DNA of 64,000 nt from Bacteroidaceae bacterium (GTDB taxonomy: Bacteria; Bacteroidota; Bacteroidia; Bacteroidales; Bacteroidaceae): the NCBI GenBank assembly GCA_045631905.1, contig JAZQVO010000038.1:1440-65439 (forward strand). The letters run 5' to 3'. Positions within the stretch are counted from its first letter, which is position 1. Each line of letters opens with the position of its first letter. Position numbers and translations under genes: made by a program. Positions 1 through 64,000 of the stretch are shown piece by piece. The notes below the pieces were generated by a model. That model saw nothing but the letters and a program-made list of their open reading frames with translations. It did not search any database and had not been told where the DNA came from.

Positions 1-2651
1 TACAGACGGTCGGCATAGAAAGGAGCTATCGGAGCCATCAAACGAGCAACAGTCTCCAAGCAGGTATAAAGTGTCTGATAAGCCGATAATTTATCAACGC
101 TCATATCTGAGCCCCAGAAACGTTTACGGCTCAGACGAACAAACCAGTTGCTCACATTGTCCACCACAAACTCCTGAATGAGACGGCCTGCCTTAGTGGG
201 CTCATAATCGTCGAGACACGCATTCACATTCTTCACAAGAGTATTAAGAGCCGAAATTATCCAACGGTCGAGTTCGGGACGCTCATTTACAGGCACCTCT
301 TGCTCGACAAAAGTAAAGCCATCGACATTTGCATACATAGTAAAGAAGCTGTAAGTCTGGTACAACTTACCAAAGAACGAACGTGTAACCTCCTTGACAC
401 CATCTTCGTTGAAACGAAGGTTGTCCCATGGAGCCGAGTTTGTTATCATGTACCAACGCAAAGCATCACTGCCGTAGTTATCTATGGTATCGAAAGGATC
501 CACCGCGTTTCCAAGACGCTTAGACATCTTGTCGCCATTCTTGTCGAGCACAAGACCGTTTGATATTACGGTTTTGTATGCAACGCTGTCGAACACCATG
601 GTACCTATCGCATGCAAAGTATAGAACCAACCACGTGTTTGGTCCACACCCTCGGCGATAAAGTCGGCAGGATACACAGCACGACTATCGAGAAGCTCTT
701 TATTCTCAAAAGGATAGTGAATCTGCGCATAAGGCATGGCACCCGAGTCGAACCACACATCTATAAGGTCGAGTTCACGAGTCATCACCTTACCACTTTC
801 CGACACAAGTTTTATATCATCGACATAAGGACGATGCAAGTCTATCTTGTCATAATTCTCACGACTATAATCACCGGGAACAAAGCCTTTATCCTTGTAG
901 GGGTTACTTGCCATGATACCGGCCTCAACAGCCTTCTCAATCTCCTCATAAAGCTCAGCTATCGAGCCTATACACTTAGCCTCGCCGTCCTCGCTTGTCC
1001 AAATAGGCAAAGGCGTACCCCAATAACGACTGCGACTAAGGTTCCAGTCGTTAAGGTTCTCCAACCATTTACCAAAACGGCCCGTACCTGTCGATTCGGG
1101 TTTCCATGTGATAGTTTTATTAAGCTCGCTCATGCGCTCCTTCATCTGCGATGCACGCACAAACCAGCTATCGAGAGGATAGTACAACACAGGTTTGTCG
1201 GTGCGCCAGCAATGAGGATAGTTGTGAACATGTTTCTCTATTTTAAACACCTTGTTCTGCTGTTTCATAGCCATACACAAAACAACATCTAGCGTTTCGG
1301 CCTTAGCCGCGGCTTTCTCGTCGTAACGGCCATCTATGGTATATTCGGGGTTGTAAGCATTCTTTACATACGCACCGGCATATTTAGAATACTCCTCCAC
1401 ATTCACACAACTCTTCACAAACTCCTCGTCAAGCTCTTCCAAAAGCCAGAATTTACCTGTAAAATCGACCATGGGACGAGTTTCGCCCTTCTTGTTTACC
1501 ATAAAGAGAGAAGGGATACCGGCAGCCTTCGCAACAAAAGCATCGTCGGCACCAAAAGTAGGAGCAATGTGAACAATACCTGTACCGTCCTCTGTTGTCA
1601 CATAATCGCCGGGGATAACGCGGAAACCATCTTCCGACACCTTAATGCTATCACCCTCTTTTACAACAGGCTTAACCCAAGGGAACAACTGCTCATAACG
1701 CATACCCACAAGGTCGCTACCCTTATACTCGGCAATAACCTTGTAGGGCACAACCTTGTCACCGGGCTTGTAGCTATCCAAAGGCAACTCGGCACCGGCC
1801 ACATTAAAATGAGCATTCAGCAACGCCTTTGCAAGCACAACAGTAATAGGCTCGCCCGAATAGCTGTTATATGACTGCACAGCAACATAATCGATTTTAG
1901 GACCCACGCAAAGAGCGGTGTTCGAAGGTAGAGTCCATGGAGTTGTGGTCCATGCGAGGAAGTATGGAGTACCCCACTCTGTCATCTCGGGCTTGGGCGA
2001 CAACATGCGGAACTGCGCCACAGCAGTCGTATCCTTTACATCGCGATAGCAACCGGGCTGATTCAGTTCATGCGAGCTCAAGCCTGTACCCGCCGCAGGC
2101 GAATAGGGCTGAATAGTATACCCCTTATAGAGCAACCCTTTGTTATAGAGTTGTTTCAACAACCACCAAAGGCTCTCTATGTAGCTATTCTCATATGTGA
2201 TGTAAGGATTTTCGAGGTCCACCCAATAACCCATCTTACGAGTAAGTTCGGTCCACTCTTTTGTATACTTCATAACCTCCTCACGGCAGTTGCGGTTATA
2301 ATCATCAACCGAAACCTTTTTACCAATATCCTCCTTGGTGATGTTGAGTTTCTTCTCCACACCAAGCTCCACGGGGAGGCCGTGAGTATCCCAACCAGCC
2401 TTACGCTTAACCTGGAAACCTTTCATTGTTTTGAAACGACAGAAAGTATCCTTTATACTGCGCGCCATAACATGGTGAATACCGGGCATACCGTTTGCCG
2501 AGGGAGGTCCCTCAAAGAAAACAAACGAAGGAGCACCCTCGCGCTCTGTCATACTCTTTGAAAACAGGTCATTATCGTCCCACTCTTTCAACACCTCTTT
2601 GTTTATCTGAGGCAGATTCAACTGGTTATATACAGGAAATTTCTTTTTCAT
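1..2651 (-). CDS. ileS: Isoleucine--tRNA ligase (type 2), N-terminal part; the gene runs off the left edge
   Basis: Absent from the ORF track because it has no in-window stop. My reverse-complement translation from the ATG at 2651-2649 reads MKKKFPVYNQLNLPQINKEVLKEWDDNDLFSKSMTEREGAPSFVFFEGPPSANGMPGIHHVMARSIKD...KAGWDTHGLPVE. This contains the class I HIGH motif and an IleS-type N-terminus. Confidence 0.85.
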   Translation of the reverse strand, partial: MKKKFPVYNQLNLPQINKEVLKEWDDNDLFSKSMTEREGAPSFVFFEGPPSANGMPGIHHVMARSIKDTFCRFKTMKGFQVKRKAGWDTHGLPVELGVEKKLNITKEDIGKKVSVDDYNRNCREEVMKYTKEWTELTRKMGYWVDLENPYITYENSYIESLWWLLKQLYNKGLLYKGYTIQPYSPAAGTGLSSHELNQPGCYRDVKDTTAVAQFRMLSPKPEMTEWGTPYFLAWTTTPWTLPSNTALCVGPKIDYVAVQSYNSYSGEPITVVLAKALLNAHFNVAGAELPLDSYKPGDKVVPYKVIAEYKGSDLVGMRYEQLFPWVKPVVKEGDSIKVSEDGFRVIPGDYVTTEDGTGIVHIAPTFGADDAFVAKAAGIPSLFMVNKKGETRPMVDFTGKFWLLEELDEEFVKSCVNVEEYSKYAGAYVKNAYNPEYTIDGRYDEKAAAKAETLDVVLCMAMKQQNKVFKIEKHVHNYPHCWRTDKPVLYYPLDSWFVRASQMKERMSELNKTITWKPESTGTGRFGKWLENLNDWNLSRSRYWGTPLPIWTSEDGEAKCIGSIAELYEEIEKAVEAGIMASNPYKDKGFVPGDYSRENYDKIDLHRPYVDDIKLVSESGKVMTRELDLIDVWFDSGAMPYAQIHYPFENKELLDSRAVYPADFIAEGVDQTRGWFYTLHAIGTMVFDSVAYKTVISNGLVLDKNGDKMSKRLGNAVDPFDTIDNYGSDALRWYMITNSAPWDNLRFNEDGVKEVTRSFFGKLYQTYSFFTMYANVDGFTFVEQEVPVNERPELDRWIISALNTLVKNVNACLDDYEPTKAGRLIQEFVVDNVSNWFVRLSRKRFWGSDMSVDKLSAYQTLYTCLETVARLMAPIAPFYADRL

Positions 2652-2676
2652 TTTGTCGTAAAAGTATAAAGTTGCG

Positions 2677-2684
2677 CAAAGTTA
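2677..2684 (-). promoter_or_regulatory. Candidate Bacteroides -7 promoter box (TAACTTTG on the minus strand) for ileS
   Basis: Plus-strand caaagtta is the reverse complement of TAACTTTG and matches TAnnTTTG, about 26 nt upstream of the ileS ATG. Confidence 0.4.
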
Positions 2685-2736
2685 TCATTTTTTTCCGAAA
2701 GGGAAAAGAGAAAACCCCTCTTTTATTATAAATAAA

Positions 2737-2763
2737 AAGCGACACCGCATCGATGTCGCTTTA
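2737..2763 (-). terminator. Hairpin terminator after the M18 aminopeptidase gene
   Basis: aaagcgaca / tgtcgcttt forms a 9-bp stem with a 9-nt loop. On the minus strand it is followed by ttattt. Confidence 0.55.
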
Positions 2764-2803
2764 AGGATATTACATTATTGCCAGCCGACAAACCCGTAAC
2801 ACA

Positions 2804-4084
2804 CTATTTCACGTTGTAAAAAGCAGTAAACGCCTTAATTGCATACTCGGTATCGACCACAGCCGATGTTTCACGTGCCGAGTGCATACCCCACATGGGA
2901 TTACCCATATCCACGCCCCTCATAGGGAGTTGAGTTGTCAAAGTATTTCCAAGTGTAGAACCACCTGCAATATCACTGCGATTTACAAAATACTGGAAGG
3001 GAACACCCGCCTGTCTGCACACCTCGGCAAACACCGCCGCCGACTCCGCATCGGTTACATACTTCTGGTTCGCATTATATTTAATCACAGGGCCTCCACC
3101 CATCACAGGGTGATTTGTCGGGTCGTGTTTCTCCTGATAATTAGGGTGCAGAGCATGCGCCATATCGGCCGAAACCATAAAAGAATTTTCAACAGCGGTA
3201 TAGAGGTCGCCCGGTTTTCCGCCACATCTTAAAATAATAGAATCCAACAAATTGCGCAACATAGGCGATGCAGAGCCCTGCTTTGTCATATTACCCGTCT
3301 CCTCATTATCGAAGAGCGCAAGCACCTGAGTCATCGCCGAAGGCTCACTGCCAGCCAAAGCCTTCAACCCGGCAAACGCCATGAGCAGGTCGTCCTGGCG
3401 ACCACACGAAACAAATTCGCTGTTCAAGCCACACAAACAGGCAGGGGTAGCCTCGTAAAGCGATAGGTCAAAATCGAGAATTTCACTCGGCTCCACACCA
3501 AGCTCCTCGGCCACCACATTTAGTAAAAGATTTTCTTTTTCAAAATGAGCATTTATAAAGCCAAGGACGGGCATCATATCCTTCTGACGATTTATTTTGT
3601 TACCCTCGTTCACCTCACGGTTAAAATGTATTGCCAAATGAGGAATAATGAGCAAAGGGCGTTTAATGTGCAACAGACGCATCTCGGGACGCAGAGGCGA
3701 GGCACCACGCAAGAAGACACGGCCGGCAAGCGACAAAGGACGGTCGAACCATGTATAAAGGATAGGACCACCATACACCTCGGTATTCAAACGAATCATG
3801 CCACCCTCCGAAACCATCTCGGGAGCAGGCTTCACACGGAAGCAAGGCGAGTCGGTATGAGCACAAATCAGCTTAAAGCCATCGGTAACAGCACCCGAGC
3901 CCATGCGGAAAGCAAACAGAGCCGAATCGTTTTTTGTAATATAATAACCCTCACCGGCTTTAAGTTCCGGCAAGTTCCCAATCTCCACCTTTTTAAAACC
4001 CGCCGAAGAGAGAAAATCCTCGGCATATTTCACCGCCAGAAAATTCACAGGCGACGCATCAAGCATTTCAAGCAACTCTTTCAT
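2804..4084 (-). CDS. M18-family aminopeptidase (aspartyl aminopeptidase-like)
   Basis: 426-aa ORF. ICAHTDSPCFRVKP, HLAIHFNREVN and SADMAHALHPNY are typical of the M18 metallopeptidase family. Confidence 0.8.
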   Translation of the reverse strand: MKELLEMLDASPVNFLAVKYAEDFLSSAGFKKVEIGNLPELKAGEGYYITKNDSALFAFRMGSGAVTDGFKLICAHTDSPCFRVKPAPEMVSEGGMIRLNTEVYGGPILYTWFDRPLSLAGRVFLRGASPLRPEMRLLHIKRPLLIIPHLAIHFNREVNEGNKINRQKDMMPVLGFINAHFEKENLLLNVVAEELGVEPSEILDFDLSLYEATPACLCGLNSEFVSCGRQDDLLMAFAGLKALAGSEPSAMTQVLALFDNEETGNMTKQGSASPMLRNLLDSIILRCGGKPGDLYTAVENSFMVSADMAHALHPNYQEKHDPTNHPVMGGGPVIKYNANQKYVTDAESAAVFAEVCRQAGVPFQYFVNRSDIAGGSTLGNTLTTQLPMRGVDMGNPMWGMHSARETSAVVDTEYAIKAFTAFYNVK

Positions 4085-4107
4085 AACACTTTATTCAAAT
4101 TATATTT

Positions 4108-5568
4108 TCAATTATTTTCTTTTGCATCAATAACATACTCACGATTCAACATCTTGTGTGTAACCACCACCTTGACACCAAATTTTTCGGCAACATGATG
4201 AGCAATATGCTCGGCGCTGTACACCGAACGATGCTGGCCACCCGTGCAACCACAACACACCTGAATATGAGTAAAACCACGCCTCTTGTAAGTATCCACC
4301 ATATTATCCACCAGCGCATAAGCATTTTCAAGAAAATCGCCGATATTACTCTCCTTTTCAAGAAAATCAATCACCGGCTTGTCCATACCGCAAAGCTTCT
4401 TATAAGGCTCATACCTACCGGGGTTATGAATAGCACGGCAGTCGAAAACAAACCCACCGCCATTACCCGAATAATCATCGGGGATACCACGTTTATACGA
4501 GAAGCTAAGCACATCAACCACAAGCTCTTTGCCACACTTTGGTGCAAACATCGGCAGAGCGATAATCTTATCCAGCAACCCCTTCAAATACTCAAACTCA
4601 CCCTTCAACAAAGATAACTGTTCTTTCAAATGAGCAAGCGCGGCTGGGATAGTCTCGATAAAAGCCTTTTTATGCTCATACAAACCACGGAAACCATAAG
4701 TTCCCAAATTCTGTAACAAGCGGAACACCCTGAATATTGTAAGTTCGTGCATAAAAGCCTCCCTATCCACCTCCTTATACTTTTTCAGCGCAACAATATA
4801 AGCATCTATCATCTTCTCCACAACCTCCTCGGTGTAGCAAGCCCTCGCCTGCCCCACAAACGATGCAACATCGTAGTATATAGGACCTTTCCGACCACCC
4901 TGAAAATCTATAAAATAGGGTTTCTCATTATGTATCATCACGTTTCGCGACTGAAAATCCCTATACATAAACACCTCTTCGGCATCTTTCAGCAAGCGAG
5001 TCGCCATGTATTCCATCTCGTTTTCAAGCAAATCCTCATTAAATTCAATATTAACCCCTTTCAAAAAGCAATATTTAAAATAATTAAGGTCCCACATAAC
5101 AGTACGCCTGTCAAACGCCATCACAGGGTAACAAACCGAAAAATCGAAACCTTCGGCAACCTTATATTGTATATCGGGCAAAAGCGACATAACACGACAA
5201 AGCATCTCAGTGTCACGTTGCGAGAACAAACCTCTATCGCGAGAATCCTTCATATACATAAAAAGCGACACATCACCCAAATCCTCTTGCAGATAGCACA
5301 ACCCATCGTCCGACACCGCAAGAACCCGTGGCGCACATATACCACAAGAACAAAGTTTTTCGCTCATAACAACAAAAGCCCTATTCTCCTCGGCACAAGT
5401 ACCCACAACGCCAATAAGCGACTCCTCGCCCGAGCTCAACCTGTAATACACCCTGTTAGAGCCGTCACCCGACAACTTCACAACATTCACAGGCAACAAG
5501 CCCACAATATCCTTATATAAACTTTTTAATCGACCTACCATTTCAGTAAAACTCAAAATATTCATCAA
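4108..5568 (-). CDS. Fusion protein: APH/protein-kinase-like phosphotransferase domain plus RapZ C-terminal (PFK-like) domain
   Basis: The N-terminal half has YRDFQSRNVMI (a catalytic-loop-like D..N) and FIDFQGG (DFG-like). The C-terminal part has FVFDCRAIHNPGRYEPYKKLCGMDKPVIDFLE and CCGCTGGQHRSVYSAEHIA, which match the RapZ C-domain motifs as I remember them. Confidence 0.65.
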   Translation of the reverse strand: MMNILSFTEMVGRLKSLYKDIVGLLPVNVVKLSGDGSNRVYYRLSSGEESLIGVVGTCAEENRAFVVMSEKLCSCGICAPRVLAVSDDGLCYLQEDLGDVSLFMYMKDSRDRGLFSQRDTEMLCRVMSLLPDIQYKVAEGFDFSVCYPVMAFDRRTVMWDLNYFKYCFLKGVNIEFNEDLLENEMEYMATRLLKDAEEVFMYRDFQSRNVMIHNEKPYFIDFQGGRKGPIYYDVASFVGQARACYTEEVVEKMIDAYIVALKKYKEVDREAFMHELTIFRVFRLLQNLGTYGFRGLYEHKKAFIETIPAALAHLKEQLSLLKGEFEYLKGLLDKIIALPMFAPKCGKELVVDVLSFSYKRGIPDDYSGNGGGFVFDCRAIHNPGRYEPYKKLCGMDKPVIDFLEKESNIGDFLENAYALVDNMVDTYKRRGFTHIQVCCGCTGGQHRSVYSAEHIAHHVAEKFGVKVVVTHKMLNREYVIDAKENN

Positions 5569-5815
5569 TTGCGAAGATACATTAAGTTCTGCAAAATAAA
5601 AACTTATTTACATATTTTAAAAAAGGTAACGCAACACAAGCTCACTCCGACACAAAGACTGACACAATGAAGCCCAAGAATAGCTTTTACATACATTTTT
5701 CAAACAAAACCACACATTTATTAAACTTTATACCGCATTAACCTTGCAAAATGAACTTTTTTCTTGTTTTTTCAAAAAAAAGCTTACATTTCTTCATTTT
5801 TTCATTTCAATACAT

Positions 5816-5823
5816 TAACTTTG
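5816..5823 (+). promoter_or_regulatory. Candidate -7 promoter box TAACTTTG for gdhA
   Basis: Matches TAnnTTTG followed by cgc, in the 367-bp AT-rich intergenic region upstream of gdhA. Confidence 0.4.
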
Positions 5824-5935
5824 CGCTGACAAAATTCAGAAATGAGTATTTATACACAAATTCCTGCATATTTATTCATTTATACAGGTTTTAAACTATT
5901 CATTCCTCATTGTTAAATAATTAAAATTCCAAAAT

Positions 5936-7270
5936 ATGAAAGTAGAAACTACACTTGAAAGCTTAAAGAAAAAATTCCCCAACGAGCCCGAATACTTTCA
6001 GGCAGTTGAGGAGGTATTGCGTTCAATTGAAGAGGAGTACAACAAACACCCCGAATTTGAAGCAAACAACCTTATCGAGAGATTGTGTATACCCGACAGA
6101 GTATTCACATTCCGTGTAACATGGGCCGACGACAACGGCAACATACACACAAACACAGGTTACCGTGTACAGCACAACAACGCTATCGGTCCCTACAAAG
6201 GCGGTATCCGTTTCCACCCCTCTGTAAACGTAGGTATCCTCAAATACCTCGCATTTGAGCAGACATTCAAAAACTCACTCACCACACTCCCCATGGGAGG
6301 CGCAAAGGGAGGTTCAGACTTCGACCCCAAAGGCAAGAGCGATGCCGAGGTAATGCGATTCTGCCAAGCCTTCATCACAGAGTTGTGGCGTAACATCGGC
6401 CCCGACATGGACGTTCCCGCCGGCGACATCGGTGTAGGCGCACGCGAGGTTGGTTACATGTTCGGCTTCTACAAAAAGCTCACACGTCAATTCAACGGAG
6501 TATTCACAGGAAAAGGCTTGGAGTTCGGTGGTTCACTCATTCGCCCCGAGGCTACAGGTTATGGTAACATCTACTTCTTGCAAGAGATGTTGAAGACACG
6601 CGGTCTCGACATAAAAGACAAAGTATGCCTTGTATCAGGTTCGGGCAACGTAGCACAATACACAGTAGAGAAAGTAATAGAGCTTGGAGGTAAAGTAGTT
6701 ACCATGAGCGACTCTAACGGCTACATATACGACCCCGATGGAATCACACGCGAGAAACTCGACTTCATCATGGAGCTCAAGAACGTTCGTCGCGGTCGCA
6801 TCAAAGAATATGCCGACAAATATGGTTGCAAATACGTTGCCGACGCTAAACCCTGGGGCGAAAAAGGCGACATCGCCCTCCCCTCGGCCACACAGAACGA
6901 GATTAACGGCGAGCACGCAAAAGCACTCATCGCAAACGGCGTGATAGCAGTATCAGAAGGAGCAAACATGCCCTCAACACCCGCTGCTATTCAAGTATTC
7001 CAGAACGCCAAGATACTATACGCACCCGGTAAAGCATCGAACGCAGGTGGTGTATCGGTATCAGGACTTGAGATGAGCCAGAACTCAGGCAAAATCAATT
7101 GGAGCAGTGCAAAAGTAGACGAGATGCTCCACGAGATTATGCACAACATTCACGAAGCATGCGTTAAATACGGTACATGCGAGGACGGCTACATCGACTA
7201 TGTAAAGGGTGCCAACGTTGCCGGCTTCCTCAAAGTAGCCAAAGCCATGATGGCACAAGGTATCGTTTAA
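5936..7270 (+). CDS. gdhA: NAD(P)-specific glutamate dehydrogenase
   Basis: 444 aa. The KGGIRFHPSVN and GGAKGGSDFDPKGKSD motifs and the overall length match the hexameric GDH family. Confidence 0.92.
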   Translation: MKVETTLESLKKKFPNEPEYFQAVEEVLRSIEEEYNKHPEFEANNLIERLCIPDRVFTFRVTWADDNGNIHTNTGYRVQHNNAIGPYKGGIRFHPSVNVGILKYLAFEQTFKNSLTTLPMGGAKGGSDFDPKGKSDAEVMRFCQAFITELWRNIGPDMDVPAGDIGVGAREVGYMFGFYKKLTRQFNGVFTGKGLEFGGSLIRPEATGYGNIYFLQEMLKTRGLDIKDKVCLVSGSGNVAQYTVEKVIELGGKVVTMSDSNGYIYDPDGITREKLDFIMELKNVRRGRIKEYADKYGCKYVADAKPWGEKGDIALPSATQNEINGEHAKALIANGVIAVSEGANMPSTPAAIQVFQNAKILYAPGKASNAGGVSVSGLEMSQNSGKINWSSAKVDEMLHEIMHNIHEACVKYGTCEDGYIDYVKGANVAGFLKVAKAMMAQGIV

Positions 7271-7310
7271 TACAACACCAAACATTCGCAGTAAACGCGA
7301 AAAAACATAT

Positions 7311-7344
7311 AAAGAGAGAGCTTGCCATGGCAAGCTCTCTCTTT
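7311..7344 (+). terminator. Hairpin terminator after gdhA
   Basis: aaagagagagcttgcc / ggcaagctctctcttt forms a perfect 16-bp stem 41 nt after the stop codon. Confidence 0.7.
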
Positions 7345-7409
7345 ATATATAAATACAACTTTGTAACACATAAAAAAATGCTTATCTTCGCAAAAAAAAC
7401 AGAAGAAAC

Positions 7410-8675
7410 ATGCAAAAAAAACAAAGCGGTTGGAGCTGGATACCAACACTATACTTTGCCGAAGGACTACCCTACTTCATAGTAACAGTAATATCAGTAA
7501 TACTTTACAAGAGAATGGGTGTGAGCAACAGCGACATAGCACTATACACAAGCTGGCTCTACCTCCCATGGGTTATAAAACCCTTTTGGAGCCCGCTGGT
7601 AGAGATGCTTGGCACACGTCGCGCATGGATAAACACCATGCAAATTTTCATCGGAGCGTTGCTTGGCGCAACAGCCTTCACAATCCCCATTAACAACTTC
7701 TTTCAATGGACACTCGCCATCTTCTGGCTCATGGCGTTCGGTTCGGCAACACACGATATAGCAGCCGACGGTTTCTACATGCTCGGTCTCACAGGCGAAG
7801 AACAATCATTCTTTTCGGGCATACGCAGTATCTTCTACCGCATAGCAACCATCTTCGGGCAAGGAGTACTCATAATTATCGCCGGCCGACTCGAAGAAAC
7901 GACAGGCTCCATAATCACCGCCTGGTGCATCACATTTACAGCCACAGCCATAATAATGTTACTTGTTGGAACATATCACACCAAAGCACTCCCCACACCA
8001 CAGAGCGACATATCGCGCAACGTAAAGGGAGCAAAAGAGGCACTGCACAATTTCGTTGAAATTCTCATAACATACTTTCAAAAACCAGGCATCGGCACAG
8101 CCATACTATTCATGCTCCTCTTTCGCCTGCCCGAAGCACAACTCGTAAAAATGCTCAACCCCTTCCTTCTCGACAGTCGCGAAGCCGGAGGCCTCGCCCT
8201 TTCAACCGAGCAGATAGGCATAACATACGGCACCATAGGCGTCATAGGGCTCATAATAGGAGGCATAGCAGGAGGCATAGCAATATCGAAAAAAGGCCTA
8301 AAATATTGGCTGTGGCCCATGGTCATGGCAATATCCCTCCCCGACCTCGTATATGTATACCTCAGCATAGCACAACCAACCAACCAACTAATAATCGACG
8401 GTTGCATCTTCATAGAGCAAATAGGCTACGGCTTCGGTTTCACCGCCTACATGCTCTACCTGATATACTTTGCACAAGGCAAATACCCCACGGCACACTA
8501 CGCAATCTCCACCGCCTTTATGGCACTCGGCATGATGTTGCCCGGCATGGTTTCCGGATACATACAAGAACAAATAGGTTACAGCAACTTTTTCATATGG
8601 ATAATGTTCTGCTGTTTAGCAACATTTGCAGTGTCGGCCATGCTAAAAATAGACCCCGACTTTGGTAAAAAGTAA
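7410..8675 (+). CDS. ampG: MFS transporter, AmpG-family (muropeptide permease-like)
   Basis: 421 aa and multi-TM. The N-terminus WSWIPTLYFAEGLPYFIV...LYLPWVIKPFWSPLVE is characteristic of AmpG-type permeases. Confidence 0.65.
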   Translation: MQKKQSGWSWIPTLYFAEGLPYFIVTVISVILYKRMGVSNSDIALYTSWLYLPWVIKPFWSPLVEMLGTRRAWINTMQIFIGALLGATAFTIPINNFFQWTLAIFWLMAFGSATHDIAADGFYMLGLTGEEQSFFSGIRSIFYRIATIFGQGVLIIIAGRLEETTGSIITAWCITFTATAIIMLLVGTYHTKALPTPQSDISRNVKGAKEALHNFVEILITYFQKPGIGTAILFMLLFRLPEAQLVKMLNPFLLDSREAGGLALSTEQIGITYGTIGVIGLIIGGIAGGIAISKKGLKYWLWPMVMAISLPDLVYVYLSIAQPTNQLIIDGCIFIEQIGYGFGFTAYMLYLIYFAQGKYPTAHYAISTAFMALGMMLPGMVSGYIQEQIGYSNFFIWIMFCCLATFAVSAMLKIDPDFGKK

Positions 8676-8717
8676 AATATACCGTATCTTCGCGTAAAAT
8701 TTGAGAAAAAAACATAT

Positions 8718-9557
8718 ATGATACTTATAGCTGATTGTGGCTCAACCAAAACCGACTGGGTACTCTTCGACGGCGATACAATAATATCGCAAGTAAAGAC
8801 ACAAGGATTCAACCCCACCCAGCAGAGTACCGCACAAATCTTAGAGGTTTTAACAGCCGAACTTAAAGAAAAGATAGACACAACAATCCCCGACACCATA
8901 TACTTCTATGGTGCCGGTTGCGCGTATGAGAGTGCAAACAAAAGAATGCAAAAAGCACTCGAAGAGATATTCACAACACGCGACATACACATAAACAGCG
9001 ACCTGCTTGCAGCCGCTCGCGCCCTTTGCGGGCACGAAGAAGGCATCGCCTGCATACTTGGCACAGGCTCCAACTCATGCCTGTTCAACGGAGAGAAGAT
9101 TACCGACAACACCCCGGCCCTCGGCTACATATTAGGCGACGAAGGCAGTGGAGCCCACCTCGGCCGTCAGCTGGTTAGCGACTGCATAAAGAAACAGCTC
9201 CCCCCCGCCATCTGCGAGAAGTTTCTCAAGCAATACAAACTATCGGTAGCCGATATACTCGAAAAAGTATACCACGCCCCCCTGCCCAACCGTTTCCTGG
9301 CAAGCTTCGCCCCCTTCCTGTACGAAAACCGCACCAACGCCGAGATACACGACCTGCTCATACGTTGCTTCACACAATTCTTCCAGCGTAACACCATGGT
9401 CTACCGCCGTTCATGGCTCCCCATACACATAATAGGCAGTATCGGCATAAATTTTGCCCAAGAGATAAAAGAGACAGCCGAGAGCCTCGGCCTCTCCATA
9501 GGCAACATAGTAGAAAGCCCCATAGAAGGATTAATAGAATACCATAAAACCAAATAA
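8718..9557 (+). CDS. BadF/BadG/BcrA/BcrD-type ATPase (N-acetylglucosamine kinase-like)
   Basis: 279 aa. MILIADCGSTKTDWVL (phosphate-1) and ACILGTGSNS (phosphate-2) are ASKHA sugar-kinase motifs. Confidence 0.65.
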   Translation: MILIADCGSTKTDWVLFDGDTIISQVKTQGFNPTQQSTAQILEVLTAELKEKIDTTIPDTIYFYGAGCAYESANKRMQKALEEIFTTRDIHINSDLLAAARALCGHEEGIACILGTGSNSCLFNGEKITDNTPALGYILGDEGSGAHLGRQLVSDCIKKQLPPAICEKFLKQYKLSVADILEKVYHAPLPNRFLASFAPFLYENRTNAEIHDLLIRCFTQFFQRNTMVYRRSWLPIHIIGSIGINFAQEIKETAESLGLSIGNIVESPIEGLIEYHKTK

Positions 9558-9561
9558 AAAA

Positions 9562-10536
9562 ATGAAAAAGATTATCAAAACATTCGCCATAGCAATAATG
9601 GCTGCGACAACAATCTCATGCGGTGCCAACGAAAAAAGCATCACAAAAATAACAAACGGAGACAAAAACAAGATGGACAGCCTCTCCTACGCATACGGAA
9701 TAATCATAGGCGAGCAGTATGGCCCAGAAAGCTCAATCGTGAAAGACCTGAACATAGATCTATCGGTCTTTTGGAAAGCATTAAAGACAACAGCCACCGG
9801 CAACGAGATGATAGTAGGAAAAGACACTCTTGTCGAGAAAAACATGCAGAAGATATACGGCAAAGCCTTCACACGCGACTTACAAAGCAAAGTAATTGCA
9901 GCAAAAAAAGACAGCACAGGCAACACCAAAGTATACAACTCGGAAAAAGAGCGCGAATTAGTATCGGCATTCATAGGTACCGATATTGCACTGAGCATGA
10001 TACGCATGGATATCCCCATGCAACTCTACTGGGTTGAGAATGCATACAACGAGAAACAGGACGGCAAAGCAACAATGAGCGCACGCGAAGCCACCTCCTA
10101 CATCAACAACTACATGATGACAGTAATCCCTGCCGAGAACGACAAAGCGTCGAAAGCATGGCTTGCCGAGGTTGAAAAAGAGAAAGGCGTTAAAAAAACA
10201 TCAACCGGCCTTCTCTATAAGATAGAAAACGAAGGCGACATGAGCGCAAAACCCACATCGCTAAACGACTATGTAACAGTACACTACAAAGGCACAACCC
10301 GTAACGGCAACGTATTCGACAGCAGTTACGACCGTGGTCAAACCATAGAGTTCCCCTTGAACGGTGTTATCAAAGGCTGGGGCGAAGGCTTGCAACTAAT
10401 TGGCAAAGGCGGTAAAATAACATTGTGGATACCCGCAGAGCTTGCATACGGTAGCAGAGGTGCCGGCAACTCAATCGGCCCCAACGAAGCACTACGTTTC
10501 GACGTTGAGTTATTCGAAGTAAGACATGCCGAATAA
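9562..10536 (+). CDS. FKBP-type peptidyl-prolyl cis-trans isomerase lipoprotein
   Basis: Signal peptide with Cys (ATTISCG). The C-terminal VTVHYKGTTRNGNVFDSSYDRGQTIEFPLNGVIKGWGEGLQ...ELAYGSRGAG is an FKBP domain. Confidence 0.85.
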   Translation: MKKIIKTFAIAIMAATTISCGANEKSITKITNGDKNKMDSLSYAYGIIIGEQYGPESSIVKDLNIDLSVFWKALKTTATGNEMIVGKDTLVEKNMQKIYGKAFTRDLQSKVIAAKKDSTGNTKVYNSEKERELVSAFIGTDIALSMIRMDIPMQLYWVENAYNEKQDGKATMSAREATSYINNYMMTVIPAENDKASKAWLAEVEKEKGVKKTSTGLLYKIENEGDMSAKPTSLNDYVTVHYKGTTRNGNVFDSSYDRGQTIEFPLNGVIKGWGEGLQLIGKGGKITLWIPAELAYGSRGAGNSIGPNEALRFDVELFEVRHAE

Positions 10537-10640
10537 ACAGATATTCATAATCATCTAAGGTAATTATACACTCTTCACAACAACAGTCATTACAAAATAC
10601 ATATGACAATTTTTTAATATTGTATACAACACCTTAGTAC

Positions 10641-10676
10641 AAAAAAAGCGACCAATTATAATTGGTCGCTTTTTTT
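10641..10676. terminator. Bidirectional hairpin terminator between convergent genes
   Basis: An A7 run, the gcgaccaatt/aattggtcgc 10-bp stem, then a T7 run. It lies between the FKBP gene (+) and the oxidoreductase gene (-). Confidence 0.75.
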
Positions 10677-10695
10677 GTATTCGATAAACTCAAAA

Positions 10696-12297
10696 CTAAA
10701 CAGAAGGCTTCTCCTCGTGATACTCGCTCTCGGTATTAACAGCCCACACCCTCGACTTTTCGCCCATGCCACACAAGCAATCGACAGCCTCAAAAGCAGT
10801 GAGCATCGAGTGATCCATATTATTATACCTGTGCTGACCGTTACGCCCTATGCAATAAAGATTCTCTATCCCATCGAGGAAATCGCGCACCACCTGCAAC
10901 TCATCATAGGTACCAAAGTAAGCAGGATAGGCCTTCTTCATGCGCACGATATGCGACGATTTAACAGCTCGCGCCTCAACAATACCAATCTTCTCAACCT
11001 CGGCAACAGCCATAGCAATAAAATCACTGTCGGCCATGCACCACATCTCGTCGCCCTCGTTGCAAAAATATTCAAGCCCTATGAAGAGAGTATTTTCAAA
11101 ATCGGCAACCATATAAGGCGACCAGTTATTAAACACCTGCAAACGCCCCACCTTCACATCACGCTCCTGAATATAAATCCAAGTATCGGGCACCCTGTCG
11201 GCATACGTTTTCAGTTTAGTGCAATTTTTAATAGACATCTTGTCCACCAACAAGCCCACGGTTATAAAATCGCGATAAGGGAGCCCCTCGGCCACTCTCT
11301 TCACCTCGGCAGGCACATCAATACCACGCAAAGCACCCACAAGTTCCTTTAAAGGCATCGACGAAAAGAAGCAATCGCAATCGACAGGTTGCAAAGAGCC
11401 ATCGGGCAAACGACACTCCACACGCACCACCCTGTTGTTCTCCACAACTACACCCTCTACACGATGCTCCATGTACAAAGAGCCTCCACCCTCCTTTACA
11501 ATATCGGCAACACGCTCCCACAACTGCCCGGGACCAAATTTAGGATAAATAAATTTCTCAATCAAAGAGGTCTCCACCCCCTTCTGCTCGATACCGCCTT
11601 TACGAAAAGATTTTGTAAAAGCATTCTTCAACAAAGCAGCCATAGAGAGCCCCTTCACACGTTGGCTACCCCAGTCGGCCCCAAGCTTTGACGGGTGCAC
11701 GCCCCACACCTTCTCGGTATAATCCTCAAAAAAAAGTTTATACAAAGGCTCGCCGAAACGGTTTATATAGAAATTCTCCAAAGAGTCCTCCTTGCGCTTG
11801 TTAAATTTAGCCGCAAGATAGCCGAATGCAGCCTTACAAGTGCGCACAACACCCATATTCGCCAAGGTAGACACATTCAACGAAACGGGGTAAGGGAAAA
11901 ATTTACGAAGGAAAAATATGCGCGACACACGCCTGCGTTGTAACATCACATTATCACACACCTGAGGGTCGGCATCACCGCCACAACGCTTTGCACCAAG
12001 CAAAAGCTCATCGAGAGCAGGTGATGTCTGCTCGGGCAGAATATTGCTCCACCACCGCATTACAGCATCGTTTTTCGAAAAAAAACGATGCCCGCCAATA
12101 TCCATGCGGTTACCCCCGAAATTAACAGTCTGCGACAAACCACCCACAGCCCTACTCTCTTCGAGAATGAGAGGTACATAATCGCACCTTTTCAACAACT
12201 CATAAGCAACTGTAAGACCGGCAGGACCGGCTCCGGCAATCACACATTTTTTCTTTTTATGCTCCATTAATCTATGGGGTATTAATTTATTCTTCAA
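10696..12297 (-). CDS. NAD(P)/FAD-dependent oxidoreductase (amine-oxidase / UDP-galactopyranose-mutase-like fold)
   Basis: 533 aa. The N-terminal [22 protein letters not shown]...[10 protein letters not shown] is a Rossmann dinucleotide-binding motif. Confidence 0.6.
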
Positions 12298-12457
12298 AAA
12301 TACGCTTTTTATGGTGCGACACCAAAAATAAATCGCAAAATAATAGAAACGTATTAAAATTATTTACAAAAATTTGGTTACGCCAACGCCAAGTACAAAT
12401 TCTCATAATAGAGATAAATTTAAACAGAACATAACAAGCAGATACTTTTATACAAAA

Positions 12458-12485
12458 AGAGTTGGGCGATGTGTCGCCCAACTCT
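12458..12485 (-). terminator. Hairpin terminator after groEL
   Basis: agagttgggcga / tcgcccaactct forms a 12-bp stem with a 4-nt loop. On the minus strand it is followed by ttttt. Confidence 0.75.
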
Positions 12486-12513
12486 GCTATATGATACAAT
12501 GTTTAAACTACTT

Positions 12514-14441
<1,928 letters not shown>

Positions 14442-14551
14442 AGTTGTAATATATTTTTTAAGTTCAATCCAAATATCATGCCCATCACAACATGAGCACA
14501 TTAATTATATAACGAAAAGCGTGCCAAAAAAGTTTTTTTGCCACAGTGGCG

Positions 14552-14559
14552 CAAAAATA
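14552..14559 (-). promoter_or_regulatory. Candidate -7 promoter box (TATTTTTG on the minus strand) for groES-groEL
   Basis: Plus-strand caaaaata is the reverse complement of TATTTTTG and matches TAnnTTTG, about 110 nt upstream of groES. Confidence 0.3.
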
Positions 14560-14724
14560 ATATCTATTTTATTATTTACATGGAAAAAATGCGACAAAAT
14601 GACACACCTATGTGTCAGTTAAAAAAACAGAACGCATTAATATCGCAAAAAAGCACATTTTTACGCAACTTATTTGTATTATTGCAAAACAAGCAAAATT
14701 CAACAACACCACATAAAGAACAAA

Positions 14725-16095
14725 ATGATAGTATCGTTAAAAAAGATTGTCGCCAAGATAGTAAATTTGGAAAGCGACAAAGGCATCGACGAAAACCGAA
14801 ATCTTTGGGCAATCATCAAGCTGATAAGCAGTTTCGGCAAGTTACAACAATCATCGGCTGCCCTCACCTACCACACACTATTTGCCATAGTACCCGTGAT
14901 GGCACTCATGGTAGCCATAGCCAACATCTTAGGCTACGGCGAAATATTCAAAGAACAAGTAGAGCTCTTCTTTCAAGGGCAAGAGATTATATCGGAAAGC
15001 CTTTTGGGCTTTGCCAACAGCTACCTGAACAACACCCAGGTAAGCTTTTGGTTAGGAGCCGGTATCGGACTCATACTGTTGCTATACTCCGTATTTTCAA
15101 TATTCCAAACCATCGACGCCACCTTTAACGCCCTGTGGAACATGCCCGGGCGCAACTTCACCCAACTGCTCAGCATCTTTGCCATAGTATTGCTGTTGCC
15201 ATTTGTGGCAATCATACTGCTTGCCATCTGGTGGACCATGTCCTCGTACCTCAAAGGAAGCATAATACACGAACTAAACGTCTTTCTTTTCACCGTTGGT
15301 ACATACATCGCATGCCTTTTTATAGCCTACAAGCTCATTCCACGCGCCGAGGTTAAAATAAAATACGCAGCGATAGCCGCAGTAGTATGCGGACTCGTCT
15401 TTGCCCTCATGCAATATTTCAGCTACACAATAATATCGATGTTCAGCAACTACCGCAACATATACGGCGACCTTGCCAGCCTCATCATATTCATATGGCT
15501 CATCTACCTTTCGTGGACAATCTGCATGGCCGGCAGTCGCTGGAACTATTTTCTGCAAAGAGCCGACAAACTTGTGCGCGAAAACAAATTTACAGGCATC
15601 AGCGACAACTACCGCAAGTTCCTATGCCTCATGACACTCGACAAAGCCGAGCAACTATGCTCGCTCACCGGTAAAGAATCGTTCGACATAGAATACATAT
15701 CGGGAGTAATAAACAGCGCCTACGATATACCCCCACACATATCATCGGTATTCATCACCTCCATGATAAATCGCGGAATATTCATCTCGCTCGACAACAA
15801 GAACAACTACCAAATATCAGGTCAATATCGTCACCGCACAATATTGGAACTTATAGAGCTCTTCGACAAAGCAGGCATAAACAAAGGAGCCATAGAAGAG
15901 GCACAAAACGCACACGAGCACAAGAACGCACAACTTTTGTGGCAATATATCAACGGAGAAAGTTCAATGGATAAAGAGGCGTGGAACATACCGCTCGAAA
16001 ACTTCTTCAACGCAAAAATAGATACCACCGCACAAGTTGCTAACAAGCCCGAAGAAAAAAAACTCATCGACCGCATATACAACCTATTTAAATAA
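14725..16095 (+). CDS. YihY/BrkB-family membrane protein with a C-terminal cytoplasmic extension
   Basis: The start is reset to the ATG at 14725 (MIVSLKKIV...). It has the multi-TM YihY core (AALTYHTLFAIVPVMALM...) and about 170 additional soluble residues at the C-terminus. Confidence 0.7.
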   Translation: MIVSLKKIVAKIVNLESDKGIDENRNLWAIIKLISSFGKLQQSSAALTYHTLFAIVPVMALMVAIANILGYGEIFKEQVELFFQGQEIISESLLGFANSYLNNTQVSFWLGAGIGLILLLYSVFSIFQTIDATFNALWNMPGRNFTQLLSIFAIVLLLPFVAIILLAIWWTMSSYLKGSIIHELNVFLFTVGTYIACLFIAYKLIPRAEVKIKYAAIAAVVCGLVFALMQYFSYTIISMFSNYRNIYGDLASLIIFIWLIYLSWTICMAGSRWNYFLQRADKLVRENKFTGISDNYRKFLCLMTLDKAEQLCSLTGKESFDIEYISGVINSAYDIPPHISSVFITSMINRGIFISLDNKNNYQISGQYRHRTILELIELFDKAGINKGAIEEAQNAHEHKNAQLLWQYINGESSMDKEAWNIPLENFFNAKIDTTAQVANKPEEKKLIDRIYNLFK

Positions 16096-16106
16096 CAACC
16101 ACAAAT

Positions 16107-17276
16107 ATGAAATACTCCAAAATACCACTACTTGTAAAAATTGTAATTGCCATAATAACAGGCATCATAGGCGGATTACTCTTCCCCACATGGCTTGCAC
16201 GAGTATTTGTAACCATAAACTCAGTGTTCGGCAACTTCCTCACCTTCATAATCCCCCTGCTCATATTAGGCCTCATTGCCCCCGGCATTGCCGAAGTTGG
16301 TAAAAGAGCCAAAAACCTGCTCCTGCTCACCGCCCTGATATCCTACCTTTTCACCATCTTTGCAGGCCTCTTCTCATATGGCACATGCACACTTACCTAC
16401 CCCTATCTCCTTGGTAACACCGACATTACCAACGTAGCAAGCACAAGCACCGCACTCACCCCCTACTTCACAATAGAGATGCCCCCGCTCTTTGGTGTCA
16501 TGAGCGCACTCATAACAGCCTTCGTGCTGGGCATAGGCATGAGCGCGATAAAGAACGGAGCCCTCTTTTCGGCCATGAACGACCTTAAAGATATAATAAC
16601 CAAAACAATATCCGGAGCCATAATACCACTTTTACCACTATACATCTTCGGAATATTCATATCAATTACCCAAAGCGGGCAGATAGCCCCCGTGCTTGGA
16701 GTATTCATAAAAATAATAGTACTCATATTTGCAATCGCAATAATGGTACTATTAATACAATTTATAATAGCAGGTATAATCAGCCGTAAGAACCCCTTCG
16801 CGATGCTGAAAAACATGATACCCGCATATTTCACAGCCCTCGGCACACAATCATCGGCAGCAACAATACCCGTGACACTTGCACAAAGCAAGAAAAACGG
16901 TGTCAGAGACGAAATTGCCGACTTCACAATCCCCCTCTGCGCCACCATACACCTATCGGGCAGTACACTCAAAATAGTAGCATGCGCCCTTGCCATCATA
17001 GCCATGTCGGGCGGTAGTTGCGACTTTCAAACAATGACAGGCTTCATACTAATGCTCGGAATAACCATGATAGCCGCCCCCGGTGTACCAGGCGGTGCCA
17101 TAATGGCATCACTCGGCATACTCGAAAGCATGCTCGGTTTCAACCAAGAAGCTCTTGGGCTCATGATAGCCCTCTACATAGCCATGGACAGCTTCGGAAC
17201 CGCCACAAATGTCACAGGCGACGGAGCCGTATCAGTAATAATCGACACCATAGACAAAAAGAGAAAGCACAAATAA
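16107..17276 (+). CDS. Dicarboxylate/amino acid:cation symporter (SstT-like serine/threonine transporter)
   Basis: 389 aa and multi-TM. TQSSAATIPVTL and GVPGGAIMASLGIL are DAACS-family motifs. Confidence 0.7.
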   Translation: MKYSKIPLLVKIVIAIITGIIGGLLFPTWLARVFVTINSVFGNFLTFIIPLLILGLIAPGIAEVGKRAKNLLLLTALISYLFTIFAGLFSYGTCTLTYPYLLGNTDITNVASTSTALTPYFTIEMPPLFGVMSALITAFVLGIGMSAIKNGALFSAMNDLKDIITKTISGAIIPLLPLYIFGIFISITQSGQIAPVLGVFIKIIVLIFAIAIMVLLIQFIIAGIISRKNPFAMLKNMIPAYFTALGTQSSAATIPVTLAQSKKNGVRDEIADFTIPLCATIHLSGSTLKIVACALAIIAMSGGSCDFQTMTGFILMLGITMIAAPGVPGGAIMASLGILESMLGFNQEALGLMIALYIAMDSFGTATNVTGDGAVSVIIDTIDKKRKHK

Positions 17277-17310
17277 ATTACGAAAAAATAAAAAAACAAC
17301 ATTTTATTTT

Positions 17311-17349
17311 GAAATCTGCCACCGAGGAGCTACCTTTGTGGCAGATTTC
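17311..17349 (+). terminator. Hairpin after the symporter gene
   Basis: gaaatctgccac / gtggcagatttc forms a 12-bp stem with a 15-nt loop. It has no clear T-tract and directly abuts the riboswitch. Confidence 0.45.
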
Positions 17350-17430
17350 ATTAACGGGGTGCCTTAATACACGGGCTGAGATCATACCCAAGAACCTGAT
17401 CCGGGTAATGCCGGCGGAGGGAGATAGTCG
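17350..17430 (+). promoter_or_regulatory. TPP (THI-box) riboswitch
   Basis: acggggtgcc...gggctgagatcatacccaagaacctgatccgggtaatgccggcggagggag matches the conserved TPP aptamer blocks (GGGGUGC, CUGAGA, ACCC, GAACCUGAUC.GG.UAAUGCC.GCG.AGGGA). It sits upstream of thiamine uptake genes. Confidence 0.88.
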
Positions 17431-17543
17431 AATGGCGTGCACACATTCGGCGACACAGGAAAAATCCCCATTTTCTGTTTAACCACAGAGCTTGGAGGAT
17501 TCTTTTTTTACCCTCCACGCTCTACAAATTATTGAAAAATACA

Positions 17544-19781
17544 ATGAAAAAAAGAGCATTGTTATGCTACATTCTAAGTGTAGCGATGGTTGCGTATGCA
17601 CAAGAGGACACAGCCAAGAAAGACAGCTTACAACGAGTAAGCCTGCAAGAAGTTGAAGTACTGTCGGTACGCGCAACCGAGACCACCCCCGTGGCCTACA
17701 CAAACATCAGTCGCGAAGAGCTAAAAAAACACAACACCGGTGTCGATTTTCCCAACCTCATTAACATGACACCAAGCGCAATAACCACCAGCGACGCAGG
17801 AACAGGCATCGGCTACACCTCGCTACGCATACGAGGAACCGACGGCACACGCATAAACGTAACCGCCAACGGAATACCCATAAACGACGCCGAAAGCCAT
17901 ACCGTTTTCTGGGTAAACCTTCCCGACCTTGCCTCCTCGGTAAAAGACGTACAGATACAACGCGGAGCAGGCACATCGACCAACGGAGCAGGAGCCTTCG
18001 GCGCAAGCATAAACATGCAACTCAACGAGTTCAACAGCAAGCCCTACGGCGAGATAAGCAGTTCGATAGGCTCGTTCGGCACACACAAAACCACCCTCAA
18101 CGTAGGCACAGGTATCATGAACGACCATTGGGCACTAGATGCCCGCCTCTCCGACATAGGCAGCGACGGCTACATAAAACGCGCAAAAACCTCCCTACAA
18201 TCGTACTACCTGCAAGGCAGTTATTACAACGACAACACCGCCATAAAATTCATAACCTTCTCGGGCGAAGAGGAGACCTACCACGCATGGAACTACGCCT
18301 CAAAGGAAGAGATGAGGCTCTACGGTCGCCGATACAACAGTTGCGGATACATGTACACCGACGACAACGGCAAAGCCCACTATTACGACGACCAAACCGA
18401 CAACTACAAACAACAAAACTACCAACTCCTTGCCGACCACATTTTCTCCTCTAAATGGAAAGCAAACATCGGCCTGCACTACACCAAGGGCGACGGCTAC
18501 TACCAAGAATACAAGACCGGCCGAAAACTCATAGAATACGCCCTTACACCATTTGAGCAGGACGGCAACATAGTAAAAAAGAGCGACCTCGTGCGCAAAA
18601 AAGCCATGGACAACCACTTTGGCGGAGCAATATTCTCGGTAAACTACATCGACGACCGCTTGAACGCCACCCTTGGCGGAGCCGTAAACCGTTACATAGG
18701 AGATCACTTTGGGCATGTACTCTGGGTAAAAAACTATTCAGGCAACCTCACCCCCAACCACGAATATTACCGTAACCAAGGACAAAAAAACGATGCCAAC
18801 ATCTACCTAAAAGGTGACCTCAAACTAACAAAAAGAGTGAACGCATACGGAGATATACAGTTCCGCCACATCACATACAAAATAGACGGACACAACGACA
18901 AGTGGAACGACAACGACGAAGCCCTGCAACAACTCGCCATAGACGAAACCTTCAACTTTGTAAACCCCAAAGCCGGTATCTCATGGCAGATAAACAACAA
19001 CAGCCGTCTCTTCGGCTCCGTGAGCATGGCACACAAAGAGCCAACACGCAACAACTACACCGACGGCAAGCTCCACGAACGCCCCAAAGCCGAGCAACTA
19101 CTCGACTACGAGCTGGGCTACACCTATGCAAACAACAAATTCCACATGGGAGCAAACATCTACTACATGAACTACAAAGACCAACTTGTGCTCACCGGCG
19201 AGCTCAACGAGATAGGCGAAGCACTAGCCGCCAACGTACCTCACAGCTACCGCGCAGGCATAGAGCTCATGGCAGGCATTAAACTACCCTGTGGCTTTTC
19301 ATGGGACATAAACGCCACATTCAGCCGTAACCGCATAAAGAACTTCACCGAAACACTCTACGAAGAAGAGTGGGTAGGCGGAAACCGTTGGGTGATAGAG
19401 CACGGCGACACCCCCATAGCCTTCTCGCCCGAAGTTGTAGCAAACAACACACTAAGCTACACATTCAAAGGCTTCGAAGCATCGTTGCATACACAATATG
19501 TAAGCAAGCAATACATGAGCAACGCCAAACAGAGCGACCAAACCCTCGATGCCTATCTGGTGAGCAACCTACGCATGGCCTACAACTTCGCGTGCCCCCA
19601 CACCAAAGGCATCACAGTAGGCGTTACCGTGTACAACCTCTTCGACCACGAATACGAGAACAACGGCTACGCAGGAAGCGGTTTCTACATGGACAACGAC
19701 ACCAAAGTACGCTACAACTATGCAGGATATGCGGCACAAGCAGGCATAAACGCACTTGCAAACATAACCATAAGACTATAA
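17544..19781 (+). CDS. TonB-dependent outer-membrane receptor (thiamine-associated, OMthi-like)
   Basis: Signal peptide, a plug domain (LRIRGTDGTRINVTANGIPINDAES...) and a C-terminal beta-barrel ending in a hydrophobic residue. The ATG at 17544 is preferred over the TTG at 17532. A TPP riboswitch lies upstream. Confidence 0.85.
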   Translation: MKKRALLCYILSVAMVAYAQEDTAKKDSLQRVSLQEVEVLSVRATETTPVAYTNISREELKKHNTGVDFPNLINMTPSAITTSDAGTGIGYTSLRIRGTDGTRINVTANGIPINDAESHTVFWVNLPDLASSVKDVQIQRGAGTSTNGAGAFGASINMQLNEFNSKPYGEISSSIGSFGTHKTTLNVGTGIMNDHWALDARLSDIGSDGYIKRAKTSLQSYYLQGSYYNDNTAIKFITFSGEEETYHAWNYASKEEMRLYGRRYNSCGYMYTDDNGKAHYYDDQTDNYKQQNYQLLADHIFSSKWKANIGLHYTKGDGYYQEYKTGRKLIEYALTPFEQDGNIVKKSDLVRKKAMDNHFGGAIFSVNYIDDRLNATLGGAVNRYIGDHFGHVLWVKNYSGNLTPNHEYYRNQGQKNDANIYLKGDLKLTKRVNAYGDIQFRHITYKIDGHNDKWNDNDEALQQLAIDETFNFVNPKAGISWQINNNSRLFGSVSMAHKEPTRNNYTDGKLHERPKAEQLLDYELGYTYANNKFHMGANIYYMNYKDQLVLTGELNEIGEALAANVPHSYRAGIELMAGIKLPCGFSWDINATFSRNRIKNFTETLYEEEWVGGNRWVIEHGDTPIAFSPEVVANNTLSYTFKGFEASLHTQYVSKQYMSNAKQSDQTLDAYLVSNLRMAYNFACPHTKGITVGVTVYNLFDHEYENNGYAGSGFYMDNDTKVRYNYAGYAAQAGINALANITIRL

Positions 19782-19786
19782 CACAC

Positions 19787-20383
19787 ATGGAAACGGCAAT
19801 AGAGATAATAGGAACCCTTGTCGGGATAATTTACCTATGGTTAGAATACCGTGCAAGCATATACCTGTGGATAGCAAGCATCATAATGCCGGCAATATAC
19901 CTATACATATACTACACAGCAGGGCTATACGCCGACTTTGGCATAAACATATACTACCTGCTCATAGCCCTATATGGCTGGTTGGCATGGCGTTACGGCT
20001 TCGCACTCTTTGGCCGTGAGAAAAAAGCAGAGATAGAGCTTAAAATAACCCACACCCCCAAAAGGGTGTGGGCCAAGCTCCTTCTCACATACACTATTGC
20101 ACAAACCACAATAGCCTACATACTGATAAACCACACCGACAGCACCGTACCCTTGTGGGACTCATTCACCACCTCCCTGAGCATAGTCGGAATGTATATG
20201 CTCGCACGCAAATACATTGAACAGTGGTGGGTGTGGCTTGTGGTAGACATAACAAGCGCCGGACTATACATACACAAAGAGCTCTATTTTACCGCCATAC
20301 TTTATGCCGTTTACGCCATAATATCTATCTTTGGCTATCGCGAATGGAAAAAAATAATGCAGAACCATGAAACAGAACTATGA
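19787..20383 (+). CDS. pnuT: PnuC-family transporter (thiamine transporter PnuT-like)
   Basis: METAIEIIGTLVGIIYLWLEYRASIYLW... gives 198 aa and multiple TM segments, as in the nicotinamide riboside/thiamine Pnu family. The ORF-track start at 19370 overlaps the receptor gene and is rejected. Confidence 0.8.
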   Translation: METAIEIIGTLVGIIYLWLEYRASIYLWIASIIMPAIYLYIYYTAGLYADFGINIYYLLIALYGWLAWRYGFALFGREKKAEIELKITHTPKRVWAKLLLTYTIAQTTIAYILINHTDSTVPLWDSFTTSLSIVGMYMLARKYIEQWWVWLVVDITSAGLYIHKELYFTAILYAVYAIISIFGYREWKKIMQNHETEL

Positions 20384-20990
20384 TGCAGTTATAATAGCCA
20401 ACGGAGAATACCCGTTTGCACCCCAAGCCCTCGAAATTATCTCCAACGCACCATACGTAGTATGTTGCGACGGAGGAGCCGACAACTACATCGCCCACGG
20501 GCACACCCCCGACATAATCATCGGCGACGGAGACTCACTCAGCCATGCCAACCGCGCCAAATACGCCCACCTCTTCGTTCATGTAACCGAGCAAGAAAAC
20601 AACGACCAGACAAAAGCAGTAAAACACCTAATGGAAAGAGGCAAAAACCACATAGCCATAGTTGGAGCAACAGGCAAACGCGAAGACCACACCTTGGGCA
20701 ACATAAGCCTTCTCATGGAGTATGCCCGTGCCGGAGCACAAGTATGTTCATACACCAACTACGGAGTATTTATCCCCTGCAAAGGAAAATTCACATACAC
20801 AGCCACAAAAGGCCAACAAATATCCATATTCAACTTCGGAGCAAAGAATTTCGCATCGAAAGGGCTCCTGTACCCAATATACGACTTCACAAATTGGTGG
20901 CAAGGCACCCTGAACGAGTGTACGCAAGAAGATGTAGAGATAACAGCCGATGGAGAATATATGATATTTATAAACTACCCCAACCCCTAA
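20367..20990 (+). CDS. Thiamine pyrophosphokinase
   Basis: 207 aa. VVCCDGGADN and IIGDGDSL are TPK catalytic-domain motifs. It overlaps the pnuT stop by 17 nt. Confidence 0.8.
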   Translation: MKQNYDAVIIANGEYPFAPQALEIISNAPYVVCCDGGADNYIAHGHTPDIIIGDGDSLSHANRAKYAHLFVHVTEQENNDQTKAVKHLMERGKNHIAIVGATGKREDHTLGNISLLMEYARAGAQVCSYTNYGVFIPCKGKFTYTATKGQQISIFNFGAKNFASKGLLYPIYDFTNWWQGTLNECTQEDVEITADGEYMIFINYPNP

Positions 20991-22621
20991 ACACCAAAAC
21001 AAGCAGGCGAAACAAATTCCACACGACGACCACTCACAGGGTGTTCAAACGCAATGAAACACGCATGTAACATAAGCCTCTGACCGGCCATGCCATACAA
21101 AGCATCTCCAACAATAGGCACATCGAGCCCTAAACGATGGGCACAATGCACACGCAACTGATGCGTGCGCCCCGTAACAGGAACAAGAGAAACCAAAGCA
21201 CACTCCCTGCCATTCCACACAGACTTGCGCAAAACCCTGTACAAAGTAACAGCCTCCTTGCCACACACAAAGTCCACCTTCTGACAAGGCCTATGCTCAT
21301 AATCGGGCATCAAAGGCAAACAAACCTCCCCTTCACCCTTTACCGGCACACCCTCCAAAAGAGCCACATACTCCTTCTCCACAAGACGCGATGCAAAAAG
21401 AGCCTGCATAGCCCTATACACCTCCATGGAACGTGCCACCACAAGAATACCCGACGTTGCCATGTCGAGCCTGTGAGCCACAAACAAATCGTTACTGTTA
21501 TACTTTGCCCGCAACCAATCCTGCACACTCACACCACCAACAATCCCCGGCACCGACAAAACCCCATGCGGTTTCTCCACCACCACGAGAGCCTCATCTT
21601 CAAAAAGAATCTTTATATCGCCCACATCGCCACCACGCTCCACAGCCGACTCCTCCACATTCAGCCCCTGCAACATAAAGGTGAGAATAGGCAAACATTT
21701 GCTCTTGCACGAAGGGTAAAAAGCACCATCGCGACGCACCTCACCCACAGGCGAAGCGCCAACCCAAAATTCAGCCATCGCAAGCGGTTGCATACCATTC
21801 AAAAAGGCATATTGCAACAACTTGGGAGCAGCACACTCCCCTGCACCGGCAGGTGGCAAGCCACCTGTATATTCCTCAAAAACCGAAAGAAGATTCTTCT
21901 CCTCGCCACGCGCATTAAGTATCTTGAAATTTGAGAAAAGCCACTCCTGCAAAGCAGCCGAACGCTCCTTGCGCTCACAGGCAAGGCCGGCAATCTTCTC
22001 CTCAAACGGGCGCACAGCGACCTTTGCTTGCTCCACCCGTTCGGCCCAGCACCTCGACACCCTTTTAAGCTCGGCCTTCTCAAACTGGCTACAACGCACC
22101 ATCGTGGCAAGTTCTTCGGGCGACAAGCCACCCTCGCCACGCTTAACAGCACGAGCCTCCTTGTTCTTCGCGTTTACAGCCCGACGAGCCTCCACAGCCC
22201 GACGAGCCTCCTCCTCGACATGTTGCATAGCAGCAACAGCCAAAGAGTACTCTTCGCACTCCTTCAATATTTTAATCTCCCCATTTATAGCACTTATAGA
22301 GGCCTCTTCTCGCTTAAAATAACCATCGGGAGCAAGAAAATCGAAAACAGGAGGAACAAACCCCTCAACCCTGTTGCTACCACAAAGCAAACCTGAGAAA
22401 CCGGCAAGATAACCAACCACACCATCACCATCGCGCACCACCAGCACGCCAAACATTTTACCCGTGGAGGCATCGGCAGCCACAGCACTCTCGGCCAAAA
22501 GAGAGGCACGCAACTCCCTCACCGCAACATCACACAACGGGTGAGAGCGGTAGTAAAAAGGGTTATTAAATGAAACAGGCTCTTCAATACCGGATATATC
22601 CTCCTTAAACCTATGAAACAT
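20987..22621 (-). CDS. RluA-family pseudouridine synthase with an N-terminal extension of about 300 aa
   Basis: The C-terminal half has the HRLDMATSGILVVARS catalytic motif. The N-terminal half (GKMFGVLVVRDGDGVVGYLAGFSG plus a charged helical segment) is not part of the minimal RluA. Confidence 0.8.
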   Translation of the reverse strand: MFHRFKEDISGIEEPVSFNNPFYYRSHPLCDVAVRELRASLLAESAVAADASTGKMFGVLVVRDGDGVVGYLAGFSGLLCGSNRVEGFVPPVFDFLAPDGYFKREEASISAINGEIKILKECEEYSLAVAAMQHVEEEARRAVEARRAVNAKNKEARAVKRGEGGLSPEELATMVRCSQFEKAELKRVSRCWAERVEQAKVAVRPFEEKIAGLACERKERSAALQEWLFSNFKILNARGEEKNLLSVFEEYTGGLPPAGAGECAAPKLLQYAFLNGMQPLAMAEFWVGASPVGEVRRDGAFYPSCKSKCLPILTFMLQGLNVEESAVERGGDVGDIKILFEDEALVVVEKPHGVLSVPGIVGGVSVQDWLRAKYNSNDLFVAHRLDMATSGILVVARSMEVYRAMQALFASRLVEKEYVALLEGVPVKGEGEVCLPLMPDYEHRPCQKVDFVCGKEAVTLYRVLRKSVWNGRECALVSLVPVTGRTHQLRVHCAHRLGLDVPIVGDALYGMAGQRLMLHACFIAFEHPVSGRRVEFVSPACFGV

Positions 22622-22627
22622 ACACTA

Positions 22628-24469
22628 TTAACGATAGCGATACATTATATCCTTGGTAGCATCGAACCCTGTCGAAAAATCATTGTTCTCAATAGTTACA
22701 TTCACCACCCTGTCGAAGAGGAAACGATGCTTGTTCCAGTGAAAAGGCACATAGTCGTTATTCTGTACAATCTTGTTATTGCGGAACACAAAGCCATCGA
22801 GCGACTTTGCATAAACGATAGGCACATCGAATGTCTCAAAAACATTATCCTCAATTACCACACCCGTGCCATCGCCACCATGAAAATATTTTGTCTGCGC
22901 CTGCAAGTTAGGAATTTCGGGGAATATCGATATAATACCATCGGTAAATTGGAACATATTAGTAAGCGCATTGATAAAACGGTTATTACGAATGAGCACA
23001 TTACGGCAAGCACCCGTCTCGAACCACCCGTTGCAGTCGCCACACAAAAGAATAGCCGTTCCCGATGTATGGTCGAAGGTGTTATTCTCAACACGCACAT
23101 TCTTGGGCGTACTGAACAAAGCCCCTCTCGCACGATTATTGGCAATCATATTGTCGCAGAAGACCACCTCTGGAGTCCATACAAGATTTTCAACACCATA
23201 ATCGCCACAAGCAATATCGGTAGCAACCACATCGCGCAAAGTAATCTTAAACTCCTTTGCCCCATCGACCGAAGGCTTGTCATACGGCTCAATCTTCTCA
23301 ATCACATTAGGCTCGCACACCTCCATAGTCGAAGAACGCACAAACTGCACTTTGTCGCCCTCGCCTCCCCAATAAAAGCCATACGCCTGCGAGTGCATAT
23401 AACGCCCCACTATAACATTATCGGCAAGACGCTGTGTCACACGCAAATAAGTCCCATGCACATTTATAGCATCGTCCATCATACCCGTGTAAACACCATT
23501 ATTCGAACGAATCAACCCCTTGCAACCCGAAAAGTGAGTAGCATCGGCCTGAGTACTGAAATATCGGCCCTCGCTCTTGCGTGGAACAACATTAAAATAT
23601 TCGAGATCAATATTATCGCTATTCTGCGCCAAAAGACCCATACCCTCGGCATAATAGACGTAAACACGAGAAAGAGTGGTATTCTTGCACTTAGAGACAA
23701 AGATACCCGGTGTGGGGCGTGCATACGAACGCATAGCAACCACGGTGCCCGGCAACAGACGAGAATCGCGCCACGGAGCACGGATAAGACCGTGCGCAAC
23801 CTCCTCGACACCATTCACACCAACCCCAATATCGCTTGTACGATAGACCAAACGACCCGTTTTTCCATCGAAAGCAATTCCGGCCGAAGGAGTCATCTCC
23901 CAATTACTGCCAGACACGACCAACCTTCCACCTGCAACCTTGTAATTTACATAAGGAGCAACACGATAGGTAATATAACCACTCTCGGTATCATTCTCAA
24001 CAACCTCAACCTGAGTAATTTGCGGTACACGCGTATCTATCACTATTGAGCTTAGCTCGCAATTATCGCAGCCAACCATAGCCACAGGCAACATACGCCC
24101 ATTCATTAAAAATTGTGTAGCACCGACATCATCGCCACCATAATATTCGGCACCTTGAAGAGTAAAATTCCTCAAACCCTCCAACACAACAGCCACACGC
24201 TTGGGATTATCCTGGTCGTGGTTCGAAACATAATATTCGCGCACATTTGCGCTATCGGGGTAAAAATCATACTCACCCGCCTCAAAAACCAAACGCGCAG
24301 GCCTTCCTTTACGTTCCGCCTTGATCGTTTCAACAGCCGTTGCAAGCTCTTTTGTCATGTCCTTGCCCGTGTTAGGCACAACACCAAAATATTTTGCCTG
24401 ATAAACCTTTTCGCCGGCACATGCTGTAAATAAAACAGCAGTAAGCACAAATAGAAATATTTTTTTCAT
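22628..24469 (-). CDS. GH110-family alpha-1,3-galactosidase-like parallel beta-helix lipoprotein
   Basis: Lipobox LFTAC. There are long collinear matches to my memory of Bacteroides GlaB: REYYVSNHDQDNPKR, YAEGMGLLAQ, QADATHFSGCKG, MMDDAINVHGTYL, NNRARGALFSTPK, SGTAILLCGDCNGWFETGACRNV, RFINALTNMFQF. Confidence 0.8.
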   Translation of the reverse strand: MKKIFLFVLTAVLFTACAGEKVYQAKYFGVVPNTGKDMTKELATAVETIKAERKGRPARLVFEAGEYDFYPDSANVREYYVSNHDQDNPKRVAVVLEGLRNFTLQGAEYYGGDDVGATQFLMNGRMLPVAMVGCDNCELSSIVIDTRVPQITQVEVVENDTESGYITYRVAPYVNYKVAGGRLVVSGSNWEMTPSAGIAFDGKTGRLVYRTSDIGVGVNGVEEVAHGLIRAPWRDSRLLPGTVVAMRSYARPTPGIFVSKCKNTTLSRVYVYYAEGMGLLAQNSDNIDLEYFNVVPRKSEGRYFSTQADATHFSGCKGLIRSNNGVYTGMMDDAINVHGTYLRVTQRLADNVIVGRYMHSQAYGFYWGGEGDKVQFVRSSTMEVCEPNVIEKIEPYDKPSVDGAKEFKITLRDVVATDIACGDYGVENLVWTPEVVFCDNMIANNRARGALFSTPKNVRVENNTFDHTSGTAILLCGDCNGWFETGACRNVLIRNNRFINALTNMFQFTDGIISIFPEIPNLQAQTKYFHGGDGTGVVIEDNVFETFDVPIVYAKSLDGFVFRNNKIVQNNDYVPFHWNKHRFLFDRVVNVTIENNDFSTGFDATKDIMYRYR

Positions 24470-24580
24470 AATTAAAAATTAATCATTTTTCGCGAAGATA
24501 CAAAAAAGGAAAGAGCACACAATAAATTAATAAACAAAAAGTAATCTTCTTTTATAAAAAGACTTTATTATGTCAAAATT

Positions 24581-25124
24581 TTGAAAAAAAATATTATTAT
24601 TTTTAATATTGCCGAAACTAAGAAACAAAACCATGGAACTAAGCTATTTTTTACCGAAAAGAGACTCACCTACATAGCAATTATCGTTAGTGTACTATCG
24701 CTCCTGCAATACACATGCGATGGGAGCAAAAAAGACAAAACAACCAAAGTAGAAAAGACCCAACTATACAGGAGGCGAAGCGGTAGAAAACTCCTTGACA
24801 GCCTTTAACACCTATGGCGAATACAACAGCGTAACATTCAAAGTAGGTTGCCTCCCCTTGGCAAGAGTAAAATCGACAGAGCCCGAACACCTTATGATAG
24901 GTGCCGACCACAAAGTCATGGCCAACATCGCGCTGTACGAAGATATGGAACCTACGGAATTTACCGTTCCCATCGATGGTTGCCAGCAACTTATATTCTG
25001 GCTGGCAAACAAAGGTGGCAACTCGGCCCAATACGTATTCTACGATATTGTTCTGACAAAAGACAAACTTCCACTCAAAATCCCCGCAAAGTCACAGATG
25101 GAGATACCAGCCCCAGCCGAATAG
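24581..25124 (+). pseudogene. Small lipoprotein-like gene (possible NPCBM-like beta-sandwich) split over at least two frames
   Basis: ORF 24581-24808 (signal-like IAIIVSVLSLLQYTC) and ORF 24795-25124 overlap in different frames. The second frame is open back to the TAG at 24750-24752 and reads ...NYTGGEAVENSLTAFNTYGEYNSVTFKV. Neither piece has an in-frame ATG. An ATG at 24633 is one T6-run frameshift away from the signal peptide frame. Confidence 0.4.
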
Positions 25125-25149
25125 GCGAGAATAAGCTACAACATAAAAG

Positions 25150-25171
25150 AACCGTGGTCGCAACCACGGTT
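25150..25171 (+). terminator. Hairpin after the split lipoprotein gene; the last host-like feature before the AT-rich island
   Basis: aaccgtggt / accacggtt forms a 9-bp stem with a 4-nt loop, and has no strong T-tract. Confidence 0.4.
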
Positions 25172-25284
25172 GAACCAAAATATGATTTGTATTTTGCTGA
25201 TTATCAGTAATACAATAACGAAAACTCTACGAATTGATACCATAAAGTTCCAGTTGTTTTTTTATACAGAGTTTTAATGTAAAA

Positions 25285-26166
25285 TTACAATCCCCAGTTT
25301 TTCAAGTTATATGTGGATTCTATGTCTGCTTCAAGGTCATCATCAAGTTCTGAAAAGAAATCAATCCCTGAAATAATCTCTAGGTCATCTACGCTCATCG
25401 CGCACTTCTGCATATTCTCATTGTTATTATGGTTGTACATAACAAATGCTATAGTTTGTCCTCCTGCAAAAATAGCTTTAAAGAATGCGTCTGGTACAAC
25501 AACTTTATTATTTCCTATAGCCCCATATTCATTATTCCATACAAGAGGACCAGTTACTACAGTAACACAGCCATATCGATTAGCCCACTCTCTAACCTTC
25601 TTTTCGAGAGTATTCCATTGACCTGAGTTCAGTGACTGATTCTGAGGACAACAGTTTGTATAGTAGAAAGTCTCAATCATTGCTTGATGACTCCATTTGA
25701 AATCAGCTGCGGGAGCCATGTGACCTTTCGACCATCCTGAATTTTTATAATCATAGTCGTCAGCTTGTGGAAGGTTTGCAGATGGATCTTGACAGAAATT
25801 AAGACCTTTTCTTTAATATGGCCCGTCTGTTTCGGTGGACATGAGTTCATATTTGACCCATTTGGGAATTTTGTATTTGGGATTATATATAACCTCATAT
25901 CCAGCATACGAGATTGTAGGATATTCTTTCTCCTTTATTTTTGTTGGAGTATCAATTGACGGTGTCGCATTGTTTTCCTTTGATACGTCCTTCGTCAGCT
26001 TTCTATAGTCTGCATATGCAGATATAGATTTCTTCTCTTGATTCTCCTCTATCACTAAGGTGTGAACAGAATCCTTTGTTTCAGTATTCGTATAATTGAT
26101 ACATCCGCATACAAAAGTGAGAGAAAGAATACAAGGGATGAAGTACAATATAGATTTTTTAATCAT
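25285..26166 (-). pseudogene. DNA/RNA non-specific endonuclease (NucA/EndoG-type His-Me finger) lipoprotein, interrupted by one in-frame TAA
   Basis: ORFs 25813-26166 and 25285-25719 are in the same frame. My translation across the gap reads ...STETDGPY*RKGLNFCQDPSANLPQADDYDYKNSGWSKGHMAPAADFKWSHQ...CCPQNQSLNSGQWNTLE, which contains the GH catalytic motif and the PQ..N.G.W..LE block. The N-terminus MIKKSILYFIPCILSLTFVCGC is a lipoprotein signal. Confidence 0.75.
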
Positions 26167-26899
26167 TCATTTTGATATTACCAATTATAGGAACTATATG
26201 TATCAAGAATCGCTGATTGAATTTTTCGTAGTCGCTCTTCTTTATTTCTTGGCCAACGACATATTCAGAACTTTGTTTATAGTCCTCTTCTGTAAATCTA
26301 GGCACACCACCTTCTCCACTACCACTGATTACCAATTCACACTTATCCATATTCGAGAAATCTATAGCAGCCTCTTCTTTCCAAAATCTATGTAATGCTA
26401 GTGCTCTTTGGTAACTTAGTACATCATTATTGTAATGTTCATTTGTGTAGTATCCATCAGCAGATGCTTGTCCCTCGATTACAACAAGATATTTAATATC
26501 CTGTTTGATGGATTTGTTGTTTTGTAACGAGGTTATTGTCTTCTGAATTTCTTTTCCTGCATCAACAATCTGTTTTCTTAGTTCGTTTGCAACTATGATA
26601 TTGGTTTTGTCTTCCTCTAGTTCATAAAGACTAAACTTGCCTTTTTGATATGTTACCTGTATACGGAAGATGTGCTTAACAAATTGAGGATTGAACTCAA
26701 AGTATGTAGGGTCAATATTTTCTACAACTTTGTATATAGATTGAATCTCCTCATACTTTTTTACTATTTTTTTTAGCTCCTCTTCTTTGATTCTAAACCT
26801 ACTATAAGAAACAGCAAAGAGAACCACCATAATTGCAAATAAAGTGGTCATAATATCCACATATGTGGTCCAAAATGAATCTTTATTTCTTTGCTTCAT
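26159..26899 (-). CDS. MotB/ZorB-like protein: N-terminal TM helix with a conserved Asp plus an OmpA-like peptidoglycan-binding domain
   Basis: 246 aa. FWTTYVDIMTTLFAIMVVLF resembles the MotB plug/TM segment (the W..YADfMT pattern, Asp at residue 15). VVIEGQASADGYYTNEHYNNDVLSYQRALALHRFW resembles the OmpA/MotB C-domain (the GHTD...N..LS..RA pattern). Confidence 0.75.
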   Translation of the reverse strand: MKQRNKDSFWTTYVDIMTTLFAIMVVLFAVSYSRFRIKEEELKKIVKKYEEIQSIYKVVENIDPTYFEFNPQFVKHIFRIQVTYQKGKFSLYELEEDKTNIIVANELRKQIVDAGKEIQKTITSLQNNKSIKQDIKYLVVIEGQASADGYYTNEHYNNDVLSYQRALALHRFWKEEAAIDFSNMDKCELVISGSGEGGVPRFTEEDYKQSSEYVVGQEIKKSDYEKFNQRFLIHIVPIIGNIKMND

Positions 26900-26904
26900 A
26901 ATTC

Positions 26905-28575
26905 TTATTTCTTACTGCGAAATATTGACCAAATGCTCGGTTTTTCTGAAACATCATTTGGTTGTTTAATATTTTCAGAAGACGTAGCGATCTTTTTGTT
27001 CATTGAATCTAATGCTTGTTTTACACCGTCAAGCTGTCCCAATACTTTTGAAACTTTTTCAGAAACTTCTGGCTGTGTCTTTACATCAGCTTGTATAGAT
27101 GAAAGAAGCGCAATTAACTCTGGTATTTTTCCCAAATTAGATAAATACTTATTTTGAGCCTCAAGGTCTATTGATTTACGTATTTCAGCAATATATTCAT
27201 CACGTTTTGCCTCTACAGCAGACATACATTCCTTTACAATAACTTCGTATGCAGACTTAAAATCATTCATGGCTGATGCAAAGTCATCTCCATGATTATC
27301 AATAGCTGTACAATATTTTTCGTTCAACTGTTTGATCGCTTTTGTTTGAGCCTCATATATGACTTTTAACTCATCATCTGCAAGTTCTTGATATGATACA
27401 GCAAGATCTGTTTTCTTCTGAATAGCAGTTATCTGTTCTTGAATAAGATTCATTTGGCTATTACCAAGCAATTGAGTCTGAGCGATACTTATTCCAAGCG
27501 CATTAAGAGATTCTTCAAATGTAACAATACGATTAAGAATTGTATTAATCTTTTCGAATACTCTTTCAGGAACACTCATCTGTTCAATGAATTTGGATTG
27601 TGAATCAATAAGTTTAATAGAAGAATCTGCTATTTGTTCTTTTATGTCAGACAACTTGACAATTGAAGTTGATACTGAGTCGAATTTTTCAGATGCAGTA
27701 ATGAAACTATCCAAAGTTTTCAACGTTTCTCTCTGCTTCATTGTCTTAAGCAACTGATCTTGCATTCTTACATTTTCATTGATTAGAGACATATTGTCAC
27801 CCATAGTCTCAACAGCATCGGTTAAAAGTCTTACTTTATCGCCAAAAGAATCTCTTAATGTTTCAGTACATTCATTAAAAGCATCTTTAAAATCTCCAAT
27901 AACACCCTTGAATGCTGGTTCGAAAGTGTTTATAGTTCTATGCAATTTATTAAGTGCAGAGACCATACTAGTACCTAGCACTGGCATCAACTTGACCTGA
28001 ATAAAGTCGAAAAATTTATTTTTATCCTCTTCAACTTTTTTAAGTACATTTGCTGCAGTCGCATTTCCCCACATCATAAGGACTAAGCCTATAAGGCTCG
28101 TTACCATTGATACGATAATACCACCAATCAATGCAGATACAATTTCATCTGACACACCTGCTTTATCAACGCCAATTTTGAAACTTTGAAGGCCGATCCA
28201 AACACCAAAAAATGTACCCATCAAACCCAAATAAGTTGGAAATGATACTTTTGAAGTTGCATCCTCATACAAAGCTTCAAGCCTATTCTGAACTTTATCT
28301 TTGATAATTCCAAAATCAGTTGTACCCTCATTCTTTGCCAAGTATTCGTTAATTTCGTTGACTAACTCATTAAGTTTATTAGATGAGTTACCAATCATTA
28401 TTGAATAACCTGTCTCACCTTTTTCTACCTCCCATTTTTGAGAGTTAGGGAAAAAGTTTTTGAATTTACTAAGCTTTCGCAGTGTTGGGATAAATACCCA
28501 CAACTGCAAAATTGCAAAGAATATGATAGAAATCAACGGATTACTATCCAAGAAAAGATATATTTGTTCCATCAA
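26905..28575 (-). CDS. MotA/ExbB/TolQ-family channel protein with a C-terminal helical tail of about 370 aa (ZorA-like)
   Basis: 556 aa. TM1 spans residues 12-32. PTYLGLMGTFFGVWIGLQSF and LIGGIIVSMVTSLIGLVLMMWGN match the ExbB/MotA core (YLGLfGTvwG..., GIa.AL.tTa.GL). Residues about 186-556 are charged, helix-prone and lack TM segments. Confidence 0.75.
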   Translation of the reverse strand: MMEQIYLFLDSNPLISIIFFAILQLWVFIPTLRKLSKFKNFFPNSQKWEVEKGETGYSIMIGNSSNKLNELVNEINEYLAKNEGTTDFGIIKDKVQNRLEALYEDATSKVSFPTYLGLMGTFFGVWIGLQSFKIGVDKAGVSDEIVSALIGGIIVSMVTSLIGLVLMMWGNATAANVLKKVEEDKNKFFDFIQVKLMPVLGTSMVSALNKLHRTINTFEPAFKGVIGDFKDAFNECTETLRDSFGDKVRLLTDAVETMGDNMSLINENVRMQDQLLKTMKQRETLKTLDSFITASEKFDSVSTSIVKLSDIKEQIADSSIKLIDSQSKFIEQMSVPERVFEKINTILNRIVTFEESLNALGISIAQTQLLGNSQMNLIQEQITAIQKKTDLAVSYQELADDELKVIYEAQTKAIKQLNEKYCTAIDNHGDDFASAMNDFKSAYEVIVKECMSAVEAKRDEYIAEIRKSIDLEAQNKYLSNLGKIPELIALLSSIQADVKTQPEVSEKVSKVLGQLDGVKQALDSMNKKIATSSENIKQPNDVSEKPSIWSIFRSKK

Positions 28576-28578
28576 TGA

Positions 28579-31500
28579 TTAAGCCTTATAATTGGTTAAT
28601 TGTAACAATGCATCTGTTACAGGGATAAAGAATAATGTATCGTTATATTGTTCTTGTCCAGAATACACATCAATAATTTCTGTCTGTAACTTTGAATCCA
28701 GAACATCAGCAATGCCATCATTCACAAGTTCGAGAACTTTATCAGCTACGATTTGTCCGCTCACAGCGCCTTTTCTAATTAATAGACCGAGTACTTCTTT
28801 GTAGACATTATTCATAGCCTTAATCTGGCTGATAACATTTGTCTTGATATCAGTTTTGTATTTGCTTACAAGTTCATTCACATCTTCACATTCGTATTCT
28901 GAACCATCTCCATAATACACTACAGATATAGGCTGCTGAGCGCCTTCCTTGTGATATAATCCACCATAGCAAGTACTTTCCTTGCGTATTTCAGGAAGTA
29001 CAAGCTGAATGTCGTTAATCTCTTTTCCAAAGACTCTAGACATTACTAAGTGTGTAATCTCGGTAAGGAGAGTCTCGTTTGAAGTAATATACTGATCTAT
29101 ATAACGGCTACCATTGCCACTGAATGTTATAGTTCTAGGATAGCTTAACTTTTTAGCATTGAGCATAGAAGCCAGATAGTATACTGTTGCTGTAAAATGA
29201 TACGCGAAAGCAAAAGCAAAGTCATTTCTCAGTTTATCTGCAATCTTTGTTTCAACATTGTTGCTAATCCAAAAGTTGATGATATCCTGAGTTGTACTCT
29301 CATTGTTAGAAATCATATGAGAATTTAGACTCTTCAATGAATCAGTATCAAATCCGATTGTATCCTTATATTTATTGTAGATACCATTCTTTTTTGAGTT
29401 CTTGAATTTATCGAATGCGTTGCCCCACATAACATCACAACCAAAGTGTACAGAGTTTGCAATTTTAGGCTCTCCTTTCTGGAAATATACGAAATCAGTA
29501 GATCCTCCTCCAATATCTACGATTGCAACAGACTCAACGCTCTTGTATTCATCTTTAGCGTTGAAGTAGTAATATGGCGCCTCAGACTCAGTATAGCACT
29601 TAATCTGCTCTTTTGTCGATTCAATATTAAGGATATATTTTGCTTCTTCGGTCCAAATCTTTTCAAAGGTAGCTCTCTCGGTTTCTTTGAAGCTGAGTGG
29701 TCTAAACCAAATCACTCCTGTCTTAGAAATAATACCATTTTCCTGAAGAATGTCAGCCTTGATAATCAGCAACAACTCACGAATAAATACTCTGAGACAT
29801 TTTTCATCAGAAGACCATTTGATATTTGTGATAATTCTTTGATTAGCAGCAGGCTTGCTCTTTTCGTAGAAGAAGGCAATATTGCTGTTATCAAAGAGCG
29901 AAAGTTTAGAAGCGTCCTCCCCTGTAAAACACAATGCTGTTCTGATAGGGAATCTATACGCTTTACCGTCAATGTATGGTGGCACAAACTCAGTCTTAAA
30001 TGCAGTCTTAAATACATCAGGAGTATTATTCTCCCAACATAGAACAGGATTCTGCTGAGTGGATCCAGCCTTGTCGTGCAAGTAGCTTACTATTGGCTTA
30101 TCCATAGTAAGTTGCTGCGGCTCGTTCATTTCGCCTTTCTCCTTACGGGAGATATATGTATTTGATGTACCAAAGTCTATTGCGTATTCAAACACCTTAT
30201 CAGACTGTACCGCTATATCCCAAATGGGGAATAATGCAAATGTATAGTCTTTGCTGTCAATCGTCACAGTAGCAAGAACTGCATCAAAATTTGTATTGAA
30301 TACTTCATAAAATTTAGATCCGCAATCTATATTTAATCCCTGCTGTGAGCGGACAAATGCAGGTTTAACACCACTATCAAATGTATTATCGGTTGCTGTT
30401 TCTATAATCTGAAATTTACCTTCACAATCTCGATAGAAATCCAAACTGATATTATTCGCTGTAAATGTTCTTCTATCATTACCATCAAAAGCAGAAACAA
30501 GCACCTTGAAATAATTATTCTCCTCTTTCTTTGTTGATAAGACATTAGGGAATAGTGCTAAATCAAAGTTAACTTTTGCTGTATCAAGAGATATAATTAC
30601 ACCTTCGCCACTTTTTACAGCAGAGGTCTCAGCGCGATATGTCTTTTTAAATTCTTCACCGTTATGTTTGAATATAACTTCTACTGCCTTGTTCTTCTCT
30701 TGACAAACTGCTGTTAAATCTCCTTTTCCGATTACTTCGAATGCCTGTGATGAGAGAGGTATGAGATAATCGTAGTCTCTCTTAGAATTTTCGTTTACAA
30801 ACTCCATTGTCTGGAACTTGCTAGATGACAATCTATAGGGAACCTTGATAATAGCCTCAGAAAAATAATTCAAAGATTTGAGGTCCTTGCTCGTCATCAC
30901 ATTAACGCCGTTGACCTCAATAGCACTATTGTCGTTACTATAGATCGGACTTAATGAGGTGGCTTCCCAATTAGACTTAATTTCTGGATCCGAGTGGAAC
31001 GATTGAATATAGTCTCTAAGCTCATTGTATTTTGCATCAAGGGTGTCTCCATTGCCAAACAAGAAATTATACATATAATTTTTGAAGGCAACAGGACGTT
31101 TGTCAAAAAGCTGAATATCCTGGAAGTATTTGCCTGAGCTTTCTCTGTAAATTGGCCTGAGCGTATGATAATTCTCACCAACAAAAATCATCTTTCTTGC
31201 CGATCCACCTTTCTCGTCATCCTTGACTTCTTTCAAATCCATGTCTGGTGGAGTAATGAAACCTGTAAATGGAGAACTTGTTGCAAGAAGATATTCTTTA
31301 CCGTCTTGTTCAAGAATAATGAAAAAGAGTTTCTTTTCTCCTAAATCATCATTAAAGTAGCTCTCAATTGCAGTACCGAGAATTGGCACTGCAGTTTTAA
31401 GGGTTTTCAAATCATCGTTGTAATTCCACTCTTTAATAACAATCTTAAGACCTGTACCTTGCCATAAATTCTCATGGTAATTTTTGTTATACAGCAGTTC

Positions 31501-31773
31501 GAATACGTCAAGACAGTTAGAAACAAGACGCTCATATGCACGTCCAGCTTGTTTGGTCGGGTTATTTCTTTCTTCTAAGACTCTTCTAAATGCTTCTTTA
31601 AAAATATAGAATCTTGCAAATGGGGTCGGAAGAGCATTCAATGCTCCGCCGTTATCGGTTCTTTGTTCACCGATATTTCCTAAATCTGCAGCCGTTATAC
31701 GTCCTGGACCAGCAGTCCAATTAAACTCTGATGCCGCCCCCCTTTGAATAATATTTAAATCTACACTACTCAT
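28579..31773 (-). CDS. Large protein: unknown N-terminal region of about 520 aa plus a C-terminal Hsp70/actin-fold (ASKHA) ATPase domain
   Basis: 1064 aa. AIDFGTSNT (residues 531-539, phosphate-1), ESEAPYYY (729-736), VDIGGGSTD (752-760, phosphate-2), TFSGNGSRY (883-891, adenosine-type) and ESTCYGG (932-938) occur in the canonical Hsp70/actin order. Confidence 0.65.
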   Translation of the reverse strand: MSSVDLNIIQRGAASEFNWTAGPGRITAADLGNIGEQRTDNGGALNALPTPFARFYIFKEAFRRVLEERNNPTKQAGRAYERLVSNCLDVFELLYNKNYHENLWQGTGLKIVIKEWNYNDDLKTLKTAVPILGTAIESYFNDDLGEKKLFFIILEQDGKEYLLATSSPFTGFITPPDMDLKEVKDDEKGGSARKMIFVGENYHTLRPIYRESSGKYFQDIQLFDKRPVAFKNYMYNFLFGNGDTLDAKYNELRDYIQSFHSDPEIKSNWEATSLSPIYSNDNSAIEVNGVNVMTSKDLKSLNYFSEAIIKVPYRLSSSKFQTMEFVNENSKRDYDYLIPLSSQAFEVIGKGDLTAVCQEKNKAVEVIFKHNGEEFKKTYRAETSAVKSGEGVIISLDTAKVNFDLALFPNVLSTKKEENNYFKVLVSAFDGNDRRTFTANNISLDFYRDCEGKFQIIETATDNTFDSGVKPAFVRSQQGLNIDCGSKFYEVFNTNFDAVLATVTIDSKDYTFALFPIWDIAVQSDKVFEYAIDFGTSNTYISRKEKGEMNEPQQLTMDKPIVSYLHDKAGSTQQNPVLCWENNTPDVFKTAFKTEFVPPYIDGKAYRFPIRTALCFTGEDASKLSLFDNSNIAFFYEKSKPAANQRIITNIKWSSDEKCLRVFIRELLLIIKADILQENGIISKTGVIWFRPLSFKETERATFEKIWTEEAKYILNIESTKEQIKCYTESEAPYYYFNAKDEYKSVESVAIVDIGGGSTDFVYFQKGEPKIANSVHFGCDVMWGNAFDKFKNSKKNGIYNKYKDTIGFDTDSLKSLNSHMISNNESTTQDIINFWISNNVETKIADKLRNDFAFAFAYHFTATVYYLASMLNAKKLSYPRTITFSGNGSRYIDQYITSNETLLTEITHLVMSRVFGKEINDIQLVLPEIRKESTCYGGLYHKEGAQQPISVVYYGDGSEYECEDVNELVSKYKTDIKTNVISQIKAMNNVYKEVLGLLIRKGAVSGQIVADKVLELVNDGIADVLDSKLQTEIIDVYSGQEQYNDTLFFIPVTDALLQLTNYKA

Positions 31774-31784
31774 AGCCTTATGTC

Positions 31785-33179
31785 TTAGATGGTTTTGGTG
31801 TATTCAGTTATTCCCTCGTATGCAAAATCAAGCAAATATCTCAATGTATTATCGTGCTCGGTTTTGTCCTTCTTGTTACCAGCTTCAATCATCTTAAGAA
31901 GATAGTATGATTCATCCTTCGCTTTCAAGGTAATTCCTTTCACTATATTTGAAAGCTTTTCACCTTTGAGTATTTTATTAAGCGGTGAAAAACCTCTATT
32001 GTTTTCAGATAGTTCTACATACCAATTATGGTATTGATTTACAAAAGTTTTAAGTGCCCCAAAAGGTTGGTCTTGGTAGAAATCTTTATTCAAACCTCTC
32101 GTTTTCTTCAGTGGAAAACGTCTTTCTGTTGGTAGGATATCCAAAAGCAGATCAAAAATCATCATATTAGCAATATCTTTGACCATAGGTTTATAACCTT
32201 CGCCCAAAGAGGACATATCTAGTGCATCAACATTTTCACGTATTGCCCTAGTCATTGCTTGTGGAGTATCTGGAGTCGGTCTGCCTAAGAAATCAAAAAG
32301 TGCAGATGCTGCAACTAACTCAACAAGGTGTGCCGTATCTTTCTGTTCTTTTTCATTGTTCTTATAATTTGCTCTTAAGCTTTGTTCGCCCACATAATAA
32401 AGGAAGTCAGACTTGACGCTCTTCTCATAATAGCTAAGCGCAGCCTTTGTCTTTGTATAGAAGTTTGATGAATCAATGTCACTTCCTGAGGTCGTTGGGT
32501 CATCAAGAGAGTAGTATGGCAACACTGTTACTGCTCCCATAACAGCACTCTGTACCTGAGGATGGGCTTGGTCGTCTCTAATCTTTTTCTCAAGAAGTGG
32601 ATAACCTGATGCGCCAGTTCCACCAAAAATTGAACTAATAATAAATATCCTGTCACCCTTTTCGCAGTGTCTGCGGAATGCATCGTACCAATCGGCACCG
32701 CTTATCATTTCGTTGAGAACTACTGTACCTACATTGGGGTTACCTTTAAAGCCAACCGAAAGACTATTGTTAAGATTCTCTTGTGAATATAATGTCTGAA
32801 TCAAGAATTTATTCACGTCATTATTCGCCAGTTTGCCAACATTAAGATATTGTCCGAATGTTTTTTTCTCAGCCATGCTAGTACTTACACTATTTTGCTG
32901 ATTGTCGAGATCTTCCAATCTTATAATCTTAGTATTAAAGAAGCCTGATGGAGCAGATAATTGTTGTGCTCTGTCTGTTGTCGCGTTCTTATACACTTTG
33001 ATATAGTCTCCAATTGTTGTGGTAAGGATAGCGTTCTCTTCCAAATCAACATGGGGATCTATTATAACAGGAACAATATCATAGCCGCTAGTTCTCATGC
33101 CAGCAGCTGCCATCATCACAACAGACTTCATTACGCGAAGCCCTGTGCCACCTATACAAAAAACAAAAACTTTTGCCAT
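31785..33179 (-). CDS. FtsZ/tubulin-superfamily GTPase-like protein (divergent)
   Basis: 464 aa. VFCIGGTGLRV (T1-like, residues 6-16), GFKGNPNVG (residues 143-151, compare the FtsZ T3 GAGANPEVG) and FGGTGASG (residues 185-192, compare the tubulin signature GGGTG[ST]G). Confidence 0.7.
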   Translation of the reverse strand: MAKVFVFCIGGTGLRVMKSVVMMAAAGMRTSGYDIVPVIIDPHVDLEENAILTTTIGDYIKVYKNATTDRAQQLSAPSGFFNTKIIRLEDLDNQQNSVSTSMAEKKTFGQYLNVGKLANNDVNKFLIQTLYSQENLNNSLSVGFKGNPNVGTVVLNEMISGADWYDAFRRHCEKGDRIFIISSIFGGTGASGYPLLEKKIRDDQAHPQVQSAVMGAVTVLPYYSLDDPTTSGSDIDSSNFYTKTKAALSYYEKSVKSDFLYYVGEQSLRANYKNNEKEQKDTAHLVELVAASALFDFLGRPTPDTPQAMTRAIRENVDALDMSSLGEGYKPMVKDIANMMIFDLLLDILPTERRFPLKKTRGLNKDFYQDQPFGALKTFVNQYHNWYVELSENNRGFSPLNKILKGEKLSNIVKGITLKAKDESYYLLKMIEAGNKKDKTEHDNTLRYLLDFAYEGITEYTKTI

Positions 33180-33181
33180 AA

Positions 33182-33634
33182 CTATTTGCCTAATTTAAGG
33201 AATCTGTACGCATTAGTTGATACAGGTAAATTACAGATAATAAATGATGTTATAAAATAGATAGCAGATGCGTATAACCCATTTATTAATGATATCCTCA
33301 ATATGAAACCAACTTGCTCTTTGAGAGTTGACGAAACCATCGCATTGCCTAAAATCATTGTTAACCCTATCGTAGCGACAACTGTTATTACTAACCAGAT
33401 TACCCAATGGCGTATTCTGTATTTTCTTCCTGGAAGTTTGTTGTAGCCATAATAATAATAGCAAACAACTACAACAGCAACAGCAATGGCTGTAGCAAGA
33501 AAATACATACTAGCAGAGTCAAGGCTATTCCAAAGAGATCGAGCCATATTGTAAAGAGGCTCATTATCCTTATACCTAACCAGGTGCTCAGCCTGATTTG
33601 GCAACCCCCAATCATACAAATTAAGCATTCCCAT
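33182..33634 (-). CDS. Small integral membrane protein (about 3 TM), unknown family
   Basis: 150 aa. The hydrophobic segments are YFLATAIAVAVVVVCYYYY, WVIWLVITVVATIGLTMILG and LINGLYASAIYFITSFIIC. It is separated by 2 nt from both neighbouring genes. Confidence 0.55.
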   Translation of the reverse strand: MGMLNLYDWGLPNQAEHLVRYKDNEPLYNMARSLWNSLDSASMYFLATAIAVAVVVVCYYYYGYNKLPGRKYRIRHWVIWLVITVVATIGLTMILGNAMVSSTLKEQVGFILRISLINGLYASAIYFITSFIICNLPVSTNAYRFLKLGK

Positions 33635-33636
33635 AA

Positions 33637-34920
33637 TTATTGCTTTATTTTAGATATTAATATTCTATTTGGTGTTTCATCCCAGTGATTCTGAATTGCA
33701 TTGAATACACCAGATACAAATCTATCAACAGAGAATGACCCTGTGTAATCATTCTCTGCTGTTGCAGACATTATATTAGTGAAGTCAAGCGTAACAGAGT
33801 AGTCTGGATGGTTTAATGTCCATTCAATGACATCTGATTCAGTGAACATGTTGTAAATTTTAAGTTCTACTTTCGCGGTTGCTTTTCTCTTCAATTCTTT
33901 GTTGAAATGATTGTTTACGTCGATAGAAACCCTTTCTATGCTTACTGATGAGCCGTAACATGATTTTACAGCAAGACTTTCTTTGAAAGCATCTTCGTTA
34001 GTAATTAACCAGCGGAAGTTGCTTAAGTCAATATTTAATACCACTTTACAAGTATCAGAATACTGAACATCAAAGTTTGTAAATGTAGGTTGGTCAACAA
34101 ATTGAAGAGCATTGTCTGGAATACCAAACGAATAAATTGGAGCTTTGTAGTCAAATCCAATTTCAATACAATCACCGTAATCACCATAGTCTTCCAAGAG
34201 TGTAGCAATGCTGTTTCTCATGAAAGCAACATTTTTATCCTTTCCAAGAATCAAAAAATAATAAGGGGAATCTTCTGTAAGTGTACTTCCATTAGCGGCT
34301 AAAAAATCCGATTTGGCCATGATTAAGCTAACCGCCAATCCAGGATACTTGCCAATTACATTGCGAATGTCTGTTTGATATTGTGTAAGCAAAACCTTGA
34401 CATCCTTTTGTTTTTCAGGGCTATACTTCATATCTGAAATTAGAACAGCGCATTGTCCCTCATCAAACCTTAGATTCTCTAGAATAGATTTAAGCATAGT
34501 AGGAACAAGTGTTTCTTGATTGCTCACAAAAGCACCAGAATTCATTTTTGCCCTAAAATCGTTTACAGAATATGTACCTGCAACAGTACCTGCATTAGAA
34601 AGTATGCTAACATCATTGCCTCCAAAATTGGACACTATTGACCATACGTCCTTCTTAAATCGAGTTGCTTTATTGGATCTAAAGAAACCATTCATGCTAC
34701 CACTAACCTCAACATAAAATCCGAGAGCAGAAGGTTTTTCTACAGAGAAAGACTCTTTAATAGAGTCTAGACAATATCCATCGTCTGTAAAATGTGGATC
34801 AGATACTGTGTTAACTGGGTCACAAGAAGAAAGCAGCAAAATCCCAGAGAGCATTATCAAAGCAACAGATAGCTTATTCTTAACCCTGATCAAAATACTG
34901 CAGCACATACTTAAATCCAT
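33637..34920 (-). CDS. vWA-like lipoprotein (degenerate MIDAS ExSxS) with an unknown beta-rich C-terminal region
   Basis: 427 aa. Lipobox LLLSSC (Cys33). GFYVEVSGSMNGFF at residues 67-80 resembles vWA beta1-MIDAS (DxSxS, with Glu in place of Asp). AVLISDMKY resembles the beta4 Asp segment. Confidence 0.5.
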   Translation of the reverse strand: MDLSMCCSILIRVKNKLSVALIMLSGILLLSSCDPVNTVSDPHFTDDGYCLDSIKESFSVEKPSALGFYVEVSGSMNGFFRSNKATRFKKDVWSIVSNFGGNDVSILSNAGTVAGTYSVNDFRAKMNSGAFVSNQETLVPTMLKSILENLRFDEGQCAVLISDMKYSPEKQKDVKVLLTQYQTDIRNVIGKYPGLAVSLIMAKSDFLAANGSTLTEDSPYYFLILGKDKNVAFMRNSIATLLEDYGDYGDCIEIGFDYKAPIYSFGIPDNALQFVDQPTFTNFDVQYSDTCKVVLNIDLSNFRWLITNEDAFKESLAVKSCYGSSVSIERVSIDVNNHFNKELKRKATAKVELKIYNMFTESDVIEWTLNHPDYSVTLDFTNIMSATAENDYTGSFSVDRFVSGVFNAIQNHWDETPNRILISKIKQ

Positions 34921-34968
34921 AATATTATTTGTTGTCTTATAAATTTACAAATTATCTATACCATTAGA

Positions 34969-34995
34969 GGGAATCTCTCATTATGAGAATCCCAA
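34969..34995. repeat. Left inverted repeat (IR-L) upstream of the island operon
   Basis: gggaatctctcattatgagaatcccaa. The reverse complement of 35174-35200 is ggggttctctcattatgagaatcccaa, identical at 25 of 27 positions. Confidence 0.8.
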
Positions 34996-35158
34996 AACTC
35001 AACTCATACTATAAGTCAGGTAATTACAAGAATCACATATCTATTTGCTTTGTGCCAATTAAGGAAACCAAACAGAGAATACCTATAGCAAAAGTTCTAA
35101 AAATGCAATAAGACAACGATTTATTTGCCAAAAATGAGATAATTTTAAATAAAATCTG

Positions 35159-35166
35159 TAATTTTG
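35159..35166 (+). promoter_or_regulatory. Consensus -7 box TAATTTTG inside the IR-bounded segment, currently pointing away from the operon
   Basis: This is an exact TAnnTTTG match 8 nt inside IR-R. No exact match on the operon strand was found between IR-R and the operon ATG. Confidence 0.35.
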
Positions 35167-35173
35167 CAATAAA

Positions 35174-35200
35174 TTGGGATTCTCATAATGAGAGAACCCC
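35174..35200. repeat. Right inverted repeat (IR-R)
   Basis: ttgggattctcataatgagagaacccc, the inverted partner of 34969-34995. The outer ends span 232 bp. Confidence 0.8.
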
Positions 35201-35327
35201 AATCGTTCAATTCTACTATGGAGTTGGCGTCTTTTGATTAGCTCCAATTCATCATAATATATCATAAAAAAAGAGTTCCACTCCTGCTATGGAATGAAAC
35301 TCTATCTGTTTGCTTGATTATGAATCC

Positions 35328-36566
35328 CTAATTCAAAAGGTAATCAAATACATTCATCATTATAATGCCATTGGGCATAGTATGCGTTGGTATGTCATCT
35401 GTTGTGATAATAATTTTTGTAAAAGAGTCGTCTGTTAGGGTTAGTGAGCGTTGTTCCTGCTTCTGTTTGTCTTCATCTGGCAAAGAATAAGCAGATTGTA
35501 TATACACCCTTTCACTACCTCTATTACAAACGAAATCAACCTCAAGTGTGGTTCTGGTAGTCTTACCTTCATCATCTTTTTGATATAAAGTAACGCAGCC
35601 TACATCTACCTTATAGCCTTTACCTATCAAATGGTTATATATGATATTCTCCATAATATGAGTAGGTTCAACTTGTCGGAAATTCAAAAGTGCATTACGC
35701 AACCCAAGATCAGCAAAATAATATTTGTAAGGAGTATCTATATACTTCTTTCCTTTAATATCATAGCGTACTGCTTTATTGATGAGGAAAGAATCAATAA
35801 AATAGTCTATATATGTTTTTATTGTATTGTGGCTTATTTTCACCTTTTTCTCACTAACAAATGTGTTTGCTAGTTTGTTGGGATTAGTCAATGCTCCTAT
35901 ATTAGATGCCAAGAGAGAGAATAATTCTTCTAATTCTGCATCATTTTTCACATTATTGCGGTCGATTATATCGCTTAAATATGTTTCTTTAAGTAACTCA
36001 TGAAGTATTTCTGCTTTTCGTGCTTTATCCTTCTCAATGACAACCATTGGTAACCCTCCATAATAAATATAATCTCGCCACAATGAAGATGTGTCATCAT
36101 TTGACTTTTCTTTTATTTCCTTAAACGATAGCGGCTGAAGGTGGATTTGAACTCCTCTTCCTCTGAATTCAGTAACGATATCAGAAGAAAGGAACTTTGC
36201 ATTACTTCCTGTTACATATACATCAAGGTTATCTATGTGTAGAAAACCATTGAGTACATCTACGAAATCCTCCAGCATCTGAACTTCGTCAATCATCACA
36301 TAATACATCTGCGAATCTTGCTTTGTCAGATTTTCGATATATTCATATAAAGTTTCTGCCTTGCGATATTTACGATGAACAAATGAGTCAAGTCTTATTT
36401 CGATGATATGGCTGGTATCAGCACCATTATCTAAAAGATGTTGTTTATAAAGGTTGAGTAGCAGATAAGATTTGCCAACACGTCGTAACCCAGTAACAAT
36501 CTTTATCAAATGATTATGCTTGCTACTTATCAACTTTTCAATGTAATGTTTTCTTTCGAATTTCAT
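35328..36566 (-). CDS. AAA-family ATPase (AAA_14 / DUF4143-type)
   Basis: 412 aa. The Walker A is GLRRVGKSYLL and the Walker B-like segment is YYVMIDEVQ. The C-terminal region is typical of DUF4143 proteins common on Bacteroides mobile DNA. Confidence 0.7.
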   Translation of the reverse strand: MKFERKHYIEKLISSKHNHLIKIVTGLRRVGKSYLLLNLYKQHLLDNGADTSHIIEIRLDSFVHRKYRKAETLYEYIENLTKQDSQMYYVMIDEVQMLEDFVDVLNGFLHIDNLDVYVTGSNAKFLSSDIVTEFRGRGVQIHLQPLSFKEIKEKSNDDTSSLWRDYIYYGGLPMVVIEKDKARKAEILHELLKETYLSDIIDRNNVKNDAELEELFSLLASNIGALTNPNKLANTFVSEKKVKISHNTIKTYIDYFIDSFLINKAVRYDIKGKKYIDTPYKYYFADLGLRNALLNFRQVEPTHIMENIIYNHLIGKGYKVDVGCVTLYQKDDEGKTTRTTLEVDFVCNRGSERVYIQSAYSLPDEDKQKQEQRSLTLTDDSFTKIIITTDDIPTHTMPNGIIMMNVFDYLLN

Positions 36567-36576
36567 ATAGATACAA

Positions 36577-36680
36577 TTTTTGTGTATTTACACAGTTTTC
36601 GTCTGCAAATATAATAGTTTAATCACAAATCAAGCACGAAACCCGAGACATTTTTTGTGTATTTACACACTTTTTGTCTG
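36577..36680. repeat. Two 29-nt direct repeats with a palindromic core, between the integrase and ATPase genes
   Basis: 36577-36605 is tttttgtgtatttacacagttttcgtctg and 36652-36680 is tttttgtgtatttacacactttttgtctg, identical at 27 of 29 positions. The core tgtgta-tt-tacaca is palindromic. Confidence 0.8.
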
Positions 36681-36692
36681 TAGTGCCATTGA

Positions 36693-37886
36693 TTACCATT
36701 CCCCCAATGCAGCCAAAATCTCACTATTGGCATTATCCACTGCTGAAGTATCAAGCGTAGAAAGGTATATAAGTGTAGTCTTTTCGGAGTCATGGCCGAG
36801 GGCATCACTGATGACGCTAATCGGAATCTGCTTCTGCTTGGCTATGCTTGCCCAGCTGTGACGAGCCACATACAATGTCAAGGGTATCGACAACTGAGCC
36901 ATTTCTCCAACCAGCCGTAAATGACGATTGATACGTTTGGATAGTTTCTTGTAAGTTTGCCTGTCATCAGCATCATTCGTGAGTATGGGCAACAAGTATT
37001 TGGTATCTTTGGGATATTTGTCGATGATAGTTTGCATCTGCTGTTCCCAACGAATATCCAATCGTCCACCAGTTTTCTTGCGATAATATGTCAAGTGTCC
37101 ACCTCGAAGATTATCATAAGTCAGGTATGCCATATCAATGAATGACATTCCTCTGAGGCCAAGACTCAACAAAAAAATATCCCTTGCATATGATAGATGC
37201 GGATATAGCCTCAAATCCAAATCCTTGATTCTTTTGATGGCATCAATATCAATTGCTCTTTTTACTGTTTGGGCAATACCCGTATATACACTTTGGAATG
37301 GAGCTACGGCTTCAACAAGATGCAATTTTACTGCTTTGTTAAGTACGGTTCTCAGCGTCCGCATATAAAAGGAAATGCTGTTCATGGTTAGGTTTCTGTT
37401 CTTTAAGTAACGTTCATAATCTTCCATGACTTCTGCTGTAATCTCATAGAGCATAATATCTTCATCGTTATTGAACTTGATGAAACTATGCAAGGCGGAT
37501 ATATATGTCTCACTTGTTCGTGTACGTCCCATATCTGCCAAACGTTCAGCTTGAGATAACAGAAAACCAGAGAAAGACTGCTGGCGATTCAATTCTTCAA
37601 ATTTAGATATAATGCATCCAAAATCTAAAGGCGTTCCTTTTTTAATATGTCGTTTGGCGATGGCATATATTTGTTGCATCTCCCAATCGGTCCGATTCTT
37701 GATTTTGATGAGTGAGCTGCTGTCGGTAAGTAATCGACCGTGTTGTTTATCCCATTCATTGGGGTAAATTCGATAACCAGATGCATAAGTGTGCGTTGTC
37801 CGCTTAATGATTATCTGGTAATAAAGCATACCATCATTACCCTTGATGGCTGAAGGACGATAACATAACTTGACTGATACTCCCAT
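36693..37886 (-). CDS. Tyrosine site-specific recombinase/integrase
   Basis: 397 aa. The N-terminal SAM-like region and the C-terminal catalytic region ARHSWASIA...ALGHDSEKTTLIYL supply the R-H-R-Y family residues. Confidence 0.85.
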   Translation of the reverse strand: MGVSVKLCYRPSAIKGNDGMLYYQIIIKRTTHTYASGYRIYPNEWDKQHGRLLTDSSSLIKIKNRTDWEMQQIYAIAKRHIKKGTPLDFGCIISKFEELNRQQSFSGFLLSQAERLADMGRTRTSETYISALHSFIKFNNDEDIMLYEITAEVMEDYERYLKNRNLTMNSISFYMRTLRTVLNKAVKLHLVEAVAPFQSVYTGIAQTVKRAIDIDAIKRIKDLDLRLYPHLSYARDIFLLSLGLRGMSFIDMAYLTYDNLRGGHLTYYRKKTGGRLDIRWEQQMQTIIDKYPKDTKYLLPILTNDADDRQTYKKLSKRINRHLRLVGEMAQLSIPLTLYVARHSWASIAKQKQIPISVISDALGHDSEKTTLIYLSTLDTSAVDNANSEILAALGEW

Positions 37887-37888
37887 AA

Positions 37889-39031
37889 TTATCTCCTCCT
37901 TCTTGATGTATTATTATCATTCTTCTTCTCTCCCCAAGGCATATCAGATGATGAGCCACCTCCACCTGTTCCAACATGAGTCTGTGCTGGACCACCTGAA
38001 AGCATCTCAAATGTAGCACCAAGCAGTTGGGCCTGAATCTGGCTCACTTGCTCAAACGGCTCAAAGATTTCATTGACCAGTTCATATTCGGTAAGCTCAC
38101 CATTCAGATACTTTTGTATAACAGGATCGTACCACTCGAAATACTTCGCATCCTCAAATGTCTCATTTTCCACCTTAGTTTGAATGCGAAGGTTTGGTAT
38201 GTTTGAATGGCGAGGCGACATGCGAATACCTGTGAGTGTTGCACCCGATGACAGGCGATATCGATGCGGATTGGCCTTTCTGTCAAGCGTGTCAATACGT
38301 TGCTTCTGCTTTTCTATGGTAGCTTCGTGAGCAATATTCTTTCGCTCGGCAATCTCGGCTCGTTTAATGGCCTTCTCAATTTCCGCCATATAACCATTGC
38401 GGTATTTCGCTAATTCTGCCTTATGTTGCTCCTTAAGTTGTAGTTGATCTTGCTCTAATTGAGCAATGCGTTGCTGTAGCTTTTCTATCTGCTTGTCCTT
38501 ATCCGATAGCTTTTTCTTTGCTTCTGCCAAATCTCCCGTACCGAAGAATGACAATATTTTGGAACGACCTTCACGTGCCTTTTCAACTTCTGCCTGCAAT
38601 CTCTCTATGTTGTCTTCATATTTCAACATCAGCTCACGATAATATTGGCCATTTGACTTATGACGGGCTGTAGAACCCACTACACCACGTTGCAAACCGA
38701 ATGGCTTCATAGCAATGGCATAGGTGTTCTGATAGTGGAACAACTTTCCACGAGCCATTACATCATCTGCGGATAATCGTGGTCCACTTTTGGTTGCATA
38801 TTTCTTGTCACCCTCACGCTCCTTGCGTCTGCGTTCTGTGGTCACGATAGGTGTGACGGTAGCATGAAGGTGAGGAGTCTTTTCATCCATGTGCAGCACA
38901 CACGATACAAGATTCTCTTCACCGAATGTATCTTTGAGCCATGACAGATTGGCCTTGATCCATTGGTCAAGTTTTCCGTCATGTTGTAGTTTCATCATCT
39001 GCTCGTGTGTTCCAGTCAGGATGATGCGAGC
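37889..39031 (-). pseudogene. MobV/Mob_Pre-type relaxase lacking its N-terminal catalytic segment
   Basis: The HMDEKTPHLHATVTPIV motif (HxDE..PHxH) sits at residue 36 instead of roughly 120. The frame is open only back to the TAG at 39034-39032 (ARIILTGTHEQMMKL...). The rest is a coiled-coil and Gly/Ser-rich tail. Confidence 0.6.
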
Positions 39032-39040
39032 CTATATCTC

Positions 39041-39700
39041 TTATGTCGAAAGCACAATAGCCCTCACAGAATCGAAATTTCTATTAGCAAGGTCCTCGGG
39101 AGCAATAAGGAAGTCGAGAACGCCAAAATCCATAAAGTTCAAATTAAAATCCATACCGCTGAAAGAATCTATTTGAAGCAAAATCTGCCACTCCTCAAAC
39201 GGCGGGTCCCATGTCTCCCACTCCCTATGAGTAGGCTCCGCAAAAAGAGCGTGGTCCTCGTGATAAATATCGGGAGCAGTCCGTTCGAACTTTATTTCAA
39301 ACTCCGAGGGATTAAGCTCGCACTCATCATCGTCAATAAGAACAGCCTCCTTAAAATCGTCGGTAACCTCCGGAAAATAGAGAACTTTCACATCTTCGGG
39401 CTCGCTTATATAACCCGATATACCGACACCATCATCGAAGCGACCAAGATAATGGTCAATCTTTGCAAAAAACGACAACAACCCCTTGTGAGGCAATTTA
39501 TTCTCCACATCGAGCTCAGCTATATCACTTAGGTTTATTTGGCATATAAACTGATACTCCCACTCCTCGCCATCTTCACCAATATAAGTAGGATAGACAA
39601 CGGGAGAAGGAAGGTCGGGGTTACCCCAAAAACGGCTACCACCCTTTTTAATCTTCTCAAAAGGCTTGCAAAGTGTAAGTCTTATAGGTTCCATAATCAT
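39041..39700 (-). CDS. DUF1963 (YwqG-like) domain protein
   Basis: 219 aa. It has SRFWGNPDLP near the N-terminus and a DFGVLDFLI block near the C-terminus, typical of DUF1963, and no signal peptide. Confidence 0.6.
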   Translation of the reverse strand: MIMEPIRLTLCKPFEKIKKGGSRFWGNPDLPSPVVYPTYIGEDGEEWEYQFICQINLSDIAELDVENKLPHKGLLSFFAKIDHYLGRFDDGVGISGYISEPEDVKVLYFPEVTDDFKEAVLIDDDECELNPSEFEIKFERTAPDIYHEDHALFAEPTHREWETWDPPFEEWQILLQIDSFSGMDFNLNFMDFGVLDFLIAPEDLANRNFDSVRAIVLST

Positions 39701-39706
39701 TAAAAT

Positions 39707-41323
39707 TTAAGCCCAAGGGTCGTTGCGCCCATCATCATCGGGGAAAGTATCACTTGTGAGCAGGTTCCCTGTAAATTCATTTATTGCATCAAACACAGCC
39801 TCAGCGTCCTCGAATGTATCGAACGAGTGGGTGTTATACTTCTTATCCTCCAAAGCAACCACCACCGCGCCCCTTATTTCGTAAGCATGACCATAGAGCA
39901 TTGTGGCAACAGGGTTGTCGGGCAGGTCTTCGAGCATCGCGTTTTTGTTTACATACATCACAACCTTTTTCTTTAACCCACACTCCTCTTTTATTCTGTT
40001 CAGCGGATCAGAAAAGTGCACAGCATCGCACCCCTCGGCATCTATGAGCTCAATAAGTTTCATGTACGAGAGGCTACGGGTTTCGGTTTCAATAAAATCG
40101 GTGAAACCCGATGGCTGTATAACCATCACCGTGGGGTTTACAGCAACAGTATCATCATCTTCTTCTTCATCTTCCTCCTTTTCGGGGTAGCAATAAAGCT
40201 CTCTCCAATAATTCAATTCATCGGCATAACCCATCTTTTTCAGCTCCTTGCTGAATTCAAGTACATGGCTGCTTAATACATTCCAAGCTTCGTAGAAAGG
40301 AGCATGGCGCACAGCCCTCAATCGTGTGAGCAACACCTCCTCTTCGGTCATATTCATCTCAGGAGACACGGCATTCCCTTTGCCATGAAAGAAGAATATA
40401 TCAAGAGCAAAGTCGTAACAAGACGAAAGCCCCATATCCATACCTATGCGTGCATACCTCAACGCCTCGATATTATCCTCTTTAAAGCCCATAATACCCT
40501 TGTAGAGGCATCTTGTGAGATAATAGGTACAAATTTTGCTTCCAAGTTCTACACCACGACGCAAATTCACGTCCAGACGTTTGTGAATTTCGTCACGGGT
40601 TTTATCATCGTAAGCGTCCCAATCATCTTCACACTCAAACCCAAGAGCAAAGCAGTCAGGAACCTCCTTCTCGATACCCTCCTCCATCAAAGATTCATAA
40701 TAAGCAATATTACCACGCTGATAATAATTGCAGGCAAGGTCAAAGATAGAATATTTCAACCCCCTATCAACACACTCCTCATATGTGGCAATAGCATCGT
40801 TCAATCTCCCTCTATTCTCGTAGAACCAAGCCAACTGCTCCAACCAAAGCACCGAAGCACCCGGTTTTTGGGACATCTCCTTTGTCTGCTTTATGAGGTA
40901 GCTGACATCTTTTTTCAAACGCGCTCGGTAATAGAAACGCTCGATTATGCTTTGCATCTTGGCAAGCTCACTACCCAGCAACTTGGCTTTTCTCAAAAGT
41001 TTATCGTACAATTTGCGGTCCAACCGCGTTATCCCCTCATCGTCTATGTAATCGCCTAGATAATATAACCTCGACAACATATATAAAGCATCGGCTATGC
41101 CGTTTTTCGCAGCAAACTCATAGCAATCACGCACTATGCGTAAATTTTCCTTGTTATGCGCACCTGTCACATACAACCAGCAACCATACAAATACTTGCT
41201 GTAAGCATCTTCGCCGGCACGAAGCTTTTCCACTATCTGTGGCGAGAGGAAGAAAAAATCCCTCTTATCGTAAAATTTCTCCAAAATCTCTTTTCCTGGA
41301 ATTATTTCAAAATCGGCAATCAT
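39707..41323 (-). CDS. Sel1-like repeat protein with a C-terminal DUF3846-like domain
   Basis: 538 aa. There are Sel1-type repeats (AAKNGIADALYMLSRLYYLGDY...), an acidic linker (EEDEEEDDD) and a C-terminal MVIQPSGFTDFIE...VMYVNKNAMLEDLPDNP block. Confidence 0.45.
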   Translation of the reverse strand: MIADFEIIPGKEILEKFYDKRDFFFLSPQIVEKLRAGEDAYSKYLYGCWLYVTGAHNKENLRIVRDCYEFAAKNGIADALYMLSRLYYLGDYIDDEGITRLDRKLYDKLLRKAKLLGSELAKMQSIIERFYYRARLKKDVSYLIKQTKEMSQKPGASVLWLEQLAWFYENRGRLNDAIATYEECVDRGLKYSIFDLACNYYQRGNIAYYESLMEEGIEKEVPDCFALGFECEDDWDAYDDKTRDEIHKRLDVNLRRGVELGSKICTYYLTRCLYKGIMGFKEDNIEALRYARIGMDMGLSSCYDFALDIFFFHGKGNAVSPEMNMTEEEVLLTRLRAVRHAPFYEAWNVLSSHVLEFSKELKKMGYADELNYWRELYCYPEKEEDEEEDDDTVAVNPTVMVIQPSGFTDFIETETRSLSYMKLIELIDAEGCDAVHFSDPLNRIKEECGLKKKVVMYVNKNAMLEDLPDNPVATMLYGHAYEIRGAVVVALEDKKYNTHSFDTFEDAEAVFDAINEFTGNLLTSDTFPDDDGRNDPWA

Positions 41324-41350
41324 GGTTTTTATAAATCATCAGGGTTAATA

Positions 41351-41917
41351 CTAATCAAACAACACTCTTGGGTTCATTTGAGCAGGAGATTTCCAATCAA
41401 CCCCCTCCTCGCGAAGCACCTCGGCAAACGTGTACCAGTACCCGTAGCAGAAGCCCATACCACGCGGAGCATCGCCAAGCCTCTTTTCACACTCCTCTTC
41501 CCACCTGCAAATATTCTCCTCCCACATAGGAGTTCGACGAATAGGGTCAAAGTTCAAGCTCTTGTGATACTTGCTCATATACTCCTCATTTGAGACATTT
41601 TCATAGTCGATATAATCTTCGAGTTGCCCTATGTGAGCCTTCACATGGCTCAACGACAACTCCTCCGACCTCTCCGAAGATGCCTCGAGCCACCCCAACT
41701 GCTTGCAAACCAGTCCAAGAGTATACCTTGGCACATCTTGTTCGGGTAGAAAAGAAAGTATCGTTTCGCACACCAACGCCTTGTCCAACGCCGATACATC
41801 TTCGAGGCTTTCCAATATCTCAAAACATTTACGTGAGAGCTCGACATTCTTCCACAGATTCAGGTTTTCACCGTTTGCTCTCATCTCTTCGACCATAGCA
41901 ATAATTCTCTCAGCCAT
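41351..41917 (-). CDS. Hypothetical cytoplasmic protein
   Basis: 188-aa ORF with host-like codon usage, tightly spaced with its neighbours. I do not recognise the family. Confidence 0.4.
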   Translation of the reverse strand: MAERIIAMVEEMRANGENLNLWKNVELSRKCFEILESLEDVSALDKALVCETILSFLPEQDVPRYTLGLVCKQLGWLEASSERSEELSLSHVKAHIGQLEDYIDYENVSNEEYMSKYHKSLNFDPIRRTPMWEENICRWEEECEKRLGDAPRGMGFCYGYWYTFAEVLREEGVDWKSPAQMNPRVLFD

Positions 41918-41921
41918 ATCG

Positions 41922-42320
41922 TTAAACAGTTTTTTTCATGGTAATCTTGCACATCTCATTCTCTTTATCATCTACGGGGAGGTCGTTTTCCCACATACCA
42001 TCGTAAACCAAATCCCAGAAACGGCAAAAAGGCTCCCACGAGTCGGGTGCATGCTTAGGCCCCACAAGCCTGCCCTTGTTGTCATACTCCCCCATTCTGT
42101 ACCACGCCGACTCATCTATGGGGTTTTTATGATTATAGTACGGAGCATACCAATAAAACTCGCCTTTGCCATGACGTACGCCATGAATAAACATACCTGT
42201 ATACTTGTACACAGGACGCTTTTCGCTATAATAAATTTTTGTACCCTCGCCATGTGGCATATTATTCTCGTCGTTGTTCCCGGTAAAAATATAATACCTT
42301 GCCTCTTCCGGTTTTTCCAT
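41922..42320 (-). CDS. MORN-repeat-like small protein
   Basis: 132 aa. YTGMFIHGVRHGKGEFYW fits the MORN pattern Y.G.....G..HG.G. Confidence 0.4.
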   Translation of the reverse strand: MEKPEEARYYIFTGNNDENNMPHGEGTKIYYSEKRPVYKYTGMFIHGVRHGKGEFYWYAPYYNHKNPIDESAWYRMGEYDNKGRLVGPKHAPDSWEPFCRFWDLVYDGMWENDLPVDDKENEMCKITMKKTV

Positions 42321-42608
42321 AGCTGTGTTAATTTAGTAAATATTATACGAAATATGCTATCTCGTTGATGCAAAAATAACTAATGAAATTATAAATACAA
42401 GGAATCCATGCTTTTTTTTTGAAAACACCAAGTTTCTTGTAAAAATAAGTTCGACACACCATGTAAACAGCCCTCATTAACATATTTTCAACCTTTACCG
42501 GCCTGTTATAATCTAAATTATTCGTATTTTTGATGAAAAATCGAATATACCCTGCACTCCCGGTGAAAAACATCGAAGTAAACTTCATGTTTTTCGCTCG
42601 TTTGTTTG

Positions 42609-42616
42609 TATATTTG
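42609..42616 (+). promoter_or_regulatory. Candidate -7 promoter box TATATTTG for secA
   Basis: Matches TAnnTTTG followed by cc, about 93 nt upstream of the secA ATG. Confidence 0.35.
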
Positions 42617-42708
42617 CCATTTAAAAGGCAAATGCCGTAAAAAACGGTAAAAACAAGCCTCTTTATAGGCATTATAACATTAAAAAAGATAAAAAATAAA
42701 AACAAAAT

Positions 42709-46020
<3,312 letters not shown>

Positions 46021-46031
46021 AACCAACGAAT

Positions 46032-46466
46032 ATGCCACTAAGTACACAAGCACAAGAGAACCTCAAAAAAGCCATCGGCGAGATGGCAAGGAGTTTTGTA
46101 ACTGCCGAAGAGACATTGATAACCGACTTTCACATCAATGTAAACGGCGACACCGGCCAGCTCACCATCTTCAACGACGATGAAAAAGAGCTCGCGCGCG
46201 TACATATTAAAGAATGGGAAAACACCCACAACGAACAACTCTTCGAAAAGGAGCTCCGTAGCGTACTTGGCAAAATGCAGAAAGAGGGAATATTCGACAG
46301 TATAAACATAGTAAAACCCTACTCCTTTGTACTTGTTGACGACGACAAAGAGGCAATAGTAGACCTCCTCTTCATCGACGACGACACACTCATTCTCAGC
46401 GAAGACCTGCTAAAAGGCTTTGACGAAGAGATGGACAACTTTTTAAAACATCTTCTCGAAGATTGA
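46032..46466 (+). CDS. Small acidic hypothetical protein downstream of secA
   Basis: 144-aa ORF starting 11 nt after secA, with host-like codon usage and no recognisable motif. Confidence 0.45.
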   Translation: MPLSTQAQENLKKAIGEMARSFVTAEETLITDFHINVNGDTGQLTIFNDDEKELARVHIKEWENTHNEQLFEKELRSVLGKMQKEGIFDSINIVKPYSFVLVDDDKEAIVDLLFIDDDTLILSEDLLKGFDEEMDNFLKHLLED

Positions 46467-46489
46467 TAATAAAACAAAACACCACGATT

Positions 46490-46519
46490 ATGGCATGTTT
46501 CCACCACGAAACATGCCAT
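46490..46519 (+). terminator. Hairpin terminator after the secA operon
   Basis: atggcatgtttc / gaaacatgccat forms a 12-bp stem with a 6-nt loop, followed by aaatcttttt. Confidence 0.7.
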
Positions 46520-46576
46520 AAATCTTTTTCAACCATTAAAAAGTCATAATATTTCACTTAAAACCCCATTTTATGC

Positions 46577-46604
46577 GAAAACTTTTTTGCCATAAAAAGT
46601 TTTC
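46577..46604. promoter_or_regulatory. Palindromic candidate operator for the adjacent TetR regulator
   Basis: gaaaacttttt-N6-aaaaagttttc is a perfect 11-nt inverted repeat ending 5 nt before a TAAATTTG -7 box. Confidence 0.45.
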
Positions 46605-46608
46605 TGCG

Positions 46609-46616
46609 TAAATTTG
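46609..46616 (+). promoter_or_regulatory. Candidate -7 promoter box TAAATTTG for the TetR-efflux operon
   Basis: Matches TAnnTTTG followed by ca, 27 nt upstream of the TetR ATG. Confidence 0.45.
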
Positions 46617-46642
46617 CATCGGAAAAGAATAGAAAACGATTA

Positions 46643-47287
46643 ATGAAAAATACAAGAGAGGAACATAGTCGCAACGACATAAGGCAAAAGATAATAGAAA
46701 CAGCACTCTCATTGTTCTTTGAACGCGGAATAAAAGATGTAAAGATGGACGATATAGCATCACTTGCATCGGTTTCCAAAAGAACCATATACGAGCTCTT
46801 CGCCGACAAAGAGATACTCATAATAGAGACACTCGAACACCATCAAAAAAAGATGCACGACGAAGGAAAAAAGATAATAAAAGAGAGCAACGACATTCTC
46901 GATGTCATTCTAAACCTATACAACCACTATTTCAGTCACCTGAAAAGCGTAAACAAAAATTTCTTTACCGACCTCGACCGTTACCCCAACGCCCGTAACG
47001 GCATAAGGAAAAACGACAAGAAAAACGGCAAGCACTTTATAGCATGGATGGAAGAGGGCCGTAAGCAAGGCCTCTTCCGCGAAGATGCCGACTTCAAGAT
47101 TCTTGCATTTGTATTAAAGCGCGACATGGAGCTCATCATGACAATCAACCGCAATACAAACGAAGGAGAACTTGCCGACTACACCCCCGACCAGCTGGGA
47201 CACCGCCTCATACTTGTATACCTCCGAGGCATAGCCACAGCCAAAGGACAAGAAAAGATTGAACAATTCATACAGAAAAACAAATAA
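46643..47287 (+). CDS. TetR/AcrR-family transcriptional regulator
   Basis: 214 aa. The N-terminal HTH is IIETALSLFFERGIKDVKMDDIASLASVSKRTIYELF. Confidence 0.85.
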   Translation: MKNTREEHSRNDIRQKIIETALSLFFERGIKDVKMDDIASLASVSKRTIYELFADKEILIIETLEHHQKKMHDEGKKIIKESNDILDVILNLYNHYFSHLKSVNKNFFTDLDRYPNARNGIRKNDKKNGKHFIAWMEEGRKQGLFREDADFKILAFVLKRDMELIMTINRNTNEGELADYTPDQLGHRLILVYLRGIATAKGQEKIEQFIQKNK

Positions 47288-47299
47288 AGAGATAGAACC

Positions 47300-48619
47300 A
47301 TGAATTTAAGATTGCGATTAACAACAATGATTGCCCTGTTTGCAACAATCACATTTGCAAACGCACAAGAGGCAACACCAACAATGAACCTAACCCTCGA
47401 CAAGACAATAGAACTTGCACTTAGCGAGAACCCCACCATCAAAGTTGCCGAGCAAGAGATTCAGTTAAAAAAAGTCTCACAAGACGAAGCATGGATGAGC
47501 ATGCTCCCAACAGCAACACTTAACGGTAGCATGAACTACACCATCAAAGCAGCCGAGATGAACTTTGGCGGACAAGTATTCAAGATGGGTAAAGACGAAA
47601 CAAGCACCTGGAACGGAGCACTGCAAATATCACTCCCCGTGTTTGCACCTGCCATATACAAAAGCATGAGCCTCACAAAAGCCGATGTAGAACTTGCAGT
47701 AGAGAAGAGCCGTGGCTCAAAGCTCGACCTGGTAAACCAGGTAACAAAAGCCTACTACCAACTACTGCTTGCACAAGACTCATACAAGGTACTGCAAGAA
47801 AACTACAAACTCGCCGAAGAGAACTTCAACATAGTAAATGCAAAATACGAAGTAGGGCAAGTAAGCGAGTACGACAAAATCAGTGCCGAGGTACAGAAGA
47901 ACAACGCATGGCCCTCGGTAATAAGCGGTCGCAACGCAGTAGAGATAGCCAAATTACAGCTCAAAGTTCTCATGGGGATAACAGCCGATGTAAACATCGT
48001 ACTCGACGACAACCTCAAAAACTATGAGCAATCGATGAACTCAACAGCCACCAACGGCCCCATCGACCTCAGCAACAACTCAACCATGAAGCAGATAGAC
48101 CTGCAAGGCGAGCTCTTGAAGAAACAACGCAGTATGCTCAAAACCAACTTCATGCCCACACTTGCCCTTTCAGGAACACTGCAATATCAATCTCAATACA
48201 ACGACAACTGGAAAGTGATGGACTACAAATGGAGCAACAGCTCATCGATAGCCCTATCACTCACCATACCCCTGTTCCAAGCAAGCAACTTCACCAAGAT
48301 GAAGAGCAACAAAATACAACAGTGGCAGTTGAGCGAAACACGAGCCAACACAGAGCGCATGCTCGGTATGCAGGCACAGAGCTACATCGACAACATGACC
48401 AAGAGCGCCGAACAGCTCGAAAGCAACAAAACAGCAGTAGAGCTCGCCCAAAAGGGATTAGAGATAAGCCAGAAACGTTACGAGGTGGGCAAAGGCACCA
48501 TATTAGAGCTCACCAACTCACAAGTATCGCTCACCAACATACAGTTGAGCTACAACAACACCATATACGACTACCTCATAGCACAGTCGGAGTTGAAAAC
48601 AGTATTAGGCAAAGAATAA
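47300..48619 (+). CDS. TolC-family outer-membrane efflux protein
   Basis: 439 aa. It has a signal peptide, the two-repeat OEP architecture (LTLDKTIELALSENPTIK...; ...YDYLIAQSELKTVLG) and sits in an operon with MFP and RND genes. Confidence 0.85.
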   Translation: MNLRLRLTTMIALFATITFANAQEATPTMNLTLDKTIELALSENPTIKVAEQEIQLKKVSQDEAWMSMLPTATLNGSMNYTIKAAEMNFGGQVFKMGKDETSTWNGALQISLPVFAPAIYKSMSLTKADVELAVEKSRGSKLDLVNQVTKAYYQLLLAQDSYKVLQENYKLAEENFNIVNAKYEVGQVSEYDKISAEVQKNNAWPSVISGRNAVEIAKLQLKVLMGITADVNIVLDDNLKNYEQSMNSTATNGPIDLSNNSTMKQIDLQGELLKKQRSMLKTNFMPTLALSGTLQYQSQYNDNWKVMDYKWSNSSSIALSLTIPLFQASNFTKMKSNKIQQWQLSETRANTERMLGMQAQSYIDNMTKSAEQLESNKTAVELAQKGLEISQKRYEVGKGTILELTNSQVSLTNIQLSYNNTIYDYLIAQSELKTVLGKE

Positions 48620-48638
48620 TAAAAACATATAAACGATT

Positions 48639-49649
48639 ATGAAAAGGAATCTGACATTTATCGCATTGGCCGCAACAGTGCTATTCAGCGCATGTAGCAG
48701 TTCAGAAAAAACAGAAACAGTTCAGCAGGAAGAAAAACACAAAGTAAAAATTGCTTTTGTAACAGCCCAGGACGTAGCACAAATCGAAGAGTTCACCACC
48801 ACAGTCGAAGCCGAGGTAAAGAACAACATCATTCCCAGCTCTCCCCTCCGCATAAAAAACATACTTGTAGAGGTAGGTGACAACGTGCGCAAAGGCCAAA
48901 AGCTTGTTGAGCTCGACGCCAGCAACCTCGACCAGTTGAAATTACAGGTAGAAAACCAAGAGATAGAGTTCAAACGCATAGAAGCACTATACAAAGTAGG
49001 CGGTGCATCAACAGCCGAGTACGACAACGCAAAAACACAACTCGAAGTAAACAAACGCGCCCTCGCCAACAAATTGGAGAACACAATACTTGTGAGCCCC
49101 ATCGACGGTGTAGTTTCGGCACGCAACTACGACAACGGCGACATGTACGGCGCACAACCCATCTTGGTGGTAGAGCAAATATCTCCCGTCAAAATGAAGA
49201 TTAACGTAAGCGAGAGCCGTTACTCACAAACCAACAAGAGCCTCCCTGTAACAGCCACCTTCGACACATACGCCGAAGAAGAGTTCAAAGGCAAGATAGA
49301 CATAATATACCCCACCATCAACGCCTCAACCCACACATTCCCCGTTGAGATAAAGATAGCCAACAACGACCGCAAGGTACGTCCCGGCATGTTCGGCCAT
49401 GTAACCGTAAACTTCGGAACCAAGAGCCACGTTGTAGTGCCCGACAAGGCAGTCATCAAACAAGCAGGTGCCGGCGACTTCTACGTATACACATACGAGA
49501 ACGGCAAGGTAACATACAACAAAGTAGAGGTAGGCCGTCGCATGGGCGACAAGTACGAGCTCATCTCAGGTATCCCCTCGGGGAGCAAAGTTGTTATCGC
49601 CGGCCACACCGGTTTGAACAACGGCAAAGAGGTAGAAGTAATAGAATAA
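48639..49649 (+). CDS. Efflux RND periplasmic adaptor (membrane fusion protein)
   Basis: 336 aa. It has the lipobox LFSAC, a lipoyl/hairpin region (GDNVRKGQKLVELD...) and lies adjacent to the RND pump gene. Confidence 0.85.
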   Translation: MKRNLTFIALAATVLFSACSSSEKTETVQQEEKHKVKIAFVTAQDVAQIEEFTTTVEAEVKNNIIPSSPLRIKNILVEVGDNVRKGQKLVELDASNLDQLKLQVENQEIEFKRIEALYKVGGASTAEYDNAKTQLEVNKRALANKLENTILVSPIDGVVSARNYDNGDMYGAQPILVVEQISPVKMKINVSESRYSQTNKSLPVTATFDTYAEEEFKGKIDIIYPTINASTHTFPVEIKIANNDRKVRPGMFGHVTVNFGTKSHVVVPDKAVIKQAGAGDFYVYTYENGKVTYNKVEVGRRMGDKYELISGIPSGSKVVIAGHTGLNNGKEVEVIE

Positions 49650-49673
49650 TAAACACAAAAAACAAGAACAGAC

Positions 49674-52600
49674 ATGAGTATATATGAAAGCGCGGTGAAA
49701 AAGCCGATTATGACATCGCTATGCTTCATAGCAATAGCCCTGTTCGGTCTTTATTCACTATCGAAGCTCGCAATCGACCTATACCCCGATATCGAGACCA
49801 ACACCATCATGGTATTCACCTACTACAATGGTGCAAGTGCCTCCGACATCGAGAACAACGTAACACGCCCCTTGGAGAACACACTAAACTCCGTGGAGCA
49901 CCTCAAGCACATCACATCAGACTCGCGTGAGAACGTGTCGGTTATAACCCTCGAATTTGAGTTCGGATACGACATCGACGACCTCACCAACGACGTGCGC
50001 GACAAGCTCGACATGGTATCATCGTCACTCCCCGACGATGCCAACAACCCCATCATCTTTAAGTTCTCTACCGACATGATTCCCATCATCGTAATGTCGG
50101 TAAAGGCCAACGAGAGCCAGGCAGCCCTATACAAGATACTCGACGACAACGTAGCCAACCCCTTGGCACGTGTCGATGGAGTGGGCTCAGTATCAATCTC
50201 CGGAGCTCCCGAGCGCGAGATAAACATCTATATGGACCCCGCAAAGATGGAAGCCTACAACATACCCATCGAAACAGTAAGCTCCATCATCGCAGCCGAG
50301 AACCGCAATATCCCCGGTGGTAACTTCGACCTTGGAAGCAACACCTACTCATTGCGTGTCGAAGGCGAGTTCAAAGCACCCACAGAGATGCTCAACCTCG
50401 TAGTAGGCAGCCACAACGGCGCAAACGTCTACCTCAAAGACATCGCCCGCATAGTCGACAACGTGCAGGAGCGTTCACAGCGCACCTTCATCGAAGGCCA
50501 GCAGGGAGCCATGATTATTGTTCAAAAACAGAGCGGAGGAAACTCGGTAGCCATCTCAAAAGCAGTAAAAGAAGAGTTGCCCAAGTTACAAAAACGCCTC
50601 CCCTCCGATGTAGAGCTCGAAATAATGATCGACACATCGGACAACATTCTCAACACCATCGGAACGCTGTCAAGCACCATACGCGACGCCATGATCTTTG
50701 TGGTACTCGTGGTGTTCATCTTCCTCGGTCGTTGGAGAGCAACAGTTATCATCGCCATAACCATACCCTTCTCACTCATCGCATCGTTCATCTACCTGTT
50801 TGCCACAGGCGGTTCAATAAACATCATCTCGCTATCATGTTTAAGTATCGCCATCGGTTCAGTGGTCGATGACGCCATAGTGGTGCTCGAGAACGTAACC
50901 ACACACATCGAGCGCGGTTCCGACCCCAACAACGCCGCCGTACACGGAACAAACGAGGTAGCCGTTTCCGTAATCGCATCAACCCTCACCATGTGGGCCG
51001 TATTCTTCCCCTTGACCATGGTAACAGGTATGTCGGGTGTGCTCTTCAAACAGCTTGGTTGGATGATGTGTATCATCATGCTCATCTCAACAGCAGCAGC
51101 CCTCAGCCTGACACCTATGATGTGTGCCAAAATGCTTAAACTGCAAAAGAAACAGAGCCGTTTCTTCATCATGTTCTACAAACCCATACAGAAGGTACTC
51201 GACCAAATCGATATCAAATATGCATCAATAGTAAACTGGGCCATGCGTCACCGCGCAACCACCCTCCTATGCTGTTTCGGTTTGTTCTTGGCAAGTTTGC
51301 TCTGTTTCAAAGGCATAAAGAGCGAGTTCTTCCCGGCCAACGACAACGGTCGTGTGGGAGTAACCTTGGAGATGCCCATCGGCACACGCATAGAACACTC
51401 ACAGGAGATAGGCTTACGCCTCACCAAGCTATGGATGGACCGCTACGGCGACGACCTGCAAGCATGCGGTTTCACCACAGGACAAGCCGACGAGAACAAC
51501 ACCTTTGCATCGCTCAGCGACAACGGTACCCACATTATATCGTTCAACATAATGTTTGTACCCTCGAACAAGCGCGAGAAAGGGCTCGATATCCTTTGCG
51601 ACGAGCTGCGTGCCGACCTTAAAATGTTCCCCGAAATAGCCAAGAGCAACGTAATGCTCGGTGGAAGCCAAGGAGGAGGCATGGGCGGACAGTCAAAAGC
51701 ATCGTTCGAGATATACGGATACGACATGGACGCAACCGACATACTATCAAAACAGCTAGCCGACTCACTGCGTGCATGGAACAAGGTAACACAGGTAAAC
51801 ATAAGCCGAAGCGACTACCAGCCCCAGTACATTGTAGACTTCGACCGCGAGAAACTAGCCATGCACGGCCTCAACCTCTCGACAGCGGCCACCTACATGC
51901 GTAACCGCTACAACGGAGCCCTTGCCACATACTACCGCGAGGACGGTGACGAGTACGATGTAAAAGTGCGCTACGAGCCCACAGCCCGTCAGAGCATCGA
52001 AGACATAGAGAACATCATAATCTACGGTAGCAACGGCCAACCCGTACGCATAAAAGAGCTTGGTAAGGTAGTACTCAACGAGATGCCCCCCACCATCGAG
52101 CGCAAAGACCGTGAGCGCATAGTAACCGTAGACGCCGTACTTGCAGCAGGTACAGCCCTTAGCGACGGAGTAAACTACGGCCAAGCAATCATCGATAAGA
52201 TGGACATACCCTCGGGAGTAGCAATACAGGTAGCAGGTTCATACGAGGACCAACAAGACTCGAACCGCGACCTCGGACAGCTCGGTATCATCATCATAGT
52301 CCTTGTGTTCATCGTGATGGCATCGCAGTTCGAATCGCTCACCTACCCCTTCATTCTCATCATATCGGTGCTTTTCGCATTGAGCGGTGTACTATTAGGC
52401 CTCTTCGTAACCGGCACCACCCTTAACGTGATGTCTATGCTCGGAGGAATCATGCTCATCGGTATGGTTGTGAAAAACGGTATTGTGCTCATCGACTACA
52501 CCATGCTGTTGCGCGAGAGAGGCTTAGGCGTTATACAAGCCTGTGTAGGAGCAGGTAAGAGCCGTATGCGCCCCGTGCTCATGACCACCCTCACCACCAT

Positions 52601-52853
52601 TCTCGGTATGGTACCCCTTGCAGTGAGCCAAGGTGTAGGAGCCGAGATGTGGCGTCCCTTGGGTGTAGCCGTTATCGGCGGTCTCACCATATCGACCATC
52701 ATGACACTTGTATACGTTCCCGCCATGTACGGTATCTTTGCCGGAGTAGGCATACAGAGAAAACGTCGCGCCATAAAGGCCAAACGCGAGCTACAAGCCT
52801 ACTGGAACGAGAACAAAGACATAGAACAGCTAAAAGGCAAAGACAAAAAATAA
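49674..52853 (+). CDS. RND efflux permease (AcrB/HAE1-like)
   Basis: 1059 aa with a 12-TM organisation and two large periplasmic loops. It has the VDDAIVVLENV motif. Confidence 0.92.
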   Translation: MSIYESAVKKPIMTSLCFIAIALFGLYSLSKLAIDLYPDIETNTIMVFTYYNGASASDIENNVTRPLENTLNSVEHLKHITSDSRENVSVITLEFEFGYDIDDLTNDVRDKLDMVSSSLPDDANNPIIFKFSTDMIPIIVMSVKANESQAALYKILDDNVANPLARVDGVGSVSISGAPEREINIYMDPAKMEAYNIPIETVSSIIAAENRNIPGGNFDLGSNTYSLRVEGEFKAPTEMLNLVVGSHNGANVYLKDIARIVDNVQERSQRTFIEGQQGAMIIVQKQSGGNSVAISKAVKEELPKLQKRLPSDVELEIMIDTSDNILNTIGTLSSTIRDAMIFVVLVVFIFLGRWRATVIIAITIPFSLIASFIYLFATGGSINIISLSCLSIAIGSVVDDAIVVLENVTTHIERGSDPNNAAVHGTNEVAVSVIASTLTMWAVFFPLTMVTGMSGVLFKQLGWMMCIIMLISTAAALSLTPMMCAKMLKLQKKQSRFFIMFYKPIQKVLDQIDIKYASIVNWAMRHRATTLLCCFGLFLASLLCFKGIKSEFFPANDNGRVGVTLEMPIGTRIEHSQEIGLRLTKLWMDRYGDDLQACGFTTGQADENNTFASLSDNGTHIISFNIMFVPSNKREKGLDILCDELRADLKMFPEIAKSNVMLGGSQGGGMGGQSKASFEIYGYDMDATDILSKQLADSLRAWNKVTQVNISRSDYQPQYIVDFDREKLAMHGLNLSTAATYMRNRYNGALATYYREDGDEYDVKVRYEPTARQSIEDIENIIIYGSNGQPVRIKELGKVVLNEMPPTIERKDRERIVTVDAVLAAGTALSDGVNYGQAIIDKMDIPSGVAIQVAGSYEDQQDSNRDLGQLGIIIIVLVFIVMASQFESLTYPFILIISVLFALSGVLLGLFVTGTTLNVMSMLGGIMLIGMVVKNGIVLIDYTMLLRERGLGVIQACVGAGKSRMRPVLMTTLTTILGMVPLAVSQGVGAEMWRPLGVAVIGGLTISTIMTLVYVPAMYGIFAGVGIQRKRRAIKAKRELQAYWNENKDIEQLKGKDKK

Positions 52854-52934
52854 AACGTGATTATATACCAAAACCACCACAATCAAGAGAGAGTGCGTGT
52901 GTAGAAGTATACAATTACAAAAATTAAAAACAAA

Positions 52935-52963
52935 CCACGCTTTGAGCACTGCTCAAAGCGTGG
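52935..52963 (+). terminator. Hairpin between the RND pump and the small PG0541-type gene (terminator or attenuator)
   Basis: ccacgctttgagca / tgctcaaagcgtgg forms a near-contiguous 14-bp palindrome with no T-tract. Confidence 0.4.
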
Positions 52964-52985
52964 ATAAGAAAAAAAGAGAAACAAG

Positions 52986-53279
52986 ATGAAAAGTTTATTC
53001 ATAACATTCGATATCTCGCACAAAGAAGCATTAATAAACATGCTCACCCACAACAACTGTCGCGGATACTCATTTTTCGACCAAGTGCAAGGCCGTGGCT
53101 CGGTAAACGGCGAGCCCCACTTAGGCTCACACGCATGGCCCTCTATGGGAGCAGCCATAATTGCTATTGTAGAAGACAAAAAAATCCCCACCCTCCTAAA
53201 AGAGATTGAAGCAATAGACAAAGCAACCCCCATGCTAGGCCTTCGCGCTTTTGTTTGGAACATAGAACAACAATATTAA
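52986..53279 (+). CDS. Small transporter-associated protein (PG0541-family, PII-like fold suspected)
   Basis: 97 aa, directly downstream of the RND operon. The size and position fit the family NCBI names PG0541 transporter-associated protein. This assignment is from memory. Confidence 0.5.
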   Translation: MKSLFITFDISHKEALINMLTHNNCRGYSFFDQVQGRGSVNGEPHLGSHAWPSMGAAIIAIVEDKKIPTLLKEIEAIDKATPMLGLRAFVWNIEQQY

Positions 53280-53306
53280 GGTTAAAACGATAAATTGCAT
53301 AATTAT

Positions 53307-53351
53307 AAAGTATCTGCACCATGTACATTTTGTACATGGTGCAGATACTTT
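53307..53351 (+). terminator. Long perfect hairpin after the efflux operon
   Basis: aaagtatctgcaccatgtaca-ttt-tgtacatggtgcagatacttt forms a 21-bp perfect stem with a 3-nt loop. Confidence 0.65.
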
Positions 53352-53487
53352 AATACATGAGCCTATTAAAAACAAACAGCAACTATCCAAAGTGCAACAT
53401 CGTTACAAAACAACGCCCTACCTGTTTTTTTTACATAAACCCACACAAATATTACAGCAAAAAGCATATATATACAAATAAAAAATA

Positions 53488-53495
53488 TAGCTTTG
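53488..53495 (+). promoter_or_regulatory. Candidate -7 promoter box TAGCTTTG
   Basis: Matches TAnnTTTG, 28 nt upstream of the ATG at 53523. Confidence 0.4.
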
Positions 53496-53522
53496 TAAAA
53501 TAAACACAAAAACTAGAGACCT

Positions 53523-54236
53523 ATGCCTATGAAAAACTTTACTTCACTAATTATTTTGTTGCTCATCTTCACAACAACCCTCACGGCACAGAACCACCCC
53601 TTCACACTCACCAAGGCAGGTGAAGAGCCCGTGCTCTACATAATTCACAGTGGTCGTAATGGTGGAAACGGCGGGGAGAACGACTACGTATTCGTAAATC
53701 TCAAAGCCTACAACTCCGAAGGTCTAGGCCTCACCAGACGTGCACCAACCGAATTCTTTAACAGATACCTTGAACAACTTTGGTACTTTATGGAAGGCGA
53801 AGATGGCAATATCATCATTAAATCGGCCTACGACAACGGGCTGATAGCCGTCACAAACACAACCGACAAGGCCAAGTGCGCAAAGATATTGAGCGAAGAA
53901 GAGGCCACAGGAACATATCACACATGGATACTCAACAACACCAACGGTTTCTACGCCTTCCAAACATCGGACCAACGTACCTACCTCAGCCACAATGGCA
54001 ACTGGCAAACCGGAGGCCAGTTTATGGGCCTCTATAATGCCAACGGCTCAAAAGACGAAGGCTCACGAGTATTCATTGAAAAAGCACCCGACGGAATAAG
54101 CACAAACATAGAAAACATCATAACCGAAGCCAAAGAGAAAGAACCCATAATATTCAGCCTCACAGGCCTCAGAGTAAAAAAAATCACACACCCCGGCATC
54201 TACATCATCAATGGTAAAAAAGTTGTGATTAAGTGA
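53523..54236 (+). CDS. Secreted protein with a T9SS C-terminal sorting domain
   Basis: 237 aa. It has a signal peptide (LLLIFTTTLTAQ). The C-terminal IIFSLTGLRVKKITHPGIYIINGKKVVIK is a typical type-A T9SS CTD ending. The N-terminal domain is unknown. Confidence 0.65.
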   Translation: MPMKNFTSLIILLLIFTTTLTAQNHPFTLTKAGEEPVLYIIHSGRNGGNGGENDYVFVNLKAYNSEGLGLTRRAPTEFFNRYLEQLWYFMEGEDGNIIIKSAYDNGLIAVTNTTDKAKCAKILSEEEATGTYHTWILNNTNGFYAFQTSDQRTYLSHNGNWQTGGQFMGLYNANGSKDEGSRVFIEKAPDGISTNIENIITEAKEKEPIIFSLTGLRVKKITHPGIYIINGKKVVIK

Positions 54237-54414
54237 GAGTAGCGATAATTAAGCTTGCTTAAATGAGCGCTACCGAACGACAACAACTTCGCCGAAGGCA
54301 AAGTGTGATTAAGTGAGAGTAGCGATAATTAAGCTTGCTTAAATGAGCGCTACCGAACGACAACAACTTCGCCGAAGGCAAAGTGTGATTAAGTGAGAGT
54401 AGCGATAATTAAGC
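54225..54414 (+). repeat. 80-bp tandem repeat, 2.4 copies, starting in the last four codons of the T9SS-CTD gene
   Basis: Copies at 54225-54304 and 54305-54384 look identical by eye. A partial third copy spans 54385-54414. Each copy starts gtgattaagtga (V I K stop). Confidence 0.9.
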
Positions 54415-54416
54415 AA

Positions 54417-54463
54417 ATATCACAAATATAGACAAGCCTGGGGCTTGTCTATATTTGTGATAT
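54417..54463 (+). terminator. Long perfect hairpin terminator
   Basis: atatcacaaatatagacaagcc-tgg-ggcttgtctatatttgtgatat forms a 22-bp perfect stem with a 3-nt loop. Confidence 0.65.
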
Positions 54464-54548
54464 ACCCACCCACCATACAAAAAAGAGCAAAGCAACAAAA
54501 AATCGCGCAAAAAGTTGTATCTTCGCAACCGCAAACGAAAAAGATACA

Positions 54549-55721
54549 ATGAAAATCACAGCAATAAAAAAAATCGCAATAATAGCAAGCCTGTTGCTCA
54601 CACTCATTGCACAACCCATGAAAGCCGACAACAGCCGCGTGAGCCTACTCACATGCTCACCGGGTGAAGAGGTTTACGCACTTTTCGGGCACACAGCACT
54701 GCGCTACACCAACCCCGACAGAGGCGAAGACATTGTATTCAACTACGGCATATTCAACTTCAACACACCCAACTTTGTGTGGCGTTTCATCTTGGGAGAG
54801 ACCGACTACATAGTATCGACAACCCCCTACCCCTACTTTTTGTACGAATACCACATGCGAGGCTCGGGAGTTACCGAGCAAGTTCTTGCACTCGACTCAT
54901 TACAAAAAGAGAGACTATACAACACCCTTATAACAAACTGCCAACCACAAAACCGCACCTACCGCTACAACTACTTCTACAACAACTGCACCACCAAGGT
55001 ACGTGACAAGATAGAAGAACAAGCAACCATCACAGGCTACACAGGCAACACGCAAGCACAAACCATACGCGAAGCACTCTCGCAATACACAACCGTACAA
55101 CCATGGACAGCCTTCGGCATAGACCTTCTTTTAGGAGCCGAGGTAGACCAACCGGCAACACGCGAAGTACTACAATTTCTACCCCAATATTTGAAAAACG
55201 ACCTCTCCACAGCAAACATAAATGGCACCCCCCTTGTGAGCACAACCAAAGAGCTGTTGCAACCACAAGCAAAAGAAAAGAACCTCAACCACTTTACCCC
55301 CTTCAACAGCGCACTGCTCACACTGCTCTTCACCATGATAATTATGCTGTGCGAGGTGCGCAGTCGCAAACTCTTTTGGGGCTACGACACACTCATGTTA
55401 CTCATTCAAGGAGTTGCAGGAGTAATACTCCTGTTCATGGCACTCTTTTCTCAACACCCCGCCGTAGACAGCAACTACCTACTAATATGGATCAACCCCC
55501 TCCCCCTGGTGCTGATACCAATAGTAATATACAACGCCGTGAAACAAAAACCCATGACAATATTATGGGTGCAAACAGCCATGATAATAACATTTATCAT
55601 CACAGCCCCTTTTGTACCCCAAGCATACCCCACACCCATATACATCTTTGCAACAGCCTACCTGGTACGTTCAATATTCCACATATACCGTTTAAAGATA
55701 TGCGATTTAAGCCTGTATTAA
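54549..55721 (+). CDS. DUF4105-domain membrane protein
   Basis: 390 aa. It has a signal peptide, the N-terminal SLLTCSPGEEVYALFGHTALRY block typical of DUF4105, and C-terminal TM helices. Confidence 0.6.
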   Translation: MKITAIKKIAIIASLLLTLIAQPMKADNSRVSLLTCSPGEEVYALFGHTALRYTNPDRGEDIVFNYGIFNFNTPNFVWRFILGETDYIVSTTPYPYFLYEYHMRGSGVTEQVLALDSLQKERLYNTLITNCQPQNRTYRYNYFYNNCTTKVRDKIEEQATITGYTGNTQAQTIREALSQYTTVQPWTAFGIDLLLGAEVDQPATREVLQFLPQYLKNDLSTANINGTPLVSTTKELLQPQAKEKNLNHFTPFNSALLTLLFTMIIMLCEVRSRKLFWGYDTLMLLIQGVAGVILLFMALFSQHPAVDSNYLLIWINPLPLVLIPIVIYNAVKQKPMTILWVQTAMIITFIITAPFVPQAYPTPIYIFATAYLVRSIFHIYRLKICDLSLY

Positions 55722-57250
55722 TTACCCTCCTTTCGGTGCTTGCCTTTGTGCAAGCCGGTGCACAAGAAAAAATAGAGTCGCCCAAGTTATTGGTAACAAT
55801 AACCATAGACCAACTGCGTAGCGACTTCATGTACGAATTTGAAGACCTCTACACCCCCGACGGCTTTAAAAAACTCCTTGCAGGCGGGCGTGTCTACCCC
55901 AACTCATACTACGCCTTCGAAAACATCGACCGCGCCTCAGCAGCCGCAACACTTGCAACCGGCACCAACCCCTACACCCACGGCATTGTCGGCGAGCAGT
56001 GGCTCGACCGCGCATCGTTGCGCATAGTAAACAGCACCGACGACAGCAAGCGACAAGGCCTCTACACCAACAGCAAAGTATCCCCCATAAAACTAAAAGC
56101 AATCTCACTATCCGACGAGATAAGACGCGCCACACGAGGCAAAGCACAAATTTGCGCAATAGCCCCCAACTGCGACATGGCAGTGATGCAAGGTGGCCAC
56201 GACGCCAACATCGTACTGTGGAAAAACGACGACACCGGCTACTGGTGCAGTTCGTCATACTACGGGCTGTTCCCCGAGTGGGCCGTAAAGATGAATAAAA
56301 AATTTGTTGGTCGCGACAGCAAGTGGGAACCCATGTACCCCACCGAGCTATACAACAACTTCGGCGAGAAAGCCCCCAAACAATTCACATACAACTTCAA
56401 CGGGAAAACCGACGTGCGCAACTACAAAACAAGCGCATGCATCAACGACGAGATAAACGAGATGGCAATAGCCTGCCTGAGAAACAGCGACATGGGGCTC
56501 GACAACATCGTAGACATGCTCTCCATAACCTACTACGCCGGAAACTACAACAACGTATCCATGGAGGACCGCCCCATCGAGATACAAGACATATATACAC
56601 GCCTCGACAAAAACATTGCCGACCTATTAAAAGAGCTCGACCGACGCATAGGCCTGCAAAACGTCGTAATATCGGTAGCCTCAACAGGCTATGTAGTCGA
56701 GGACGACTCAAACGACGAAAAATACCGCCTACCCTCGGGCACAATACACATGGACCGCATACAAGCCCTGCTGAATGTCTACCTGAGCGCACTCTTCGGC
56801 AAAGGCAACTACATCGACGGTTTCTACAACTCAGAGTTCTACCTCAACCGCAAGATGCTCGAACAGACAAAGCTCAACAAAGTTGATGTTGTGTCACACG
56901 CCGTAGAGTTTTTAAAATCGGTCGATGGTGTCGAGGACGTCTTCACCATATACAGGCTTGGAGGCATGCTAAGCCCCGAGCTACAATATGTGAAAAACGG
57001 CTACAATGCCAAATGCTCGGGCGACATATGGCTACGCCTCATGCCCGGGTGGAAGATGGCCAAAGACGTAGTGTCGGCAACAAACCTCGTACGTCGTAGC
57101 CCCGTAACCTTCCCCATTATCGTATACGGAGCCGGTGTCGATGCAAAGGTGATAGAAGATTTTACCCCCGCCAACATTCTGGCACCCGAACTTGCCAACA
57201 TTTTGCACATACGTCGCCCCAACGACAACTGTTTGCGCATTTTCAAGTAA
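55700..57250 (+). CDS. Alkaline-phosphatase-superfamily protein (nucleotide pyrophosphatase/phosphodiesterase-like)
   Basis: The start is reset to the ATG at 55700 (MRFKPVLITLLSVLAFVQAGAQE, a signal peptide). LLVTITIDQLRSD is the metal-site N-terminal motif of the AP superfamily. It overlaps the upstream gene by 22 nt. Confidence 0.6.
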   Translation: MRFKPVLITLLSVLAFVQAGAQEKIESPKLLVTITIDQLRSDFMYEFEDLYTPDGFKKLLAGGRVYPNSYYAFENIDRASAAATLATGTNPYTHGIVGEQWLDRASLRIVNSTDDSKRQGLYTNSKVSPIKLKAISLSDEIRRATRGKAQICAIAPNCDMAVMQGGHDANIVLWKNDDTGYWCSSSYYGLFPEWAVKMNKKFVGRDSKWEPMYPTELYNNFGEKAPKQFTYNFNGKTDVRNYKTSACINDEINEMAIACLRNSDMGLDNIVDMLSITYYAGNYNNVSMEDRPIEIQDIYTRLDKNIADLLKELDRRIGLQNVVISVASTGYVVEDDSNDEKYRLPSGTIHMDRIQALLNVYLSALFGKGNYIDGFYNSEFYLNRKMLEQTKLNKVDVVSHAVEFLKSVDGVEDVFTIYRLGGMLSPELQYVKNGYNAKCSGDIWLRLMPGWKMAKDVVSATNLVRRSPVTFPIIVYGAGVDAKVIEDFTPANILAPELANILHIRRPNDNCLRIFK

Positions 57251-57290
57251 CAATAACCCGATAGAATATCGAAAAACCGATAATTTGCAG

Positions 57291-57298
57291 TATCTTTG
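57291..57298 (+). promoter_or_regulatory. Candidate -7 promoter box TATCTTTG for coaX
   Basis: Matches TAnnTTTG followed by cac, 24 nt upstream of the coaX start. Confidence 0.45.
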
Positions 57299-57321
57299 CA
57301 CCGCAAAATAAAACCGAAGAC

Positions 57322-58050
57322 TTGAACTTAGTAATAGACATAGGAAACAACAGTGCTAAATTCTTTCTCTTCAACGGAGAACAGCTCATACTTCACACTC
57401 GAAGAAAGGGGGAGTATGCAGAATTATTAGAGCAATGGAACACAACCTACGGCATTGAAAGAGCCATCGTCTCCACCGTAGTAGACCTTGCCCCCGAGCA
57501 AAAAACACTGATTGAAAATTACGGGTTTCCCGTCACATGGTTCAGCAACACCACCCCCATGCCCATAGGCATAAAATACCGCACACCCCACACCTTGGGT
57601 TGCGACCGTCTTGCGGCGGCAATAGGTGCCATGTACAGCGCACCCGGGCAAAACCTCCTTGTGATAGACGCCGGCAGTGCCATCACAATCGATTTTGTCG
57701 ATAAAGAGGGAAATTTCTGCTGTGGGAACATAGCTCCGGGCGTAAACATGAGACTAAAAGCCCTGCACACCTTTACATCGCGCCTACCACAAATAAGCAA
57801 AGAGGGCGACACCCCATCACTCGGATACGACACCGAAACCGCTATACGAAGCGGGGTAATCAGAGGCATCTGCCACGAAATAGACGGGTACATTAACGAA
57901 ATAAGAGAAAAAAAAGGTGAAGTTTTTGTTTTTTTAACGGGTGGAGACGAAAAAACATTGATTGGTAACATAAAAAATCGCATCTTTGCCGATAAATTTC
58001 TCGTAGCAAAGGGATTGAACAGAATTTTGGCATACTATGGCAATAAATAA
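57322..58050 (+). CDS. coaX: Type III pantothenate kinase
   Basis: 242 aa. NLVIDIGNNSAKFFLF and LVIDAGSAITIDF are ASKHA motifs of CoaX. It has an apparent TTG start. Confidence 0.85.
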   Translation: MNLVIDIGNNSAKFFLFNGEQLILHTRRKGEYAELLEQWNTTYGIERAIVSTVVDLAPEQKTLIENYGFPVTWFSNTTPMPIGIKYRTPHTLGCDRLAAAIGAMYSAPGQNLLVIDAGSAITIDFVDKEGNFCCGNIAPGVNMRLKALHTFTSRLPQISKEGDTPSLGYDTETAIRSGVIRGICHEIDGYINEIREKKGEVFVFLTGGDEKTLIGNIKNRIFADKFLVAKGLNRILAYYGNK

Positions 58051-59281
58051 ACGACTATTAATCTTAATAATTTCAATAATCGCCCTTTTCGGGTCAGCAC
58101 ACGCCGACAACGGAATAAACTCGCCGTACTCACGCTACGGCCTTGGCATTTTATCCGACCAAAACCTCGGCGTGAACCGTCAGTTGGGAGGCTTGGGTTA
58201 TGCACTCAGCAGCCACAACTACATAAACCTGCTCAACCCGGCATCATTCGCAAAGGCCGACACAATAACCATGTTGTTCGAGGGCGGTTTCTCGTTGCAA
58301 AACGTAAACTTCAAAGAGGGTAACGTGCAGAAAAATGCCAAAAACGCAAGTTTCGACTACTTAGCAATGCAGTTTCGCGCATTCAAGAACGTGGGTATAA
58401 GTTTAGGCTGCCTACCCTACTCAAACGTAGGATACTCGTTTGCCACCAAAAGCAAAGAAAGCGGTAAAGAGACCACAAGCAACTACAACGGCGAGGGCGG
58501 AATATACCAACCCTACATAGGTATAGGTTGGTCACCTGTAAAAAACCTCTCGATAGGAGCCATGGCATCGTACATATACGGCGACATCACACACACCATA
58601 TACAACAACTTCAGCGAGTCGGCCATAACCGACATGCAACGTGCGTATAACGTCAAAGTACGAAGCTATAAATTAGATTTTGGAGCACAATACAGCTTCA
58701 ACACCGGTAAAAAGCACAATTTCACACTAGGAGCAGTATACTCACTTGGGCACGACCTCAACGCCGAAGCCATGGAAATTACCACAATAACCACATCGGA
58801 CACCACAAAAATAGACGGAGCCTTCAAGCTCCCCCACACCATAGGTGCCGGAATTTTGTACAACTACAACAACAAATGGAAGTTCGGTGTAGATTACACC
58901 TACCAAAAATGGGGAGCAGTGGATTTCTTTGACTACGACAAGGGAGCCGACCGAAGCAAAATCTCGGCAGGTATAGAATACTCACCCGGCAACATGCTCT
59001 CGCGCAACATCTTCAAAAAGATGCAATACCGCATGGGAGCATACTATGCACAGCCCTACACCGAGATCGAAGGACAAAAAGGGTGCAAAGAATATGGAGT
59101 GAGCGCAGGTTTCTCGTTCCCCATAATAAACCACATCAACAACCGCTCCATGGTACATGTATCGGGCCAGGTGGTACGTGTAGAGCCTCAAAGCCCCGGC
59201 ATGATAGCCGAGACATGCCTTCGTCTCAACATAGGCATCACCTTCAACGAAAATTGGTTCATGCAATTGAAATTAAGATAA
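58037..59281 (+). CDS. Putative outer-membrane beta-barrel protein
   Basis: 414 aa. It has a signal peptide and an alternating beta-strand pattern. The family is not recognised. Confidence 0.4.
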   Translation: MAINKRLLILIISIIALFGSAHADNGINSPYSRYGLGILSDQNLGVNRQLGGLGYALSSHNYINLLNPASFAKADTITMLFEGGFSLQNVNFKEGNVQKNAKNASFDYLAMQFRAFKNVGISLGCLPYSNVGYSFATKSKESGKETTSNYNGEGGIYQPYIGIGWSPVKNLSIGAMASYIYGDITHTIYNNFSESAITDMQRAYNVKVRSYKLDFGAQYSFNTGKKHNFTLGAVYSLGHDLNAEAMEITTITTSDTTKIDGAFKLPHTIGAGILYNYNNKWKFGVDYTYQKWGAVDFFDYDKGADRSKISAGIEYSPGNMLSRNIFKKMQYRMGAYYAQPYTEIEGQKGCKEYGVSAGFSFPIINHINNRSMVHVSGQVVRVEPQSPGMIAETCLRLNIGITFNENWFMQLKLR

Positions 59282-59297
59282 CAAAACAAATAAGAAA

Positions 59298-60737
59298 ATG
59301 AAAAAAGGAATTTTATTACTCATGACACTTGCCGTTTCGTGCCTTTACGCACAAAACGGAATCACCAACGAGCACCGTTTCGGTGTTGGTGAGGACAGCA
59401 CAAAATGTTTGGAACACATCTTCCTTGTAAACCAAGCCATGAAACCCAAAGCACCCGCATACGACGCGTGCAAAGATGCATACTCAATGTGGAAAGAGCT
59501 TTTCACAAACTACCCCGTAGCACGTGTAGATACATACACCAACGGAATAAAGCTACTTAAAGGCCTCATCGCCAAAGAGCCCGATGCACAGATGAAAGCA
59601 CAATACATCAACGAGCTCATGGAGGTATACGACCAAGAGATAAAATATATCGACTACTTGCAGGAGATAACCAAGACAAAATTGTCGGCAGGTACAATCC
59701 TTGGCAAAAAAGCTATCGACTACATGCAGATAGTACCCGATGCAAACCCCGACAGCATCTACTCAATGCTTGCAAAATCGGTAGCCATAGAGCAAGGAAA
59801 CTCAGAGTTCAACATCACCACACAGTTCATGAAACAGTCGGCACTCAAATACAAGAGAGACAAAGAGAACCACGGTGAGCAAATTATCGAGGACTACCTG
59901 AACGCATCGGTATACATTGTAGAGGTACTCGACAAATATAATGAGCGCATAGAGCACTACACAAAGAAATTTGCCGAGACAGGCGACCCCAAAGACAGCA
60001 CATACATCGAAGGTTACAGCAAAAACATCGACAACGCACGCATCTCGCGCAACAACATCGATGCTTACTTCATCAACAGCGGCGCAGCAAAATGCGAAGA
60101 CCTGAACACCATCTATGCAACAAAGATCGAGGAGAACAAAACCAACATAGAATACCTCAACAAGGTAATCTCGGTGATGGGCATGCTTAAATGTACCAAC
60201 GAAGACTCATACCTGCAAGCGGCAGAATACGCCCTTGCCATCGAGCCCACAGCCAAAGCAGCCATGGGTTGCGGTTACCGCTACTTTAAAAGAGGCGAGA
60301 GCGAGAAGGCTATGGAGTTGTTCGAGCAAGCCATCGAGCTCGAAACAAGTGTCACCAACAAAGCCGACATGTGCTACAAGGTTGGTGCAATACATTACAG
60401 CTTAAAGAATTACAGCAAAGCTCGCACATATGCACAAAAGGCAATCGCCCTTAACTCAAAATATGGTCAGCCCTACATTCTTATAGCACAGTGCTATGCG
60501 GCAACCCCCAACTGGAGCGACGATGCCGTACTTAACCGTTGCACCTACTATGCAGCCCTCGACAAGCTCTACCGCGCCAAAGCAGTAGACCCCTCATGCA
60601 AACGCGAGGCCGACAAGCTCATCGGTGCATACAACGGATACCTTCCCGAAGCCGCCGACCTTTTCATGAAAGGTTATAAGAGTGGCGATGTAGTAACAAT
60701 TGGCGGTTGGATAAATGAAAAAGCAACAGTTCGCTAA
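59298..60737 (+). CDS. TPR-repeat protein with a signal peptide
   Basis: 479 aa. It has a signal peptide (LLLMTLAVSCLYAQ) and TPR-like helices near the C-terminus (KAMELFEQAIELE..., YSKARTYAQKAIALNSKY). Confidence 0.5.
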   Translation: MKKGILLLMTLAVSCLYAQNGITNEHRFGVGEDSTKCLEHIFLVNQAMKPKAPAYDACKDAYSMWKELFTNYPVARVDTYTNGIKLLKGLIAKEPDAQMKAQYINELMEVYDQEIKYIDYLQEITKTKLSAGTILGKKAIDYMQIVPDANPDSIYSMLAKSVAIEQGNSEFNITTQFMKQSALKYKRDKENHGEQIIEDYLNASVYIVEVLDKYNERIEHYTKKFAETGDPKDSTYIEGYSKNIDNARISRNNIDAYFINSGAAKCEDLNTIYATKIEENKTNIEYLNKVISVMGMLKCTNEDSYLQAAEYALAIEPTAKAAMGCGYRYFKRGESEKAMELFEQAIELETSVTNKADMCYKVGAIHYSLKNYSKARTYAQKAIALNSKYGQPYILIAQCYAATPNWSDDAVLNRCTYYAALDKLYRAKAVDPSCKREADKLIGAYNGYLPEAADLFMKGYKSGDVVTIGGWINEKATVR

Positions 60738-61299
60738 TAAGCGCAAAAACACCACCGGTACAACAATCGCAATTATTGCGATTGTTGTACTGTTTTTTCA
60801 AATTTCTTGCTCCGAAGGCAAGAAAAGCAATATTGCCCCCTTTGAAGAGCCCGACTCCGTAGCCATGATGAGCACATACGGAGTAAGCACACTCATCAGC
60901 GATTCGGGGCGCATAAGTTACAGAATCGATGCCGAAGAGTGGTTTGTGTACGACAAACGCAACCCACCCCACTGGGCATTCGAAAAAGGAGCATACCTCG
61001 AAAAATATGACAGAAACATGAACGTCGAAGCTGTCATAAAATGCGACACAGCCTATTTTTACACCGACACACAACTGTGGAAACTGATAGGCAACGTAGA
61101 TATACGCAACATAAAACAAGAAAAATTCTTCACCGACCTCCTCTTTTGGAGCCAAAAGGAGAAACGCATATACTCCGACGCCTACATAAAGATAGAGCAA
61201 CAAGACCAAATAACCGAAGGCTACGGCTTCACAGCCGACCAAAACCTCGATACCTGGCAGATAAAGAACACCAAAGGAATATACCCCATCGGAGACTGA
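60715..61299 (+). CDS. lptC: LptC-like LPS export periplasmic protein
   Basis: 194 aa with an N-terminal anchor. The beta-jellyroll-type sequence (STLISDSGRISYRIDAEEW...; ...YSDAYIKIEQQDQITEGYGFTADQNL) fits the Bacteroidetes LptC family. Confidence 0.6.
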   Translation: MKKQQFANKRKNTTGTTIAIIAIVVLFFQISCSEGKKSNIAPFEEPDSVAMMSTYGVSTLISDSGRISYRIDAEEWFVYDKRNPPHWAFEKGAYLEKYDRNMNVEAVIKCDTAYFYTDTQLWKLIGNVDIRNIKQEKFFTDLLFWSQKEKRIYSDAYIKIEQQDQITEGYGFTADQNLDTWQIKNTKGIYPIGD

Positions 61300-61369
61300 C
61301 ACATAGCTTTGGAACACTATTTACAAAACAGAGATAAATTCACAAGAGACCTTAACCGCCTCTAAAAAA

Positions 61370-62632
61370 ATGGCAACCACACTACTCTTTTTATTAGTTG
61401 TAATCATGCTTTCAGCCCTATTCTCGGGCATGGAGATAGCATTTGTGGCATCGAACAAGTTACTCATGGGCATCGACCTGAACGAACGCAGTGCCACCTC
61501 ATACATAATAAACCGTTTCTACTCCAACAGCAACAACTTCATATCTACGCTCCTTGTAGGTAACAACATCGTGCTTGTAATATACGGTATCCTCATGGCC
61601 GACATACTGAACACACTCTTTTTAGAGGAGCTCACAACATCGACCACCCTTAAACTACTCTTGGAAACACTCATCTCCACCATAGTAATAATATTCACAG
61701 GAGAATTTATCCCCAAGGCACTTTTCCGAATAAACCCCAACGGAGCACTCAAACGATTTGCCCTCATAACATACCTGCTATACATAATACTCTACCCCCT
61801 GTCACGCTTCACAACATGGCTATCATGCGTAGTAATGAACATGTTTAATATTAATATAGGTAAAGAGACACGCGACACCACATTCTCAAAGCGCGAGCTC
61901 AACAACCTCATTCAAGACTCCATAGAGAACGCCACCGAAAAAGAAGAGATAGACAACGACGTAAGAATATTCCAGAATGTACTCGACTTCTCTAACATAA
62001 AAGTTCGCGACTGCTATGTCCCCCGTACCGAGATTGAGGCCGTAGAGCTAAACACCTCCCTCGAAGAACTTAAAACACTGTTTATAGAGTCGGGACACTC
62101 TAAAATAGTTGTATACAAAGACAATATCGACGATATAATAGGCTACATACACTCCTCGGAGCTCTTTCGCAACGCCAACAAGTGGCAACAGAAAATATGC
62201 AAAATGCCCATCGTACCCGAAACACTCTCGGCCCACAAACTCATGCGCACCCTCATGCAACAAAAAAAATCATTGGCAGTAGTAGTCGACGAGTTTGGTG
62301 GCACCTCTGGAATAATATCTCTCGAAGACCTTGTTGAGCAGATTTTCGGCGAGATTGAAGACGAACACGACAACACCACCTTTGTAGCCAAAGAACTTGG
62401 CAACAACACCTATGTATTGTCGGGCCGTTTAGAGATAGAGCGCATAAACGAACAATTTGAGCTCGACATACCCGAATCGGACGAATATCAAACACTTGGC
62501 GGTTTCATTCTGGCACACCACCAACGCTTCCCACAAGTAAACGAGAATATTAAAATAGGTAAATTCAATATACAAATAATGAAAAAGCACAGTACCAAAA
62601 TAGAACTTGTGAAATTAAAACTAGACAAATAA
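61370..62632 (+). CDS. CNNM/hemolysin-family protein (DUF21-CBS pair-CorC_HlyC; GldE-like)
   Basis: 420 aa. It has an N-terminal 4-TM DUF21, a central CBS pair and a C-terminal CorC/HlyC transporter-associated domain (YVLSGRLEIERINEQF...). Confidence 0.8.
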   Translation: MATTLLFLLVVIMLSALFSGMEIAFVASNKLLMGIDLNERSATSYIINRFYSNSNNFISTLLVGNNIVLVIYGILMADILNTLFLEELTTSTTLKLLLETLISTIVIIFTGEFIPKALFRINPNGALKRFALITYLLYIILYPLSRFTTWLSCVVMNMFNINIGKETRDTTFSKRELNNLIQDSIENATEKEEIDNDVRIFQNVLDFSNIKVRDCYVPRTEIEAVELNTSLEELKTLFIESGHSKIVVYKDNIDDIIGYIHSSELFRNANKWQQKICKMPIVPETLSAHKLMRTLMQQKKSLAVVVDEFGGTSGIISLEDLVEQIFGEIEDEHDNTTFVAKELGNNTYVLSGRLEIERINEQFELDIPESDEYQTLGGFILAHHQRFPQVNENIKIGKFNIQIMKKHSTKIELVKLKLDK

Positions 62633-62682
62633 CTTTTCGCAACTTTTTCATTCATTTATAATAAGAATTAAAACCTATTTTA

Positions 62683-62690
62683 TATCTTTG
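62683..62690 (+). promoter_or_regulatory. Candidate -7 promoter box TATCTTTG
   Basis: Matches TAnnTTTG followed by cac, about 73 nt upstream of the ATG at 62763. Confidence 0.4.
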
Positions 62691-62762
62691 CACTTTGTGA
62701 CCGAAAAGTACATTCCACTTAACGGGCTAATAAAAGTATAATAACTAAAAAACATAAAATTT

Positions 62763-64000
62763 ATGGCAACATTACAAAAACTGCGCAACGCAGGCCCACT
62801 TCTTGTAATCTTTGTGGGTTTAGCACTATTTGCATTCATTGCAGGTGATGCTTGGAGACTACTTCAGTCCAACTTCACCGAATACAACGCCGGTTCAATC
62901 AACGGCGAGGAACTTTCAGTAGAAGAGTTCCAAAAGATGTATCAGGAGTACACAAATGTAATGAAAGTAGTAAGAGGCAACGACAAACTCACCGAAGATG
63001 AGATGGCCGAAATTAAAAACTACATTTGGAGCTCATACGTTACCAACCAACTCATTACCGAGGAGGCCGAGAAACTTGGTCTCACAGTAACCAACGAAGA
63101 GATTCAGGCAATCGTAGATGCAGGAGCAAACCCTCTACTACAAAACACCCCCTTCACAGGTGCACAAGGAAAATTCGATGCCGACATACTCAAAAATTTC
63201 CTTGCACAATACGAAGAGAACAAAGACAACGAGCAGTACAGAATATTCTATGACTATTGGAAATTCATTGAGAGAACAATCAAAGAGCAAACACTTGCCG
63301 ACAAATACCACGCTCTCATACAGAACTCTTTCATAGGTAACCCCATAGTAGCAAAGAGCAATTTCGATGCAAACAGCTACACATACGACATCGAGGTTGC
63401 CGCATACCCCTATTCAGCAATCGAAGACTCTACCATCGAGTTGAGCAGCAGCGACATTAATAAGGTATACAAAGCAAAGAAAGAGAACTTCAAACAGTTC
63501 GAAGAGACTCGCGACATCGAATACGTAAGCTTCCACATAACACCCAGCAACGCCGACCGCAAAGAGTTGGAGAACGAATTTGCAGAGTGGAACAAAGAGT
63601 TGGAAGCAACAGAGGATTACGTCTCAATCGTTCGTCAGGCAGGTAGCGAGGTTGAATACTCCGATGTAGCATGGGCAAAGAGCTCATACCCCGAAGAGGT
63701 ACAAGTACGTCTCGACTCAACAGCCATAAACAGCGTTGTAGGCCCCATCTACAACCAATACGACGATTCATACACAAGCTTCAAGCTCGTTGCAAAGAAC
63801 AACATAGCCGACTCAATACAGTATCGCATGCTTATTGTAAACAGCGAGAACGCAGAAAAAACAACAGCACTCGCCGACAGCCTTCTTGCCGTATTGAAGA
63901 GCGGTGCCGACTATAAAGAGGTTGCAAAGAAGTATGGTCAGGAGAACAGCGACTCAATGTGGCTCGCATCGGCCCATTACAGCGGTAATGTACTTACCTC
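62763..64000 (+). CDS. PpiD/SurA-like periplasmic chaperone / peptidyl-prolyl isomerase, N-terminal part; runs off the right edge
   Basis: Not in the ORF track because it has no in-window stop. The ATG at 62763 gives MATLQKLRNAGPLLVIFVGLALFAFIAGD..., the N-terminal anchor and SurA_N-like region typical of PpiD. Confidence 0.65.
   Translation, partial: MATLQKLRNAGPLLVIFVGLALFAFIAGDAWRLLQSNFTEYNAGSINGEELSVEEFQKMYQEYTNVMKVVRGNDKLTEDEMAEIKNYIWSSYVTNQLITEEAEKLGLTVTNEEIQAIVDAGANPLLQNTPFTGAQGKFDADILKNFLAQYEENKDNEQYRIFYDYWKFIERTIKEQTLADKYHALIQNSFIGNPIVAKSNFDANSYTYDIEVAAYPYSAIEDSTIELSSSDINKVYKAKKENFKQFEETRDIEYVSFHITPSNADRKELENEFAEWNKELEATEDYVSIVRQAGSEVEYSDVAWAKSSYPEEVQVRLDSTAINSVVGPIYNQYDDSYTSFKLVAKNNIADSIQYRMLIVNSENAEKTTALADSLLAVLKSGADYKEVAKKYGQENSDSMWLASAHYSGNVLT

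Follow-up and report, generated by a model that had tools for sequence, protein, structure and literature searches.

The closest described relatives of the protein studied here are the FtsZl1 proteins, a tubulin-like family that was predicted in 2010 (Makarova and Koonin, PMC2875224). In the passages of Additional file 5 of that paper that cover Deinococcus and cyanobacteria, FtsZl1 genes adjoin genes for vWA, MotA/ExbB, and MotB/OmpA proteins. FtsZl1 has no recognizable T6-H7 elements and might not form filaments, whereas all characterized members of the superfamily polymerize (PMC2875224). The initial annotation of the locus described below had stated that divergent tubulin-like families largely lack experimental roles; we found no experimental study of FtsZl1/Tubulin_2-type proteins 16 years after their prediction. 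Tubulin-like proteins have also appeared in predicted conflict systems, in modules that combine a tubulin with a vWA or an HSP70 protein (Kaur, Burroughs, Iyer, and Aravind, 2020; PMC7159879).

Here, we describe a tubulin-like gene, g3, in the window (the whole stretch of 64,000 nucleotides of Bacteroidaceae DNA that was analyzed). The initial annotation had missed that this gene is part of a six-gene operon that also encodes an actin-fold ATPase and an exported vWA-like lipoprotein. g3 is the third gene of this strictly conserved operon, g1-g2-g3-g4-g5-g6, whose genes are separated by 2 to 11 nt in the window and are usually followed by a variable seventh gene. The features, in order of transcription, are as follows.

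33637..34920, minus strand: g1, exported lipoprotein with a probable vWA domain that has a MIDAS-like site; 427 amino acids (aa), first gene of the operon
33182..33634, minus strand: g2, small integral membrane protein with three hydrophobic helices by hydropathy; 150 aa
31785..33179, minus strand: g3, tubulin/FtsZ-superfamily GTPase-domain protein; 464 aa, ATG start, cytoplasmic
28579..31773, minus strand: g4, cytoplasmic protein with an actin-fold ATPase; 1064 aa
26905..28575, minus strand: g5, ZorA/MotA/ExbB-class membrane protein; 556 aa
26159..26899, minus strand: g6, ZorB/MotB-class protein with one transmembrane (TM) helix and an OmpA-like peptidoglycan-binding C terminus; 246 aa
25285..26166, minus strand: accessory gene, lipoprotein of the Endonuclease_NS type (non-specific DNA/RNA nuclease); interrupted

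As a correction to the initial annotation, g3 is a minus-strand open reading frame (ORF); the plus strand at 31785-33179 contains stops throughout. Hydropathy analysis revealed no TM segment in g3. The translated ORF carries three nucleotide-binding loops at exactly the residues that had been claimed for them.

33141..33158, minus strand: T1 loop CIGGTG, residues 8-13 of g3
32727..32753, minus strand: T3 loop GFKGNPNVG, residues 143-151 of g3
32604..32627, minus strand: T4 signature FGGTGASG, residues 185-192 of g3

Conservation of these loops was assessed in an alignment of 74 g3 family members with 29 to 54% identity to the query. Residues G10, G11, and G13 of T1 are 100% conserved among these relatives (T12, 96%), as are G143, F144, G146, P148, and G151 of T3 and G186-G189 and G192 of T4. 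Five further residues, R15, D41, D176, P221, and Y222, are likewise invariant in all 74. The T4 region of the family aligns with the GGTG of 3zid/FtsZ chains and with positions 79-140 of the Pfam Tubulin profile. Judged by these signatures, g3 retains the T1-T5 GTP-binding loops and would be predicted to bind GTP.

Profile searches and a predicted structure confirm g3 as a very divergent member of the tubulin/FtsZ superfamily, as the initial annotation had proposed. The Pfam Tubulin profile (PF00091) matches g3 with an E value of 2.2e-4 and 22 bits, under its 33-bit gathering cutoff; it matches 68 of the 74 relatives at E ≤ 0.01, and the best score among ten relatives scored one by one was 27.4 bits. 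The Tubulin_2 profile (PF13809) is matched by 63 of the 74 relatives (E ≤ 0.01), but g3 itself gave no match at E ≤ 1 and did not reach the 27-bit threshold. g3 itself thus falls under both Pfam thresholds. The PF13809 cutoff is passed by relatives P0134 (31.6 bits) and P0142 (27.6 bits) and by a Gloeothece homologue (40.7 bits), which matches the g3 family hidden Markov model (HMM) with an E value of 3e-52 and which NCBI names "tubulin-like domain-containing protein". The PF13809 matches of the relatives span the T4 region alone (profile positions ~140-235 of 356). A single-sequence phmmer search of g3 against the PDB returned noise (FtsZ chains at E values of 0.5 to 1.7), and the g3 family profile gave one marginal match among PDB sequences, 3zid ("tubulin/FtsZ GTPase"; E value of 1.2, then 0.0058), again in the T4 region. 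When the family was compared by hhalign with an approximate E. coli FtsZ sequence, the E value was 0.054 at a probability of 1%, which we treat as a lead and not as evidence; T3 fell opposite LGAGANPEVG, and both T3 and T4 were correctly aligned.

The AF2 model of g3 (pLDDT 83.6, pTM 0.85) had 120 Foldseek matches in the PDB at E ≤ 1e-3. Tubulin or FtsZ accounts for every one of the top 50 (E values of 5e-6 to 4e-4, probability 1.00), among them beta/gamma-tubulin, Odinarchaeota tubulin, and FtsZ of E. coli, K. pneumoniae, M. tuberculosis, and S. aureus. The top matches have TM-scores of 0.41 to 0.43, normalized to FtsZ; overall, the scores are modest (0.25 to 0.43) because the GTPase domain alone superposes. 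In the BFVD viral library, the top matches were phage tubulins/PhuZ. The g3 family is large, unannotated, and mainly from Bacteroidota, and clustering at 50% identity divides it into 1,891 clusters or more; it is abundant in gut and rumen Bacteroidales, and the 90% cluster that holds g3 has 692 member sequences. By sequence comparison, the nearest described relatives of the family are the FtsZl1/Pfam Tubulin_2 proteins, and the family itself lies on the margin of the Pfam families Tubulin and Tubulin_2.

With FtsZ, tubulin, CetZ, TubZ, and PhuZ, g3 shares the GTPase-domain fold and the T1-T5 loops. It differs from canonical tubulins and FtsZ in being ~11 to 17% identical to them, in an insert of ~75 residues between H2 and T3, and in the lack of an FtsZ_C or Tubulin_C domain and of a recognizable NxDxxD/E T7 loop. 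Residues ~322-461 are modeled by AF2 as a bundle of helices instead of the beta-sheet domain of FtsZ; a predicted bundle is thus in the place of the FtsZ C-terminal domain, in keeping with the earlier statement that the C-terminal half is not FtsZ-like. For a T7 loop, we examined the AF2 model together with the 74-member alignment. No conserved acidic loop of the T7 type was identified after the core helix in the alignment and model. The conserved acidic positions in the family are E265, E287, and E389, and the strictly conserved residues include E287, Q279, W386, and E389. Residue 310 is Thr in g3 and Thr or Ser in its subfamily, whereas 62 of the 74 members have Glu in that column. Since g3 has no recognizable T7 loop, polymerization-coupled GTP hydrolysis may not occur.

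In these respects g3 resembles FtsZl1, as it too has a divergent GTPase domain with large T1-T4 inserts and no recognizable T6-H7/T7 elements or FtsZ C-domain. However, g3 is a 464-aa protein with a compact helical bundle, while the FtsZl1 entries in the 2010 table are ~900 to 1,200 aa long and a coiled-coil domain is described for the family (PMC2875224). g3 also has a dedicated 1064-aa partner with an actin-fold ATPase.

We also characterized the products of the other operon genes. g1 has a signal peptide and a lipobox (LLLSSC) with an invariant Cys33. Its near-invariant residues are E71-x-S73-G74-S75-M76-x-G78 and S162-D163; a cyanobacterial homologue has the canonical DGSGSM, and the UniRef name of the Sediminicola homologue is "VWFA domain-containing protein". 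Neither g1 nor its homologues, including the cyanobacterial ones with DGSGSM, matched Pfam or PDB profiles, so the vWA label, though probable, is one that we infer from these motifs. Cyanobacterial plasmid loci have a gene of g2-like size and position whose product has four TM helices.

g4 comprises an alpha/beta region (~aa 40-345), two Ig-like beta-sandwiches (~350-515), and an actin/MreB/Hsp70-fold (ASKHA) ATPase (~525-1064). A profile built from 31 homologues matches MreB (7bvy, E value of 8.4e-5), FtsA, Ppx, actin, and Hsc70; among the homologues themselves, 19 of 31 match Pfam Ppx-GppA and 6 of 31 match FtsA. The phosphate loops D533-x-G535-T536 and D753-x-G755-G756 are invariant. The AF2 model of aa 1-520 (pLDDT 82.6) had two-domain Fab light chains as its top Foldseek matches; in this N-terminal half, the Ig-like domains alone were identified, and the first ~300 residues had no match.

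The initial annotation had placed a MotAB-type motor beside g3, and PADLOC and PDB profiles show that g5 and g6 are a genuine MotAB-class stator that is closest to ZorAB of the Zorya systems. g5 has the conserved membrane motifs PLYLGLMGT..G and AM..S..GL.LT and a helical cytoplasmic tail of ~360 to 380 aa, whose profile matches coiled-coil proteins only. Its matches to Pfam MotA_ExbB and NCBIfam ZorA_2 are weak, and its profile matches type I ZorA of Shewanella (8VVN_C, E value of 9.3e-6) and E. coli ZorA (8qyy, 7.4e-4). g6 has a TM Asp, D15, that is at least 90% conserved. It matches PADLOC ZorB with an E value of 6.8e-11 and Pfam MotB_plug and OmpA weakly; its profile matches type I ZorB (8VVN_B) nearly over the full length with an E value of 2e-12, and further matches E. 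coli ZorB (8QYD_F, 1.7e-6) and flagellar MotB (6ykp, 7e-4). The NCBIfam ZorA/ZorB scores for g5/g6 are 15 to 19 bits, far under the cutoffs of 100 to 400. PADLOC has no model that matches g1 to g5, and its ZorB models alone touch g6.

The operon is conserved well beyond the window. The complete g1-g6 order was found in 58 of 84 related loci, which span Bacteroidales, Sphingobacteriales, Flavobacteriales, Cytophagales, Chitinophagales, and Saprospiraceae; the remaining loci are cut by contig ends, contain split or duplicated ORF calls, or have no detectable g5/g6. g1 is present in 82 of the 84, always immediately upstream; g2 lies between g1 and g3 in 82, at 2 nt from each in the window; and g4 immediately follows g3 in 83. 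Many of the more distant complete loci have extra genes between g4 and g5. Cyanobacterial plasmids carry the g1-g4 core together with genes for membrane-anchored coiled-coil proteins but have no detectable ZorAB-like pair, and the stator is therefore not universally required.

The last gene varies. Behind g6, related loci usually encode a lipoprotein nuclease (Endonuclease_NS, SNase, or EEP), a lipoprotein protease (trypsin-like or retropepsin-like), or a cytoplasmic DUF4357 protein, which replaces the exported enzyme in 13 loci. All of the exported nucleases and proteases carry lipobox signal peptides, and in 12 related loci an Endonuclease_NS homologue lies behind g6 in the same orientation. 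In the window, the start of the accessory gene overlaps the g6 stop by 8 nt. Its 3′ ORF matches Pfam Endonuclease_NS (E value of 6.8e-35), and a tblastn alignment with the intact gene behind g6 in locus L085 covers the full length at 41% identity, with an in-frame stop present. Because the reading frame contains one premature TAA (codon 118, nt 25813-25815), the Endonuclease_NS gene of the window is either a pseudogene or affected by a sequencing error.

g3 lies in a stretch of 33 to 38% GC (~24 to 38 kb) in a window that is otherwise 44 to 51% GC, with a tyrosine integrase and a Mob_Pre relaxase nearby; these features bear out the claim of the initial annotation that the gene is on a mobile island outside any dcw/ftsA context, and no such division genes adjoin it in the window. 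A search for flanking att-type direct repeats gave nothing convincing. A cell division FtsZ paralogue was rejected on the grounds that the gene lacks a dcw context and is part of an accessory island. The PADLOC candidate PDC-S01 is present in the window; we rejected this candidate (AAA_14/DUF4143) as a part of the operon, as it adjoins the operon in just 2 of the 84 loci (L001 and L002) and in the window. L001 and L002 are near-identical copies of one place. Among nine contexts inspected for defense neighbors, out of roughly 580 genome loci, one operon adjoins an McrB-like ATPase, a DNA methylase, and PDDEXK; others adjoin an integrase, ArdA, and type I restriction-modification (RM) genes, Abi_2 with transposases, conjugative-transposon Tra genes, or HepT/MNT and HigB-like toxin-antitoxin (TA) genes with VapE. 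Many copies are chromosomal in free-living Bacteroidota and have no obvious adjoining defense genes.

As a whole, the locus combines elements of several described systems. Its vWA-like, MotA/ExbB-like, and MotB/OmpA-like neighbors recall those of FtsZl1, if g1 is indeed a vWA protein. The initial annotation had called the linkage of a tubulin-like gene to a MotAB-type motor unusual; Additional file 5 of PMC2875224 already lists FtsZl1-MotA/MotB linkage in Deinococcus and cyanobacteria, and such linkage is therefore not unprecedented. The six-gene architecture is absent from the examined Bacteroidetes passages of the 2010 supplementary list (PMC2875224), and we found no description of the Bacteroidota six-gene system in the literature on Zorya, ZorAB-like, and FtsZl1/Tubulin_2 systems. 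In common with Zorya I-III, the system has a ZorA-like protein that combines three TM helices with a long helical tail, as well as a ZorB-like protein in which a plug and a TM Asp are found along with a domain that binds peptidoglycan (best solved relatives of g6, 8VVN and 8QYD); it is also located in mobile or defense islands. In contrast to Zorya, no ZorC/D/E/F/G homologues are found by PADLOC among g1 to g4; g1 to g4 supply a vWA-like lipoprotein, a small membrane protein, a tubulin-like GTPase, and an actin-fold ATPase as partners for g5/g6, and the candidate effectors are exported lipoproteins, whereas the ZorC/D/E effectors of Zorya are cytoplasmic. The GAP1-N2 conflict systems likewise unite a tubulin-superfamily protein with a vWA or an HSP70/actin-fold ATPase in operons with predicted NTP-dependent immunity (PMC7159879). 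However, those systems center on GAP1/DO-type TRAFAC GTPases and FNIII proteins in Firmicutes/Actinobacteria, and a MotAB/ZorAB module is not mentioned for them (PMC7159879); the present operon has no such GTPase.

The explanation that we favor, with slightly more confidence than doubt, is that the six-gene operon is a Zorya-like, envelope-spanning mobile defense system that includes a tubulin-like GTPase, with a presumed anti-phage role. A perturbation of the envelope, such as phage DNA injection, would be registered by the proton-driven stator, which is anchored to peptidoglycan, together with the vWA lipoprotein in the periplasm, and the long helical ZorA-like tail would relay the signal into the cytoplasm. 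The tubulin-like GTPase and the actin-fold ATPase could then assemble at the site of the signal in a nucleotide-dependent manner, as a threshold or a scaffold, and the output may be delivered largely in the periplasm by the exported hydrolases. More tentatively, the operon may represent an unrecognized type of Zorya-like trans-envelope immunity in Bacteroidota, with a stator-less form on cyanobacterial plasmids, in which the tubulin and actin homologues would form a nucleotide-dependent hub, the ZorAB-like motor and the vWA lipoprotein would couple this hub to the envelope, and lipoprotein nucleases and proteases would kill or block outside the cytoplasm.

Exported lipoproteins as effector candidates are equally compatible with a role in secretion or vesicles. 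The operon could instead encode a membrane-remodeling or export machine whose NTPases and proton-driven, Tol/Exb-like stator deform or energize the envelope and release or activate lipoprotein hydrolases, for example, by loading outer membrane vesicles, and whose purpose is to scavenge nutrients or to compete with other bacteria, not to defend against phages. Stators of the MotA/ExbB/TolQ class energize outer membrane processes (Tol-Pal, TonB, and GldLM), g1, like every accessory nuclease and protease, is a lipoprotein that carries a signal peptide, and the cyanobacterial plasmids pair the g1-g4 core with membrane-anchored coiled-coil proteins. Membrane remodeling and vesicle biogenesis were also argued for FtsZl1 from similar contexts (PMC2875224). 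We nevertheless consider this somewhat unlikely: mobile elements repeatedly carry the operon, RM, Abi, TA, and McrBC-like genes are found next to it, its stator is nearest to ZorAB of Zorya and not to TolQR or ExbBD, its 3′ effector set varies as is typical of conflict systems, and the 13 loci with a cytoplasmic DUF4357 protein have no exported enzyme in that place.

A different question is whether g3 forms filaments. It might instead be a non-polymerizing switch with no T7-mediated hydrolysis. In that case, it could serve g4 and the stator tail as a GTP-dependent regulator or adaptor, or it could act as a decoy to which phage tubulin or proteins related to division bind. This reading concerns mechanism only and is compatible with the defense-system explanation. 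It would fit the absence of a recognizable conserved T7 acidic loop, the C-terminal domain unlike that of FtsZ, and the Thr or Ser that the g3 subfamily has at residue 310 in place of the Glu of most members; it also accords with the doubts about FtsZl1 filaments noted above and with the proposal that division-protein homologues in conflict systems may bind rather than catalyze (Kaur et al., PMC7159879). Since every characterized superfamily member polymerizes, and since the conserved E287, Q279, W386, and E389 could provide an unconventional intersubunit contact, we regard it as unlikely.

TubZ and PhuZ, of plasmids and phages, are the best-known non-division tubulins, but a partition or segregation cytoskeleton of their type, in which g3 would polymerize to move or maintain the island or plasmid, is highly improbable despite the phage tubulins among the viral Foldseek matches and the g3 homologues on cyanobacterial plasmids, as no TubR-like DNA-binding adaptor or centromere repeats adjoin g3, the gene is locked with lipoprotein, membrane, and stator genes in more than 80 mostly chromosomal loci outside any partition or phage-nucleus context, 50,697 phage records contained no match to it, and the C-terminal tail and T7 loop of TubZ/PhuZ were not found in it.

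Within the tubulin/FtsZ superfamily, no branch is more divergent than the FtsZl1/Tubulin_2-type proteins, and g3 offers a tractable entry to them: it is compact, it belongs to an abundant family, and the fixed operon that encodes it also supplies an actin-fold ATPase and a ZorAB-like stator. If the operon is anti-phage, the Zorya principle would reach new partners, the FtsZl1/Tubulin_2 branch of tubulins would gain its first function, and the system would be an example of immunity effectors that work in the periplasm. If it is instead a machine for vesicles or export, it would be relevant to the sorting of lipoprotein hydrolases in Bacteroidota. Either outcome would tell whether a tubulin fold with no recognizable T7 loop still polymerizes.

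The reading frame at 31785-33179 that the initial annotation had called as a divergent FtsZ/tubulin-superfamily GTPase is present on the minus strand, with an ATG start and 464 codons; the plus strand is closed, with no open frame over this interval. All three motifs proposed for its product (here g3, the third of six operon genes) lie exactly at the predicted residues: CIGGTG (residues 8 to 13), GFKGNPNVG (143 to 151), and FGGTGASG (185 to 192), the counterparts of loops T1, T3, and T4, which bind the nucleotide in FtsZ/tubulin. Among the candidates scored, 3,025 homologs were found at E ≤ 1e-3; a library reduced to 50% identity contained 1,891 representatives at this threshold and 1,458 at E ≤ 1e-10. 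An alignment of 74 representatives, whose identity to the query is just 29 to 54%, shows 100% conservation of the T1, T3, and T4 glycines and of R15, D41 (T2 position), D176, P221-Y222 (T5 position), Q279, and E287. This conservation indicates that the motifs are under strong selection and do not represent a chance pattern.

The superfamily assignment is upheld by family-level Pfam matches and by the predicted structure. For g3 itself, the Pfam Tubulin match (PF00091; E = 2.2e-4, 22 bits) is below the 33-bit cutoff, a Pfam search gave no Tubulin_2 (PF13809) match, and phmmer against the PDB with the single sequence returned noise. Its relatives match PF00091 in 68 of 74 cases and PF13809 in 63, and several score above the 27-bit PF13809 gathering threshold (P0134, 31.6; P0142, 27.6; a Gloeothece plasmid homolog, 40.7 bits). 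The last of these, which the g3-family hidden Markov model (HMM) matches at E = 3e-52, is annotated by NCBI as a "tubulin-like domain-containing protein." An AlphaFold2 model of g3 from 53 homologs was confident (pLDDT 83.6, pTM 0.85). Foldseek returned 120 PDB matches at E ≤ 1e-3, the best 50 of which were all tubulin or FtsZ (top match, E = 5e-6, probability 1.00), and from a viral library it returned phage tubulins and PhuZ. The TM-scores, 0.41 to 0.43 relative to 300-residue FtsZ chains, are rather low, as would be consistent with a superposition limited to the GTPase domain. Collectively, g3 is almost certainly a tubulin/FtsZ-superfamily member; by Pfam's own thresholds it is a demonstrable member of neither family, and we place it as a distinct, shorter subfamily bordering FtsZl1, the family predicted by Makarova and Koonin, and Tubulin_2.

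In the model, a ~75-residue insert separates H2 from T3, and beyond approximately residue 320 a helical bundle takes the place of the FtsZ/tubulin C-terminal sheet domain. Neither the model nor the 74-member alignment revealed a conserved acidic loop of the T7 type, in agreement with the initial annotation, which recognized no FtsZ C-terminal/T7 domain in this part. The g3 protein combines an intact putative nucleotide pocket with a noncanonical C-terminal domain. Conserved polar positions past S6 are E/D265, Q279, N/D281, H284, and E287, and a conserved W386-x-x-E389 motif lies in the C-terminal part. Residues 310 to 311 (nt 32247-32252) are Glu-Phe/Tyr in the broad family (Glu in 62/74); the gut Bacteroidales clade to which the window belongs instead has Thr or Ser and then an invariant Arg. 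This subfamily-specific switch, after the helix following S6, could bear on intersubunit catalysis. That no T7-type loop or FtsZ-like C-terminal domain could be recognized matches the description of FtsZl1 by Makarova and Koonin, in which T6-H7 was not identifiable and the C-terminal domain was without similarity (PMC2875224). Polymerization of g3 is possible, although we lean slightly against it.

The partners of g3 are encoded on the same strand, with intergenic spacing of 2 to 11 nt across the six genes.

33637-34920, minus strand: g1, vWA-like lipoprotein, 427 aa
33182-33634, minus strand: g2, small polytopic membrane protein, 150 aa
28579-31773, minus strand: g4, actin-fold ATPase, 1064 aa
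26905-28575, minus strand: g5, ZorA-like protein, 556 aa
26159-26899, minus strand: g6, ZorB-like protein, 246 aa

The g1 lipoprotein has an invariant lipobox cysteine (Cys33) and a near-invariant E-x-S-G-S-M-x-G, with S-D further on, which resembles a vWA MIDAS site; the cyanobacterial homologs carry the canonical DGSGSM, and UniRef names one homolog a VWFA-domain protein. Because Pfam and PDB profile searches gave no HMM confirmation, we grade the vWA domain only as probable from these motifs. The C-terminal half of g4 is an ATPase of the actin/MreB/FtsA/Hsp70/Ppx (ASKHA) fold with two invariant phosphate loops (D533-x-G-T and D753-x-G-G) and profile matches to MreB (E = 8.4e-5), FtsA, Ppx, actin, and Hsc70; most homologs match Pfam Ppx-GppA or FtsA. 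An AlphaFold2 model of g4 residues 1 to 520 (pLDDT 82.6) contains an alpha/beta region (~40 to 345) for which Foldseek found no clear PDB counterpart, followed by two Ig-like sandwiches whose best matches are two-domain Fab light chains. Within this region without assignable fold, the motif P-[ST]-P-[FW]-A-R (residues 48 to 54, ~nt 31612-31632) is invariant from Bacteroidota through cyanobacterial plasmids (ALPTPFARF in the window; SIPSPWARP and SVPTMWARP in the plasmids).

The last two genes encode a ZorAB-like stator pair. MotA/ExbB/TolQ membrane motifs and three hydrophobic helices are found in g5, followed by a helical, proline-poor tail of roughly 360 to 380 residues; its membrane part is nearest to Shewanella type I ZorA (8VVN_C, E = 9.3e-6) and E. 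coli ZorA. A single transmembrane helix with a near-invariant Asp15 precedes an OmpA-like C terminus in g6, which matches PADLOC ZorB models (E = 6.8e-11) and, nearly over its full length, type I ZorB (8VVN_B, E = 2e-12), ahead of E. coli ZorB (1.7e-6) and flagellar MotB (7e-4). The "MotAB-type motor" of the initial annotation is therefore present as a stator and, by the ranking of PADLOC and PDB matches, is specifically ZorAB-like, with scores far short of the NCBIfam Zorya cutoffs.

A set of 84 related loci, taken from metagenomes and from one genome per species, was searched with iterated HMMs of each window protein. In these, g1 was detected in 82, g2 in 82, g4 in 83, g5 in 71, and g6 in 65, with strand and order constant throughout. 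The complete g1-to-g6 order is found in 58/84; the others are truncated by a contig end, contain an ORF that was called split or in duplicate, or show no detectable g5/g6. We have very little doubt that g3 belongs to this operon. Hosts are Bacteroidales, Sphingobacteriales, Flavobacteriales, Cytophagales, Chitinophagales, and Saprospiraceae; a few loci labeled Firmicutes or E. coli bins are probably misbinned contigs. Among the complete loci at greater distance, many have 1 or 2 added genes between g4 and g5, from one membrane-anchored, coiled-coil-like family (200 to 470 aa, one member with a Big_2 domain; e.g., L041 7513-8463 and L081 14863-17327) that is absent from the window. The window's clade lacks this family and has longer ZorA-like proteins instead.

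Two cyanobacterial plasmids, L090 (Gloeothece) and L091 (Picosynechococcus), carry g1, g3, and g4 homologs together, with a small membrane protein at the g2 position. No ZorAB-like pair was detectable in either; in its place are signal-peptide or transmembrane-anchored coiled-coil proteins and a TM2-domain protein. By this distribution, g1 to g4 form the ancient core, and the stator is a lineage-specific addition, nearly constant in Bacteroidota.

Related loci carry one or more accessory genes directly 3' of g6, and the stop and start codons often overlap.

DUF4357 protein: 13 loci
Endonuclease_NS: 12 loci
Trypsin_2 protease: 11 loci
Retropepsin-like aspartyl protease: 9 loci
SNase: 5 loci
EEP nuclease/phosphatase: 5 loci
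DnaJ-like protein: 3 loci

A signal peptide with a lipobox is present in all of the accessory nucleases and proteases and in none of the DUF4357 proteins. Variable 3' enzyme sets are typical of conflict systems; the set here differs in that the enzymes are exported. In the window, this position holds an Endonuclease_NS lipoprotein gene (25285-26166, minus strand) whose start overlaps the g6 stop. Its full-length identity to the uninterrupted gene of a related locus (L085) is 41%, and it has one premature TAA at codon 118 (25813-25815). Intact orthologs lie 3' of the operon in 12 related loci, and the window copy may be a recent pseudogene or reflect a sequencing error. The trypsin-like and retropepsin-like lipoproteins, though unrelated enzymes, have in common a basic stretch after the lipobox cysteine, approximately C-S-(R/K)-S-G-R-(K/R) (e.g., L056 18296-19036, L058 18318-18845, and L054 11204-11716), which may act as a signal for sorting or docking common to them.

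The operon occupies a 33 to 38% GC block within a 44 to 51% GC window. The proposed mobile island is supported by mobility genes beside the operon; the neighboring features are as follows.

35328-36566, minus strand: PDC-S01 ATPase (AAA_14 plus DUF4143), PADLOC candidate defense family, E = 6.6e-115
36693-37886, minus strand: tyrosine integrase, Bacteroidota type (Phage_int_SAM_5, Arm-DNA-bind_5)
37889-38998, minus strand: Mob_Pre relaxase
36693-42320, minus strand: cargo/mobility block with the integrase, Mob_Pre, a DUF1963 protein, a MORN-repeat protein, and 538-aa and 188-aa proteins without Pfam match

The only searched loci in which PDC-S01 also adjoins the operon are L001/L002; it is thus probably a neighbor independent of the operon. 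Between the PDC-S01 and integrase genes is a 36-nt direct repeat (36570-36605 and 36645-36680; 89% identical, 75 nt apart), which could function in regulation or recombination. The island is flanked by housekeeping secA and a glycoside-hydrolase-like gene, and no att-type direct repeats bounding it were found in the window. secA (42709-46020, plus strand) has a counterpart no more than 5 kb from the operon in the unrelated L001 (1-3199), which may reflect a common insertion hot spot or coincidence. In 8/8 other distinct contexts inspected, mobile-element, defense, or DNA-helicase/methylase genes adjoin the operon.

WYL and PDC-S01
UvrD-like helicase and D12 methylase
McrB-like AAA_5, DNA methylase, and PDDEXK
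Integrase, ArdA, and type I RM
Abi_2 and transposases
Conjugative-transposon Tra genes
HepT/MNT and HigB-like TA, VapE, and PIF1 helicase
RecQ

No g3 homolog was found among the 50,697 phage records searched. The operon is horizontally mobile and spans the envelope, and g3 is a constant member of it, together with the actin-fold ATPase, the ZorAB-like stator, the exported lipoprotein, and a varying set of exported hydrolases.

The superfamily assignment itself is not new. A survey later than that of Makarova and Koonin equated Tubulin_2 with FtsZl1 and treated it as a divergent outgroup (PMC9871819). The main text of Makarova and Koonin gives FtsZl1 neighbors as "OmpA-like" only (PMC2875224). 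The Deinococcus entries in its Additional file 5 list a 421- to 478-aa protein, a 108- to 109-aa protein, FtsZl1 (1070 aa), a MotA/TolQ/ExbB protein (411 aa), and an OmpA/MotB protein (200 aa), and the cyanobacterial entries list vWA, FtsZl1, a 524- to 549-aa "B7" protein, and a COG1360 "flagellar motor protein." The tubulin-stator linkage, which the initial annotation considered unusual, is therefore recurrent in this branch as tabulated there, though never discussed. Neither these Deinococcus nor these cyanobacterial locus tags appear in any searchable paper. Kaur et al. (2020) predicted tubulin-plus-vWA and HSP70 modules in GTPase-centered conflict systems of Firmicutes and Actinobacteria, with no stator mentioned (PMC7159879). 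Structural work on Zorya distinguishes three types, with ZorC/D, ZorE, or ZorF/G, and in the searchable literature no paper connects a tubulin homolog with Zorya or ZorAB-like proteins or names further types. FtsZl1-type tubulin homologs in vWA/stator operons are best filed as a known, experimentally untouched kind; to the extent that the literature can be searched, the architecture of the whole system is undescribed.

Defense is the most likely role of the operon because of the analogy with Zorya and with the reasoning of Kaur et al. on conflict systems, and we put it at even or slightly better. In the overall picture, which we hold with only a little more assurance than an even call, the stator and vWA lipoprotein would sense the envelope, the ZorA-like tail would couple sensing to a nucleotide-dependent step in which the two cytoskeletal-type NTPases (tubulin-like g3 and actin-fold g4) assemble, and periplasmic nucleases and proteases would provide the output. 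The main rival, the original FtsZl1 idea of a membrane-remodeling, vesicle, or export machine, fits well with the accessory enzymes being lipoproteins, and we consider it unlikely. A partition role for g3 is essentially excluded. The architecture of this putative defense system would surprise specialists in phage defense and in prokaryotic cytoskeletons alike, and it is directly testable.
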